Shown piece by piece: positions 1 through 64,000 of a stretch of DNA of 64,000 bases. The notes beneath the pieces were generated by a model. That model made no database searches. It was not told the origin of the DNA and was given only the letters and a program-made list of their open reading frames with translations. Origin of the DNA: Octopus vulgaris (lineage: Eukaryota); contig OX597816.1 of assembly GCA_951406725.2 (NCBI GenBank), positions 148,924,001 through 148,988,000 on the forward strand, read 5' to 3'. Both the position numbers and the translations under genes were made by a program. The first letter of the stretch is position 1; the number at the start of each line of letters is the position of its first letter.

Positions 1-405
1 TGATCAGAACTGACTGGAGGTTGAACAACAATAAACATATTCGTGGAAACTTGTGGTATATGAAAGGAGAGTTTTGTTAGGAATCAAACATGATCATTAT
101 TCCTTTCATAGGATAATTTGTTTCTTTATTTGTGCAGTTGAAGGAAAATACATAGAATATTGAATTTGATTAACAAATATATTCTTGTATAAATATAGTT
201 TGGGAGAGGATTTTTTTTTCTTTTTTGTAAAGGATACCGTTCAAACTCTTTATAATTATCTTGTAGAATTAGATAGATTTTGTTTGTGTGCCTCTATCAG
301 AGTGAAAGTGAGCAAGTGCCAGTGAGAAATGGAGAAAAACTGTGTTATTTGTACATCTTGTGCATGTGAGATGCATGTGTCTATGTGTCTGCGTGTGTCT
401 TTCTA

Positions 406-714
<309 letters not shown>

Positions 715-996
715 TCATAAAAAGAAGGAGAATTAGGTAAAAAGAAGACTAATTCTAACAAATCAAAAAAATATGAAAATAGGTTAACAGAAGATTTTGA
801 AATAGTAGCATTCCATACAGTTTTACAGACTTTTCATTAGTAACTAAATTTGATTGTTTTAATATGAAACTGGAAACTCAATAACATATTCAGTTACTAA
901 CTTCTCGTTACTTGGTTCTGTTGTCTATTTTATATTTTATGTGCAAATGGTTTTTTATACAGTGCCGTGTTTTACAATCCTGTAAATAATAATAAT

Positions 997-1287
997 GGTA
1001 TTTTTTTTTTATATAAGCTTAAAGCTTATGGCGATCACTGTGCAATGACTACGGAAAATAGTTTAATAAAGGGTCATATAAGCCCTCGACAGAAAAAAGA
1101 AGGCTTTCCTATCCATAAAGGTAACACACTTAGTCATGTTAACAAAGGGATGTGAGTTCATGTCCCACACTAATAGGAAAGCCTTCTTTTTTCTGTCGAG
1201 GGCTTATATGCCCCTTTATCAGACTATTTTCCTTAGTCATTGCACTTTGATCGCTATAAGCTTTGAGCTTATATAAAAAAAAATACC
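997..1287. mobile_element. Foldback/MITE-like inverted repeat (about 115-bp arms, 60-bp spacer)
   Basis: 997-1112 is the near-perfect reverse complement of 1173-1287. Confidence 0.85.
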
Positions 1288-1801
1288 TTCATATTTTATA
1301 TTCAACTTTCGAGGTCTATGAAACTAAGTTTCAATGTAAGACCATGCTGCTATAAATTTATTCTATTCTGATAACTGTACAAAATCCAAACTCCACTTGT
1401 TACTAATGTCTTTTGGCAATATATATATATACAGAAGGATACGTTTAGCTGTAATGTGAGAGTGGATTCAATAGTTCATACACTATGCTAAATTAATGAC
1501 TCGCCATGCTATATAACCACGCTGTTTTCAAGGGAAATAACTAGCTTTCAATTTATTATAGCAAAAGTTAACTCCCTTGCCTCGCTTTTTTTCTTTTTAG
1601 ATTTTAAGCCTTTTTTGATAATAATTCCATTAATATAAGTTTAATTTTCTTTAGGGTTCCAATTATTAGTTAATGTTATAAACTTAACAATCTTGTACTG
1701 TCCGTTGAAATACATTGGCGTAATTATAAACAAATTCGAAAATCAGCGAAAATTTCCTCAGTATTAGTTCGTAATAATTATATTTATAAAAAAATACTTT
1801 A

Positions 1802-1834
<33 letters not shown>

Positions 1835-2389
1835 TTAAGTTTTTGACACAAAACTTAGACAAGACGAGGGTTCTGAAAAATACGTTACTTGAATTTTTTG
1901 TTGCTTTGTTTTTGGGCGCTTTTTCCACCCCAACCTCCATAACAGAGTTAAATTCAAATGAAATTGGGAAAAAATTGAAGATTTCTGTTTATTAAAAAAC
2001 AGTTCAAATTATATGAATTTCGTTATGGAACCAATAATTATAATAACTAATCATTAATTTTTATAGAAATTACAATAACTATTATCTTGTTATCCAGAAG
2101 TATATGGATAACCTATATAATAAAGATTATACTTCATTCAATAACTTTTCTCGTGGTGCAAAAATGAATGAGAAAGAAAGAAAGAAAGAAAGAAGGAAGG
2201 CAGGAAAGAAAGAAAGAAAATGTATGTGTGTATGTATGTATGTATGTCAGTCATTATTCAGTTTTATTTCAAGATTTCTTGCCAATAGAGAAAGAGCTAG
2301 TTTCTAACCTAGATCCAAGGCTCCTTCATTGGAATTTCAACATCAACAACAGGGTATTTTTGCCTGTCTGTCTGTCTGTATGTATGTCT

Positions 2390-2648
2390 GTCTGTCTGTA
2401 TGTATGTATGTATGTATGTATGTATGTATGTATGTATGTATGTATGTATGTATGTATGTATGTATGTATGTATGTATGTATGTATGTATGTATGTATGTA
2501 TGTATGTATGTATGTATGTATGTATGTATGTATGTATGTATGTATGTATGTATGTATGTATGTATGTATGTATGTATGTATGTATGTATGTATGTATGTA
2601 TGTATGTATGTATGTATGCATGCATGCATGCATGCATGTATGTATGTA
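2390..2648. repeat. (TATG)n microsatellite
   Basis: About 60 near-perfect units; many other (CA)n, (TA)n and (CT)n tracts occur across the window. Confidence 0.99.
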
Positions 2649-3215
2649 AGTAGGTCACCCTAAGTGCTACTGGTAACACGTAACCCATTACAACCTGTTA
2701 CATGGTTGAGCTGTCCACAGCTGAATGGGCAGTCCTAGGAGGGTGGTTTTTGTTGGACATCTTGCAGAAAGAGAAACAAAACCTGTCAATGGGCAGATGA
2801 ACTCTCCCAGCTGCTGTGAGTGAGAGTCCCCTAGCTATTGTCACAGCATCCTTCTAGGAGGGGGTCACTGATGTGAAACCTGAAGTTTTAGGTGATTACT
2901 GGTCATCTTGCTTTAGCCTGTCACTAGGTACTAATCAGAGCAACTCAAAGAGTAGGACATGTAATGTACAAGTGTTTATCATTTAATCCAATGACATACA
3001 GATATCTTTTTATAGTGACTTCACTTGTCATTCCATCTACTGAAAGTCCTATGGTAATGAAAGGGTAGCAACATATGTAAATCTAACCTGTCAAACCATG
3101 CAGAACTACAGTGAAACTCAATAATCATCAGAGAGATCGTGAATGGAAAGTTTGAAATACCATTGACAAGAAAACACACAGACAGCAATCATCTGTGAAA
3201 ATGGAGCAATTGTCA

Positions 3216-3327
<112 letters not shown>

Positions 3328-4597
3328 ATTTTACTCTTGTGATGACGACAATTTCAAAACTGAAAAGTTCATTAATTAAATGGCATTTTTAAAGAAGATC
3401 ATTAGAAATGGATTCTGAGAAAATTTTAGCCAAGATTTTCAGATTTGTCCATACACCAGTGTATTTCAACTGACTCTACAAGATTGTCCAACTTGTAACA
3501 CTGAATAATGAAATTGCAGTCTACATATATAACTGGAAGTGAAGTTGTTATTTACATTGTAAAACTCATAGCAGTACATAATGCAGTGACCTCCTTTATT
3601 GTGTAAAAGTGCACAAGCTTCATTGATTACATTGATACCCAGGGCATATTTCACCTGGATAAAAACTATTCCTATTTGTCAATAAGTCCATGCTTGCCAA
3701 CCATTAATTGTTCTTTACTTAGTGTAACAAATTGGCCAGACCAATAAATCACAGACTAAATACCCAACATAATTATGTTCCAAGTTCAAGTTCCACTGGG
3801 AGCAACTTTGCTTTTCAGCACCCTAGGATTAATGAAACAAGTACTAAGTGTATACTAAAGATCAATACAATTTGCTACATAGTCCATCACTTGTCCTTAA
3901 TATTTCATATCTTTGATATGATATATTAATAACTTGTTCTTAATATTTCGTCCATTAGGACCTTGTCATTGATATCCCATCACTTGTAACAGGGCTATCA
4001 CTATCTTTATTTGATTTCATTCTTTCTTAATTATACATTAAAGATAATAATCAGTTCAGACAGATGACAATTCTTGTAGCATTTTCTTAGTATTCTTACA
4101 ATGAAAAAATATGTTTTCACTCCATGAGTTGAAACTAAATTTAATGGCAGGTTTGGAAGCCAAATAACATAATATATAACAGAAATGTAGTACAATAGAA
4201 CCCAAAGACTTAGTCTTCAGTAACATAATAGCATTAATCTTTAGCGTATAAACTGGCCATACCCAGCCCAAATATTCTGCCCATTTTATATTCAAACTGG
4301 CGATATCTGGCTGAAATGTCTCATCTGTTTTATGTTCAAATTGGCCAGATCCAACCTTTTATACCAACCCTTCAATGTTATTCTAAAAATAAACAATTAC
4401 ATCATCAAAATTTCAAAGTTATGAGATAGTGCATGATTAATTCAAAAGAATGTAAAAAAATAAGCATTACATATGACACAGTAATCTAAATGCAAAAGGA
4501 TTAATAAGCAACAATGCAAAACAACATTGAAACATTGAAACTTTAAAAACAAAGATAATGTAAAAAGAAAAAAATCCACAAATAAAACAAAACTCAC

Positions 4598-4788
4598 CAA
4601 GAGGCAAGATTCCAAACAAAGTTATGACTCTTCTTATGTCACAAAGACTAGGCATAGGTTCGATACTAGCATGACGGAGAAGTGTCCCCAGATAACAAAA
4701 GTCACCAATAAATTCCTCAAGCTGAACTTTCGGGTGGGGAACAATGATTTGTTGAGTAACCAACTCCTCATACAAGGACTCTATTGTT
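4598..4788 (-). CDS. IQCA1: IQCA1/DRC11 exon 13 (TIESLYEELV...EPMPSLCDIRRVITLFGILPLG)
   Basis: tttag|...G|gtgagt; phase 2 to 1; conserved IEPMPSL and ILPLG. Confidence 0.93.
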
Positions 4789-5588
4789 CTAAATTAAAGA
4801 AAACAGTCTCCATTAGATTTTCTTTTCTTTTATTACCATTTTCTTAAATATTTTACTTTTCTTTTCTTTTCTTAGAACTTCTAGAAAAAGAGTTTGTAGA
4901 TGGCATCAGTGCTCAACTGTAGACCATGTGCCTACCATACAATCCATTAATTTTTGTTGGTTCATTCCACCTAGCGGCAAATAAGTACCATTACTGAGTA
5001 TGCTCACTGCTCTAAGCTGTGGAAGCACTATATAATAAATAAGTATTTTATTAGATTGCAGTGTTGAATACAAATCCGGTCATAAGTATATATTTCTGTG
5101 TTGAAGGTGGGAGGTAATTTAGCCCTCAAATACAGAAATATGAAATCATTAATAATCCCGTCTACTATAGAGCAAAGGCCTGAAATTTGTGGTGAGGGGG
5201 CTAGTCAATTATATCAACCCCAGGACTCAAATAGTATCTATTTTATCAACCTCAAAAGGATGAAAGGCAAGGTCAGCCTTGGTGAAGCTTGAACTCAGAA
5301 TGTTTGAAATGCTGATAAGCATTTTGTCTGACTGGCCAACAATTCTGTCAGTTTGCCACCAATGGAATCATTAATAATGCCCCAACAATCTAGTGAATTA
5401 TAGGATTCACCTTTGAAATATGAGAGTTTATTGTGTTGTTCCCATATACATACATGTAAATGATCCATCCCATCAAATAACACAATCAGAAATTTAGAAA
5501 ATGATAATAGGAAAATACATAAACTTGATGAAAACTATTATGTTCTTGTCCACTGAAACTGTTTAAGATATTGTTAAATCTTGCTTAA

Positions 5589-5809
5589 CCCTTTAGCATT
5601 TAAACCAGCCATATCTGGCCAAAAATATTCTGCCTGTTTTATATTCAAACTGGCCAGATCTGGTCTCTCACACCAACCCTACAATATTGTTTTAAAAATT
5701 AACAGCTACTTCATCAAAATCTCATAACTACAAGATAATGCATGATTAATTCAAAACAATGTGGATGAAAAGGCATTAATTTTGGCAGAATAATGCGAAC
5801 ACTAAAGGG
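5589..5809. mobile_element. piggyBac-type MITE (related copies at about 4233-4504 and 38365-38525)
   Basis: TTAA|ccctttag...ctaaaggg|TTAA. Confidence 0.8.
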
Positions 5810-6728
5810 TTAATATGCTTTCAACATCTCTTGTTCTGTGTGTGTTTGCATCTCTAGGTGAATTATACAAATAGTCGTCATCTTCATCACTGTTGTTATT
5901 GCTATCATCATCATTGCTGTTGTCATGGTCATCCATTTTCCATGTGTTAGATTGTCACTGTCCAAGTCTGTTATTTGGAACTACTACCCTTCCAGATAAG
6001 CTTCCTCTGGCTCCTGTGCTGGTGGCACATAAAAAGCGCCCACTACACTCACAGAATGGTTGGCATTAGGAAGGGCATCCAGCTGTAGAAACACTGCCAG
6101 ATCAGACTGGAGCATGGTGCAGCTTCCTGGCTTTCCAGACCCTAGTCAAACCATCCAACCCATGCTAGCATGGAAAGCAGACGTTAAACGATGAGGATGA
6201 TGATGATGATATGTATATATATATATATATATACATATCATCATCATCATAATTTAGAGTCCATTGTCCATGCTGGCATGGGTTCGACAGTTTGACCAGG
6301 GCTAGTAAGCTGAGGGGCTGTACCAGACATACACACAAGCCACACACACACACACACACACATGCATGCTAAGTGTAACTTTAAGAATGGATTAAAATTT
6401 CAAAAGAAATAAAGGAAATATTTCTCCTCACCAATTTCACTCTGCGCTGATTTCTTTTTACAAAACTACTAATCCCAGCTACATTCATTCATCATAAAAT
6501 TCTTTGTTCTTTTGCTGAACAATGGCATTGACAATGTTTGTGTTGCGGATTTAATTTATTGTCCTGGACTCTAATTACAGGAATTTCATCTCCAGATTGC
6601 CTCTATATTAACAGAGATTACTAAATCCAGAACAGCACTACCAGGCTTATCCATAACCTCACATAAATCAATGTGATACATAAGGATTCTAAAGACAACG
6701 TTGCCAATATGGTTTGCAGTATTCTTAC

Positions 6729-6835
6729 CTGTCTGGAGTCATATCTTTTTCTTTCTTTTTCTTCCCTTTTTTACCACTTCCTTTTTTCTTTTTACCAGAC
6801 TTTCCTTTCTTTTTGGATTTTTCTCGGTCCACTGC
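6729..6835 (-). CDS. IQCA1: IQCA1/DRC11 exon 12 (AVDREKSKKKGK...KKEKDMTPDR)
   Basis: tgtag|...AG|gtaag; phase 0 to 2; KEKDxTxDR motif. Confidence 0.92.
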
Positions 6836-7060
6836 CTACAAGTAACCAAACAGAAACACCATAGGTAACCAGATATATGAATATGAAACCATGTGCCCAT
6901 CCTTCTACCAACAAAAGTCTTGATAGATTTATACATCAAATTGAATAAACCTGTTGGATATTATTAATGTCTTGTCATTAGACACATGGTTAAATATGTA
7001 GATCAGCTTTATAGTAACATCCTGAACCCTTTCTATTTTTCTTTTCTTTTTAGCACTTAC

Positions 7061-7209
7061 TAGTTTTAAATTCTTCAATTCTTCCCGCATCAGCTCATCA
7101 ACTTGAATCCTAATCTCAGTCTCCACTTCAAGTCGCTTCTCCTCTTTGATTAGTTCAACGTCATGTTTCTGCATGAAGTTGTGTTCTTCCTGCCGCTCAG
7201 CCCAGATTT
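7061..7209 (-). CDS. IQCA1: IQCA1/DRC11 exon 11 ([16 protein letters not shown]...[19 protein letters not shown])
   Basis: Conserved [14 protein letters not shown]; ttgcag|...|gtaagt; phase 1 to 0. Confidence 0.93.
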
Positions 7210-8404
7210 CTGCAAGGCAATACTAATAACAGTGATTTTTTTTTTTTCTACTGACACAAAGTTACAAATTAAGAATATGAGGGTAATATAATCAAATCAA
7301 CCCTTATACTACCATTTTTTTGTAGAAATACACTGCCTTTGCTTCAAATGATTTTTTTTTAATAAAGCATTTTGTTAAATAACTTAGGCATTATTAAGCC
7401 AATGTTGAGAACATGAAATAACAAGAAATTTTATGGAAGATTTTAATTCAAATCACTTTAATTCAAAAAGTTTGTATCACAAAATTATAGGTGGGTTCAG
7501 GTGGGCTGGTGTCAAAAAGGTTAATAAACTTCACTAAATGACTAATACATATTTTATTAACTCTGGAAGGACAATAGACCAAACTAGAAAAATCCTATCC
7601 ATTTAAATGTCTGTGTTGTATTACATAAAAGTATTTCACTACCTCCTCTCCCCAAGCTTTCAGTCATTCTGTAACATCTCTTATCCTTCACTCACTCCAA
7701 GACTCCGAGTGTGTCTTGGCAAGTGACTGTAACAAACATGCAGATTAAAAGTAAAAATGGCAATAATAAAAATGCTTTCTACTATAGGCACAAGGCCTGG
7801 ATTTTTGTGGGGAGGGGGACAGTCGATCACATTGACCCTAGTACTTGACTGTACTTAATTTATCAACCCCGAAAGGATGAAAGGCAAAGTCAACCTTGGT
7901 AGAATTTGAACTGAGAAAGTAAAGACAGATAAAAAGCCACTAGCTAACCGCATTCATATGACGATGATGATGATGATGGCTTCATACATTAACATATGAC
8001 AACAAAATGTATGGGTAGAGAATAATCAACTGAGTCAACATCTTTACATGACTGAAACTTACTTTATGAAGGTAAATTCAAATGCACAAGACTATGAATT
8101 CATAATGTAGAGGAACAAATCACAATATTGTAAAGTATTTAATTCAATGTGAGACACTCTGGCTGAGTGGATAGCAGAATCAGTTCAAATTTGCTGCAAG
8201 CATTTTTTTATTTGTTTCATTGGATTTAGAATAAGCACCAAGTTATCTGTGAATCTAAACTGTGATAGACTGAATCCCTGAGCTCTAAACAACAACTGTA
8301 TCAGTCCATCACCCTGCTGTCCATTACTATTACTACTAACAACATACAAGTATAACCACATTCAGGGTTCCAAGGCTTCCTTGAGGCTGACTGTTTAGTT
8401 CTAG

Positions 8405-8808
8405 CTTCATGTTGTTAAGATAAATCCTTCATGTTGTTAAGGTAAATCCTTCATGTTGTTAAGATAAAACCTTCATGTTGTTAAGATAAAACCTTCATGT
8501 TGTTAAGATAAATCCTTCATGTTGTTAAGGTAAATCCTTCATGTTGTTAAGATAAAACCTTCATGTTGTTAAGATAAAACCTTCATGTTGTTAAGATAAA
8601 TCCTTCATGTTGTTAAAATAAAACCTTCATGTTGTTAAGATAAATCCTTCATGTTAAGATAAAACCTTCATGTTGTTAAGATAAATCCTTCATGTTAAGA
8701 TAAAACCTTCATGTTGTTAAGATAAATCCTTCATGTTGTTAAGATAAATCCTTCATGTTGTTAAAATAAATCCTTCATGTTGTTAAGGTAAATCTCTCAT
8801 GCTGTTAA
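8405..8808. repeat. 22-bp minisatellite (cttcatgttgttaagataaaWc), about 18 copies
   Basis: Direct tandem array. Confidence 0.97.
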
Positions 8809-9334
8809 GTCACTCTCCAGAAACAATACTAGTCTCCTATCAAGTAACATTCCTAATAAGTTTCATAGATATTGCCAACCACTGGATAAACTGAAGAATG
8901 TAAAATAAAGTGTACTTCTCAAGTACACAACAAAGCATCTACACTGGATTTGTACTCAAAATCTCTTAACACAGAGGTCACAGTCAGGTACACTTGATCA
9001 TTTTGCTTCTATTAGGTTACCAATGCCAGCACTAAAATCATTGCAACTATCACTGTTTTTTATTTCTCTATTGCCCATAAGGGGCTAAACATAGAGGGGA
9101 CAAACAAAGACACACAAAGGGATTAAGTCCATGACATCGACACCAGTGCGTAACTGGTACTTAATTTATCAACCTCAAATGATGAAAGGCAAGGTCGACC
9201 TCGGTAGAATTTGAACTCAGAACGTAACGGCAGACAAAATACCGCTAAGCATTTCACCCGGCATGCTAACATTTCTGCCAACTCGCCACACCAAACTGAC
9301 TACTATTCCCACTACTACTACGACGACGACGACG

Positions 9335-9368
<34 letters not shown>

Positions 9369-10082
9369 TTACCATCACCACCACCTCCACCACAATCACC
9401 ACCACCTTAACCACCACCACCACCACCACTACTACTGGCACTCTATCAGTTGTAACGACAAGGGTTCCAATTGATGTGATCAATGGAACAGGATGCTCAT
9501 GAAATTAATGTAACAGTGGCTGAACATTCCACAGACAAACATACCCATAATGTAATTCTCAGGGAGATTCAGCATGACAAAGAATTTGACAAAGTTGACC
9601 TTTTGAATTACAGGTAAACTCATTTTCGCCAGCTGAATGAACTGAAACAACATGAAATAAAGTGTCTTGCTCAAGGACAGAATGCATTGCTAGGAACCAA
9701 ACTCATAACCATGAGCTGAAAACTCTGACACTAATCCACATGCCTTCACTACTACCACTACTACTACTACTACTACTACCATCACCACCACCACCACCAA
9801 CACTACCAATATCACCACCACTACTGCTGCTACAGCCATCACTTGCTGTTTCCTACATCTGATGAGGAAGCTACCAAATTACTTTTCCATCCACATTACT
9901 ACCACCAATCCTACTAATTATACTGTTGTTCATAGTACCATGACCACCACTACCTTCCTCACTCATACAACTACTACTCATATATACACTGTCTCTATAT
10001 TGTGATACCCATTAAAAACATAGGTGTTAAACAGACAGGTAAATAACTCGAGAAATGACCAATTTACCAACTTAATGCTTAC

Positions 10083-10158
10083 CTTTATATTTATGGTTCC
10101 CTTCTTGCAGAGAAGTAATAAAATTGGAAGGGGCCATTTTCCAGCCCTCATACTCTGC
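10083..10158 (-). CDS. IQCA1: IQCA1/DRC11 exon 10 (AEYEGWKMAPSNFITSLQEGNHKYKE)
   Basis: aacag|...G|gtaagc; phase 0 to 1; WKMxPSxF motif. Confidence 0.88.
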
Positions 10159-10465
10159 CTGTTAGATTAGAAGATAAATAAATAATTAATATAATTACAT
10201 TTAATAACTGGATCTTTCATTTCAAGACATTTTTGTCAAGAAAGATTCTAATTATATCAGAATCAAACAGAAGATATTTTTAGATTAATTCCATTCTAAA
10301 CGGGGTTTTTTTACATGATCATGATGATGATTATAAAATTGCTTAAAACAGCATTGCAGTGAGAGTCGTTAACATAGACAATGATTTTGTAATAGCCATA
10401 ACTCAAAAGACTGCTTCTATTGTGATCATAACTCACAACTTCAAGAGAAAAACAGCAATGTTTAC

Positions 10466-10558
10466 CTCTTTCTTTTTCCCAACTTTCTTTGGTTCTTTTC
10501 TCGCTTTGGTTTTACCCTCGTCTTTCTTTTTTCCTTTCTTTTCACCTTCCTCTTCCTC
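10466..10558 (-). CDS. IQCA1: IQCA1/DRC11 exon 9 (Lys/Glu-rich EEEEGEKKGKKKDEGK...)
   Basis: tttcag|...|gtaaac; 31 codons; Lys-rich linker typical of this family. Confidence 0.85.
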
Positions 10559-11999
10559 CTGAAACCAAAATTTTGGAATGTCAGTGTGCTTTTTTACTCA
10601 TCTGCCTCACACACATAGTTTACACTTTCTCACATGACACCAGATATATATCAGACTAAGAATGTCTAACATAGCACTAGAGATAGACCTAGCCTGTATC
10701 ACACTCCTAGATTATGCACGTATCCCAAAACATCCAGGACACACATCTGGCATGAAACATGCCATTTGCAGAGACTGGATACAAAATTACAGCTAATTAT
10801 TGACATTGAAACAATAACAATTAACAAGTAACAAACTTCCAGCTCAAAGCTAAATAATGGCCAACTGCTTCTAGTGCCAGAAATCAGTGAATTCAAACTA
10901 GTTTCTACTTGGTAGCTAACTAAAAACAACCTGAAACTAAATGCAAATCAGTTGTGAAATGAATGCTAACTGCTTATTGTGCTTTCAGACTAATGAAGAC
11001 AGCATGTTTCAGCTGACCTCTCTAACAATTAACCAACAGCTAAAGCCAAACTGAATGTTAATTAAATACTAATTAACATTCTATTGAATTTTAACTAACT
11101 ACTGCATGAATACCAAACACTAACAACAAATTAATAAAGGTAAGATAGTTCTTTTTTGCTATCTTATTATTAACTGAATACTAACTGGTTATTTGCTGTT
11201 CACTGAAATCCAAATAATAAAAAATGAGAACTTCACATTTCTCTGAAAACTAAATGCTTGACTGCTACTTAAACTTAATAATAGCTAACAAATAAAAAGA
11301 TAATAGTTGACAAACTGAACTAAATGCAAAAATGTAAACAAACTACCAAGTGAATATAAATGCTGTATATGAGCCAACAAGAGCCCAACTGACAAACATA
11401 GACTCTTCACATAGCAAAGACTGCATTACAAAAACTGGTCTTCTTTCCTCTTCAGAGCCAGAAATTACTTTAGTTTCCAACAATAACAAATCTTCTATAA
11501 AACTGAAATAATATTCATAACTGAGTACTTCTACATCTTGGTCAGTATTGCTGCTACACATGATCTAGATGAACAGACATCCTATACCACATCCAAATAA
11601 AGGTCATTTGACTTAACATGAAGTCATTCACCAACACACTCCATTTGGCCCACTTAACATAGTCTCCTCTCTGATTTTTTTTTACTGCTATTGCAATGGC
11701 CTCTTGTTGTTGGAGTTGATTGGTTCCATAACCACTTCCACTCAGACCCTCCTTAACTCTCTCTCCTCTCATTACCTATAATGCATCTGCCACCACCACC
11801 ACCACCATCACCCAGGCCCTGTATTTGTCTCTCTCTACCCAGAAATCCCTCCTTACACAAATTGTTTTCACTGTAGCCATTAATTTGCAACTGTTCAAGA
11901 ATATTAACTACATCAATCTCAAAGATTATGGCTCTTTCTCCAAAGGAATCCAAATAAATAAACTCACAATCACCTGATCAGTTGTAGTTATGATCTTAC

Positions 12000-12108
12000 C
12001 TTTGCCTTCAGTTCCAGTTCCAATTCTAGAGGGTCTTTTTCTTGAAATATCAGTGCAGAACCACCATCTTCTGCAGGAGGGTAATCTGGAAATTTTCCAC
12101 TGGCATCT
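12000..12108 (-). CDS. IQCA1: IQCA1/DRC11 exon 8 (DASGKFPDYPPAEDGGSALIFQEKDPLELELELKAK)
   Basis: Conserved GKFPDYP...GGS motif; tttcag|...|gtaag; phase 2 to 0. Confidence 0.92.
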
Positions 12109-14503
12109 CTGAAATAATACATTCATCCCTTATAAATGGAAACTGTAACCCCTCTCCCACTGGTCATTATCTCTTTGCCCAGTGTCCATTTGTCTTTTAC
12201 AATTTTGTCACTGTGCTTTGGTTGTTTTTTTTAAATAGGAAATGCTCACTTTGGTACTTGTCCATTTTACAACAATTCCTATAACAATTGTTCCCTTTTA
12301 TTATTCTCCCGTAACAATTCTATTTCTGATCTTCAACTGACAATTATTCGTTGTCTACTCAATCTTTTCTTTAGATTAATCGTTGTCTCTTTAGTCATTA
12401 ATTTTCAACCAGTTAAATGAAATAACATTTGAAAGAAAAGTTACAATGTTTTTTAAGCAGAAATTAGAATTATCAGTTAGATCAACACCAGTATCTTACT
12501 GGTATATATTTTAATGATACATGAGGATGAAAGACAAAGCTGACTTCAGTAGCATTTCAACTTTGAGCAAAACACCACTATATTGAGTCTCACCAGACCT
12601 ATAGAGAGCTAGAACTACCAATTATTGCAGTTTCTAACTAATCTTTTTTTTTTACTTCACAGAGTAGTAAACGCTCAGCCAATAGAGATCTGTTATGAAT
12701 CAAAATAATAATCTATGGGATAATTATTGCACATCCTACTGAACATTTCATAATGTAAATACATCTGCATCTGATGGCATTCCACACATACATGCCATTT
12801 GTTGTGATGAGAAATGTGAATATTATTCATGTGTAGACTAGCAAAACAGTTACAAGCAAATAACATTGTCATTAAAAAGAGGACTGGATCTGCTTTGAAA
12901 TGATAAAAGATATAAAAACTAAATATAATAAAAATTGTATAGATTTATATGTATGTGCTGTAAATTATTGTAAAGCTTATTATGTTTCAGGATGTTCATA
13001 TTTTTTGTTTAAATTTTTATATTTTGTTTAGAACAATAAATTTCCAATGTCTATCAAAATTTTTAAATCTTCCCAGACTGATCTTCACAATAAAAAAATT
13101 CACATAGTAGTTGTTATTAGCACTTTACTATAAAACAAGAGCCATGACAACTGGTGTTTGTGTCTCCTTCATAACAACTGGTCTTGGAAATTGCTCATTT
13201 TACTATTGAAATCAGGCCTTTCACAGAATTCAGAAATAGTTTGGCTGTAGTGTCTGTGTTAATCAGTTGTTATCATCATCTTCATTTAATGTCCACTTTC
13301 CATGGGCTGGCCAGGTTTGACAGAAAACCAGAGAGCTATAGAGAGGCATCAGATTCTAATGTCATCTTTGAGATGGTTTCTACAGCTGGGTACTTTTTAT
13401 GTGCCACTGGCACTAGTAAGGTTTTCATGAAACTTCCAAGACAGAAAAGAACAGAGAAAAAAATGAAAGGAAAACATCTCTCACAACAAAGAAAAGTATT
13501 TGGGAGAGGAAGGCAGGGGTGAGTGCCTTTATGTTAAGTGTTGAAAAGCTAAAGTATGATAGAGGGACAAACACAGGTGTCTTGCCATAGAGGAGATACA
13601 TGATTGAAGGAGATAAAAGGAAGATAGTGATGGCGGGTTAAAGCAAATTCTCAAGGAACAAGGTGAGCGTAAGAGAGGATATAAACAGTGGATTATGAGA
13701 GGAGTGAGAGTGTGTGGATTCTATCATAGGAGTGTGATGGGAAGTAAACAGGTGGAGGTGGAGGTTAATGTTGTGAGTGATTAGCAAGGGTGGAAGTGTA
13801 GATGATGGGAAATACCAGTAATGAGAGGGATAATAAAGTGGGAGATATAGGAATGGCTCAAGAAGAAGAATAGAACAAAAAGTATGTACAAGGTGTCAGA
13901 GCAGTGGAGAGGGAAATATAGGTATGTAACGGGGGGGGGGGGGGGCATAGTAGGTGGGTGGGTCATGATGGTAGATATGGGAGGACTTTGAGAATGACAG
14001 CTGATAAGAGAGGTGTTTAGAATGGAGTATAGCAGAGGGGAAAGAGAGCAGATGGCCCGAAGGCACAGAAAGCAGTGGGTAGTGATGAGTTGAAATAGTG
14101 TGGGTAGGGGTGATTGAAGAATGTGGGAGAATGTTGGAGAGAGGTTGGGATGTAATATGTGCCAATACTGCTCTCAGGTAAATAAAATAGGCAGGGGATA
14201 AGATATTTAATTTTGGTAGTTTTTGTAGTATATAATATGGTTTTTCTTTTTATGAGTTTTTGTACTATATAACATGTTTTTTTCTTTTTACAAGTCAAAT
14301 GTGAATCCAGTGTTCAACCTATGGGTAGTCAGTAAAGTAGACTGAGGCAAGTAGCATTATGTGTCTTAAACTTGAGAGATAACACAATGACAATAGAAAA
14401 AAAAATAATAGGGTTTCACTTCAGAATTATGTTGACAGTAAAGTCTCACTATCTAACTTCTGAACTATTGTTAAAATGCAAGGAAACTAAATAGCTTAAA
14501 CTA

Positions 14504-15784
14504 CGAGGGGCGTTCAATAAGTAATGCTCCTGACCCACTTCCCATAGCAGTAGAGCAACGAAACTTGGCACAGTTATTAGTCTTTTTCTACATAGGAACC
14601 ACCCAGAGTTACGCATTTCTCCCATCGTTTGATGCAGCTCTGGAGACCGTTTTTGTAGAAGACCCCAGCTTGGTCCTCCAACCACAACGTGACTTCAGAA
14701 ATCAAGCCTGCTCATCTGGGAAACGCTTTCCTTTCAAAAACAACTTCATGGCTGGGAAGAGGTGAAAATCAGAGGGTGCAAGGTCAGGATGGGAGAGGAG
14801 TTCATAGCCGCACGCCTGTGCTTCTGATCTGGCGACACGTGAGTTGTGGACCAGAGCGTTGTCCGGCAGGAGGAGGATGCCTTTGCTGATCTTGCCCTGC
14901 CTCTTGATTTTGATAGCTTCTCTTAATTTCCTCAAAAGTGAAGCATAATAGGCTCCTGTAATTGTGGTACCCTTTGCCAGGAAATCTGTCATCACTACTC
15001 CGTCCTGGTCCCAGAAGACTGTGAGCATGACCTTGCCAGCGGAGGGCTGCACCCTTGCCTTCTTTGGAGAAGGTGAGTCATGGTGCTTCCACTGCATTGA
15101 CTGGGCTTTGGTCTCTGGATCATAGTGATGGACCCAGGTTTCATCCTGTGTAATCATTCTTTTGAAAAATTTTGACTCATCTTCTTGGCACATCTCCAAA
15201 TTCAACCTCGAGCACTCGACACGTTTTTGCTTCTGGAAGGTGTGAGCAACCTGGGAATCCATCTGGCAGACACCTTTTGTATATGCAAATGGTCATGAAT
15301 GATAGTTTCTACAGACCCGGTACTAATCTTGACCTCATGGGCTATTTGGCGAATAGTTGTGCGTCGATCTTCCAAAATGGCAGCCTCAACTTGAGGGACA
15401 GATGCCTCATCAATGGCAGAAGGGTGGGGCGACCAGATCTGGGAGCTGTTTCTATAGAGTTCCGACCATGTTTGAATTCATGATGCCAGCGTTTTACAAG
15501 GTCAAATGATGGGGCATCATCGCCATAAGTTACTTTCATTTCATCAAAAGTCTCCCATGGTGTGAGTCCTTTCAAATACAAAAACCAGATCACTGCTCGA
15601 CACTCAACAGGCTCCATTTCACACTTGACTCAGTTCAAACACCTGTAAATCAGAAACCACAATTAGTTCAGAGCTGTAATTTGCCACTTAATCTATAGAG
15701 ATATAAATAATTGCACATGCAAAATTTCAGCTAGATCAAACAACTGCAAGTGGGTCAGGGGCATTACTTATTGAACGCCCCTCC
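14504..15784 (-). mobile_element. Full-length decayed mariner (DD34D, irritans-like) transposon
   Basis: 37-bp TIRs (cgaggggcgttcaataagtaatgc...) with 2 mismatches, TA on both sides, 1281 bp. Frameshifted transposase with DETWVHHYDPETK, SAGKVMLTVFWD and PDLAPSDFHLF. Confidence 0.97.
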
Positions 15785-15861
15785 TACCTCAAAACACTGC
15801 TCTAGCACTTCATAAAAATGAAACTCTGATAATGATAAAGAACTTTTTACGTAGTCTGTAC

Positions 15862-16070
15862 CTGCATTCAATAAACCATTGCCGTATCTGATCTTGCATT
15901 CTTTCTTTCATGTCAGAACCTTCAACATCTTGAATTCTTTCTTTAACACTAACCAATGCCTGCCGATATTCCTCTTCATGCACTTCCTGTATAGCTCGAC
16001 GTTTCTCCATGGTATTCAATGCAGATGCTACAGCAGTGTTACCTGGGATGTTTGGCAACGGTGGAGGAGT
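15862..16070 (-). CDS. IQCA1: IQCA1/DRC11 exon 7 (TPPPLP...QDQIRQWFIECR)
   Basis: Conserved DQIRQWFIEC motif; taag|...AG|gtacag; phase 0 to 2. Confidence 0.92.
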
Positions 16071-16700
16071 CTTAAATATGGTACAAAAGAGATGAAATTC
16101 AGTGAATTTAAAGATACCATATAGAAGACTACCATACAAATAAAAAAACAGAATTAGTAAATCAGTTCTAGTTGTTTTTGTGTATCTTTAGACTGACTTT
16201 TATGATCTACAAGAATAGTACTACCTCCAGGTTCCATAGCATTAAGCAAGTGAGAAACAGATTTACTGCTACATAGTATGTCAATCTATTCATAAGTAAC
16301 TTTTGTCACAGGAAGATGTAACCTTAGTGCTACATGGCGATGAATCACTCATCAATTCCAGTACAACTACTGTTTGTACTAATCTGTAAGAAATAACAGC
16401 CAAATCTTGCTCAAATCTCATCCTGTCAGCTCAAAAAAGGAAAGACATATTGGACACTGAAGTCCTAAATATACAAAATTATGGGAAGGTCACAGTGAGA
16501 ATACATTTGATCACAGAACTGCTCAGCTGGGCTTAACCTGGGGATAAATAACAACAATCACCTAATTAGGGTAAGCTAAGTAGACTTTATGGTTTACTCA
16601 AAAGAAAACGGACAGTGCCCATGATTTTTTGGTTGGCCTCGAATATTGGCTGGGGGAGGAAGGAAGGAACTTAAACTCAAGGGATAAGCATAGATGTCTC

Positions 16701-16743
<43 letters not shown>

Positions 16744-16961
16744 AGAGTTTACGAAAAAAACAAAAGACGAAGACAGGTGGTGTACAAAACAAACTGATGT
16801 ATTAGTATAATGCTCAGGAATAGAAGTCTTTTACGTTTCGAGCCTACGCTCTTCTACAGAAAGGGACACAGAAAAAACAAAGAGAGAAAAAAATGTGTGT
16901 AGTGGCTAACAATCTATCATGGTATTAAGGAATGGAGTAGATAAAATCTGGGCTACATGTC

Positions 16962-17016
<55 letters not shown>

Positions 17017-17029
17017 TGTGTGTGTGTGC

Positions 17030-17103
<74 letters not shown>

Positions 17104-17269
17104 GCCAAAGTTTCACTGTGTGTTGTTGTCTGATGCTTCTAAAATTACCACTTTGGGTGTCATTCAACAGTGTAATATACCTGTCACTTTCTGCTTAACA
17201 AAAATTCTTTCTTGCTCTGAACAAAATCTTTCATTAATTGAAGAGGGGGCTATCTATGACTATCTTAGA

Positions 17270-17640
17270 AAGTCTAAGGAAATGACTAACGTTTTTACTC
17301 CAAAACTATTTTAAACTACACACCAATCAACAACAATCAATCCATTTATATTTGGTTGTAAAAGTATAAGATCGATTGGCACATTGAATAATTATTCTAC
17401 AATAATGACATTCAACATATTCCTGGTAAAGACAACATGACTGCTGTTGTTCTTACCAGATGCTTCTCTTTAACACCTTCTCCTGGAATCATAAATTCTA
17501 TGTCATTTTGAAGAATGACTCAATTATGACACTATGTCAGATCTAAGAACTTGCCATTTTCTTTGAAAGATGTGAAAAATTTATGAATGCATAACATACT
17601 TTAAATTAAAACTATGATTCTACCATCTAGTTCATAACAA
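17270..17640 (+). mobile_element. Gypsy-like LTR retrotransposon RNase H remnant
   Basis: IQHIPGKDNMTAVVLTR resembles the IxHxPGKxNxxADALSR motif. Confidence 0.5.
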
Positions 17641-17827
17641 ACACCTTATAGGCGTAGGAGTGGCTGTGTGGTAAGTAGCTTGCTTACCAACCACATGGTT
17701 CCAGGTTCAGTCCCACTGCATGGTACCTTGGGCAAGTGTCTTCTACTATAGCCTCGGGCTGACCAAAGCCTTGTTAGTGGATTTGGTAGACGGAAACTGA
17801 AAGAAGCCCATCGTATATATGTATATG

Positions 17828-17879
<52 letters not shown>

Positions 17880-18163
17880 TTATTTGGAAAAGGACGCGTG
17901 GCGTTCAATCATATAATAACAATTTAATAAATAAAACATATGCATACATACATACATATATGTACATACCTACATCTATATGTATATATACACGCATATA
18001 TGAGTACAGGACACCACAAAAAAACGTAGAACACAACCAGAAATGAAAACATAAAAACAAAACGTGGAAACAGACTTTTTTAACAACGAAAAACAGAGTA
18101 CAAGACATACAACACAAGGAACATTCCCCTTCTTCAGCTGCCCCTGTTTCGATTTATTGCATG

Positions 18164-18223
<60 letters not shown>

Positions 18224-19008
18224 ATATGTTTGTGTGTCTGTGTTTGTCCCCCCAACATTGTTTGACAACCGATGCTGGTGTGTTTACGTCCCCATAACTT
18301 AGCGGTTCAACAAAAGAGACCGATAGAATAAGTACTAGGCTTATAAAGAATAAGTCCTGGGGTCGATGTGCTCAACTAAAGGCGGTGCTCCAGCATGGCC
18401 ACAGTCAAATGACTGAAACAAGTAAAAGAGTAAAAAAGAGTATTATTAGCAGCTACAAAAGTTCTCTACTATTATCTAATTCTCACTATTACTTGGAGTT
18501 ATAGATGAATTCTCATGACTGTCTTTTGGGTTTGTGTGATCAGATATGATAACTCCTACAGTAATTCACCTCTTTCAAAATACAGGGTGTCCATAAAGTC
18601 TCTTTACAATTTCAAAAATTTATTCCAAAGGCAATAGATCGTATATGTTTATCAGGTTTGTTCTATGGACTCAGTGGTTATCAAAGTTTTTAGCTATATT
18701 GCATCTGTGTTTTTCAGGTACCCTGTTGATGGATAAGAGTTGAGCTGGGGCTAACCAATAACACACACAGACCCATATCCATTCTTGAATTAAAAACTAT
18801 CGCCATCATCATTGGGTCAGACAGAATCCATTGTGGAAGATTTTCTTTATCCAGATTCCTTTCTTGACACCAGCTTCCCTATTGGAAGACATGTTTTCAC
18901 ATGAGAATGGAAATGAATGACATCTCTTGTATAATTGTGATACCCAGTTACAACCATCACAAGATGTCAAGACAAGGAGACACAAACACACACTCCACGC
19001 ACACACAT

Positions 19009-19068
<60 letters not shown>

Positions 19069-19475
19069 GCATACATATACCACTTTCGGTTTGGTCTACC
19101 AGATCCAGTCACAAGGCTTTAGTCGACCAAGGGGTTATAGTAGAAGACACTTGACCCAGGTGCCACACAGATAGATTGAACCTGAAACCATATAGTTGAG
19201 AAGTGAACTTCTTGAGCACAAAGTTATATACCAGTGCCTCTTGAATTTAAATAACAACTTTGTTACATCTAATCTAAACAAATGTGAATAAGGAAATGTT
19301 CTTAGATCACTTTCGAATTTCTGCTAAATGTTAGATAGAGAAACACTTTCATCAACAACACTATCTAATTGTTATTAGAAATTAATTAGAATGTTTCAAA
19401 GTTTGGCAAAGTCAGGTTATCACTTCAACCAATAACAAAGCTAAGTTGAAAAACAGAAACAAGAAAATCTCTCAC

Positions 19476-19547
19476 CATTCCCAAGAACTCCAATTCAACA
19501 TTTCTTTCTATTTCTGTCCGCTTTCTCTGCAAGAAACCTTTCCATAC
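19476..19547 (-). CDS. IQCA1: IQCA1/DRC11 exon 6 (VWKGFLQRKRTEIERNVELEFLGM)
   Basis: Completes the IQ motif (IQK|VWKGFLQRKR); ttgcag|...|gtgag; 24 codons, phase 0-0. Confidence 0.9.
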
Positions 19548-19579
19548 CTGCAAACAAATTTCATTATCTATTATTGTCT

Positions 19580-20470
19580 TCTACAGAAATATGACATAAT
19601 CTACATTTACGGTTCCATCTTGGAACTTCAAGGGCTTCACTGTCTTTTTGTTGATTAGGTATTTAGTAACAATCTTCTGTGCTTGGATTGCAGATACATA
19701 GCCTTCGAAGTGTGATGTTATGTAGCAGTAACAAATCCAAGAGAGGCTTTGCTTCATGCCAATATTACTATCTTCTTCAAGTCTTTGAGAAACATAACCC
19801 ATGAATGGTATTTTTTGGTATGTTGAGCATTTCACCTCCAGGTCTTCTTTGAGGTATACTAGTCTGGCTGATTTGGGGTTGTATGGGAGGTCATCAGGAA
19901 GAGAGTGCTTCCTGAGGATCTCACTTCCAACACATAGGATATTTTTTCTTCACTTTTCAGCTAATATATTTATTTTCAGTTAATGTATTTATTTTTGCTG
20001 CTGTTGTTTACTAAGCGCTGTCTGAAAGAAACTGTATGACATTCAAAGGCTGTCTGCACTGATTTCAAGCCCTGCTTCCTTTATCTCCTCTTAGGTAGAG
20101 CCTGTCAATATCACTATTTTTGTAGGGATTTCCAGTTGATGTTAGAATCTTGTAGGTTTTAAAGCCTATGGAGTGGATTTCTTCTGCAGACCAGTCAAGT
20201 ATCCCAAATGTTGGAATCAGCACTGGTATTGCAAATGCATTGTGGAATATTGTCTTGCTGTGAGAGGGGAGTTCAGACTGCCATAGTTTTGTTTGTTGGA
20301 TGTAATATTCTTGGATCACTCTATCTTTATTCAAAGCACCTTGGTATGATGCATTTTCATCAATACCTTGATGCACATGTTTTGTGTCTGAGGGACTGAT
20401 TTTCCTCATTCAACAAGAACATTTGTTCTGGCCAAATTCCATTACTTTGTCAGCTAAAAATGTTATTAAT
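19580..20470 (-). mobile_element. R4/Dong-like non-LTR RT fragment
   Basis: Remnants YQG, AFAIPVL..TFGILDW, DIDRLYL.. and EGYVSAIQ.Q. Confidence 0.7.
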
Positions 20471-20852
20471 TCCAGTTGTTTGTTTGTTTTGCTTGTGTGC
20501 ATGCATGCGTGTATGTGGTTTGTGTGTGTGTGCAGAGAGAGACAGAGACAGAGGGTTATAGCTCGACTAATTAGGAAGAGAGTTCACCTAGATGAGATGC
20601 AGTTTGGTTTTGAGCCAAAAAGAAGCACTACTGATGCTACCTTACTGGTAAAGAAACATCCATTTTCAATGCTGGCATAGAGTGGACAGTTCAACTGGGG
20701 TCAGGAAGCCAGGAGGCTGCACCAGGCTCCAGTCTGATCTGGCAATCTTTCTACAGCTAGATGCCCTTCCTAATGCCAACCACTCCGAGAGTGTAGTGGG
20801 TGCTTTTTTACATGCCACTGGCACAGGGGCCAGAGGGACTGACATATATATC

Positions 20853-21412
20853 TTTCATGTTTGTAGCACACGCGTCTTTGCTAGTATATACGCAGTGAAG
20901 CTATACAATAGCTTCGTATTTATTACGATTGCTATTTTCCAGTAAATATTGGTGCCTTGTTGTACCATTTATTTACTTTTATATGTATAATTTTACCCTT
21001 ACGGGCTATCTTTTACTGGAAAGCAATACTTTCGTATTGCATTATTATTTTCATTGAAACTTCTTCACTGTTCTCGTTCTGTTAACGTTTTGGCATTCAG
21101 ACGAGTGTACTGGCATAGATGTGGCAACATTTGAAATATTGTCTAGGTATATGCAGCTGATGAAGACAAATCAAATCTACGTTGTCAAACGTATTTGAAG
21201 AGTCTGAAACTGGTCCTGCATTATCTGATTCTAGGTTTTCCATTTTCAGATGTTCTTCCTAGAGGTAAAACAAATTTTTTTCATGTTTGTTGCATACACG
21301 CGTCTTTGCTAGTATATACGCAGTGAAGCTATACAATAGCGTCGTATTTATTATGATTGCTACTTTCCAGTAAATATCGGTGCCTTGTTGTACCATTTAT
21401 TTACTTTTATAT
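20853..21412 (+). mobile_element. Retrozyme/Penelope pseudo-LTR-like element: about 426-bp monomer plus 130-bp terminal redundancy
   Basis: 20853-20984 is repeated directly at 21279-21412, flanked by TA runs, with a hammerhead motif in between. Confidence 0.75.
21151..21221 (+). ncRNA. Type I hammerhead ribozyme motif
   Basis: ATGCAG-CTGATGA-AGAC...GTCT-GAAAC-TG-GTC-CTGCAT: 6-bp stem I, intact core, extended stem II, minimal stem III. Confidence 0.8.
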
Positions 21413-21429
21413 ATATATATACATATACA

Positions 21430-22200
21430 TATAAGGAAAATAAGACAAGATAGAAAATGCTAAAATAATTTTATCATGAAGAACATTTTAGTACCGGTTT
21501 CAGTCATTGCGACTTTTTCAACTTAGAGTAAAGTATGAAGAACAATTAAATTGTGGAAAAATTAAATGAAATGTTTTTTAAAAAAATATATTTCCATAGT
21601 TTTCAAATGCAAGGGATATTTTTCCTTATTTCTGCCTGTCTCTGTCTCTCTTTTTTATTCTTGTGGGTTGTAGGAGGTTAGGAGCAGTTAGTTTGATATG
21701 AATTCTTGACTTTGATTGTTTAAGCAGCAGTAGTAGTAGAGAGGGGAGGGGGAGGGGGAGAAAAAGAAGAAGAAGAAGAAGAAGAAGGTGGGAGTGACAT
21801 GACAGTAGCAGGATGTTAATGCAATCCACATAAATGGTCAAGTGACCTAAAAGTGACTCGCTGTGGATGATAGTAGTGATTGAAATCATTCTGAATTAAT
21901 TCTTGGGGTGACTGTTTTGAATATATTATTTTTAATATTTGCGTGGGTGTTATTCTAAGGCCCTGGTGACAGTGTCATTTGTTGTGGATATATTCAAAAG
22001 AGGTTGGTATTTTGTGACAAAGAATGACTCTTTACTAATACACAGACTACAGGTTGTATCGTCTCTGAATTGATAGAGGGGGAAAATTCTGAAGCTTGGT
22101 TGTTTGTTATTGGCGCAAATGTCGATATGTTCACTGAATGCTACTTTTCTGCTTTGGGAAATTTTGATCTGGGATCTGTGCAGAGCCATAGTTATGTTTA
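21430..22200 (-). mobile_element. Penelope-like element 3' fragment (GIY-YIG C-terminus and pseudo-LTR remnant)
   Basis: HRSQI...SEHIDIC...FRIFP...KESFFV.KYQPLLN; degenerate hammerhead-like GAAACCGGTA at about 21490-21500. Confidence 0.7.
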
Positions 22201-22542
22201 TATATTATCAAAAGTATGGAAATTAATGTTATATAAAGTTGTTGACTTGAATTTGATGTTTGTTCTCTAATCAATGTTTTTTATCTCTATCTCAATTTCA
22301 TTTGAGCACTTCTTTTTTTTAGTCATATAAACCCTTTTGTCTCTATAAAAAGAGGCAAAAATTATTTCTTGTCATATATATGTATATATATACATATATA
22401 TGCACACACACACATACTTGCACATAGACAGACACACACACACACACACAAATACTTGCGTTTCCAGAATACACGTGCATATGCACCTAAATGCAACACA
22501 TACATATATAAAGAAATGCATTAACCAGAAAAAAAATGTCAC

Positions 22543-22731
22543 CTTTTGTATCAATAGCGCAGCTAAAAGTCGGCTCATTGCTGGTACTCCTCTAATTTCA
22601 GCCCTTTTCTCTCGTTCTTCTTGTAGCCTTATTTCTTTCATGAACTTTGCTCTTAGTCTCCCTTGTCTTGCTCTTTCATTCATCTGGATGATATGCACAG
22701 CCTCTTCAAAGGTCAACTGAATCATGTCTTT
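22543..22731 (-). CDS. IQCA1: IQCA1/DRC11 exon 5 (EEAVHIIQMNERARQGRLRAKFMKEIR...AALLIQK)
   Basis: IQCA1 signature ERARQGRLRA and first half of the IQ motif; acag|...|gtgac; 63 codons. Confidence 0.95.
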
Positions 22732-22863
22732 CTGTTTTGAAAGACAACAAAAAAAAACATCACCAACAATATCAGTAATTTATCATTGTTAATATATACT
22801 ACCTATGCTCTATTGAAAGCAATCAGTTCTAAAGAATGGGACAAAAAAATCTTTGATAAAGAT

Positions 22864-23810
22864 CATATAAAAAGCACTCATGCTGGTGCCATATAAAAAG
22901 CACTCATGCTGGTACCACATAAAAAGCATTCATGCTGGTGCCACATAAAAAGCACTCATGCTGGTACCACATAAAAAGCACTCATGCTGGTGCCATATAA
23001 AAAGCACTCATGCTGGTACCACATAAAAAGCATTCATGCTGGTGCCACAAAGCATTCATGCTGGTACCACATAAAAAGCATTCATGCTGGTGCCACATAA
23101 AAAGCACTCATGCTGGTACCACATAAAAAGCATTCATGCTGGTGCCACATAAAAAGCACTCATGCTGGTACCACATAAAAAGCATTCATGCTGGTGCCAC
23201 ATAAAAAGCACTCATGCTGGTACCACATAAAAAGCATTCATGCTGGTGCCACATAAAAAGCACTCATGCTGGTACCACATAAAAAGCATTCATGCTGGTG
23301 CCACATAAAAAGCATTCATGCTGGTACCACATAAAAAGCATTCATGCTGGTGCCATATAAAAAGCACTCATGCTGGTACCACATAAAAAGCACTCATGCT
23401 GGTGCCATATAAAAAGCACTCATGCTGGTACCACATAAAAAGCATTCATGCTGGTGCCACATAAAAAGCATTCATGCTGGTACCACATAAAAAGCATTCA
23501 TGCTGGTGCCACATAAAAAGCACTCATGCTGGTACCACATAAAAAGCATTCATGCTGGTGCCATATAAAAAGCACTCATGCTGGTACCACATAAAAAGCA
23601 TTCATGCTGGTGCCACATAAAAAGCACTCATGCTGGTACCACATAAAAAGCATTCATGCTGGTGCCACATAAAAAGCACTCATGCTGGTGCCATGTAAAA
23701 AGCACTCATGCTGGTACCACATAAAAAGCATTCATGCTGGTGCCACATAAAAAGCACTCATGCTGGTGCCTCATAAAGAGCACTCATGCTGGTGCCATGT
23801 AAAAAGCACC
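22864..23810. repeat. 25-bp minisatellite (ataaaaagcaYtcatgctggtRccac), about 38 copies, fused to a SINE body at 23810-23990
   Basis: Direct tandem array; the unit matches the internal repeat of the (GAT)n-tailed SINE family. Confidence 0.97.
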
Positions 23811-24292
23811 CAGTACACTCTATAAAGTGGTTGCCAACAGGATAGGTATCCAGCCATAGAAACCATGGCAGAACAAATAATGGGGCCTGGTGTGACCCCT
23901 GACCTTACCAGCTCCTGTCAAAGTGTCCAACCTATACCAGCATGGTAAATGGATGTTAACTGATGATGATGATGGTGGTGGTGGTGGTGGTGGTGGTGGT
24001 GGTGGTGACGACAACGATTATGATGATGATGGTAGGAATAATGATTTTCCATTTTTGCATAGGTTGGATGTAGACTTCTACGAGGCACATTTTATATTCA
24101 GATCATGTATCTGCCTCCAACCCTTGTTTTTCAAGTAAGGGACTTTTCAGTCCACTTGTCTTTGAAAGTGTAGAGCAACAAGTTATAATCTTAACTGGGA
24201 ATGTCATGGTTTTGCTCAGATGGTGACAAGTAAAGCTGTGGAATGCTGACATTTGACCACAAACGCTTACACACACATATTCACACACATAT

Positions 24293-24373
<81 letters not shown>

Positions 24374-24879
24374 TTCACTCACATATACACACACAAGACA
24401 TGATGGGGCTTCCATGAAATTTCCATTTGTAAATTCCACTCACAACCTATTGGACTACAATTAAAAAGACATTTGCCCAAGATGTCACAGAGTAGGACTG
24501 AACCAAAAACCATATGGTTGCCAATTGAATTATTTAACCACACAGCCATACTTGCAAATCAGTAGTAATTCTGATTTCAAGTTTTGGCACAAGGCCAGTA
24601 AGCTGAGGGGAAGGAATAAATCGATTATGTCAACCCCATTACTCAATAGATACTTATTTTATTAACCCTCAAAAGGATAAAAGATAAAGTCAACCTCATC
24701 AGGATTTGAACCATGAACCTAAGGATGGATGAAATTCTGCCAAGTATTTTGCCTGACATACTAATGAGCCAGCCAGCTCACTGACTTACACCTTAGTAGA
24801 ACCTCTGTTACCTTGGACATAAATTTTCATACACTTAAATTGTGAAAATATTGGTACCAATCCTGGTACTGCACAGCAT

Positions 24880-25500
24880 TATAATAATAATAATAATGAA
24901 ATTATTGTATACAGTGCTCAGGTGCACCACAACTTGTTAAAGTGCGTATAAAGCATATGCAGTAATGTACAAATGTCTGAAAGTGAACAGTATATGAGTC
25001 AGATACATGCTTGCATGTGTATAGAGGGGAGCAAATCAGGTGTAGTGTTGGCAAATCTCAAGAAGCATGGAAGTTTTGAAGGATGCAGTGCTCCAACAAC
25101 TCTAACAACTGACGCCAGCAGTTTGCTCCATGCTCCAGCAACTCTTAGAGGGAAAAAATGTTTCCAAAAGTCATGGGAGCTGTGCTGTTTTCTGACTTTG
25201 TAAACATGTCCACAGGTGTTAGACAGATGGAGTTTGAAAAAGTGCTCAGAGTTATTGTTTGTACGATGGTTAATGATTTTATGGGTGTCTGCCAAGTCAG
25301 CTGCCAGACATCGGAGTTTCAATGTATCCATGCCCAGGGAAGAAAGGCGTTCAGAATATGGCAAATGCCTGATGGAGGGTATTCTCTTGGTTGCACGTCA
25401 CTGAACGGTTTCCAGACAATTAATATCCTGGGCAAGATAGGGGTTCCAGACCAGTGATGCAAATTCCAGGTGAGGCCACACCATAGCTATATAAAGCCAC
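24880..25500 (-). mobile_element. CR1/L2-like LINE 3' end
   Basis: PYSERLSSLGMDTL...DL..THKII...HFF..RV...W..L followed by a short trinucleotide tail. Confidence 0.8.
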
Positions 25501-25866
25501 AGATAGCTTAATTGCACAATTAAGCTTAATTGCACAATATAGCATTAGATGATACTTCACTCAGTTATTCTACTCTACACTATACTGGACCACATTCCTG
25601 TATATTACCCAATAGTGCTACACTACATCACCTAATACTGCACTATAGCTCTAAAGTGTACCATAGGCTTCTATATAACAAATTTATACAGTAGTGCATG
25701 TCTACATAATTACACTAGGCCTGGCTGTGTGGTAAGAAACTTGCTTCCCAATCACATGGTTCTGGTTTCAGTTCCACTGTATGGTACCTTGGGCATGTGT
25801 CTTCTACTATAGCCTCGAGCTGACCAAAGCCTTATGAATGGATTTGATAGAAACTGAAAGAAGCCC

Positions 25867-25899
<33 letters not shown>

Positions 25900-26356
25900 A
25901 CCACCATTTGACAACCAGTTTTGGTATGTTTACATTCCTGTAACATAGCAGTTCAGTAAAAGAGACTGATAGAATAAGTACCAGGCTTAAAAGAAAAAAA
26001 ATAAGTAATGGGGTAGATACTTTCAACAAAAAAAAATTCTTCAAGCGATGCAAATCGTTTGAAGAATTTTTCATGCAAGACAGATCCCATATTGGTGAAA
26101 ACATATATATCAAAACCACCTTGTAAATAAAACTATTTGACATCTTACAAGGATCACAAGCTTATAAGACAAACCTCAATGTTGGGAGGTCCTTTCTTGA
26201 ACCACCATTTTCCAGTTAACTAAACCCTAACCCCATGTTTATAAGGCATAAGTTTGTTTTCTAGGAAGTTTTACTAAGAAAGAAGAGTACATTATAAGTC
26301 AAATATGGTATCTTAAATTTTAAAAATGCATGCAAGAAATCTATGAAGCAACTTAC

Positions 26357-26476
26357 TTTGTCCAAAACTTTGATGCCCAGTTTTGTCAAAATTGAATCCA
26401 ACAAACCTTCTCGATCCTTTAATATTCTCTTCCGTTCCAAGAGAAAGTACTTGGGAATTGGCAGTTCAATGTCATG
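26357..26476 (-). CDS. IQCA1: IQCA1/DRC11 exon 4 (HDIELPIPKYFLLERKRILKDRE...)
   Basis: Conserved IPKYF motif; ttcag|...|gtaagt; 40 codons. Confidence 0.92.
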
Positions 26477-27126
26477 CTGAAACAAAAACACAACAGTTGC
26501 AATATAGTAAGAGAGGACAAGGGGAATAAAATCTGAATGAACTGTGCAATAACTGATAGTAAAAGAAAACATTTTAGAAATGAGTAAACGCTAAAGTAAG
26601 AGCGAAAGACCATTGAAATAACATCAAGCTAGATGAGTAGCATTAACAGGACAATACTAGACTTAATGCCTTGTAGGGTTTACTTCAGTCTTTCCAATAC
26701 TGAGTTCAAATCTTCCTTGGTCAAATGTCTTCTACTATAACATCAGTTTGACCAATACTTTGTAAGTGGAAACTGTGCAGAATCCTATGACATATAAACA
26801 GTGAATCATATTGGTTTCAAATTTTGGCACAAGCCAGTAAGTTTGGGGGAGGGTTAAGTTGATTATATTGACCCCAGTGTTTTTAACTGAAACTTATTTT
26901 ATCAACCTCAAAAGGATGAAAGGCAAAGTTGATCTCAGCAGAATTTTAACTCAGAACGTAAACATAGATGAAATGCTGGAAAGCATTTAGGTTAGCATGC
27001 TAATGATTCTGCCAGCTTGTGGCCTTGAAACACACTCGTATTAAAACAAATACCATCTCAATTCTGGTAGTAGAGAAAATTATATGTAAAACAAGAGAAT
27101 TTTTTTAATCTTTTTAATTTACTTAC

Positions 27127-27363
27127 TGGTGTTAATTTATAATCAGCAAGAATGTCATCAAAATAGTGGAACTCGGAAAATTCCAAGTTCACCATTTCAT
27201 TTTTGAGTTCCAAAATTCTTCCAATGGTAGCATCAAGAACCTGTCTTAACAATTGCCGTTTCTGAGGCTGAACAATTTGATCATAGCATAGTTCTAGATT
27301 TTTATATATCTTGATATATTTCACATACATGGTGGCCAGTTGTTGAAAAGCTATCTTTCGGTC
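27127..27363 (-). CDS. IQCA1: IQCA1/DRC11 exon 3 ([16 protein letters not shown]...[41 protein letters not shown]...)
   Basis: Strong resemblance to the conserved IQCA1 N-terminal block; tgtag|...|gtaagt; 79 codons. Confidence 0.95.
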
Positions 27364-27848
27364 CTACAAAATAAGTATTCAATGCAGTTAGTTATAACTT
27401 AAAAGGCACCTAACAGGTGGAAACATATATAAATATGAACATGTGTGTATATGTGTATGCATGTGTTTACATGTGTATGAAGTGACCATCTCTAGGCAGA
27501 TCTACAGGTGGATCATTATCATCAGCTCTGCAGAGTCCCAGCTACTTATAAATACTCCACCATACTAAAAGTCATCATTATACACCAACATCTTACATAA
27601 TTAAGCAATTAAGTCTCCCACACCAAACACTTTACCCTTTGTGTTGAGTCTTAAATTTTAAGACAATTTGTATCACAGTAGAGAGTGGTCAGTTTGCCAA
27701 AGCTTCATTTGACCAACTGGCATTCTGCCAAAGGTTTGGCGCCCAAACAGAACTGGCGACGACTGTTCAATACCAAAATATATATAATTTGTACATATTA
27801 TAATGAAATTGAAATCTCTCTGTCTGTTCAAAACACTATTAGCTGTGT

Positions 27849-27896
<48 letters not shown>

Positions 27897-27907
27897 ATGT
27901 ATGCCTG

Positions 27908-27992
<85 letters not shown>

Positions 27993-29367
27993 TATGAGTA
28001 TACTAACCTCAAGGACTGCAATCCATTTTTCTCAAGAATGAAAATTTTACAAATTCTCAAAATTTAGTATACAAAATAAATGTTACAGCTAAACTGGCAC
28101 TTCGTCGGTTACAACAATGAGTGTTCCAGTTGACCCAATCAACAGAACAGCCAGCTCTTAAAAGTATCATGCAAGTGGTTGAGAATTCCACAGATACACA
28201 TACCCATAATATAGTTCTCTGGAAGATTCAGTGTGACACAGAAATTGAAATGGCTGGCCCTTTCGATTACAGCTACAACTCATTTTTCCCAGTTGAGTGG
28301 ACTGGAGCAATGTGAAAATAAAGAGTCTTGCTCAAGGATACAATATGCCACCAAGAATCGAACTCACAACCTTACAATCATGAGCTGAATACCTTAACCA
28401 CTAAGCCACACACTTTCACATATTATGAGTAAATACAGGATAAATAAATAAAATAGTAAAAATGAAAAAAAGCTTTACGATTTGAAAAGTTAAAATAATT
28501 AAAGGTTGTGCAAATATAAAACACATATTGATATATTCCATAATCTTATTGGTTGCAGAGGTATTGCAAAAATTTTCAGATTCATGTAGCATTTCTAGGA
28601 AGTGCTGGTGCCACGTTAAAAGCACTGGTGCTACATAAAATCACCCAGTACACTCTGTGAAGTGGTTGGCATTAGGAAGGGCATCCAACCAGAACAGCCA
28701 TGCCATAACAGACAATGGAGCCCTAGTGCAGCCCTTGGCCTTACCAGCTCCAATCAAACTATCTAACCCATGCCAGCATGGAAAGCAGATGTTAAACGGC
28801 AGCAATGACGACAACAATGATTCTCCAAGGTTATTCTGGGCTCCAGCATAACCACAGTTCAGTAACTGAAACCAGTAAAATAAAAAAGAATAAGCATAAG
28901 TGCAGGTTTGCTTTGATAAAATTGTGGATTTTATATATATATATACATATATATATATATAAATATACATATATATATATAAATATATACATATATATAT
29001 GTGACCGCATGTGTACTGTTGTCGATTTTTTTTACTCCATCTTCCCTTCTTTGGATCTTTCCTTTTCCTATGTTTCTGACAAAGAGCTCTGCTCGAAACG
29101 TTAAACCCTTCTTCTTACCTTCTTTCCTGAGCGTCCAATAATGCTATACTTGTTCCACATCCTCGTGTTGTGTTTTCTCTTTGCGTTTTCATGTTTCGAT
29201 TAGCTACGGAGTGGTTGGCGTTAGGAAGGGCATCCAGCTGTAGAAACATTGCCAAATTTAGACTGGAGCCTGGTGCAGCCTTCTGGCTTCCCAGAACCCC
29301 GGTCGAACCGTCCAACCCATGCTAGCATGGAGAACGGACGTTAAACGACGATGATGATGATGATGAT

Positions 29368-29863
29368 GATAAAACTCTAGTTGTGTGAGTGTCTGTCCCC
29401 TTCGATTTAGATTCCTAACTCCTCCCACATTTTGCGGTGCAGTTTAACCAAATTCGGGTATCTTATAGTCGTGATTCATATCGAGCCCGTCTGACTATTA
29501 GCGCGCGTCAACGATGAGTCTACGATTTTAAAAATAATTTAACATCATTTTTTATTCCATTTTAATGCATAAAATGCATCGTGTGTCGATGGCGGTGGAG
29601 TTGGCGTCCACGCTCACAGCTGCACCTGTTTGCTTCTCCCCTTCCCTCCCTCGTGAAGCTGTGGGGAAGGGAGTGTAAAGAAATCAACGTCGTAATGCGT
29701 TGTGAAGGAGACCAGCGTTCTTTTAGAACAACGACTTCATGGCTTGAAGACACCAAAACAGAAATGGCTAAGAAAGCCCGAATTTATAAGGGAAGTAACT
29801 CTCTAAAAATGCTTATATAGTTATTTCCCTTACAAACCCGAGCAACGCCGGGCGATACTGCTA

Positions 29864-29864
<1 letters not shown>
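29368..29864 (+). mobile_element. Non-autonomous Helitron
   Basis: 3' hairpin cccgagcaacgccggg 8 nt before a CTAG|T terminus; the 5' boundary is approximate. Confidence 0.8.
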
Positions 29865-29932
<68 letters not shown>

Positions 29933-30319
29933 CTTAAAAGCTTCAGTCAATGCAGACTTTTAAGCTATCTCCTGAAAAGGGTTAACTGGGCCTGTGGCCC
30001 AAGTTCTTATCATGACATAAAATTAACAAAGTGAATATCATTTATCTCCCTCTTGATTTCTGATGTCATCTGACAAACACCAAGCAAGATGGTGTGAATC
30101 AGCCAAGCTTTACCTGCTAGAAATAGCAACCCAAATGTTTTTAAATCATATCAGAACACTGGATGTTCAAGAACCGAATGAAGGGCAAATTTTCAATCCT
30201 GGGATCCTCCTGATTCCAAAAAGGTATAATATGTCTATGTAGAGCAAATGCAGACTGAGATACACACAGACAGAATTTCACGTTTTTTATAATAGATATA
30301 TAAAGAAGACAATACTTAC

Positions 30320-30410
30320 TTTCTCTGGTTTAGGTAGTTCCAGTGGCATTTCATAAAAGAGCATATCTTTGATATTCCCCTGAGTCTCCGTCCATAATTT
30401 GTTATAGCAA
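30320..30410 (-). CDS. IQCA1: IQCA1/DRC11 exon 2 (CYNKLWTETQGNIKDMLFYEMPLELPKPEK)
   Basis: ttgcag| acceptor and |gtaagt donor, 91 nt, phase 2 to 0, open frame; too short for the ORF track. Confidence 0.85.
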
Positions 30411-31115
30411 CTGCAAATATACAGGAAATGTCATTCAATCTGTATGATCAGTGCCTTGAAGTAGAGCTAAACTTAAGGCAAATCAACCCTACAAACTCAG
30501 TCCAATTCTTAATTTTATACATTATAAATACCCATAAGACATTTAATCATCTTCATAATTTAATGTCTGCTTTCTATGCTGGCATGGGTTGGACAGTTTG
30601 ACATGGAATTGGCAAGCTGCAGAGGTGTGTCAGGTTCCAATGTTCATTTTCAGTTAATCTATAAATCTAAGATGTTGTAGCTATGTACAAACATAAACTC
30701 AAACAAAAACATATGAAAAAGGAAACAAACAGAAACAAAACCCCTACTACTTGTAAGCTGAAATATATTTTAACATATAAAAGAGTTCTGTAGAACCATT
30801 TAGCAAAGTTCAGAAAAATCCTTTAGTAGGGTTTGGGAGGGGCCTCACGTAAAATATGTACCCAGGACAGTAAATTTGTTGCTGATAGAAATGGCATCCA
30901 ACTGTAGAAATCATGTGAAATGAAAACAGAAGAAAGAGCACGGTCGTCTGGTCAGACCTTGAAGGACAGTAGTGACCCAAAACAAAAACTAACTCAGACT
31001 ATGGTGACATATCCAACCCATGTCAGTACAAAAAGTGGATGTAAAATGAAAATGATGATGATGGTGGTGATTCATACATGAAATGCTGAGAAACTGAATG
31101 ATAGTTTCTGTATGG

Positions 31116-31161
<46 letters not shown>

Positions 31162-31674
31162 ATTCAAACTAATACAGCTTCTTATAGACTTAATGGTTGC
31201 CTGGATTGTAGATGGGTAGTAAACTACTGAAAAGCTGTATTATTAATACACTTAATTTTCAGTCAATCTGTTGCACACACAATTTTTTCTGGTTCACACA
31301 GCAAAGTAACTGATATTTTTCACTCATAATAGCTTCTACATATTCCTTAGAATGTGGCACAAGCAAAACCTAAATTGAGTCTTTGGTAAAGTGGCAATTC
31401 CATACTATCATCATCAGCAGCAGCAGCAGCCGTTCAAGAATTTGGATCTGGAGATCTCCATTTCCAGCGACTTTGAGGGCCACCTCCCAGTGGTGTTGGG
31501 CATCAACAAAGAGCCCTCGACTACAACAAGACGACCAAAGTTTTTTTGTTTTGTTTTTTTTCCAAGGTCTGGGGTCTCCTACTCCTAAGCCCTAGACCAT
31601 CACCTAATCCCCCCTTACCCGCCTTGTTGCTTAACACCAACAACAGCAGCAGCAGCATCACAAAACCAGTGATC

Positions 31675-32350
31675 TAGCAGAATCATTGGCACATTGAACA
31701 AACAGCTTAGCAGCATTTCTTCTGACTCATTACATTCTGAGTTCAAATTCTGCTGAGGTCAACATTTCCTTTCATCCTTAAGGGTTGATAAAATAAGCGC
31801 CAGTCAAGCACTGGTGTAGATGTAATCAAGTAGCCCCTTACTCCCAAAATTTCAGGCATTGGGCCTATAGTGGAAAGGATTATTATTATTATTATTATTA
31901 TTATTATCATTCAGTGATCTGGTAGCATCGTTAGCATGCTGGGTGAAAATCTTAGCGATATTTCGTCTGTCACTATCTTCTGAGTTCAAATTCTGCTGAG
32001 GTCAACTTTGCCTCTCATCTTTTCGGGGTCGATGAATTAGATGCCAGTCAAAAATCCAGGCCTTGTCCCTATAGTAGGAAGGGTTATTATTATTTTTATT
32101 ATCATTAAGGTGGCAAGCTGGCAGAATTGTCAGCATGTCATATGAAGTGTCTGTTTTTACATTCTGAGTTCAAGTTCTGCTGAGGCCCAACTTTGCTTTT
32201 CATCCTCTCAGGGCTGATAAAATAAGTACCAGTTGAGCACTGGGGTCGATGTAATCGACTAGCCCCCTCCCGCAAACTTTCTAGCCTTGTGCCAAAATTT
32301 GAAAACATGGCAAATAAATGAAATCATTATTATTGGTGGTGGTCATGGTT

Positions 32351-32384
<34 letters not shown>

Positions 32385-32550
32385 AGCAGTGGATAAGATG
32401 TCCTGTGGTATTATACCCCACTTTTTCATTCTCAAATCCTGCTGGGGCCAACTTTGATTTCTATTCTTTTGAGGCCAATAAAATAAAATACCAGTCTAGT
32501 ACAGGGGTCAATTAACTGACTCATGCTCACCTCTCAAAATTGCTGGCTTT
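31675..32550 (+). mobile_element. Cluster of four head-to-tail copies of the Nin-like SINE
   Basis: Repeated ttctgagttcaaattctgctgagg...ctttcatcc...gataaaataag cores separated by (att)n and (gta)n. Confidence 0.8.
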
Positions 32551-32689
32551 GTACCTAATACTCTGTTACTGTTACTTATTTTAATATCTAAAGGAAATTG
32601 ATGGGAAGTTGAATATATTATTCACTTGTACTATATCACTTCACACACATGAACCATCACTCATTATTTAGCATACCTACATTCGTGTA

Positions 32690-33350
32690 CCCCACCCCAC
32701 TGACTTTGTTTCTGCATAACTTCCAGAAAAATGAATATTTTTTTAATGAAATTTTCTACAGATACACTTCAGATTGTGTAGATTCCGATTACATAGGAAT
32801 TTCTTGTGAAAAAGTTTTTCCAAGGTTGGGAGAGGAGTTCCAGTAAATTCACAAGAGTCAACTCCTAACTTTCAGAAAAATGGATATTCTTTTATGAAAT
32901 TTTCTAGAAATACCTATCAGATGGTGTAGATTACCATTATATTGGAATTTAATGTGAAAAATAAAATTGTTGGGCACGCACACATTCATACTGTAATACT
33001 TTTCGATTTTTTCCGATATTTCAAGTTTCATCCTGTCGATCTTTGTCGTGTGTCTGTACGTATGTGTGCAAGCCCAACAATTTTTTTCCATACTAAAATC
33101 CGATATAATCATTATCTACACAGTCGGAAAGGTATTTGCAGAAAAGTTCATAAAAAATACCCATTTTTCTGAAAGTTATGAGGAAACAAAACTGATTCGT
33201 ATTTTCCGAAACTCCTCTCCCCACTCTTGAACAAATTTTCTTTTTTTTTTTTTTTTTGATACAAATTCCAATATAAACGGAATCTACACCGTCTGAAGCG
33301 TATTTCTAGATAATTTCATTAAAAAATACCCATCTTCTAGAAGTTGTGAG
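32690..33350. repeat. Degenerate repeat with internal direct and inverted subunits in IQCA1 intron 1
   Basis: The block aaaaatg.atatt.ttt.atgaaattttcta.a...agatggtgtagatt occurs twice forward and twice inverted; probably a DNA-transposon or Helitron-family relic. Confidence 0.6.
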
Positions 33351-33830
33351 AAACAAATTCGTGAGTGTGGGTAAATTTTTGGTAAAATTACTAAGTGTCA
33401 CCCGCGCGATTTTCACTAAGGAAAAAAAAACTCGGATTTTTTGCGTAGAATCAAGTACTCTGACCTCCTAATATGCTGCAAATCCCTTATTTTGGTACGG
33501 AAAAAAGAGTAGGGGCCGGGGGGGGGTTAAGATGTAAACATTAACCAATACCCGATATTATTATAGACATACAAGACGCATTACTCCCACTGTGGGATTT
33601 AGGCGACTTTGTTTTTATTCAATGATTGATGAAGCATGTTTAAAAAGAGAAAATTGTCAAAATTTCATAGACATTGAAGTTAACGATTATTCAGGCAAAC
33701 TATAGAGAACTTCTCTACTAAATGTAGTCAATCGATACTTTAAAAAGAATAAATGTACATCTGACAACATGTATTTTCGATAAATAAACTTAATTGGTCT
33801 ATAATTATTATCCAACTTAAGTAGACTTAC

Positions 33831-33841
33831 TTGTGAGACAT
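33831..33841 (-). CDS. IQCA1: IQCA1/DRC11 coding exon 1 (ATG TCT CAC AA, MSHN)
   Basis: ATG followed by a strong AA|gtaagt donor. Its phase 2 matches the next exon and gives MSHNCYNKLW, resembling the IQCA1 N-terminus as I recall it (MSNAMYNKMW). Confidence 0.75.
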
Positions 33842-33919
33842 TTTTTTTTTTTTTTTTCAAAGCAGTGCAAATCCCTTGACTTAAATCCAAACTATATCAA
33901 ACACAACTCTTTTTGAGTT

Positions 33920-33933
33920 GTAACCATGGAAAT
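33920..33933. promoter_or_regulatory. RFX X-box-like element upstream of IQCA1
   Basis: GTAACCATGGAAAT, one mismatch to the X-box consensus GTNRCCATGGNAAC, about 80 bp upstream of the ATG of a motile-cilia gene. Confidence 0.65.
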
Positions 33934-34599
33934 AGTTGCAATGAGAGTTACTTCCCTTGGGTCACAAGCGCATGATTACTTCGACTTTAAGCGAACCGAC
34001 GAGGGAACGATTTGCGGTCGTTCGACCTGCTAGAAATGGAGGCCAAATACCCCAAATAGTAAATACTCTTACACGTTGAAAAGACACGCACCGTGTTGTG
34101 GCCAAGGTATTTAACTCGCAAGTTGTTTTCTGCATTTTGATAAAAATACGAATCACTTCATCAGAAAGTATAAACAGAAATTTTACCGGTGAATGTGTAA
34201 CATTACAAGGCAAAGAAAATGACTCTCCCCAGACACAACAGAATATGCTTCAACACACGAACTCATATAAAGAATCTTGCAAACCAAATCCAAAAACGAA
34301 ATATAAACAGAAAGAGTTCTATATAATTTTTAACAAAAACAACGAAAAGCTTTCTCAGAATTCGGCTTTATCAAACATTCAATTTGCTTGGTTCTGATTG
34401 TAGAATGTGTGCGATGGTTAGTTTTCAAAAGTCAATGTTACATAAAACACATCAATTTCATGCATCTTCCACCAAACGGACATCATTCTCAACAACGTTG
34501 GTGGTGGTGATTGCGATCCTTTGGTATAGGTACTGTAATTGGCTTTGTTTACATTTCTGAAGATAACAGAAACCCTTTTCTCCCACCCCTAACCCTGAT

Positions 34600-35110
34600 T
34601 ATTATTATTATTATGTTTGACTTTTGCTTTGTATTTGTACAAGTTGGTTCCAAGTCTCACCCAGAGACTTCAAGAGACAAAAAGTTAGAAGTTCATGTTG
34701 GTGTTATGCCTGGGGTGTCATATATTTGGTTTTGCACATTGTATTTTCTAGAGAATGTTTGAGAAAACATAAGAAAATTATAAGTTTGTTTCAAAAATTT
34801 GAAATTACATGGACAGTATTTTACGTAGGATATGGGCAGTTCCCATGAGCACTATATTTTTAATTTCTGCCATTTTGGGGTTTCCTGGTATCTGAGCTAG
34901 GTAGCAATCAGCCCCTTTTGCTATCTTTTCTAGGGTACCTATAACAACAAGTATTGTTTTAGTCTTGAGGTTCCACATTTTGCCAATTTCAAGATCTTTA
35001 TATTTGCTCAATTTTTGGTAGGTCTTGACAGATACATTTATATCGATTGGGAAAGTCATATCAATGAGGAAGCATAACTTTTGTCTGAAGTCTTTCAATA
35101 TAATGTCTGT
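34600..35110 (-). mobile_element. R4/Dong-like non-LTR 3' end (RLE domain) in TAA microsatellite
   Basis: LIDMTFP...KLSKYKDLEI..MW...VVIGTL...LMGTAHILRKIL; (att)n on both sides. Confidence 0.8.
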
Positions 35111-35124
35111 ATTATTATTATTAT

Positions 35125-35340
35125 TAAGGCAGGATCGTTAGCCACGCAGGGCGAAATGCGTAGCCGTATTTCGTCTGCCGTTACGTTCTGAGTTCAAATT
35201 CCGCCGAGGTCGACTTTGCCTTTCATCCTTTCGGGGTCGATAAATTAAGTAGCAGTTACGCACTGGGGTCGATATAATCGACTTAATCAGTTTGTCTGTC
35301 CTCTCTGTATTTAGCCCCTTGTAGGTAGTAACGAAATAGG
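35125..35340 (+). mobile_element. tRNA-derived SINE with Nin/Deu-like central domain (representative copy)
   Basis: Core gtcgactttgcctttcatcctttcggggtcgataaa. Other copies at about 5160-5360, 7775-7950, 9060-9290, 24575-24790, 26810-27020 and 53755-53885. Confidence 0.85.
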
Positions 35341-35612
35341 CATTTCATTTGTCCCCATTATTTAATGGGGGTGCGATAACCAGAAAGTACCCGTGTTTTT
35401 TGTTCTATCTTTCATCACAGTCATTGGACTGTGACCATGATGGGGCATCACTTTCAAGGGTTTAGTCAAACAGGTCGACCCCAATACTTATTTTTAATCT
35501 AGTACTTGTGCTATCGGTCTCGTTTTGGTGAACAGCTACGTTACGGGAACGAACACAAGCCAACACTAGTTATCAAGCGATAGGGGAACGAAGAAGCACA
35601 CACATGCATATA

Positions 35613-36154
35613 CAGGGTGGCCCGTCACTCCCTACCCATCCATATATCTAATGTATCCAGTGTATCTGTGTGCTGTCATTCATTCTCGTTGCATAATATT
35701 ATGCGACGCCATGTTCTGTGAGAGATTTTCTCTCAACATAGCAGGGGTTATTGTTCCAAATACCGTGGTAACAGCTGCCTTCAATTAGTCATTGGGATTA
35801 TAACGTTGTTCAGATAAAATATCCTTTATGTATCTCCGAAGAGTTTTCACATGCTGTTAAGTCCGGACTTCTTGCTGGCCATTTCATGGGCGGCGGGGAT
35901 GTTACTGAACCACAACCTATCCAGTTGTCTGGAAAAGTGTCATTAAGATAATCTCGCACACTAAGGGCATAATGAGCTGGAGTTCCATCTTGTTGAAACC
36001 AAAATTTCTTCTCTGATTCCAAGTTCATAGAATTTTGGTATAAACAATTGTTGTAACATATTTAGATATGAGGTCTGGTTTACTGGCCCTCGTTGACGGG
36101 CTAGTAAACCATACCAGTAACATATGGACGGATAGGAACTTACGGGCCACCCTG
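35613..36154 (-). mobile_element. Internally deleted Tc1/mariner element of DD41D (rosa-like) type
   Basis: TIRs cagggtggcccgt...ccatat at both ends; transposase remnant FQQDG..AH...WIG...WPARSPDL. Confidence 0.88.
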
Positions 36155-37464
36155 TGTGTGTGTGTAAACGAGGGTGGGCGGAAAAGTTCATAGGCTGACC
36201 AAGATACTCTCATGAGGGGGAAGATTGAAAAGAGGCAGAGAAATTTTCATGCTTAGTAAAATTATAAGATGAATACTGTTTTGTTTCCTCGTTAATAAAG
36301 AAGCGGGGAGTAAAGAATTTTATATTTATTTTGAGGGGAGGTGTTGGTATTCATCAGGTGGAAAACCACATAAAAAAGGAAAGAAGGATCGATAGATGGA
36401 TGGAGGGACGGGTGGGTGGGTGGGTCTGTCTATCTAGCGGACTCGTTAAATGGGCCATGATCTTTTGACTTACGTTCTGAGTTCTTATGCCGCCGGGATC
36501 GACTTTGCTTTTCATCCTTTCAAAGTCGATAAAACAGGCTGTCCCTTTAATAAAAACCAACTCCAAACTATGTCTGATAAGCATTTATTTATACAGATCT
36601 TATCAGACTAGATCCATTTATACATATCACGATATTTACATAATTACACAGACGCTTACCACAGCTGTATTGCGATCTGCCAGTAGTAGATCGAGTTTAT
36701 AGTTGAGTTAATAATATATAAGAATGACCTCGTCGTATAAGAGTCGGGATAATACTCTGTTCTACGTAATCGACGTTTCCTTTAACCTAGAGGCAGACAT
36801 AAACAAATCCTTAAGTAGAACCTGTCAATTTTAGGACTTGTCTGTGTCTGCTTTTTGCCCGCGTTTCTGCTTTTATAACCTCCATTTACGTAGGAATATC
36901 TGGAAATTTGCAAGATGATTGGCTACTATTTTAAAAAATAAAATATAGGCCTTCAGTACTTTTTAAATTTCTTTGTGTTCATCATAATTTTTCAAAGGGT
37001 ATTAGTGTTAGCCTGAAAAAAAATCGTTTCCCACTGGAAGTCGAAACCACAACGGCGCACTAAAAGCATTGTGAAGTTGCACTTTAGGACGAATGGCCAA
37101 GTTATCTCCCATGTCCTTACAATACAATCTTACAATGCATTATACAGACCACTCATTTTTATTGTTTTCTTCTTTTTCTTATGTAATATATTACACCGAA
37201 TCAGTCGTGTAATTTCTACAATAGTTTCATGGGTACTACACACCTTAGAAAATTGCGTGGAGAGAAAGGAGAGACATAGAGGGATAGAAGAATTAGGGAA
37301 TATATATATATATATATTGTGGCTGTGTGGTAAGAAGCTTGGTTCCCAACCACATGGAGCCTTGGACAAATGTCTTCTACTATAGCCTCAGGCTGACTAA
37401 ATCTTTATGAGTGGATTTGGCAGACAGAAACTGCAAGAAGCCTGTCATTCATATATATATATGA

Positions 37465-38050
37465 GGCTGTGTGGTAAGTAGCTTGCTAACCAACCACATG
37501 GTTCCAGGTTCAGTCCCACTGTGTGGCATCTTGGGCAAGTGTCTTCAGCTATAGCCCCGGGCCGACCAATGCCTTGTGAGTGGATTTGGTAGACGGAAAC
37601 TGAAAGAAGCCTGTCGTATGTATATATATATATATATGTATGTGTGTGTTTGTCCCCCTAGCATTGCTTGACAACCGATGCTGGTGTGTTTACGTCCCCG
37701 TCACTTAGCGGTTCAGCAAAAGAGACCGATAGAATAAGTACTAGAATAAGTACTGGGCTTACAAAGAATAAGTCCCAGGGTCGATTTGCTCAACTAAAGG
37801 CGGTGCTCCAGCATGGCCGCAGTCGAATGACTGAAACAAGTAAAAGAGTAAAAAGAGAGAGAGTATATATATATTTGTGTGTCTCTGTTTGCTCCCACCA
37901 CCATTGCTTGACAACTGATGTTAGTGTTTACATCCCTGTAACTTAGCAGTTCGGCAAAAGAGGCCGATAGAATAAGTACTAGGCTTACAAAGAATAAGTT
38001 TTGGGGTTGATTTGTTCAACTAAAGGCAGTGCTCCGGCATGGCTGCAGTG
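37465..38050 (+). mobile_element. tRNA-derived bipartite SINE (ggctgtgtggtaag...gaaagaagcc / ttgacaaccgatgctgg...), representative copy
   Basis: Pol III A/B-box-like head. Other copies at about 17650-18440, 19085-19220, 24400-24550, 25720-26050, 37318-37450 and 42340-42490. Confidence 0.85.
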
Positions 38051-38529
38051 CTTTTTGATTAAACAAATAATTAGAATTTAACAAGATATAAAGCTCAGTA
38101 CTTTCAAAATCTCAGTTATGACCCCTGGTGGCCCTGCTTTTCCTTTTTCTTTCTCTAAGAATCTCTCTGTATGGTGCCTGCCTACGAGAGACATCTTGAT
38201 GATTAAGTGAGGTGCATTGGAGATTATCTAAGATTTCAGAATATTAGGAAGCTGAGATAAAAATACATTTCTTTTCTTGGGAATGCTAAGCTAAAATAGG
38301 TTTTGCCCATTGAAGGATTTGAACTCACAACAGCAAGTTAACAAAATACATAACCTGCACAATGCTTTAGCATTTAAACTGGTCATATCTGGCCCAAATA
38401 GTCTATCCATTTTATGTTCAGATTGACCGGATTTTATTTCCCACATCTACCCTGCAAAGTTGTTCTAAGACTAAATAATCACATCATCAAAATTTTGAAG
38501 TTAAGATAATGCAAGATTAATCCAAGCAT

Positions 38530-38990
38530 CCGTGAGACAGAACATCGGTTTCCAAAAGTGATCCTGTGCAGACTGGTTCGACTCAGTCTTGAAATCTCTA
38601 CCCTGATTGATGCCAAGTAATCGGCACTCATTGAACATCTGAACAACCCCTCATGTTCCACGAAACTCACCAGATTCAAGGAAGTCAAGTTACTCTGCCA
38701 AAGAAGGATTTGCGAGATCAAGAATCAATGGAGGCAAGCCAAAGCTGTCCAGCTCCAATCCTTTGCCAACAGCTGTGACATGAGGAACTTTTTTGCTGGA
38801 ACCAAGGAAATCTACGGTCCCTAAAGATCATCAACATCCCAGCTGAAAACAGCAGACAACTCAACTGTCATCACTGAGAAGGATGGGATTCTTCATTGTT
38901 GGAAAGAACACTTCGAAGCCTTGTTGAATCACCTGTCCACTGCTTCTGAAGACCTGCTGAAAAGCATTCCTCAACACCCTGTCAGACCAA
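38530..38990 (+). mobile_element. RTE/BovB-like LINE internal fragment
   Basis: Remnant peptides KEIYGP and WKEHFEALLN. Confidence 0.7.
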
Positions 38991-40367
38991 GACATGGCTA
39001 CAACGGTTATAAGGGTAGAGAAGATACAGTTACAGAAGCCTCAAACTAATGAGCTAAATCAGAAAAGATCAGTTTTAAAGTCAGTACAAGGAAAGTTCTG
39101 ATTGGACAAGATGCAGTTTGTTTGTGTTAAGTAATAGAACTGTGGATACCACATTTCTAAGGGGACAACTGCAAGAGAATTTCATAGTTAAGAACAAATC
39201 ACTACATTTTTCTGGTGTTTGACAAGGTCCATGCTCTCTGGTCTGATGAACACTAAAGAAACAAGATGTAGATTAACTGTTTGCAAAAAAACCATGCCAG
39301 AGTGCTGTGTAAAGATTAGCTTGGTAGTAAATTCAGTGAATAATTTAGTGTACAGCTGCATCCACCAGCTGCTCTGGCAACAACTCATTGATTCATTATA
39401 TTTCATAAGGAACTTTAAATGCTGGCTTGATTCTTGTAGTGGAATCTGAAGAGTTTGGAGTTGGGGTGAAAGTAACGAAGAACACACAATCCCAGTTCAA
39501 TGTAGAAAATGGCTTTGCTCAAAATGTAAAAAAGGAATAATGTATAGATTTGTATATAAGTCACACCCTCTTTGTGTTTATAATAATCACATGTTGATTT
39601 TCAGTCTTGTTCAAATAATAATAAAAAAAAAAGACAGCTGAAATAATTCTAATTATTGCCAATGTAGTTGAGTAAAAGCTTGGAACCATAGATATCATAG
39701 CAAGCTCAAACAGATTGACTGGCGCTTTTAAATCATCACTCCTGATTGACTGACAAGGTTTGCGTTTGTATGTGTGTGTGAAGGCACATGGCTCAGTGGT
39801 TAGAGTGTCAGGCTCACAACCATGAGGTAGTGAATTTGATTCCTGGACTGGGTTGTGTGTTGTCTTCTTGGGCAAGACATTTTATTCCACATTGCTCCAG
39901 TTTACTCAGCTACAGAAATGAGTTGCAGCATCACTGGTGTCAAGCTGTATCGGTCTTTGCCTTTCCCTTGAACAAGATCAGTGGCATTGAATATTGTTAG
40001 AAAGCAACATTGATGGCATTGAATATTGTTAGAAAGCAAGAAAACCTTTATGTTCAAATTGGATACAAATCATAAAATAAACAATCGTTAACAATTAGCT
40101 TTTCAAATCTTTCTACATACATAATCATAGGAAATTTCTATCTTTAAGGCACAACTTTTACACCACCTACCATTATCCATTTGCCTTTCAAGTCTGCACC
40201 CATGTAACCATCTCTAAAACCACAGAGGTCTTAAAATGTAAAAATTACTTCTTGTTTTCTACTGTCCAGTATTACAATATAAAAAGTCTCCAAAGATAGT
40301 CAATTGTAGTCAAGCAATATAAAAATAAAAACTTGGTGAATAAAATAATTTATTAAAATATATGGTA

Positions 40368-41333
40368 TCAAGTAAGTTCATCTGTTAAATCTATAGAGAT
40401 ATCATTAACTTGTGGTGATAATGACACATTATTTCCTCTGGATGTAGGACCAAAAGAACAGGCACTTTTTCTACTGATTACAGATTGACTGAAAGGTTTA
40501 TAAAAATTTCTTCCAATGAGACTGGGCTGAGAACACATTTTTTTAACAATACAAGATACAGGAGATAAATCATTGGCCAGAGAGCTTTCAGATGTATTGG
40601 ATTTCATATTAGATTTTTGTACATTTGATGTTGCTCTACTATCTGTGGTGTCTGAAAATGGCACAGCAAATACTTTACTGGGTACAGCTGAAGAATCTGA
40701 TGGCGATATATGGGATATCCGAGAGGTGCTTAAATTTCTTTTGGATAGATGTGATATATTATGATTTTGTTGACTATATATACTGTTTACAGGTTCCAGG
40801 GATTTAGTTTGTGCACTGGGGACAACAACTAAACTAGTAGAAGAGTTTCTGTTTTTACCTACATCTAATGAACTGACTTCAGACTTCCTTTCAATGGCAA
40901 TGTTTGTATTTTCTTTATGTTGTGTTAATTCAACTACAGAAATGTCATCTTTTATATTAATAATATCTTTAGTGTTAGTTGAAAGAGGTTTGGATGATGA
41001 TGGCTGAATTGGTGTTATAGTAATGTTTGATGATACAGATGCTTTAACTGGTATTTGGTGATATTGTGGATGATGTAATGTGGTTGCAAGTTGACTGTTA
41101 CACAAATACTCAAATTCGCTCATATCTAATTGTTTTGCAATAATTTTTAACTGTTGTAAAATATCTGGATCAAGATCAAGAATCCCGTTGTATGCATATT
41201 CTGCAAAAGCAGTTAAAGCTTCTTTGCTAACTTCCTGTGGTAAGTTAATTTGGAGAAACTTGTGAGAAAGCATATCTGCACCAAACACTGACAGCAGTTT
41301 AGGACACACAGCAGCTAGGACAACTTTATGCAT
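40368..41333 (-). CDS. BTB gene 2, last exon: C-half of BTB plus Ser-rich tail ending ISIDLTDELT
   Basis: tttcag|MHKVVLAAVCP...FAEYAYNGILDL...IAKQLDMSEFEYLC; 322 codons; the tail aligns by eye with gene 1 (PFSDTTxSxAT, DLSPVS). Confidence 0.9.
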   Translation of the reverse strand: MHKVVLAAVCPKLLSVFGADMLSHKFLQINLPQEVSKEALTAFAEYAYNGILDLDPDILQQLKIIAKQLDMSEFEYLCNSQLATTLHHPQYHQIPVKASVSSNITITPIQPSSSKPLSTNTKDIINIKDDISVVELTQHKENTNIAIERKSEVSSLDVGKNRNSSTSLVVVPSAQTKSLEPVNSIYSQQNHNISHLSKRNLSTSRISHISPSDSSAVPSKVFAVPFSDTTDSRATSNVQKSNMKSNTSESSLANDLSPVSCIVKKMCSQPSLIGRNFYKPFSQSVISRKSACSFGPTSRGNNVSLSPQVNDISIDLTDELT

Positions 41334-42293
41334 CTGAAAAATAAGCAAGAGAAAAAGAGAAACAGTAAAAAGAAAATTATAATATAATCTCAGTTTATGA
41401 GAAACTGCAACAATGAAAAGCATGAGGACTACATATACTATATTTTCAAGCATATAAGTTGAATCTTTCAGAGCAAAATTTGTAACTAAAAAAGGCACAT
41501 CAACTAACACACCAAGACAACACTGAAGAACCAAAATTTCCATGTGAAATGCAGCAAGTTTTAAAATGTTGAGCAATCATCAGCCATTTATAGAGGTTTT
41601 CCATCAATACATATACTTATTTCCATCTCTATAAATGGCTGATGATTGCTCATCATTTTAAAGCTGATTTAATACTTACAATGTTTAATAAAATGATGTA
41701 GCGTGAAACGATCGTACCAAATTACTGAAGATATTCTTGTTGCTTACTTTGATTATATATATAAATTATTAAAATTATAATTTAGGGTATCTACAAGATA
41801 CTGCCATGCTGAAAATAGCAGCCAGGAACTGACTCTAAGACCACTTTAAGTGTTCATATAGCACAGGGAGAGAAGACAAAAAGACAAAATAAAACTAGAA
41901 AAAATTACTGGATAATTCCAGATCTCGGACCTCTGGCTTTGCATTTAGAAATGCTTTACCTCATCAGTGGAATATATGCAGAGAGAAACACAAATACATA
42001 TATATATGTATATATATAAATACAACATACGAATACTTACATATATGAACATATACATACATACATATGCACATATGCATCAAGACCAGTTTAAAATGCC
42101 CACTTCTTAATTCCATGTGCAATATGGTTAAAATATCACCACAGTAAATACAATGACAAAATAAATTTAAATTTATATAAATAAGGATAAGATCGTTAAT
42201 TTAAATTAAAAAACAATCTTATCAAGTGGCCAGCATGGAAATAAAAATCTTCAAATGTAATAAGTATAAAAAAACCACATTATTTATGGGATG

Positions 42294-42343
<50 letters not shown>

Positions 42344-42745
42344 CTTTCAGTTTCCATCTTCCAAATCTACTCACAAGGCTTTGATTGGACCAAGGCTATA
42401 GCAGAAGACATTTAACCAAAGTGCCACAAATTTGGACTGAACCCAGAACCATGTATTTACAAAGCAAAGTTCTTAACATAGAGCCAAGCCTGCACATATG
42501 TTTGGAAATGAATTGTAGGGATGTATAACTTCATGGTAATCTTAGTGCTAAGATTAGAGAATTTTGAAATAGAATTCCCATTTATTTCAAAGTCAACTAA
42601 GAGAAATTAACAAAATAATGTTCCTTACCTTAAAACACAACACACAGGCGCTACAACATAGTTTGAATTTGTGGTCAGTAGCTCAGTAACATAAACTCAT
42701 TATTTGGTAAAAGTTATTGTGCAATAAGTCTTCAATTAAACTTAC

Positions 42746-43058
42746 CATCACTGTAGATGTACCATTTCCAATACCAGCATCACATAATTTTCCACTCTTC
42801 CATAGCAATGCCAGACTGGACATTACATTTTTCTGATGATCAGCAAGAATAAATATTTTCTTTTCGTGAGGTTGTGGCATTTCAAAGGTCTTTGGTTGCA
42901 TAACAGACGTCAGAACTGGAGGCATTGAGAAGTGAACCGACTGTGGTACAGTACCAACATCCTTAATCACACAAATAGGCTTCTCAGCAGCAATTTGAGA
43001 AGTAATTTCCTGACAATTTCCAGCCATTTTAGAAACGTGGCTATCACCACTCATTTCC
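42746..43058 (-). CDS. BTB gene 2, exon with N-half of BTB (DHQKNVMSSLALLWKSGKLCDAGIGNGTSTVM)
   Basis: tttcag|G GAA...ATG|gtaagt; same phases as the BTB gene 1 exon. Confidence 0.88.
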
Positions 43059-44352
43059 CTGAAATTTATTGAAATAAGAGCTATATAAATGATATTTCAT
43101 AAAAAGACCTTGAAATGAGAGAAATACGTTTAGAGAAGCGTTTTCTTTGTGGACAATAAAGGAGTAAAAATTAGGATACTCTTTGAATTTCACTTTCATC
43201 ATCATTTAATGTCTGCTTTCCATGATGGCATGGGTTGAACTTTTTGACTGGAGCTGATAAGGCCAGTGGGCATACCAGGCTCTTGTCTGTTCTGGCATAG
43301 TTTCTACAGCTGAATGCCCTTCCTAATGCCAAGTGTTCCACAGAGTGTACCAAGTACTTTTTATGAAGCAGCACCAGCACGAGTGCTTTTAACAAGGCTC
43401 TGAAGATAGCCCTTAAATATTTGAATAATTTCAAACAAATTGATATATCAAATATTTTTATACATAGAATTCACAAAAATGGCTATACAAGGGTAGATTC
43501 ATGTTGTTTAACCTCTAACCTACAAAATATTATTTTTATGACCATATTCAGATTATTATTTGTTGTATAACATTGAGTTGTTGTTTAACTCTAGGTCTAC
43601 CCTAATTGAGAAGGCCTGTGATCAAAGATGTTCTACTCGTGACTAACCATTCTTTTTTTTTTCTAAACACCATGTACTTAAAGCCATATTATCCAATGTA
43701 TCCTTCCTTGTTTAGGACTGTGGTGTGATTTGAGAGAGATTTAGCAGAGAGTATTGATGTTCAATGGCCAAATGTTCCTTCTCAATAACAATGTAAGTGA
43801 GGAAGATGTTTTAAAATGTCCTAGAAACCAACAATGGAACATCTGCAGTCATTCCACTTGTTCGAAATAACAGCCATATTGTCCTACAAAATAGCAAAAT
43901 AAGTCCTTTTTCTAGACATATTACATGTTTGTTACTCATTAGATTGTTCTGGTGAAGCTGCAAACCACTAAAATGCTACATGAAATAACTAAACCAATAC
44001 TCTATACCTGGTGGTACATACTTTATCACATGTAATTATAAATGCTAAAGCTAACTTAGTCAGAATCTAAGCCACAGAACTGATGGCTCTAAACTAGTCT
44101 AATTCAGGCAGCTTTAGTAGTTCAACTTAATTACCTAATCAGAAAAAAACATACAAAAACAAAATTATAAACACAAACTGCAATAATACAATGACAGGTG
44201 ATGCCATGCGTGAAGACTCAAGTACTATAAACTACACAATGGCAAATAAATCATAAGCTAAATAGTTAATATGGAGTGAAATAACAATGCATTCTAGGCA
44301 AGAGGACACCCTGAGAAACCTGTGGATGCTAAAAATAAATCTGTAGCGTTAC

Positions 44353-44511
44353 CTGTCATGTATCTGAATATTGCTTGGTGCTATTGAAGGGAGATCATCT
44401 AGATTGATACATTTGACAGAAGAGATTGGTGGTGTCTTGTTAGGGAACTCTGATCTGTATTATAGATTATTTAAGCTTAACAATCTGGCTTGATCATCTC
44501 TAAATGATTGC
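44353..44511 (-). CDS. BTB gene 2 symmetric phase-2 exon with in-frame TAA at 44460-44462 (alternative in-frame acceptor at 44454)
   Basis: tttcag|G CAA TCA...GAC AG|gtaacg; 159 nt; the start is homologous to exon 46969. Confidence 0.5.
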
Positions 44512-44588
44512 CTGAAATTCATGTCAGAACTAAAACCAACCAATTCTTCAAAACAAAATGGCAAACAATCAAAAATCTATCAATTCAC

Positions 44589-44800
44589 CTGCCAACAGAG
44601 GTATTTCCTTGATAATATTGTTCTTTTTCTGGATGTTTTTCAAATGTCCTGGCAGCAGTCAGTTTCTTTGGAATTTTGGTAGCTGGAATTGGACAGTGTG
44701 GTTCATCTGGAATGATAACTGGGTTAGAAGAGACAGAAGGTGATTTTCTTTGATGTATTGATATATTCTTTTTTGCTTTATTCTGGTTCAATGATCTTGC
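44589..44800 (-). CDS. BTB gene 2 linker exon (ARSLNQNKAKK...GR)
   Basis: ttgcag|...AG|gtgaat; phase 0 to 2; start resembles exon 47063-47244. Confidence 0.65.
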
Positions 44801-46359
44801 CTGCAATCATAATTGGAGAATATTGTAAAATCAGCTAGATAATAATCATGTAAATATGCAGAATTAAATGTACCTTGAACATTTTCTTCTCTCAAATTAT
44901 ATAAAGCCTATATATATTCAATAAAATACAATATTTCAGAAAATTATATACACACACGAGGGCCCAGGAGATGTGGCAATTTGCTGTACTTGATAAGACA
45001 TGTCAAACTAAGTAAAATAGCTGTCTTCTACACATACAGGCTTGTTCTTTCAAGTGTCAGTGCCACAGAAAAAGCACTCGTGCTGGTACTGCATAAACAC
45101 AACCATGCCAGTGGCATATAAAAAGCACCCAGCACATTCTTAAGTGGTTGGCATTAGGATGGGCATCCAGCCAGAGAAACCATGCCACAACAGACAATCA
45201 GAGCCTGAACACCTCCCAGCTAGCCAGCTCTGTGTCAAACCATCCAACCCATGCCAGCATGGAAAGCAAACATTAAACGATGTTGATGAAGATGATACAC
45301 ATACAGAGTGTATCAGATATTTGAGAACAAAATATTTATTAGAATAAAAGCAGGTACACATAGCAAAAGGTTATTCATTAAAACCACCATCAGTCTCATT
45401 ACGGCTTTAGAAACTAGATGTATTGATCAGATGATCTTTATTCATGTTGGCCATAAAGTCCCTGACAGTAGACATCAACAAGTCTTTGGTGTTGTGAGCA
45501 TGCTAGTTGGTTTCCTTCTCAAAAACACTCCAAATGTAAGAGGCCAAATTTTAAGGATAACATTATCCACTCCTTCATGCAAGCTGTATGAGATGGAATA
45601 AAATCTTACTGGAACACATATAGCCTCCCCCAAGCAACTCTCTTGAATCCAGGCTTGACAACTATCTATACTGTCTCAATGTTGGTTGCTGCACTAACCC
45701 TAAAACCATGACGATAAAAAAATGTTGAGTTATGACCCATGAACATCAGACTATGGAAATTTAGTGGGGATTTCAGTGAAGCTGGCACAGTGCCATCTGT
45801 CATTTCTCTTGTTCACTTTTTGATCTTAGACAAAAATCTCATCTAAGAAGAACCAAAGCATGTCAGGCTCCTCAGAATGCTTCAATTTGTTCAGCATTCG
45901 ATCCTCCATCCCTCTTCTCATAACAGGATTTGTATCTGATGTCTTCATGCACATATATCTAATTGTCAATTCTGAAACATGGTGATGACAGACAATGGCT
46001 CTCATTTGACTTGCCAGGTTTATCATTGATTATTCCTTGGATTTGCTGGACATTTTGACTTTCTTAACAATGTCTGACAGTCAATAACGTTTATTTTTGT
46101 TTTTTTCTTTTAACTACAGAAGGCACATTCCCACCAGAGACCAAGAGCTTTTTCTGATCTTAAATATGAAGGACCTGGCAACATTTAAGAAGGTTTCAAT
46201 CTCAAAACCACTGTAGTTGACAGCTAAGGTGATGAGAACGGCATGCATTTTTCATCATCTGTGTTAGTTTCCATAATGGGACAGAAAAAAGAGGCTAGTT
46301 TGCTTAAGTTTGGGCCACTTATTGTTTTTAAAAGTTTGGTTTTCAAATAGCCAATACAC

Positions 46360-46396
<37 letters not shown>

Positions 46397-46680
46397 GTGG
46401 ATATACCTGCCACATACAACAGATTTCTCATAGTTTCCAAAGTGCAACACAGTAGAACTGAATTCAAAATCATGTGGTGGGAAAAGCAGCTGAAGCTCAA
46501 CAGTTTTTTCAAATTCTAAATGTATACTGTTATTCTATGTACTAGATATTTAACTAGCAAATCCACCTCACCCACATTCAAAGCTTTCATCTCTTAAATT
46601 TCCATATACCAAGAGAAACCTAACTGCAAACATACCCACATAGTCACAGTACAAAGTAAGTTAATAACAGAAGGACATAC

Positions 46681-46969
46681 CATCACTGCGTGCGAACTGT
46701 TGCCAGTACCAGAATTACATGATTTTCCATTCTTCCATACTGAAACCTGATTGGACATTTTATGGACACCAAGAATAAATTCTTTGCAGGGGAGTTGAGG
46801 TTTTTCAACAGGTGCAGGCTGAGAAATTGGATTCTGAACTGAAGATACTGAGAACTGAACTGTTTGAGCTATATTTTCTGCTTTCTCCATTTTAGGTTTA
46901 GAACCTGGGACTGAAGTTTGAGAAGGAAATTGTTGTGGCTTCTCAACAATATCTCTACCATCAGACTGC
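46681..46969 (-). CDS. BTB gene 2 exon ending in a degenerate copy of the BTB N-half (KEFILGVH...WKNGKSCNSGTGNSSHAVM)
   Basis: tttcag|G CAG...ATG|gtatgt; clear paralog of exon 42746-43058. Confidence 0.72.
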
Positions 46970-47062
46970 CTGAAATACATTGAAGTATAAAATTACAAAA
47001 GAACATAATTATTCAAATTGAAAAAAAAAATACAATGAAAAGCCATGACAAAAATAATTTAC

Positions 47063-47244
47063 CCATCATTGAAATCATTGTTTTTGTGTTTCTTTATCAA
47101 ATGATCTTCTATAGGTTTTGTTCGATCATCAGTAACAGGAGGCAACAGATGTGAGTCACTTGAAGTAGGCACTGTGACAGATATGGGTTGTTTTCTTTTT
47201 CTAGTAACTCTATATTTTGAATTATGTTGATTCAATGCTGCAAT
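47063..47244 (-). CDS. BTB gene 2 linker exon (IAALNQHNSKYRVTRKRKQP...), with an NLS-like RKRK
   Basis: ttgcag|...GG|gtaaat; phase 0 to 2; open frame. Confidence 0.7.
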
Positions 47245-47424
47245 CTGCAACATGAATGGGAAAAAAATCAATAGAATAGCATTAAAGGAAAGATATGTAA
47301 TTGCTTTTGTGTAGGCATAGGTCAATTTCATAAGGAATTGATTGAGGCAACTAACTGGATTAGAACTCTGAAAATAAATAACAATGAATACATGAGACTA
47401 TGAATGTGTGGTGGGGGAGGGGGG

Positions 47425-47735
47425 TGAAGGTACATGGCTTAGTGGTTAGGGCATTCAGCTCATGATAAGGTCAATTCCCAGCAACGCATTGTGTCCTTGA
47501 ACAAGACATTTTATTTCACGTTGCTCCAGTCCACTCAGCTGGCAAAAATGAGTAGTACCTGTATTTGAAAGGGCCAGCCTTGTCACACTCTGTGTCAAGC
47601 TGAATCTCCCTGAGAATTATGTTAAGGGTACACATGTCTGTGGAGTGGTCAAGTCACTTGCACATTAATTTCACGAGCAAGCTGTTCCATCGATCGTATC
47701 AGCTAGGACCATCATCATTGCAAACAACAGAGTGC
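47425..47735 (+). mobile_element. tRNA-derived CORE-like SINE, representative copy
   Basis: catggcttagtggttag head and gtgtccttgaacaagacattttatttcac core. Other copies at about 9445-9750, 28090-28415 and 39780-39990. Confidence 0.8.
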
Positions 47736-47989
47736 TCCTCTCTCTCTCTGCATGCGTGCATACTATAATGGAGAAAGCTGCTTATTAATTAGGCATGTAA
47801 CAATTACTAAAAGTACTAAAAGAAAGCAATATTAAAAGCTTAACCGTCTAGAAATATTTTTATAAATTCATGTTCTAAGAAATTGCCTATATGTGTGTAT
47901 GTAGGTACAAAATAATATTGCATAATAGAAATTTATACAGAGTCAAAGAGTCATCAACTGAGCAGAGTACATCAAAACTGAAGTAGCAT

Positions 47990-49300
47990 AGTGGGCAGAA
48001 ACAACAGGACTTAAGATTATTGTTCCTTTGTGTTGGTCAAATATAGTGCCAGTGAGTGCCATAAGTTTGTGTGCCATTTTGAAATTCTTATTAACTGTCT
48101 TCTGCATATGCTGTGAATGAGATGTTAAATCCTAATATTTTTGTCTTTTGGGTGACTGATCTGTTTGGGTGTGATGACTGGTTGTAAATGATGTTTTCTA
48201 GTGTTGCTGGTAAAAAGGGAAATGGTGGATTTAGTAAGTGCTACTCTAGGACCTTTGTTTTGGAGTCAGTTTTCTCAGTAGTTAATGTAGAGTTGAAAAA
48301 GATGTACAACAGTTTGAAAATTGGTGGGAAGATGCAACTGAGAGATTATCTTCATATGAAGTTATGTTTTGAGGAAGTGTGGGAAGGTTGTATTGATATT
48401 GAGAAGTGAGACCTTGTGATACACTTTTCAAGATATTGCAAAAATGTTGTTGTATAGTACAGTACATAGGCTTGTCAATTCAAGAGTTTTTTAGTAAGCT
48501 AGCAATGAGTGTTGTTTCTAAAGTTCTTGAGTATTTTGAGTATAACTGGGCAACAAGAGTGGAGTCAAAAGCTTTGCATTCAGGGAAGAATATCATGTAT
48601 TTTTGTTTTAAGGTTAATGAATAGTGTAGTAGTTGGGTGTGGTAGTAGTCTGAATCTATAGTATGATTTGGAAAACAGAGTGTAGGGGTGATACGTATCA
48701 AGGTTGAAAGTGTACATAGGAGAATGACAGTCCTACGTTACTTTACATGGGTTTTAAAACTGCTATTATTCTGTCCAGTTTCCAGATTTTGAGAATTTGG
48801 CAGTACTGATACAAGTAGCTGATGACAGTGGTTTTGTCAGGCTTTAGAGCTTTCAAGGTTTTTTATTTATTTATTGCATTTTTGGTGTTTCACAGGAGAA
48901 AAGGGTAATCTAAGTGGAAGATACATATTTTGTGTTTTGTACTTAGAAATTACTGTCTTTGTGTGGTTTTTAGTGATTCGTTTACAAGAAATGTCTGCTA
49001 AGAGCATTTGCTTGGTGTTGGAATGTAAATAAATTGAAGTTATTGAGGATATGGGTTTGGTGTTGCTAATACTGGTCATTATTCAGCATAAGGTTTTACA
49101 GTTTTGTTGTGTCTTAGGAGAGTCATTGGAGTAGTGATTCTCCCAAGACACAAAATTTGTTTCAACACACAAATTCACATAAATCTAGCAAATCAAAAAC
49201 AAAAACAAAGTGTTGTGATTAATGTTGAATAAAAATGTTTGTTAGTGTCCTCTTTTTCAATGGTTAATTTTCTTGGCTAACTTTTAGTTTAGCTTCTAAG
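47990..49300 (-). mobile_element. Highly degraded LINE-like RT remnant
   Basis: Only IFF..CKAFDS (RT motif-like) is recognisable; strong strand compositional skew. Confidence 0.35.
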
Positions 49301-50274
49301 TGTGATATTCATTGTTTTAAAGACTTATCTCAAGTTTTGTTTTCTTCAGGTTACAATTTCAATAGTGTAAATGAGATATTTTTTTTATGTTATCTTGTTT
49401 TTCAGAAGTGTCTATAATAATTTTGTTGAATGTATGTACTGCTATGTCGATGTTGTTGCTGCTGTTTAACCAAGGTAAATTAAATCAAATTGATCCTATG
49501 ATCAAAAGCATTTTAGGAATGACATTGTTGACTTGGAGATATTAGTGAATATGTACATACACTTCATCTTTACCATTAGCAACGCAATTAGTCAACAGAG
49601 AAGTGTGTCCAGTTGCATAACATTTACTCATCCTGCTGCTATTACTCGTGATTGCTATCCTTATTATTGATAGTGTCGATATTGATTCTTACTTGCTGTT
49701 GTTATTCAAGCTCTCCCTACACTTCACTACCAGTCTTTGTTAATGTTTGTAGCAGGTTTTGTTAATTTATTATCAGGTGAAACAATATTTTCTATGAACT
49801 TAACTTTTAATACTTTCAACAAAGCAGATGACAAGACAGGATACTGTCCTTGCTAACAGTCTACTTTTCAAGTCTATTCAGGCAACCTACAATGAAAGAT
49901 GTATTTATCTCCCCTTTTACAGCTGAAACGATATTTACATATTCTACACTCAACATTATTTTCAACATAATGTAGGAGGAGCATATCTAGTTGTTGGCCA
50001 GACATACAAATAATATTTACTCCCAAAGTCAAATACAGTTATGATTTATTTACCAACAAAGACATCAAAAAGAATATTACAAGGTTAAAAGCAAAACATG
50101 GAAAGCTTATACAATATTCTTATAAAATGACTTCAAAAACAATGGATAGACCAAACAGTAAACAGATAAATGCCTGGAGAAGATAGCTACACAGGTCAAA
50201 TCAGTATATTTCAAAAAACTCGACCAGCAAAGACAGTTTGCAACTATTTGCAGTCCTCTCTCTCTCTCTAGAGC

Positions 50275-50343
50275 AGGGGTCTCCAACTCATGGCTCACCT
50301 AGCGATTTTCTACAGCCCGTTATCTCAAGGGAGAAAATAAAAT

Positions 50344-50382
<39 letters not shown>

Positions 50383-51380
50383 GCCTGTAGCCAGTTGAGT
50401 GGGAGTGTACATTCCTTGGCCCCCGAATTATTTCAGAATGTATAAAGAAATAATTTTAAAATATTCTTTAAAAAGTGCCCATTTCTGGCAATTTATAGGC
50501 AAGTACCCACCGAGAGCTTCCTTTTTTGCTCTCAGAAAAACTGTTTTTTAGGTACACCTCCTCCTCATCTTGCCCACCCATCCCCACTTTCTTGAATTTT
50601 TTTCGGGCTATAGGCTTGTATATGTGTATATATATTGGGACGTAAAAAGCACCCCCTACACTCTCAGAGAGATTGGTATTAGGAATCAGCTGTAGAAACC
50701 TTGCTAGATCGGATTGGATCTTGGTGCATCCTTCTGGCTTGCCAGTCCACAGTCAAACCATCCAACCCATGCCAGCATGGAAAGCAGACGTTAAACGATG
50801 ATGATGATGATATATAGTATAATATAATATGATTCATACTAATTGTCGTTTAACAAATTTCTAATCCGGACTCCTTTTTCATTTCTTTTCAGTTAGAATT
50901 GGAGGCACACCAACTTAAGCATGATAATAAAACAAAAAGACGTTGAGTAAAATCACTCTCCATCAAAATGGTTTCTGAAAAAAACGGAAAATATCAGATG
51001 AAAATAGGATATTTGAAGAACGTTGGGAAGATAGATACTTTGTGAGCCAGAGTCAAGCACGTGCAAGTGGGAAATGCCAGATTCAGTGTCTTATTTGCCT
51101 GCATACAGTGGCACTAGAATTCACAGCCTAAAGACTTTGATAAGTTTGAAGGCAAATTAAGACATGATAAACTTTGTCAGTTGAAATCATCTCTATCACA
51201 ACAGGGACATGCTTTCAACTAAGTGCACACATCGTCAGAAGATGTAAAAGCCAGCTATGTAGTCAGTCAAATGATTGAAAAGATATCACACTCATTTACT
51301 GAAGGTAAATTCGTGAAAGACTGGTGAATATTGCCCAAATTCTGTCAAGAAAAAGTGGAGATCTTTTCTGAAATATGAGC
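50275..51380 (+). mobile_element. Degraded hAT transposon 5' part, interrupted by other repeats
   Basis: caggggtctccaac-type terminus and remnant ASYVVSQMI...FTEGKFVKD. Confidence 0.6.
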
Positions 51381-52450
51381 TGTACAGGGATACCATTAGC
51401 AAGGTAAGGGTCGGCAATGAGTATAGTGAAGAATCCTGAGTAGAAATAGGGGATCAGCCCTCAGCCCCCTTTTATTCATCATAGTCCACCAGACAATAAC
51501 AGAGGAATTCAAAATAGGCTGCTCCCGGGAGCTCCTCTATGCTGATGACCTTGCTCTCATAGTGGAATCACTACTAGAACTAAAGAAATTTCAAGTGTTG
51601 AGGCAAGGTTTAGAATCAAAGGGCCTTAGAGTCAATGTTGCAAAAACCAAAGTCCTAGTAAGTAGGAAGGCAAACACATCGCAAACACCTCCAGGTAGGT
51701 GGCCTGCTCGATCTGTAGAAAAGGTGTAGGCAGAACTCCATATGATGTACACTCTTGGATGCATAAGAGGTACAGTAGCATCAAAGAATGGTTAACCGGG
51801 AAGATAGCTTTTGTGTGTGGCAGATGCACAGAGGCAATAAACACCACGGATGCTCAGAAAACTGATTCAATCACATGTCAGGGGGAGAAACTAGAAATAG
51901 TTGATAGTTTCCACTACCTAAGTGACCAAGTCTGTAATGGGGGTGGATGCTTGGAGAGCATTGTCACTAGAATAAGAATAGCCTGGGCAAAGTTCAGAAA
52001 GCTCCTACCTCTACTGGTGACAAAGGGCCTCTCGCTCAGAGTGAAAGGTAGATTGTATGATGCATGTGTGCGAACTGCCATGCTACACAGCAGTGAAACA
52101 TGGGCCATGACTGCTGAAGACATGCATAGACTTGAAAGAAATGAAGCTAGTATGATCCGCTGGATGTGTAATGTCAGTGTCCACACACTACAGAGTGTAA
52201 GCGCCCTGACAGAAATGTTGGACATAAGAAGCATCGGATGTGGTGTGCAAGAGAGATGACTGCACTGGTATGGTCATGTGCTGCATATGACTGAGGAGAG
52301 CTGTGTGAAGTGTCACTCCCTAGCAATGGAAGGAACCCATGGTAGAGGGTGACCCAGGAAGACATGGGATGAAGTAGTGAAGCAAGACTGTCGAATGTTG
52401 GGCCTCACAGAGGCAATGACAAAAGACCGAGACCTCTGAAGATAAACTGT
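51380..52450 (+). mobile_element. RTE-clade LINE 3' fragment
   Basis: LLYADDL motif and RIRIAWAKFRKLLPLL...GRLYDACVRTAMLHSSETW, with stops and frameshifts. Confidence 0.9.
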
Positions 52451-52509
52451 GATTGAGAGTATTGGTATGTGATATTGTGCAATATTCATTCATGGCATAT
52501 ATATATATA

Positions 52510-52705
52510 TGCACCTGTGCCGGTGGCACGTGGAAAGCACCCACTACACTCACGGAGAGGTTGGCGTTAGGAAGGGCATCCAGCCGTAGAAACATTGCCA
52601 GATCAGACTGGGCCTGGTGCAGCCTTCTGGCTTCCCAGACCCCAGTTGAACCGTCCAACCCATGCTAGCATGGAAAGCAGACGCTAAACGATGATGATGA
52701 TGATA
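52510..52705 (+). mobile_element. (GAT)n-tailed SINE (ttggcattaggaagggcatccagc...ccatgccagcatgg), representative copy
   Basis: Other copies at about 6010-6210, 20655-20840, 28605-28810, 29210-29370, 43195-43380, 45040-45295, 50640-50810 and 61745-61800. Confidence 0.85.
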
Positions 52706-55257
52706 TATATACTCTCAGGCCTTCAAGCAGGCTAGCCACATGCTAGAAATAAGAGCCAAATCTCACAAAACTGCGATAACATAATGTAATCAACCTATTC
52801 ACCTTTCTGCAAAGATTTTCAGAGTAATTTCCTGCAGTAATATGACGAAGTAAGTCATGTGAAATGAAAGTGGCTTTAAAAAAAAAAAAATTTTTTAACT
52901 TTCTTTTTTAAACTTTAATTTTTTTTTTTTTTTTTGCGAAATACGTAGAAAAATATGAAGATTACGATTCTGAAAAATATTTGTAAAATTTCAAGTTTTC
53001 AACAAGAAAAAAAAAGAATATATAGCCTCAGGCCTTCAAGCAGGCTATCCACATGCTAGAAATAACAGCCAAATCTCACAATACTGCGATAAAATAATGA
53101 CATTTTGAAAATGTGATTTTTGAAATATCTTTTTTTCAGAATCGGATCCTCTATAACCAAAAACGTGGGATTCCGTAAAAAAAAAAAATCAATATATATA
53201 TATCCATTTTAACCGAATTTATGACGGAAAAATTGGATCTTGTGAATTTTCCGAAAATTTTGAAAACGTATTTCTAGCATGTCAGGTTTTCTGATTAGAT
53301 ACTTTTTGCGTCTACTATTTTATAATTCTATGCATACGTGAAAGATTAGTAGAGATTAACACTTGAATTTCACTTCTTGTCATAGAGCGGATTTTTTTTT
53401 CTTTTTGAAAAATTGAATTTTACACATTTTTTTTTCCAGAATCATAATCTCCGTATTTTTCTGCTTATTTCGCCAAAAAAAGTTTTTTTAAGAGAAAATT
53501 TAAGAAATTAGGGGAGGGGTGGAATTAAAATTTTGAAATGCTAGGTTTTTTTTTTGTAGATTCGGAATCTATGCACTCGATATAGTGGGTTCCTGTCAAA
53601 AAAAAATCCATTGTCTTTACCTCCGCCGGAAAGAAGTATGCAACACACATTAGACAGACAGATAGATATATCTTATTGCTTAGTCAGAAGACAGGGCAAT
53701 GCTCAAGCATCTGAGTCTAGTTGATGGGAGGGAAGACAGAATGTATAATAATAATTCTTTCTACTAAAAGTACAAGGCCTGAAATTTCTGAAGGAAAAAT
53801 GCTAGTCGATTACATCGACCCCGTGCTTGACAGGTACATATCTTATCGACCCCGAAAGGGTGAGCGGCAAAGCCAACCTCGACGGAATAAGCTTATTTGT
53901 ATAGTGCTCAGAGGCACTGCAAATGTAAGGCCAAGTCTTACATTTGCGCAACAGAGTAGAATATCTTTATTATGATCATGGTGATCTTACATAAAATGAG
54001 ACAATACAGGACAAACAAAAGACAAAGATGTTACATGAGTTCGCATTGTGTAAATATTAAAAATTAACTTAAATAATATGTATTTTATATATCGTTTGAA
54101 AAAATTAGAACTTTGATTTAAACTGAAACTAAGTCATAGAAACACACGAACAAAACGTTATGGGTCGCACCCGGCAGCCTGTAAGGCCCAGCAACGAACT
54201 TTTCCTTTCCTCAATGATTAAGCTGGGTTACTAACACCCACCTTTCTCATCACATCCTTCCATCGTTTCTCGAATCTCGGTGGCAGGGTCCTCCTCTCCA
54301 GCCCCATCTTTATATTGACCGAAAATAGTTAGTTGGTGTGCGTATTGTTTACCTTCGCCAACTGTTCAACCAGTCCGCCACCCTAAATAAGCTGTACAGT
54401 ATTCCAGGGTACATGTCTCCATTAGACGAGTTTAAGATGTACCTTGTGAGGTCCATGTAAGCCTGGTTACTATGTAAATGTGTATGTTAATTAGTGTCAA
54501 AAGATTTCCATCGGTCTCACAATTCTATCTACTAGACCTAAATCCTTGGATCGACCCGAGTTGTGGAACACCTGCTCCAAATGAACATGCAGATCGAAGT
54601 GGAATGAAGCTCGTTTTGAAAGTTGTTATAAGACCAATTTCATAAACTATTCGATCATAAATGCAACCAAGAAATCCTACACATTAATAAACACGAAAAT
54701 GAAATTTTTTCAAAAGCAAATGCAGAACGAATGAAACCGCATTTGTGTGTTCCAGATGTTCTTTCTTACACTACACCGAGCCGCATATGTTTGCTCAGAA
54801 ACAAATACTTGCTTCACTAAGTTCCCGCTGTACTAAGAAGCTTATCGTTCGTGTATCCGTATATGATTTATAATTCGTCCAACGTCAGTCAAGAAGCGAT
54901 ATAACGAAAGAGAATAACAGGAACATGAAGTCGAATATTATTAATGAGGAAACAGGATAGAGTGACGTTGCAACTAATTAACAGAGCATAAGTGACAAAA
55001 CTTATATGAAGACAATAAATGAATAACAATGTAGACAATAATAACCATTTCTTATGTAAACAAAGCGATTCTTTTTTAAAATTCAGCAGAATCAATATTA
55101 ATATATTAGGGTTACATTTTATTTCGAAGTTGTCCGAAGACTAAAAAGTAGTCAAATTTAGCGCGATTTGAATAAGTACATAAAATTATGAAACTAAATA
55201 TTCCAAGGATTAGTTTAGCACTCTACTTCAATCACAACAAAACCAACATATACTCAC

Positions 55258-55728
55258 ATCTTCAATTTCTTCTTTCGACAATTTACATCGTCGAATTTTG
55301 GAGCGCGAAAATCCCACCAACGGTTTGTGATTGTGTTGTAAGTTGGATCTGGTTATCCTTAGTAATCCTTTAGCACTGGATAGCGAGAGGAAAGACTTAC
55401 ATCCGACCGGCTTGCAATGCATCTTAAGTCGCTTTGTGTTTGAATTACCTTTCGGTTCTCCATGTTGAGTACACACAAACGTCACGGAGACGTATCGGAG
55501 TGCCCGAGATCGAGTTTTGTCTCGGTACTTGTTATGGTCATTAGCATTACACGATGATTTAATACGGTATATGTATCCAGTTCTGTTCATGAACTGGTGC
55601 AATAGCTTCGAGAAGGAGTCAAAGGAGTCAAAAGCGGTCTGAATGAAAACATCTCCGAATATTTTTGACACATCAATCAACATTTCGCATATAAGTTTGG
55701 AGTTTACTTTCTCCTCATGCGCGCGCAT
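55258..55728 (-). CDS. BTB gene 2, putative first coding exon: FAR1/WRKY-GCM1-type (ZSWIM3/9-like, MULE-derived) zinc DNA-binding domain
   Basis: F.SF..F..L....TG..Y, then VCTQHG...GCKSFL...LRIT..NLQHNH and LSKEE; intact 157 codons ending in a strong GAT|gtgagt donor (phase 0). The link to the downstream exons is inferred from phase. Confidence 0.75.
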
Positions 55729-56134
55729 CAAAGCATATGCGTTCGATATTTCGATGGTTTCGTTGGAAATCGTTGAGCACGTGGGTTGTCACATGGTATC
55801 CCACACAAATAAATAGTGATCTTTCAAGTGAACATTACTTTCAATACACTGCATTTCCAATAATTCAATTACAACTGTGCTCTTTCATATTTACATTAAA
55901 CACAAGGCACTGTACAGATCATGTCCCATTTATTTAGTTTCATTATCGAATATTTTCTTCTTTTAAATATAAAGATGTTTGCTTTTTATCGGAAGATGCT
56001 GGCTACTTTAACAAAAGTAATAACTTAAAGCAAAATCATGCACTAATCAATGAAAAAGACTCTTCGTGGTTATTTGACCTATTAGAAATGCTACCGTGAA
56101 AAAAGGAATATAACTCTGTATAATGTAGTTCTAA

Positions 56135-58365
56135 GTAATAAACTTTTATTGCCTTCATGGTGTTTACCGTTTTACAAAATTAAATTAGAAAATTGGACAA
56201 AACAGAGAACACAACCGAAAAAAAATTTTGAGAAAGGAAATAGAAAAGAACCTAAACAATTCAGCACCTTGAATTGAAAAGTTGGGGGCACTGGGAAACC
56301 TCTTTAATGGCTATTGCAGCGTTGCCATAGGTGATTGCGAGGCTGATGCGCTGGAACAGCCAAGGACCCTCACAAGCCTCACCAGTTACTTCTGCAAGGC
56401 AAGTTGCCAGTGAAAACAGAAATCTCGCAGTTAGTGGTCCGACACCAACAAAAGTCTCGAATGCCACAGGATGGAAAATGTAGTTGGCCGACAGATCGCT
56501 GTATTTCAGGATTTTGTTCCGCTCAGCCACAGAAGCTGTGGATCTCGCCCTGACCACAGCACCCAGGATGTGAGAAGCAAAGGAGTTGTTAACTGTAACA
56601 TCCCCGACAAGGCATCTACCTTGCGACCAAGGGCACAGGGTGAGGCCATCAGGTCTATTTCCATCACATCTGGACAATCCAGATGGTTCCAAGATTAAGG
56701 GGATGTTTGCCCAGGCCAAGCTCTGCTTGAGTATCAGGTTTAACTCCGTATGACACACAAAGCAACCAGCATTCAGGCAGCAAGAAAGGCCATGAAGGCC
56801 TGCAGAATTGAGAAGCCTGCCACAATGACAGATTAAACCCGTGCATACGTCAGCTCCCACTCTGAGGGCAATTGAGACACAAGGTACGTCCAAGCTGAGC
56901 AGGCCACCAATATTAGCCACATGGATGGCATCAATCCAGACACCTCTGACAGTCCTTCTCCAGAGCAGACAAGCCCAATTCCCTCCAGTGTTGGAGAACT
57001 TCATCCAGTTCCCTGTTGAAACTGGTCCATGTTGGAGAGGACAAGATATTGCTCACCAGGGTGGAGGAAAGGAAGCAGGGGAGAGAGAGGGACAAACACT
57101 TATGAAGACCAAGACCTCCAAATGCAGCCTGATCGCATGACGTTGGAGAAAGTTTGACATTGATTAAGCATTCGAGTCTCTCAAAGATTAGGTTGTCGAA
57201 GCATTGGAGGCACAATGGGAATCGGTAAGATGAACTGACTCTGAATAAATATAGAAAGCTTAGGGATTGAGAAGTAATTTCTAAGTATGAAAAAATATTG
57301 ATGGGATTTGATAGCTTCAATATTTTTCAGCAACTGCTCAAGGGCAGCCACCTTCAGCTGGAAGATTGACTCAAAGGCAAGGTCAGTGATTGGAATTCCT
57401 AGGAAGCACCAAGCCGATGGGGCAGGGCCTGCAATGGAAGGGAAGGACTCTGCAAAAAGGTCAATAGTTGATTGATGGTGAGAAGCCAGGTGGATGAGGA
57501 TCCAGAACTAACATTTGGAGCTGTTTACTTGGAGACCCCGGTGACCAAGCTCCCTAACTATCATATCTGCAATGGTGAGAACACTGTCCAGAGGTCCCCA
57601 CAAACAAGTATCGTCGAGATAGCAGACGTTGAGGTCTAGCTCAACCCCCATCTTGGTAATGTCATCAATGCCCAGAGGTAACAGAGCGGGCCCAAGTGGG
57701 TCACCCTGTTGGACTCCTGAAGCGGAGGTGATGATTTGGTCACTGAGAGATAGGAGGGCTCCCGATAAATCTGCCATGCAAGGCAGTAGAGTTGTGGGAC
57801 CTTCACTTTTACTGAGCTGAGGACAGCATCGCAGTGGATGGAGATGACCTTGGGTAACAAGGAGAACAAGTTGGCATAGGCTCTGGTAGTGTAGGCAGCA
57901 GCTTCACATCCCAATTTGGTGCCCAATCCTAGCTGGGTGGGGTAAAATTCTTCCTCCAATAAGCTAGAGATTGATTGTAAGCACACCTTTGCATTGAGAC
58001 AGCGAAGGCTGCAGCTGACTACAATGGGGCGCAGGTCTCCATTGGGTTTAGTGAGCACGAATAATTTTGCACCAATGAATAGTGGGCAGATATAAAGGAA
58101 GACGTTCACTGAAGAGAACTGGTTCACAAACTGAGTCAAATTTTCCAAGAGCTCAAGTCTGGCATCACCGGCCAATAAGAAGATACCATCCTTGAGGTGT
58201 TAAGGTCGAAGGCCATCAATTCGCGCACCTGAACCAGTAGGGAAGGATGAAATCGCCTTTCTGATGTTATCAGACATGAAGACCAGTCTCGAGTATTCTG
58301 GAGGGTTGGGCCAGTTTAGGTGATTATCAGTGGGTGCTGGTGTGTGCTTCTTTCACACGTCTAAG
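56135..58365 (-). mobile_element. Decayed, 5'-truncated CRE-like non-LTR retrotransposon (RT + restriction-like endonuclease)
   Basis: RT motifs KPNGDLRPI, GVQQGDPLGP and YLDD; C-terminal CHCG...H.L.C, RPDG, KILKY and F.PVAFET; several frameshifts; GC-rich relative to flanks. Confidence 0.88.
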
Positions 58366-58527
58366 AGACTGAAAAATTTTTTAACAAATACTCACAAGAC
58401 AGAAAACTCTTCTGTATTTTTCATTGGAAAATAAAACAAGGCATGTATTTCAAAAATTATTTATTACAAAACTAAAGCTCAATTTATCAGTGTGTATGTG
58501 TGTGTAAACTGAAAACTATTTCTGATA

Positions 58528-59577
58528 TCAAGTAAAACCATCTGTTTTATATAAACCTGTATTTTTGACATTGGTAACTTGTGTTGATGATAATGGTAAT
58601 CTGTCCCCTTCTGCTGTAAAAAGTCCTACAGGATAGACATCATCATTGCTACCATAATTCACACTGTTGTCAATTGACTGAGTTGCTACAGTGCGAGTTA
58701 ACGGTTTAGAAGAGTCTTCTCTTATGAGTCTAGATTCAGAACACAATTTTTCTTCACTATATGACACAGGAGATAAGTCAGAAACTGGAGAACTTTCAAA
58801 TACATTAGATTTTAATTTGGGTGATGTTCCATATATCTTATTTGCTGTTGCTTTGCTATTTGTGGTATCTGAAAACGGTAAGCTAAAATCTGTAGTGGAT
58901 ACAGCTATAGAATTCAAAGGAGTGTTTAGTGCCTGAGAATTATCTGAAACTGAACCAGATGTGTAAGCTCTTTTATTCATTTCACCATATTCGTCATCAT
59001 CAGGTCCTACAGGCTCGATTTTTACAGTGGGAAGAATAAGAGAACCAACTGGAGGGTTGCCACCGTTAGTGTCCAGGGATGAAGCCTGAGACTCTTGCTT
59101 AAAGGTTCTAAGTGTATCTTCTTTAAGTTCTGCTAATTCATTTTGAGAAATCTCCTGCTTAATATCCTCTGTATGGACAGCTGAAACAAATTTGGTTGAT
59201 ATTGGAGTAGGAAATGAAGAAGATGTCTGAATCATTGCATCTGTTTTGCTTATTGTATTGGACACAAAAGATGGCATCTGCCTGGTATCATCAAACGCAG
59301 TGACTGTTGAAGCAAGTTGCTGACGTGCTCCACTTTGAAGATGAGCATCACACAGATTTTGTAAATCTTTCATGTCTAATCGTTTTGCAATGACTTTTAG
59401 CTGTTGTAAAATATTAAGATCAAGATCTAATAGTCCAGTATATATGTATTCAACAAAAGCCATTAAAGTTTCTGTGCTTACTTCAGGAAATTTTACTTCA
59501 AAAACCTCAGAAGAGATGTGTGTACTAAATATTGAGAACAGTTTTGGAGACACAGCAGACAAGACTATTTTATGGAC
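58528..59577 (-). CDS. BTB gene 1, last exon: C-half of BTB plus Ser/Thr-rich tail
   Basis: ttcag|VHKIVLSAVSP...FVEYIYTGLLDL...IAKRLDMKDLQNLC; 350 codons to TGA; AATAAA (minus) at about 58460. Confidence 0.9.
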   Translation of the reverse strand, partial: VHKIVLSAVSPKLFSIFSTHISSEVFEVKFPEVSTETLMAFVEYIYTGLLDLDLNILQQLKVIAKRLDMKDLQNLCDAHLQSGARQQLASTVTAFDDTRQMPSFVSNTISKTDAMIQTSSSFPTPISTKFVSAVHTEDIKQEISQNELAELKEDTLRTFKQESQASSLDTNGGNPPVGSLILPTVKIEPVGPDDDEYGEMNKRAYTSGSVSDNSQALNTPLNSIAVSTTDFSLPFSDTTNSKATANKIYGTSPKLKSNVFESSPVSDLSPVSYSEEKLCSESRLIREDSSKPLTRTVATQSIDNSVNYGSNDDVYPVGLFTAEGDRLPLSSTQVTNVKNTGLYKTDGFT

Positions 59578-60142
59578 CTGAAATATAATAAATGATAATA
59601 GTATGTTTATAGCTTGCCAACAATAGAATGACAGACACTTAAGAAATATGTTAATAAAGTAGAAAAATGTAGGCTTATGTTTTTCTGACTTTTTCAAAAG
59701 CTAATGACTCCTAAAAATCTCAAGCCACTGGAAGTCAATTTAAACGTCATTTATTTGGAAGGGTTATTTCATTAATACCTTAATAAAATGAACTTGATTT
59801 TCTTTTTCTGTAAAATATTCTATTCTATATTAGTAAACAAATGTTTCGGTAAAAGTTATTTTCAAAGACTGAGTCATAAAATTTTCAGATAATAATAAAA
59901 CCTAAAAAGTAATAAGTTCTATAACTTCTGATAACGGCACAAAAGATTTTTAATTATAAAGCAACAGATTTATCTAAGAATTGCACCAGTAAGAACATAC
60001 AAATCAACTACACCTACATTTCAGAAATATAGTGGGGAGTAGAAAGAATAGTTTGATATTAAGCCCATTAGAAATTAAGCATAATTTTTTAGACTTAAAA
60101 GTAACATTTTTTAGTTATCATGATGATGACATTAGAAACAGT

Positions 60143-60904
60143 GGATCTTTTCCCTTTGAACGGCAGATTTAGAAAATATTTTTTTGCAACTAAACACTTT
60201 CAAACTTCGGTCACTGGTAGAATATGTCATATAAAACATCTTTTACTCTTAGTGTTGTTGAGAAATTTTCTATTTTCAAAGTTATTTTGTGTTCAAGTAG
60301 TCGTATTTCGGTAATTTCAACCAATCAATGACGTATATTCAGCTGAATAAAATTACTGCCATTGCTTGTCAACAACAACTATCGGCAGTGTATATTTCGT
60401 TTGTCACTGTTATTTATGACATCATTCGTGCATTTGTACTGGTTTTAGCTTTAAGGTTTTAGGGTTAGGGTAGGGTTTTAGAGTTAGAATTAGGGTTTGG
60501 GGTTAGGGTTAGGGTTGGAATTTTAGGGTTGGAGTTACAGAAAAAAGTGAAAAATGAAGAAATTGGAGGGGGAGGCGGCAAAAAAGTCTTGTGGTGGTGC
60601 CATGAAGTAAACATGCTTCAGATACACTTGTTTATTCATACAAACGTAACTGAGATGAAATATGTCATAAATAACAGTGACAAACGAAATATACACCACC
60701 GATAGTTGTTGACAAACAACAGCAGTAATTGTTGAAATTACCAAAATACGACAACTTTAACATGAAATAACATTGAAAATACAAACTTTTCTCAACAACA
60801 CTAAAAGATGTTTTATATGACACATTCTACTAGTGTCCAAAGTTTGAAAGTGTTTAGTTACAAAAAATTAAATTCTCGATCTGCTGTTCAAAGGGTAAAG
60901 ATCT
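60143..60904. mobile_element. Foldback/MITE with about 270-bp TIRs, 8-bp TSD and internal TTAGGG-like repeats
   Basis: ggatctttt... pairs with ...gtaaagatct; gaaacagt is duplicated at 60135-60142 and 60905-60912. Confidence 0.9.
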
Positions 60905-60947
60905 GAAACAGTTTATAATGTGAAAAAGTTTACAACTGTATACTTAC

Positions 60948-61293
60948 CATCACAGTAGATGAGCCATTGCTAATACTGGCATCACATAATTTTCTACTTC
61001 TCCACATAGATGCTAGGTTAGATATGACACAATGTTGATGACTAGTAACTAGCAATTTTCGTTTCAGTAAATCTTTTTTCCTAATTATTGATTTAGATAC
61101 AGTTGTTTGATTTGGATCTTTCACCAGCTTTGATTTGGATGGAGTTATTTGAAATGGTGAAGTCAACACCTGAGCTGGCTTTGTAATATTTTGCGATGCT
61201 TGTGCTAAACTTGAATCTTGCTGGACTGGCATTTTAGTAGTTAGATGTACACATTTTGAAGTCTTTGGAGATGATAAAGCACTGTCCATTTGC
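60948..61293 (-). CDS. BTB gene 1, exon with linker and N-half of BTB (SHQHCVISNLASMWRSRKLCDASISNGSSTVM)
   Basis: tttag|G CAA...ATG|gtaagt; BTB N-terminal H...L..W....LCD pattern. Confidence 0.88.
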
Positions 61294-62509
61294 CTAAAAT
61301 GAAAATTTGCAATTAATTCAGAAGAAATATATATAAGAGAAAAACAACAACTCAACAGCATTGTCAAAATACCATTTTAGTCATCACATACCATATGTCA
61401 TGTGATTGTTGATTTCTTAACTTTTGATTCTGCATGTGTTGCTTCCCAAGGTGCTGTGTTTTATTCTTTTTTTTCTGTATCATTTTCATCTGAGTGTTGA
61501 GGAAGTGAGGCACGATCAAAGAAAGAAATAAAAAGATAAAAGACTAATGAATTCATTTAAATGGAAATAATTGAGACTGTGATGAATTGATAAGTTATTT
61601 TAATGAAAATGTCAATGATAACTAAAAATTCTTGTTTGTAAGGCTGACAAATAATGCTTAATTTCCACATTGAAACTTCCACTGAGGAAAAATGGAATCT
61701 GTCAGCCAAATCCTCAAAAGCATTCAAAATCATCCTGAACAGAGAATCATCATCATCATCATCATTTAACATCCGCTTTCCATGCTAGCATGGGTTGAAC
61801 GAATCTCTACAGAATTCCCAAACTTGAATGAGAATGGAGCTGCATGTTATACATATCCTATTCTGAAATCTGACATGATGGTAGATTGTTATAATTTGAC
61901 TTCAACATCAAATATATAGTAACTGCTGCCACAATTCACACAGACGTTCTCTGGTAGATTTTTTGCAGAAAATTTTTCAACATTGTAATTCCTGATTGAA
62001 CTTACAATTTACAATTGATCTGACAGCAGCTTCATTAAATTTGTATTTTTATCATATACATTGATTCCAAAGTTATACTCAATTTATAATGGATAGTGAT
62101 CCCTCAACACTGTATAGTGTACATGATACTGTATTACAGGTGTGTATTTCTGTGTTGATGATAATATTAGATAATGAAATACTGAGCATGCTAAGTTACT
62201 TGGCTTGCCCACTGATGTTTATCAATTGCACATCTCCTAACCCTGACATGGAGATTCAAGGAAGGATACAAAGTATGACTGAGTCTTAATTCACGATTTT
62301 GTTTTCTTAATCAAAATTGTGGACAGGCTGCAGTACTAAAAGTTGACATCACAAGAGACTTCATATCATAAACCTTCTTAATACATTTATCCTACATATA
62401 TCCTTGGTCTCTATAATTAATTGCAATATCAATGATCTCACAAATAAATTCTATAAGCTGATCTTTGTTATATTTCTCCTATTGGTGTGTGATGCTTAAA
62501 AATGTATAC

Positions 62510-62901
62510 CTGATATCTACCTTGAGACTTGTACGATAAGTATTTGTCCTCTGTTTCTGAGCTTCCAATCTTGCCTGCCTTTGTTCTGGTGTTTCTGCCC
62601 GCCGTCTAGCAAGCTCTCTTTGCCTATGATTTCGTAATCTTAATTGCCTTTCTTCTGCAGTTTCATTTTTCCGTCTTTCCTTTACCCTCATAGCATTCCT
62701 ATAAGCATTTGTCTTCTGTTTCCGATCTTCTAATCTTGCTTGTCTTTGTTCTGGTGTTTCTGCCCGCCGTCTAGCAATCTGACTTTGCCTATGATTTCGT
62801 AATCTTAACTGCCTTTCTTCTGTAGTTTCATTTTTCCGTCTTTCCTTTGCCTTCATAGCACTCCTGGTGAGACGACCCAGTGCTGATACTTTGGGAGGCA
62901 T
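62510..62901 (-). CDS. BTB gene 1, exon with four STPR-type 23-aa repeats (ETxEERxxRL...)
   Basis: Open 392-nt frame from ATG 62901 with the repeats ETTEERQLRLRNHRQSQIARRRA and ETPEQRQARLEDRKQKTNAYRNA. The AG|gtatac donor is phase 2, matching the next exon. Confidence 0.75.
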
Positions 62902-63173
62902 AACTTCATAACACTAGAAAACAAGACGTCCTATTATCAGAGAACATTGACACATTTTCTAGATATCTAAAACTAAAATTAGTACAATATCTTTTAAACA
63001 TGTTACAAGCAACAAATTATACCAATAATCCTTTCCCAATTATGTCTACAGAAAACTAGTATTTATATGAAGATTCCAACTGAAATCTTAGTGTATGGTC
63101 TTCACATTGCACAATATTGCTCTTTATAAACGGAGTGTAAGGGATTAGCTCCCCTTGAAAACTATTGTAAATT

Positions 63174-63182
63174 CGCCATTTT
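63174..63182 (-). promoter_or_regulatory. YY1-like motif AAAATGGCG, probable promoter region of BTB gene 1
   Basis: Motif about 270 bp upstream of the ATG, in the sense orientation typical of TSS-proximal YY1 sites. Confidence 0.35.
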
Positions 63183-64000
63183 ACTAGCGATTAAACTTTG
63201 TATATACTAACACGTATTGGGTCCAAAATCTAAACTCCTGACATACATACATACATATATATATATATAAAGCTGCTTTGCTGGAGTTAACGTGAGAAAA
63301 GTAGTAAAATGTGATTTAAAACATTGCCAAGATGGACACATATTTTAGTAATTAGTTCGATTCCAGGTTTGTAGTTTTATATCGAATTTAGAAATATCAG
63401 GGGGTTTTTTATTTAACACGAAGACAATTGGATATTTACCCGATATTTCATTTTAGATCTTTCAACATCACAAGGATACATATGTCAAGGAAATTTAATT
63501 GTAACACAAATTCTGAATTCGACGAAATCAATGAGTATCTACCTTTTAATCTATTCTGGTGATCGCTGCTCGTTTATTTTGTAAATAATGAACAGATTGG
63601 AACGATTGGGTGGTTTACTGATTTTGAAGTCACAGAATAAACTATATATTTTCGTGTTTAATTGAAGCACGTTCATAAATTATTCTTATTGATTCTAATT
63701 TTTATAAAGTCCCTAAGGCTTTGTATTTTCTTCCCAGAAAATTTGTTATAAGAAACAAATCGATTACAGAGTTGTTCTTTCCTAATATTTTTTAAAACGA
63801 ATTTTGCGTAATGAGGAGTTTTTCTAAAATTTTCTATACATTATATTTAATTAGGATATAGTATCACATATATGTAAAAGATAGTTATATGGTATAAATA
63901 TTTACCCATATATTATTCACTAAAGCGCGACAGGCATGATTAACCATTCATCGCAAAAAGAGAAAAACAATATAGGTAAGCAGGAGGAAACAAAAAATTA

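Follow-up and report, generated by a model that had tools for sequence, protein, structure and literature searches.

A transposase-type zinc domain, probably of MULE origin, forms the first coding exon of an octopod BTB gene

Results

Gene model and transcripts

The window, i.e. the whole stretch of 64,000 nucleotides of the Octopus vulgaris genome analyzed here, corresponds to G000:C3:148924001-148988000 and contains on its minus strand a six-exon gene that joins a zinc domain to a BTB domain. A further 600 kb beyond the window were read (664 kb in total), and cluster positions given below continue the window numbering. The features in and next to the gene are:

55258..55728, minus strand: exon 1, first coding exon, ZSWIM3_N zinc domain, residues 1-157 (Pfam, contigs, tree)
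47063..47244, minus strand: exon 2, linker with the basic stretch RVTRKRK and the phase-0 acceptor for exon 1 (contigs)
46681..46969, minus strand: exon 3, linker; degenerate exon 5 copy in which the first BTB half is also present, in decayed form
44589..44800, minus strand: exon 4, linker (contigs)
42746..43058, minus strand: exon 5, initial part of the BTB domain plus its N-terminal extension (contigs, Pfam, structure matches)
40368..41333, minus strand: exon 6, remaining BTB part, tail of low complexity and stop codon (contigs, Pfam)
54500..56000, no strand: CpG-rich island covering exon 1 and the start of intron 1 (CpG ratio)
55729..56105, minus strand: transcribed 5' region, unspliced in one contig (X1, record 3)
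56134..58199, minus strand: broken reverse-transcriptase-type repeat, multicopy and outside the gene, which bounds the unique promoter stretch
58528..61376, minus strand: last two coding exons of the neighboring BTB paralog, the next of twelve

Exon 1 runs as an open reading frame from an ATG at 55728 to 55258, and its 157 codons are free of stops, just as a first-pass annotation of the window had read them. The stop-to-stop run comprises 186 amino acids; a run as long arose in 3 of 2000 simulations under a dinucleotide model of positions 54500-56250, which speaks against a chance ORF. The exon ends right after the residues LSKEEIED at the consensus donor GAT/GTGAGT, which is in phase 0 and is the top-scoring donor past the zinc domain. 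Contigs from four runs of four studies were aligned to positions 39800-56300, the RNA nature of these runs being read from joins across GT-AG introns and not from the run records. Record 8 of X13 aligns in five pieces in order (55258-55583, 47062-47244, 46680-46968, 44588-44799 and 42833-43057), and record 3 of X1 starts at 56105 and ends in exon 5 as well. In both spliced contigs exon 1 is joined to the acceptor at 47244 (TTGCAG/), and these contigs mean that exon 1 is transcribed. The joint 42746-41333, which completes the BTB domain, is present in 4/4 runs. The span from exon 1 to exon 6 is found in no single contig listed, and one X5 contig reads across the exon 1 donor unspliced.

The translation of the six exons is identical to the public O. 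vulgaris protein CAI9720154.1 (P0005). Thus the donor, the acceptor and the role of the exon as first coding exon of a BTB gene, all proposed in the first-pass annotation from the letters alone, were borne out. The protein comprises 810 residues, with the ZSWIM3_N domain followed by a linker of ~315 residues, the BTB domain (450-573) and a tail; it is annotated as uncharacterised, and the gene is annotated already in four octopod genomes. According to matches against solved structures, the BTB domain resembles the long-form BTBs of KLHL and ZBTB proteins. Pfam finds ZSWIM3_N and BTB only, with neither a BACK nor a Kelch domain in the protein, so that it lacks the layout of a KLHL-type Cullin-3 adaptor, in which BACK and Kelch follow the BTB domain. 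As in host-transposase fusion genes, a transposase-type domain is joined to a host domain by an in-frame splice in the contigs. That the zinc-domain exon is spliced in frame onto the BTB gene, and that the fusion is real, is practically beyond doubt.

Several further observations concern the gene and its downstream side. The half BTB of exon 3 is a decayed BTB remnant within the linker, and a splice from exon 3 could reach the last exon in phase. At position 40445 all four runs carry a 3-base insertion in the last exon relative to the assembly, which agrees with the length of 811 residues of the O. sinensis and O. bimaculoides proteins. Downstream of the cluster, exons of an unrelated gene with an AAA-ATPase-like motif and an IQ-like stretch lie at 400-27400 on the minus strand, and a mariner-like remnant lies at 14702-15292.

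The zinc domain

Pfam places exon 1 in the family ZSWIM3_N (PF21599), which is of the WRKY-GCM1 type that contains an insert, with 41.5 bits against a curated cut-off of 27.8. The FAR1 family (PF03101) reaches only 23.8 bits, under its cut-off of 28.1, and DUF5575_N also matches under its cut-off. Consequently, of the earlier designation as a FAR1/WRKY-GCM1 zinc domain the second half stands while the first does not: the domain is a relative of the FAR1 family and not a member. The predicted zinc ligands are C86, C110, H132 and H134 (spacing C-x23-C-x21-H-x-H), with five K/R among the 23 residues between both cysteines, a basic insert that is followed by the HxH motif. In an alignment with ten relatives C86 and C110 are invariant and H132 and H134 nearly so, and all four ligands are present in the four octopod proteins. 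The exon as a whole is basic (30 K/R vs. 14 D/E).

A structure prediction had been suggested as a check. The AlphaFold (AF2) model of the zinc domain has a mean pLDDT of 76, with the insert (residues 90-108) not resolved. Its top structural match is Aft2 bound to DNA (4lmg; Z 7.1, rmsd 3.1, 82 aligned), followed by WRKY1 (Z 4.8), while Z values under 8 may reflect a common fold arrangement. Foldseek puts the same folds (Aft2, WRKY) first, but at non-significant values (best E 0.25, none ≤ 0.001). The fold match of the model to Aft2 and WRKY is thus middling.

With a CpG observed/expected ratio of 1.33, exon 1 is indeed CpG-rich; the five exons downstream have ratios of 0.0-0.33, and the 664 kb as a whole 0.51. 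Positions 54500-56000 are the sole CpG-rich stretch at 40-78 kb and are likely an unmethylated promoter region. One contig extends unspliced to 56105, and three others end at 55740-55774. High CpG content of heads versus low CpG content of constant exons fits separate unmethylated promoters under the gene-body methylation of invertebrates.

Transposon origin

In agreement with the first-pass annotation, neither a catalytic remnant nor terminal inverted repeats (TIRs) were found next to exon 1: a tblastn search of 47245-58400, for which the catalytic parts from two MULE-type proteins served as queries, reached a best E of 1.5, and none of the 25 longest of 114 inverted repeats at 47300-58400 brackets the exon. 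A check of its copy number found the exon to be single-copy apart from one decayed fragment, without TIRs. The MULE catalytic domain (PF10551) occurs at at least 66 places in the genome, none of the 66 in the BTB cluster, and at the 12 of 66 loci examined no ZSWIM3_N domain lies beside it. An active or recent MULE was rejected, given that no catalytic remnant, no dispersed copy and, among the 25 longest inverted repeats, no TIR pair was found.

A sequence search over 1.84 billion representatives yielded 52 relatives of the domain. Pfam scans covered 51 of these; the remaining one, the best match P0002, carried an annotation already. One of the 51 is unrelated, two bear RNaseH-like/MULE domains (P0011, P0035) and two a BTB domain (Argonauta, crayfish), and the others comprise the ZSWIM3_N domain or its relatives alone. 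Since most of the 52 relatives are without catalytic domains, stand-alone host versions are common. P0011, a partial protein, bears ZSWIM1-3 RNaseH and MULE domains, and it is matched in both its zinc and its catalytic parts by a stop-riddled, CpG-depleted element elsewhere in the genome:

G000:C3:128,926,210-128,927,021: dead element of MULE-like type, which has a ZSWIM3_N part and of which the catalytic part is broken

The DNA of this element matches itself only. Within 10 kb no TIRs were seen; long inverted pairs there recur at 4-base offsets and are simple-repeat-like.

A quick tree was computed from 36 domains, i.e. the 30 best-scoring ones, the named ones, the fossil piece and an exon on contig C13, with lower-scoring unnamed matches omitted. 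The octopod domains group with P0011, P0010 and the dead element (SH-aLRT 97, in a tree without bootstrap), on long branches (stem 1.21, Argonauta 1.33) and with the dead element filling 46% of the columns. By pairwise identity the dead element is no closer to exon 1 (17/66) than to the crayfish domain (15/61). Because the element is single-copy and has no TIRs, a MULE origin is likely, not proven. Judged from this grouping, which supports the domesticated transposase domain of the first-pass annotation, exon 1 probably represents the DNA-binding end of a MULE transposase.

The exon on contig C13 (G000:C13:66,212,617-66,212,832) is intact, comprises a poly-Q stretch and a partial ZSWIM3_N domain, and probably belongs to another host gene. 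It sits elsewhere in the domain tree, on a long branch.

Conservation and a decayed duplicate

Orthologs with both domains are found in O. sinensis (XP_029634338.2), O. bimaculoides (XP_014782235.1) and Argonauta hians (GAB1599654.1), and the last exons of the octopod orthologs form one clade (support 100/99). Between O. vulgaris and Argonauta, identity is 55/116 in the zinc domain, 70/292 in the linker, 100/124 in the BTB domain and 94/237 in the tail. In neutral simulations to 46% identity, the open frame and the four ligands survived in 2 of 2000 runs. Compared to O. bimaculoides, the values are 106/116 for the domain, 270/292 for the linker, 217/237 for the tail and 121/124 for the BTB domain; within Octopus the zinc domain is thus conserved no better than linker or tail and well below BTB, and at this distance 544 of 2000 neutral runs leave it intact. 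As the domain is kept no better than the linker in this comparison, constraint is moderate and the domain is fast-evolving.

The only other genomic copy of exon 1 lies 82 kb beyond it:

G000:C3:149,061,552-149,061,753: decayed duplicate of the 5' part of exon 1 and of 77 upstream bases, with ~385 bases deleted between

Its start codon and the greater part of the domain are gone, and the paralog that it follows is of the type that also stands before the intact exon. Over 41 positions the duplicate has 13 private amino-acid changes and the intact exon 2, while codon differences between both are non-synonymous in 15 cases and synonymous in one. The duplicate is a natural neutral control for exon 1. 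Together with the Argonauta comparison and the neutral simulation, it argues for purifying selection of moderate strength on the captured domain at the protein level.

The BTB cluster and its master gene

Twelve tandem BTB last exons lie on the minus strand at 41-249 kb, and the zinc-headed gene is the last of them. A search with the BTB region retrieved isoforms of O. bimaculoides LOC106877732 and O. sinensis LOC115209932 with varied N-termini on one BTB body, and these N-termini map in order to 251-426 kb, at the locus of the first gene of the cluster:

G000:C3:149,171,500-149,351,000: master BTB gene (first and largest of the cluster), in which at least 24 transposase-type first exons on the same strand are arranged in tiers around three linker exons that they share, the donor phase following the tier

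Among the ORFs at 200-480 kb that start with ATG, are CpG-rich and have at least 50 codons, 26/103 on the minus strand match DNA-binding or transposon-derived Pfam families, compared to 1/68 on the plus strand, a Pif1 helicase. The 26 comprise 10 THAP, 4 CENP-B/Tc5, 3 DUF3504, 2 FLYWCH, 2 BrkDBD and 5 single ones, while 6 of these 26 family matches lie under the curated cut-off. Upstream of the constant exons of the master gene lie 24 of them, and 2 lie upstream of the paralog at 218 kb. The acceptor phase is 0 for the shared linker exon at 398 kb, 1 for the one at 344 kb and 0 for the one at 273 kb. In 23 of 28 heads (24 from Pfam and 4 by eye, leaving out exon 1, the two paralog heads and one split THAP) the best donor agrees in phase with the shared exon that follows, and for the change to phase 1 in the tier at 349-387 kb a Fisher p of 0.015 was obtained, although the test is rough because domain ends were set by hand. 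The public isoform models, found in order, and the donor phases suggest that the master gene may carry many interchangeable heads on one BTB body.

For the zinc-headed gene one head only was found. A ZSWIM3_N profile over the 664 kb finds only the decayed fragment beyond exon 1. A ZSWIM3_N head inside the master locus was considered and is absent by the same profile.

Cuttlefish and other head-plus-BTB proteins are placed, if only with weak support (83/90), outside the octopod paralogs in the tree of the last exons, which suggests that the BTB family may be coleoid-wide and the zinc-headed paralog octopod. No decapodiform ZSWIM3_N-BTB protein is among 28 BTB-region matches, from which absence does not follow; a profile search of longer proteins gave 6 already-known matches only among 7988 scored candidates and says little on squid and cuttlefish.

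Two more observations were made in the cluster. Isoform X2 of O. sinensis LOC115209901 (P0067), at 201-156 kb of the extended numbering, joins the exons of one paralog to BTB exons two genes on and hints at splicing across paralogs. Furthermore, some paralogs have no recognised DNA-binding domain at their start and begin with charged, repetitive E/R-rich exons, namely at 62479-62913 of the window and at 163.6-164.1 kb of the extended numbering.

Discussion

Interpretation and alternative explanations

The explanation that accounts best for these results, and that we consider likely to be right, is that the MULE-derived zinc exon is the predicted DNA-binding head of an octopod BTB transcription or chromatin factor; that the protein as such is a DNA-binding regulator is likewise probable, if slightly less firmly so. 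Before Octopus and Argonauta split, a ZSWIM3-type MULE would have inserted on the same strand as a BTB paralog and upstream of it. A donor just past the domain would then have spliced the MULE exon in phase 0 to the linker exon, and the catalytic part and the ends of the inserted element would have been lost subsequently. The four ligands are predicted to bind zinc, and the WRKY-GCM1 sheet may read DNA as Aft2 and WRKY do. The long-form BTB would dimerise, placing two heads on paired sites and recruiting co-regulators. Within its family the zinc-headed gene would be a member with a single head, and the master gene upstream would exchange at least 24 transposase-type heads on a common BTB body.

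One might further speculate that the cluster is a coleoid platform for the capture of transposases, in which introns upstream of BTB exons trap DNA-binding exons. Each trapped exon would come from an unrelated transposon and have a CpG-rich promoter of its own as well as a donor that agrees in phase with the shared exon that follows; tandem duplication would fix single heads as separate genes, the MULE head among them. Being closely related, the BTBs would pair among themselves, so that dozens of heads could combine into a lineage-specific transcription-factor code. Such a platform would be an independent mirror image of mod(mdg4), and in crayfish an unrelated BTB would have acquired the same MULE domain. 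We put this wider idea forward tentatively and regard it, taken as a whole, as rather doubtful.

The same fusion could have arisen differently, with a head that stems from an older host gene or was carried along from the master locus when the BTB gene was duplicated. Stand-alone ZSWIM3_N proteins of host type are common in crustaceans, flatworms and molluscs, and contig C13 carries one exon of stand-alone type; the THAP head of the O. bimaculoides paralog LOC106877737 is nearly identical to a head of the master gene, and the nearest-looking neighbor by BTB sequence also bears a head of the WRKY-GCM1 type (FLYWCH). However, save for the decayed fragment, the profile detects no other ZSWIM3_N head in 664 kb that could have been copied, the C13 exon falls on its long branch in another part of the tree, and the closest relatives of the octopod domains include a protein with a catalytic domain and the dead element. 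Such an older or copied head is unlikely.

More improbable still is that the domain was retained as a protein-binding module, e.g., as the substrate arm of a Cullin-3 adaptor or as a decoy for MULE transposases. Kelch-like Cul3 adaptors are among the best solved-structure matches of the BTB domain, the zinc domain evolves fast, and an HTH transposase domain captured by F-box genes has been proposed to form interaction platforms (parts of PMC12062965). In contrast, each of the four octopod proteins retains all four zinc ligands, the exon is basic by its count of 30 K/R to 14 D/E, Pfam detects no BACK domain, and the sister heads belong nearly all to DNA-binding families. Finally, that the exon is a near-neutral passenger, providing a promoter and a start codon and kept open only for translation of the BTB domain, is hardly credible: while it is conserved within Octopus no more than the linker and shorter gene models start downstream (P0004, P0007), its domain shows, against Argonauta, double the identity of the linker and retains all ligands (2/2000 neutral runs), and the unlinked duplicate decayed.

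Significance

We favor the DNA-binding head. For the probable domestication of a transposase in an animal that is neither vertebrate nor insect, this gene is well controlled: the fusion is spliced, orthologs occur in two octopod lineages, a dead element is the candidate donor, and a decayed duplicate provides the neutral control. The fusion, the candidate dead donor element and the decayed duplicate all reside within one genome. The MULE ZSWIM3_N domain is a head class that is absent among the heads of the master gene. Taken by itself, the exon is moderately interesting; it gains its value from the surrounding controls and the wider system. For cephalopod biology the cluster offers a delimited group of candidate transcription factors, lineage-specific and uncharacterised, the motifs and pairing of which are directly testable, and a way to ask if the ends of the parent transposons are still bound by the heads captured from them. 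In addition, the crayfish and octopod proteins suggest repeated capture of the same transposase domain by BTB genes.

Comparison with known systems

The gene is already present in databases as an uncharacterised model, and a host-transposase fusion is in itself of a known kind. In the literature searched, with subscription journals mostly outside it and other cephalopod genome supplements, which may list the gene, outside it as well, no description of the zinc-headed gene or of the locus layout was found.

In mod(mdg4), and in lola as a further locus of this kind, a constant N-terminal BTB is followed by variable C-terminal heads, while the zinc-headed octopus gene and the master gene show the reversed order. 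The head of mod(mdg4) is FLYWCH, whereas that of the octopus gene is an insert-containing ZSWIM3_N domain; the octopus BTB is, unlike that of mod(mdg4), not of the Tramtrack type; and the zinc-headed gene has one fixed head. All mapped octopus exons lie in order on one strand, and thus nothing requires trans-splicing. Nevertheless, both systems are alike: Drosophila mod(mdg4) also joins a BTB/POZ domain to a MULE-derived WRKY-GCM1 zinc finger and, at the level of the locus, also places interchangeable DNA-binding exons on one BTB. The features of mod(mdg4) are taken from parts of PMC1702500, which describes mod(mdg4) and repeated fusions of POZ and transposase domains in insects, and which unites the DNA-binding domains of Aft2, FAR1 and MULEs in one insert-containing WRKY-GCM1 family. 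Yeast Aft1/Rcs1 and Aft2 and plant FAR1/FHY3 possess the same insert-containing type of domain (same source, in part). Vertebrate ZSWIM3 shares the domain type as judged by its Pfam name only. In contrast to Aft, FAR1 and ZSWIM3, the octopus protein has no RNaseH-like or SWIM domain after its head and comprises a BTB domain instead.

The capture of transposases by splicing is established in tetrapods (parts of 10.1101/2020.05.07.082677). KRABINER, from the same work, resembles the octopus gene as a transposase DNA-binding domain is spliced onto a host regulatory domain; the octopus gene differs by its BTB instead of KRAB partner, by its occurrence in a mollusc, and by its transposase part, which comes first and has its own likely promoter.

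Octopus BTB-THAP, BTB-CENPB and BTB-Psq proteins from the same cluster have been reported (Mukherjee and Moroz 2023; parts of PMC10027918). The supplement of that study, as far as covered, lists LOC106877732 eleven times as well as LOC106877745 and LOC106877737, while a term search of its supplements did not find the zinc-headed gene LOC106877743 (XP_014782235). The study treats the BTB domain itself as transposon-derived, reports a single Octopus FHY3 and does not describe the layout with alternative first exons in the parts covered. Among the terms searched in parts of PMC12062965 and PMC10236294, neither octopus nor a ZSWIM3_N-BTB fusion is mentioned.

According to its database annotation, LOC128698332 of the crayfish Cherax quadricarinatus (P0024, P0093) likewise has a ZSWIM3_N domain N-terminal to BTB. 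It differs from the octopus protein by a short spacer and a likely C-terminal zinc finger, its BTB domain looks divergent and similar to the arthropod Tramtrack type, and in the domain tree it groups with another crayfish protein. A common origin of the crayfish and octopod fusions was considered, and placing both in one clade was rejected (p-AU 0.015). Thus, the crayfish fusion is likely a separate capture.

Follow-up and report, generated by a model that had tools for sequence, protein, structure and literature searches.

A BTB gene of Octopus vulgaris with a likely Helitron-derived STPR-type head

Does a host BTB protein of octopus begin with the front end of a rolling-circle transposase? 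The question arose from a stretch of Octopus vulgaris DNA of 64,000 nucleotides (assembly GCA_951406725.2, contig OX597816.1, forward-strand positions 148,924,001 to 148,988,000; hereafter the window), in which a preliminary description had proposed that a basic leader and a set of STPR-type repeats, possibly a domesticated Helitron N-terminus, are spliced to a BTB exon. Our best explanation, which we hold to be probable though by no means assured, is that this head was captured from a Helitron transposase, is predicted to bind DNA, and sits on a BTB protein acting as a likely transcription or chromatin factor.

Gene structure and splicing

The STPR-BTB gene lies on the minus strand, and translation of its joined exons gives a product of 624 aa. 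Its exons, in order of transcription, are as follows.

G000:C3:148988044-148988300, just beyond the window: 5' UTR exon, spliced to the head exon in single contigs of runs X3 and X9
62521..62913, minus strand: head exon, with 12 nt of UTR, the ATG at 62901, a 24-aa basic leader and four STPR-type motifs
61392..61489, minus strand: 98-nt exon encoding aa 128-160, with joints 62521 to 61489 and 61392 to 61293
60948..61293, minus strand: linker exon encoding aa 161-275 (low-complexity linker, then the BTB domain's initial 20 aa), with joints in four of four runs
58528..59577, minus strand: last exon, with the remaining BTB domain (to about 59332), a Ser/Thr-rich tail and the stop at 58530-58528

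The start codon at 62901 and the leader MPPKVSALGRLTRSAMKAKERRKN were borne out. The head exon comprises 127 codons with a net charge of +24 and ends in a phase-0 donor after 62521; over 62583-62773 it was matched by RNA-like contigs with no mismatches in all four runs. The joint from 62521 to 61489 was recovered in three of the four runs at 90% likeness, and at 97% in both of these that were re-examined (X3 and X9); it was not among the joints listed for the RNA-like run X14, which scarcely covers the head exon, nor among those for the DNA-like run X17. The joints 61392 to 61293 and 60948 to 59577 were present in four of four runs, and splicing of the gene was found in runs from three studies. 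The RNA nature of these runs is a guess ('RNA?'), none being on record as RNA; they are probably RNA, because intron-skipping joints present there are not listed for X17. The 97% contigs are specific to the STPR-BTB gene, because within the first 60 nt of the 98-nt exon its paralogs show 6-8 differences.

The gene had initially been modelled with a phase-2 donor at 62510 joined directly to 61293. The arithmetic of that model is correct (392+346+1050 = 1788 nt, open for 595 codons), but the joint was absent among those listed, in which donor 62521 joins 61489 instead; it may occur as a minor in-frame skip of the 98-nt exon. Use of the phase-0 donor at 62521 had been thought fatal to the fusion. 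The contig joints do use that donor, but the 98-nt exon converts phase 0 to phase 2 and the frame is preserved, so that the fused protein holds, with a length of 624 aa and not of about 595. A joint from 62510 to 61489, seen in one of the four runs and only at the 90% level, runs into a stop at codon 132 and may derive from a paralog, the donor contexts being nearly identical, and one from 62521 to 61432 (one run, non-GT/AG ends) was traced to paralogs. Loose ends at 61431 and 61492 were likewise of paralog origin and gave no support for alternative upstream heads on the same body. Three further loci (L002-L004) were considered as alternative exons of the gene and rejected, each having its own BTB exons; open reading frames at window-scale positions 127172 and 148607, considered as heads, are decayed Helitron insertions. 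Among the joints listed from the runs, only one in-frame head was demonstrated for this gene.

The last exon alone was recognized as BTB by Pfam (43.9 bits), and in the 624-aa ortholog a full-length BTB domain occupies aa 256-357, matching PF00651 over model positions 4-108 of 110 at 56.4 bits; we infer BTB-mediated dimerisation from family membership. Pfam found no zinc finger, C2H2, kelch or MATH domain in the protein. Confidence is low (pLDDT <50) over most of aa 366-624, with the Ser/Thr-rich tail predicted to be disordered, and a fold search with the single-sequence model (mean pLDDT 51) returned only weak BTB rows and no match at E<=0.001. The database labels 'Ken-like' and 'ZBTB11' fit poorly, as the BTB domain is internal and C2H2 fingers are absent, and our finding corrects them.

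The head and Helitron transposases

The four motifs of the ET.E.R..RL type start at aa 25, 48, 80 and 103 and are spaced 23/32/23. They had been described as four exact 23-aa repeats; a strict 23-residue tandem period is absent, and what we found is two 55-aa units (44/55 aa identical; 90.9% over 165 nt), each with a 23-spaced pair.

62701..62865, minus strand: 165-nt unit, copy 1, with motifs beginning at 62829 and 62760
62536..62700, minus strand: 165-nt unit, copy 2, with motifs beginning at 62664 and 62595

Pfam STPR (PF21107) scored 29.8 bits on the head exon and 21.2 bits in the 624-aa protein, with a cut-off of 27, and phmmer matched the head to the STPR domain of FMBP-1 (5D23) at E 0.0057. 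Glu1, Thr2, Arg6, Arg9 and Leu10 are kept in all four repeats. The base-contact residues of FMBP-1 (Met13, Ser14, Tyr16, Ala17 and Leu21) are not retained; these positions hold H/R/Q, R/K, S/K/R, Q/T/E and R, and R14, R16 and R21 are the commonest letters there in Helitron repeats. In the predicted structure the helices of the head are broken at each ET, as in FMBP-1 (PMC4856987), and one long helix spans aa 105-165, the residues from the 98-nt exon being predicted to lengthen this last helix of the head.

The repeats alone do not tell Helitron from host STPR proteins: on repeat sequence, host-type proteins nearly equal Helitrons (best BLASTP 52.8 vs 60.1 bits), and the PSSM margins between the two are only 1.4-8.5. 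The leader was assessed against 120 Helitron proteins picked by their Rep region alone, which makes the test non-circular. An E[TS]..[EQD]...R motif precedes the Zn knuckle in 65 of these 120 proteins and a basic leader stands at the start of 50. A profile of those 50 leaders scored the first 30 aa of the STPR-BTB protein at 33 bits, a value that 0 of 1000 shuffles reached in each of three shuffle schemes; on 13 other BTB N-termini the profile scored 9.1 or less. The basic leader begins at Met1, and its register to the first STPR motif is that of Helitron transposases, to which the head aligned Met-to-Met by BLASTP (38-44% over about 70 aa), and 22 of the 84 non-octopus matches to a profile of the head continue into the Helitron Zn region. 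The other STPR proteins tested (n=8) matched the leader profile only from model position 11 onward. One host-type protein scored 23.0 over positions 11-31 only, vs 24.5 for the full-length octopus ortholog; host-type scores are single-domain, whole-protein scores having been dropped since they sum over repeats.

Within the gene, tblastn gave no match to Rep (HUH) or PIF1 helicase, in agreement with the earlier statement that neither follows the head, and a Zn-knuckle match was absent from the 624-aa ortholog. The head exon had no dispersed genomic copies, only array paralogs matching it (7 candidates scored), and no Helitron DNA or element-end motif was found near it. The Helitron-like character of the N-terminus is supported by the leader profile, the Met-to-Met alignments and a young Helitron-BTB fusion in a sibling gene, described below; the head likely comes from the first ~70 codons of a Helitron transposase. 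That the head is domesticated we infer only: Helitron DNA is lacking beside the exon, and purifying selection among paralogs is weak.

The BTB array and alternative explanations

Twelve BTB paralogs, the STPR-BTB gene among them, form a tandem array that lies downstream of a multi-head BTB cassette gene and includes six young paralogs. Its next member is older.

40368..43096, minus strand: older BTB paralog with the same two-exon BTB layout (tblastn about 54%, open reading frames, tree)

The cassette gene has constant exons at G000:C3:149171.5-149173.6 kb, common to 10 of 10 isoforms tested, and heads of kinds typical of transposases (THAP, CENP-B/Tc5, FLYWCH and DUF3504). Helitron remnants are common in the array, and a Helitron copy lies at 29370-29864 of the window. 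In one sibling, with its BTB exon at G000:C3:149104579, 1.8 kb of a non-autonomous Helitron is fused in frame inside the BTB exon. This head is 85-87% identical over its 1.8 kb to dispersed genomic copies, and its frame is open where all four dispersed copies are broken. Four of nine related loci run on into Helitron coding sequence, at least one terminates just beyond the fusion point in a hairpin of Helitron type, and the sibling's head is also present in an O. sinensis RefSeq model. Because this sibling carries 1.8 kb of Helitron in frame, we conclude that Helitron-to-BTB capture has occurred in this array.

The O. sinensis protein XP_029634340.1 ('Ken-like') is identical to the STPR-BTB protein at 618/624 residues, and at 127/127 in the head. 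Head orthologs of O. vulgaris and O. bimaculoides, species that split 13.3-33.5 Mya (PMC13282606), pair across species at 72, 89 and 89% identity. In O. bimaculoides, where the head is a single unit, the model bearing it has only 189 aa and no BTB, and the models of that species carrying this head are truncated or shortened. Some database models suggest that heads may be spliced to neighboring bodies. The BTB bodies of the paralogs are 85-94% alike, and in six of six paralog pairs divergence of the head exon exceeds that of the following intron; heads remain orthologous to those of O. bimaculoides and bodies look homogenised. A protein search for the head among longer proteins gave six matches, all Octopus, and the head profile gave 88, with BTB in 0 of 86 scanned besides two named Octopus BTB-type proteins; these searches left out the genomes of squid, cuttlefish and Argonauta.

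The capture may have proceeded as follows. A Helitron would have inserted in or ahead of an ancestral gene of the array; splicing or deletion would have brought the element's start codon and the 5' part encoding STPR into frame with the BTB exons, and the remainder of the element would have decayed. Tandem duplication of the fused unit may then have produced the six young paralogs, still before O. bimaculoides split off, and the STPR-BTB gene would later have doubled its 55-aa unit, from two motifs to four. By analogy with FMBP-1, each motif would form an amphipathic helix in the major groove over ~4 bp, held by Arg6, Arg9 and Leu10, and a BTB dimer would offer two such arms to AT-rich DNA. 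The BTB domain would pair the protein with itself and with near-identical neighbors; because heads diverge while bodies stay alike, mixed paralog dimers with differing DNA preferences would be expected. Helitron-derived repeats are a plausible, putative DNA target.

We also weighed other origins and roles for the head. It could have been shuffled from an older host STPR gene of the FMBP-1/ZNF821/CG14440 type and still serve a DNA-binding BTB factor. Host STPR proteins are widespread in animals and FMBP-1 likewise has a basic stretch ahead of its repeats (PMC4856987); the near-equal repeat matches and the head exon's lack of flanking transposon DNA suit this origin too, and HELIANO regards STPR as acquired by Helitrons through capture (PMC11417382). 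We give it a small probability, as the non-repeat leader matches Helitrons from Met1 and the eight other STPR proteins only from position 11 on, the sibling shows capture of Helitron DNA onto the same BTB exon, and the upstream cassette gene employs transposase-typical heads. BTB domains bind Cullin-3, and a Helitron-derived head might do no more than provide a basic helix for nuclear targeting or for binding protein or RNA, in a protein that is a scaffold or Cullin-3 adaptor and not a sequence-preferring DNA binder. The charge of +24, the long helix and the missing FMBP-1 base contacts are consistent with such a role, and for a transposase HTH that nematode F-box proteins have captured, binding to proteins rather than to DNA has been proposed (PMC12062965). 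Every repeat nevertheless keeps the phosphate contacts (Arg6, Arg9 and Leu10) and the helix caps (Glu1/Thr2), the other heads carried by this BTB family belong to known DNA-binding folds, and neither kelch nor MATH was found, which leaves this role slightly behind a host origin in our ranking.

Alternatively, the young paralogs might have arisen through tandem duplication and transposon insertion with largely neutral effect, being still transcribed and open yet redundant. Among paralogs dN/dS is 0.56-1.0 in nine of ten core pairs and 2.43 in one, and exceeds 1 in the leader, so that values near 1 are frequent and purifying selection appears weak; the old head is lost or broken in two of the six young paralogs, and the shortened O. 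bimaculoides models and the abundance of Helitron remnants point the same way. Against this stand four young-paralog heads whose 72 codons remain open and free of indels although their nucleotide sequences diverge by 12-19%, the two head pairs 89% identical between species, and the splicing seen across three studies, and we rate neutrality the least probable of these explanations.

Returning to capture from a Helitron, a bolder version is that the array repeatedly makes Helitron-headed transcription factors that bind, silence or use Helitron-derived repeats, with STPR as the Helitron's own DNA-recognition arm and FMBP-1-type factors as tamed Helitron parts. We regard this as speculative and unlikely, though less so than the alternatives above; if true, old, intermediate and young captures would stand side by side, in a role akin to that of tetrapod KRAB zinc fingers. 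With small recombinant proteins one could test what the Helitron STPR arm targets, whether the STPR factors of hosts have a Helitron ancestry, and whether new regulators arise in octopuses through the exchange of heads on a homogenised BTB scaffold.

Comparison with known systems

To our knowledge, most transcription factors reported to derive from transposases trace back to cut-and-paste elements. Our search of literature titles found no STPR-BTB or Helitron-BTB fusion, though the supplements of HELIANO (Table S11), PMC12062965 (Table S1) and PMC10027918 could list such; in literature text, STPR and Helitron as whole words, or Helitron and FMBP-1, were not found together, HELIANO having 'STPRs'. 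Octopus THAP and CENPB proteins with BTB have been noted (PMC10027918), in a main text that never mentions Helitrons.

The head resembles silkworm FMBP-1 (PDB 5D23; PMC4856987) and ZNF821 in its basic helical Glu-Thr repeats with Arg6, Arg9 and Leu10, and differs from FMBP-1 in its 23/32/23 spacing, in other base-contact residues, and in placing the repeats N-terminally, between a Helitron-type leader and BTB. Leader and repeats align Met-to-Met with the STPR-bearing N-terminus of Helitron1 (HLE1; PMC11417382) Rep/Hel. Helitrons of the O. vulgaris genome hold STPR, Helitron_like_N and PIF1 within one ORF, and an intact element lies at G000:C2:204186.6-204191.5 kb; unlike Helitron1, the octopus gene lacks Zn knuckle, Rep, helicase and element ends, and has introns, orthologs and a location in a host array. 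It shares its BTB family and head-first layout with the cassette gene (LOC106877732 / LOC115209932), but is a stand-alone duplicate with one demonstrated head. In Drosophila mod(mdg4) and lola the BTB comes first and the C-terminus varies; here that order is reversed, the head preceding BTB. The protein is like ZBTB/Ken in having a BTB domain and a likely nuclear role, and unlike them in its internal BTB and absent C2H2 fingers.

The STPR-BTB gene is an in-frame spliced fusion of a transposase-like domain to host exons, and KRAB-transposase fusions are further examples of host-transposase fusions. As in SETMAR and the nematode HTH-F-box proteins (PMC12062965), a transposase domain would have been joined by splicing to a host interaction domain present in many copies, with amplification following. 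Unlike SETMAR-type fusions, the likely donor is a rolling-circle (HUH) rather than a DDE element and the host partner is a BTB domain. One and the same array also bears captures that differ in age: the old one is common to three Octopus species, and the young one retains 85-87% identity to the transposon family it came from.

Splicing and domains of the STPR-BTB gene

The window spans G000:C3:148924001-148988000 in a 2.8-Gb genome, and genes nearby correspond to Octopus vulgaris proteins at 99-100%. Contigs of four RNA-like sequencing runs from four studies were placed at 90% likeness, and joints were read off for the STPR-BTB gene (minus strand, window 62913-58528). The joints 61392 to 61293 and 60948 to 59577 were found in all four runs and 62521 to 61489 in three of the four; 62510 to 61489 and 62521 to 61432 appeared in one run each. 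The basic leader and the ATG at 62901 were confirmed in the sequence and the exon-length arithmetic of the preliminary description holds; its proposed joint from 62510 to 61293 was absent among the listed joints of the four runs, the donor at 62521 joining 61489 instead. At a stricter 97% likeness, applied to RNA-like runs X3, X9 and X14 and DNA-like run X17 (run types inferred), the 62521 to 61489 joint was still present in X3 and X9, and was absent among the joints listed for X17 and for X14, in which the head exon was hardly covered. These 97% joints were assigned to the STPR-BTB gene because its paralogs differ from it at 6-8 of the small exon's first 60 nt. In X3 and X9, individual contigs connect 62913 to a 5' exon that spans window-scale 64044-64300 (G000:C3 position minus 148924000).

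The path 62901-62521, 61489-61392, 61293-60948, 59577-58528 gives 624 open codons. The O. sinensis model XP_029634340.1 is identical to the predicted 624-aa product at 618/624 residues, and at 127/127 in the head, the exon with the basic leader and STPR motifs. We are almost certain that this is a spliced fusion gene. An out-of-frame ATG at window 62909 (minus strand), 8 nt upstream of the start codon and likewise present before three paralogous heads, could dampen translation.

What had been described as four exact 23-aa repeats proved to be a single 165-nt unit duplicated once (44/55 aa identical, 90.9% at the nucleotide level), with four ET.E.R..RL motifs starting at residues 25, 48, 80 and 103. 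Pfam STPR scores 29.8 bits on the head exon, and the last exon matches Pfam BTB at 43.9 bits; STPR in the full-length protein reaches 21.2 bits against a cut-off of 27, which may be why databases list BTB alone. When the O. sinensis ortholog was modeled from its single sequence, the helices broke at each ET, with pLDDT ~90 over aa 21-150 and low confidence elsewhere.

Origin of the head

In this genome, Helitron proteins start with MPPKK and combine STPR, Helitron_like_N and PIF1 in a single frame. In the accessible text of the HELIANO report (PMC11417382), STPRs as a domain are nearly confined to Helitron1 elements and are interpreted as captured. To keep the leader test non-circular, 120 Helitron proteins were chosen by their Rep region alone; an STPR-like motif lay ahead of the Zn knuckle in 65 of the 120, and in 17 under a stricter pattern. 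Those opening in a basic leader numbered 50 and made up the leader profile; the remaining 70 were excluded. It scored 33 bits on the first 30 residues of the STPR-BTB protein, 20-32 on three paralog heads and at most 9.1 on 13 other BTB N-termini. No shuffle reached 33 bits (0/1000, three schemes), the top shuffle scoring 29.3 with aa 5-24 alone shuffled. When 2567 Met-started 30-mers (~730 kb) were ranked by this profile, the top six, which include one decayed Helitron, came from the minus strand of the BTB array. The Helitron-like N-terminus proposed earlier is borne out by BLASTP, which aligns residues 1-70 with residues 1-70 of Helitrons at 38-44%.

Descent from host-type STPR proteins has to be weighed against this. 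The repeats alone score 52.8 bits with host-type STPR proteins versus 60.1 with Helitrons, a repeat PSSM favors Helitrons by just 1.4-8.5 bits, and one unnamed host-type protein nearly matches the STPR-BTB protein on the leader profile, over the profile's last 21 positions. A search for Helitron DNA at the locus found none left. Among 84 non-octopus matches to a head profile, 22 extend into the Zn region of Helitrons; the bulk of the rest are short fragments that cannot be classed. We favor with good confidence a Helitron origin of the head.

Elsewhere in the window, a non-autonomous Helitron at ~29370-29864 (plus strand) has a 3' hairpin and CTAG end that resemble the ends of STPR-bearing autonomous Helitrons at 38/42 nt.

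The BTB array and a captured head in a sibling gene

Twelve BTB genes, the STPR-BTB gene among them, lie on one strand over ~210 kb, with five more 2.1 Mb away. Six young members (the STPR-BTB gene itself counted, at 100%) have BTB cores 86-90% identical to it and form one clade (support 100/100) together with seven proteins of other species, three from O. bimaculoides and four from O. sinensis. In four of the six, at window-scale 62901, 74552, 93080 and 121960, the head of this lineage is intact; of the remaining two, one has a broken head remnant at ~143.7 kb and the other no head. Farthest upstream lies a cassette BTB gene, its constant exons common to 10/10 database isoforms tested and its starting heads CENP-B/Tc5, FLYWCH, THAP, DUF3504 or unnamed.

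The STPR-BTB head is 72% alike to that of O. bimaculoides P0045 (support 98/94) and two other heads are each 89% alike to O. bimaculoides heads; inside the O. vulgaris genome, paralogous heads are 56-71% alike. BTB bodies, the downstream exons, are 85-94% alike in any pair, within or between species. Divergence in the head exon's last 144 nt (12.5-18.8%) exceeds that in the intron's first 144 nt (5.6-12.6%) in 6/6 pairs. This head/body contrast would be expected if bodies undergo gene conversion, if heads are under diversifying selection, or if both apply. Among paralogs, most dN/dS values fall between 0.5 and 1, with values above 1 in the leader, the counts being small; purifying selection therefore looks weak. 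The P0045 model, which ends before BTB, carries one 55-aa unit, and the doubling is therefore placed, probably, in the vulgaris/sinensis line.

One array member, the sibling (BTB exon at window-scale 180579), begins at 185932 with MPPKKRVRIGRR and contains this feature:

G000:C3:149109.6-149111.4 kb (L118:1819-3613), minus strand: in-frame fusion of a young non-autonomous Helitron within a BTB exon

About 1.8 kb of the sibling, 105 codons included, is 85-87% identical to dispersed copies, and Helitron coding sequence follows in 4/9 related loci. A deletion derivative, L119, has a stop one codon past the fusion point and then a Helitron-type hairpin; the sibling has neither this stop nor this 3' end, its frame running on through BTB exon sequence that shares 93-96% identity with its paralog. 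The fusion frame is open in the sibling and broken in 4/4 dispersed copies. The same head occurs in one O. sinensis model; the nearest gene in O. bimaculoides lacks it in 4/4 isoforms. Pairwise JC distances of 0.14-0.17 translate, very roughly, into 20-23 My at 0.0036 per My, near the 25-My Helitron burst reported, with that rate, in the accessible text of PMC13282606.

Several other features were noted around these genes. The two paralogs whose old STPR head is lost have annotated leader-only heads, P0033 and P0009 (G000:C3:149034271 and 149074323, minus strand), followed closely by decayed Helitrons on the same strand; head replacement may be under way, which is no more than a lead. Database models P0001, P0040 and P0033/P0034 pair one head with different bodies or combine two heads, which may point to heads being spliced onto distal bodies or to paralogs being mis-mapped. 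The next paralog (G000:C3:148998.3-148999.0 kb, minus strand) has additional N-terminal ~19-aa charged repeats ahead of its STPR head, an array kept in O. bimaculoides (P0002, P0011). A minus-strand ORF at window 55228-55788, with a ZSWIM3_N match of 41.2 bits (above cut-off), a weak FAR1 match and a likely GT donor at its end, could serve as a Mutator-type head of the BTB gene at 43096-40368. Two short ORFs between two BTB genes (window 46594-47397, minus strand), one like the first BTB exon, are possibly another decayed paralog. Downstream of the array, exon-like ORFs of a separate gene (window 15810-16187 and 22372-22779, minus strand) carry what we take to be an IQ-like motif. The second cluster of five BTB genes (G000:C3:151.27-151.38 Mb, plus strand, L069-L082) includes three with STPR exons upstream and a different basic leader, a type found too at window-scale 204993 and 266161.

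Proposed action and comparison with known systems

We reason that the product would be a dimeric, probably repressive DNA-binding factor that could mix with its paralogs via near-identical BTB domains. DNA binding itself seems reasonably probable; that Helitron repeats are its main targets is doubtful. According to the accessible text of PMC4856987, each FMBP-1 repeat consists of a linker of two residues and a helix that spans 4 bp of the major groove, phosphates are contacted by Arg6, Arg9, Leu10, Tyr16 and Arg20, and binding prefers AT-rich DNA, through shape. All four repeats of the STPR-BTB head keep Glu1, Thr2, Arg6, Arg9 and Leu10. Unlike FMBP-1, the four repeats do not keep its set of base-contact residues and include a 32-residue step, because of which the DNA register would differ from that of FMBP-1.

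Accessible texts already describe Helitrons with STPR (PMC11417382), BTB-containing THAP and CENPB proteins of octopus (PMC10027918) and multicopy host domains capturing transposase domains (PMC12062965). A literature search covering main texts and few subscription papers found no STPR-BTB protein and no host factor with a captured Helitron head. We regard the STPR-BTB gene as a probable host-transposase fusion.
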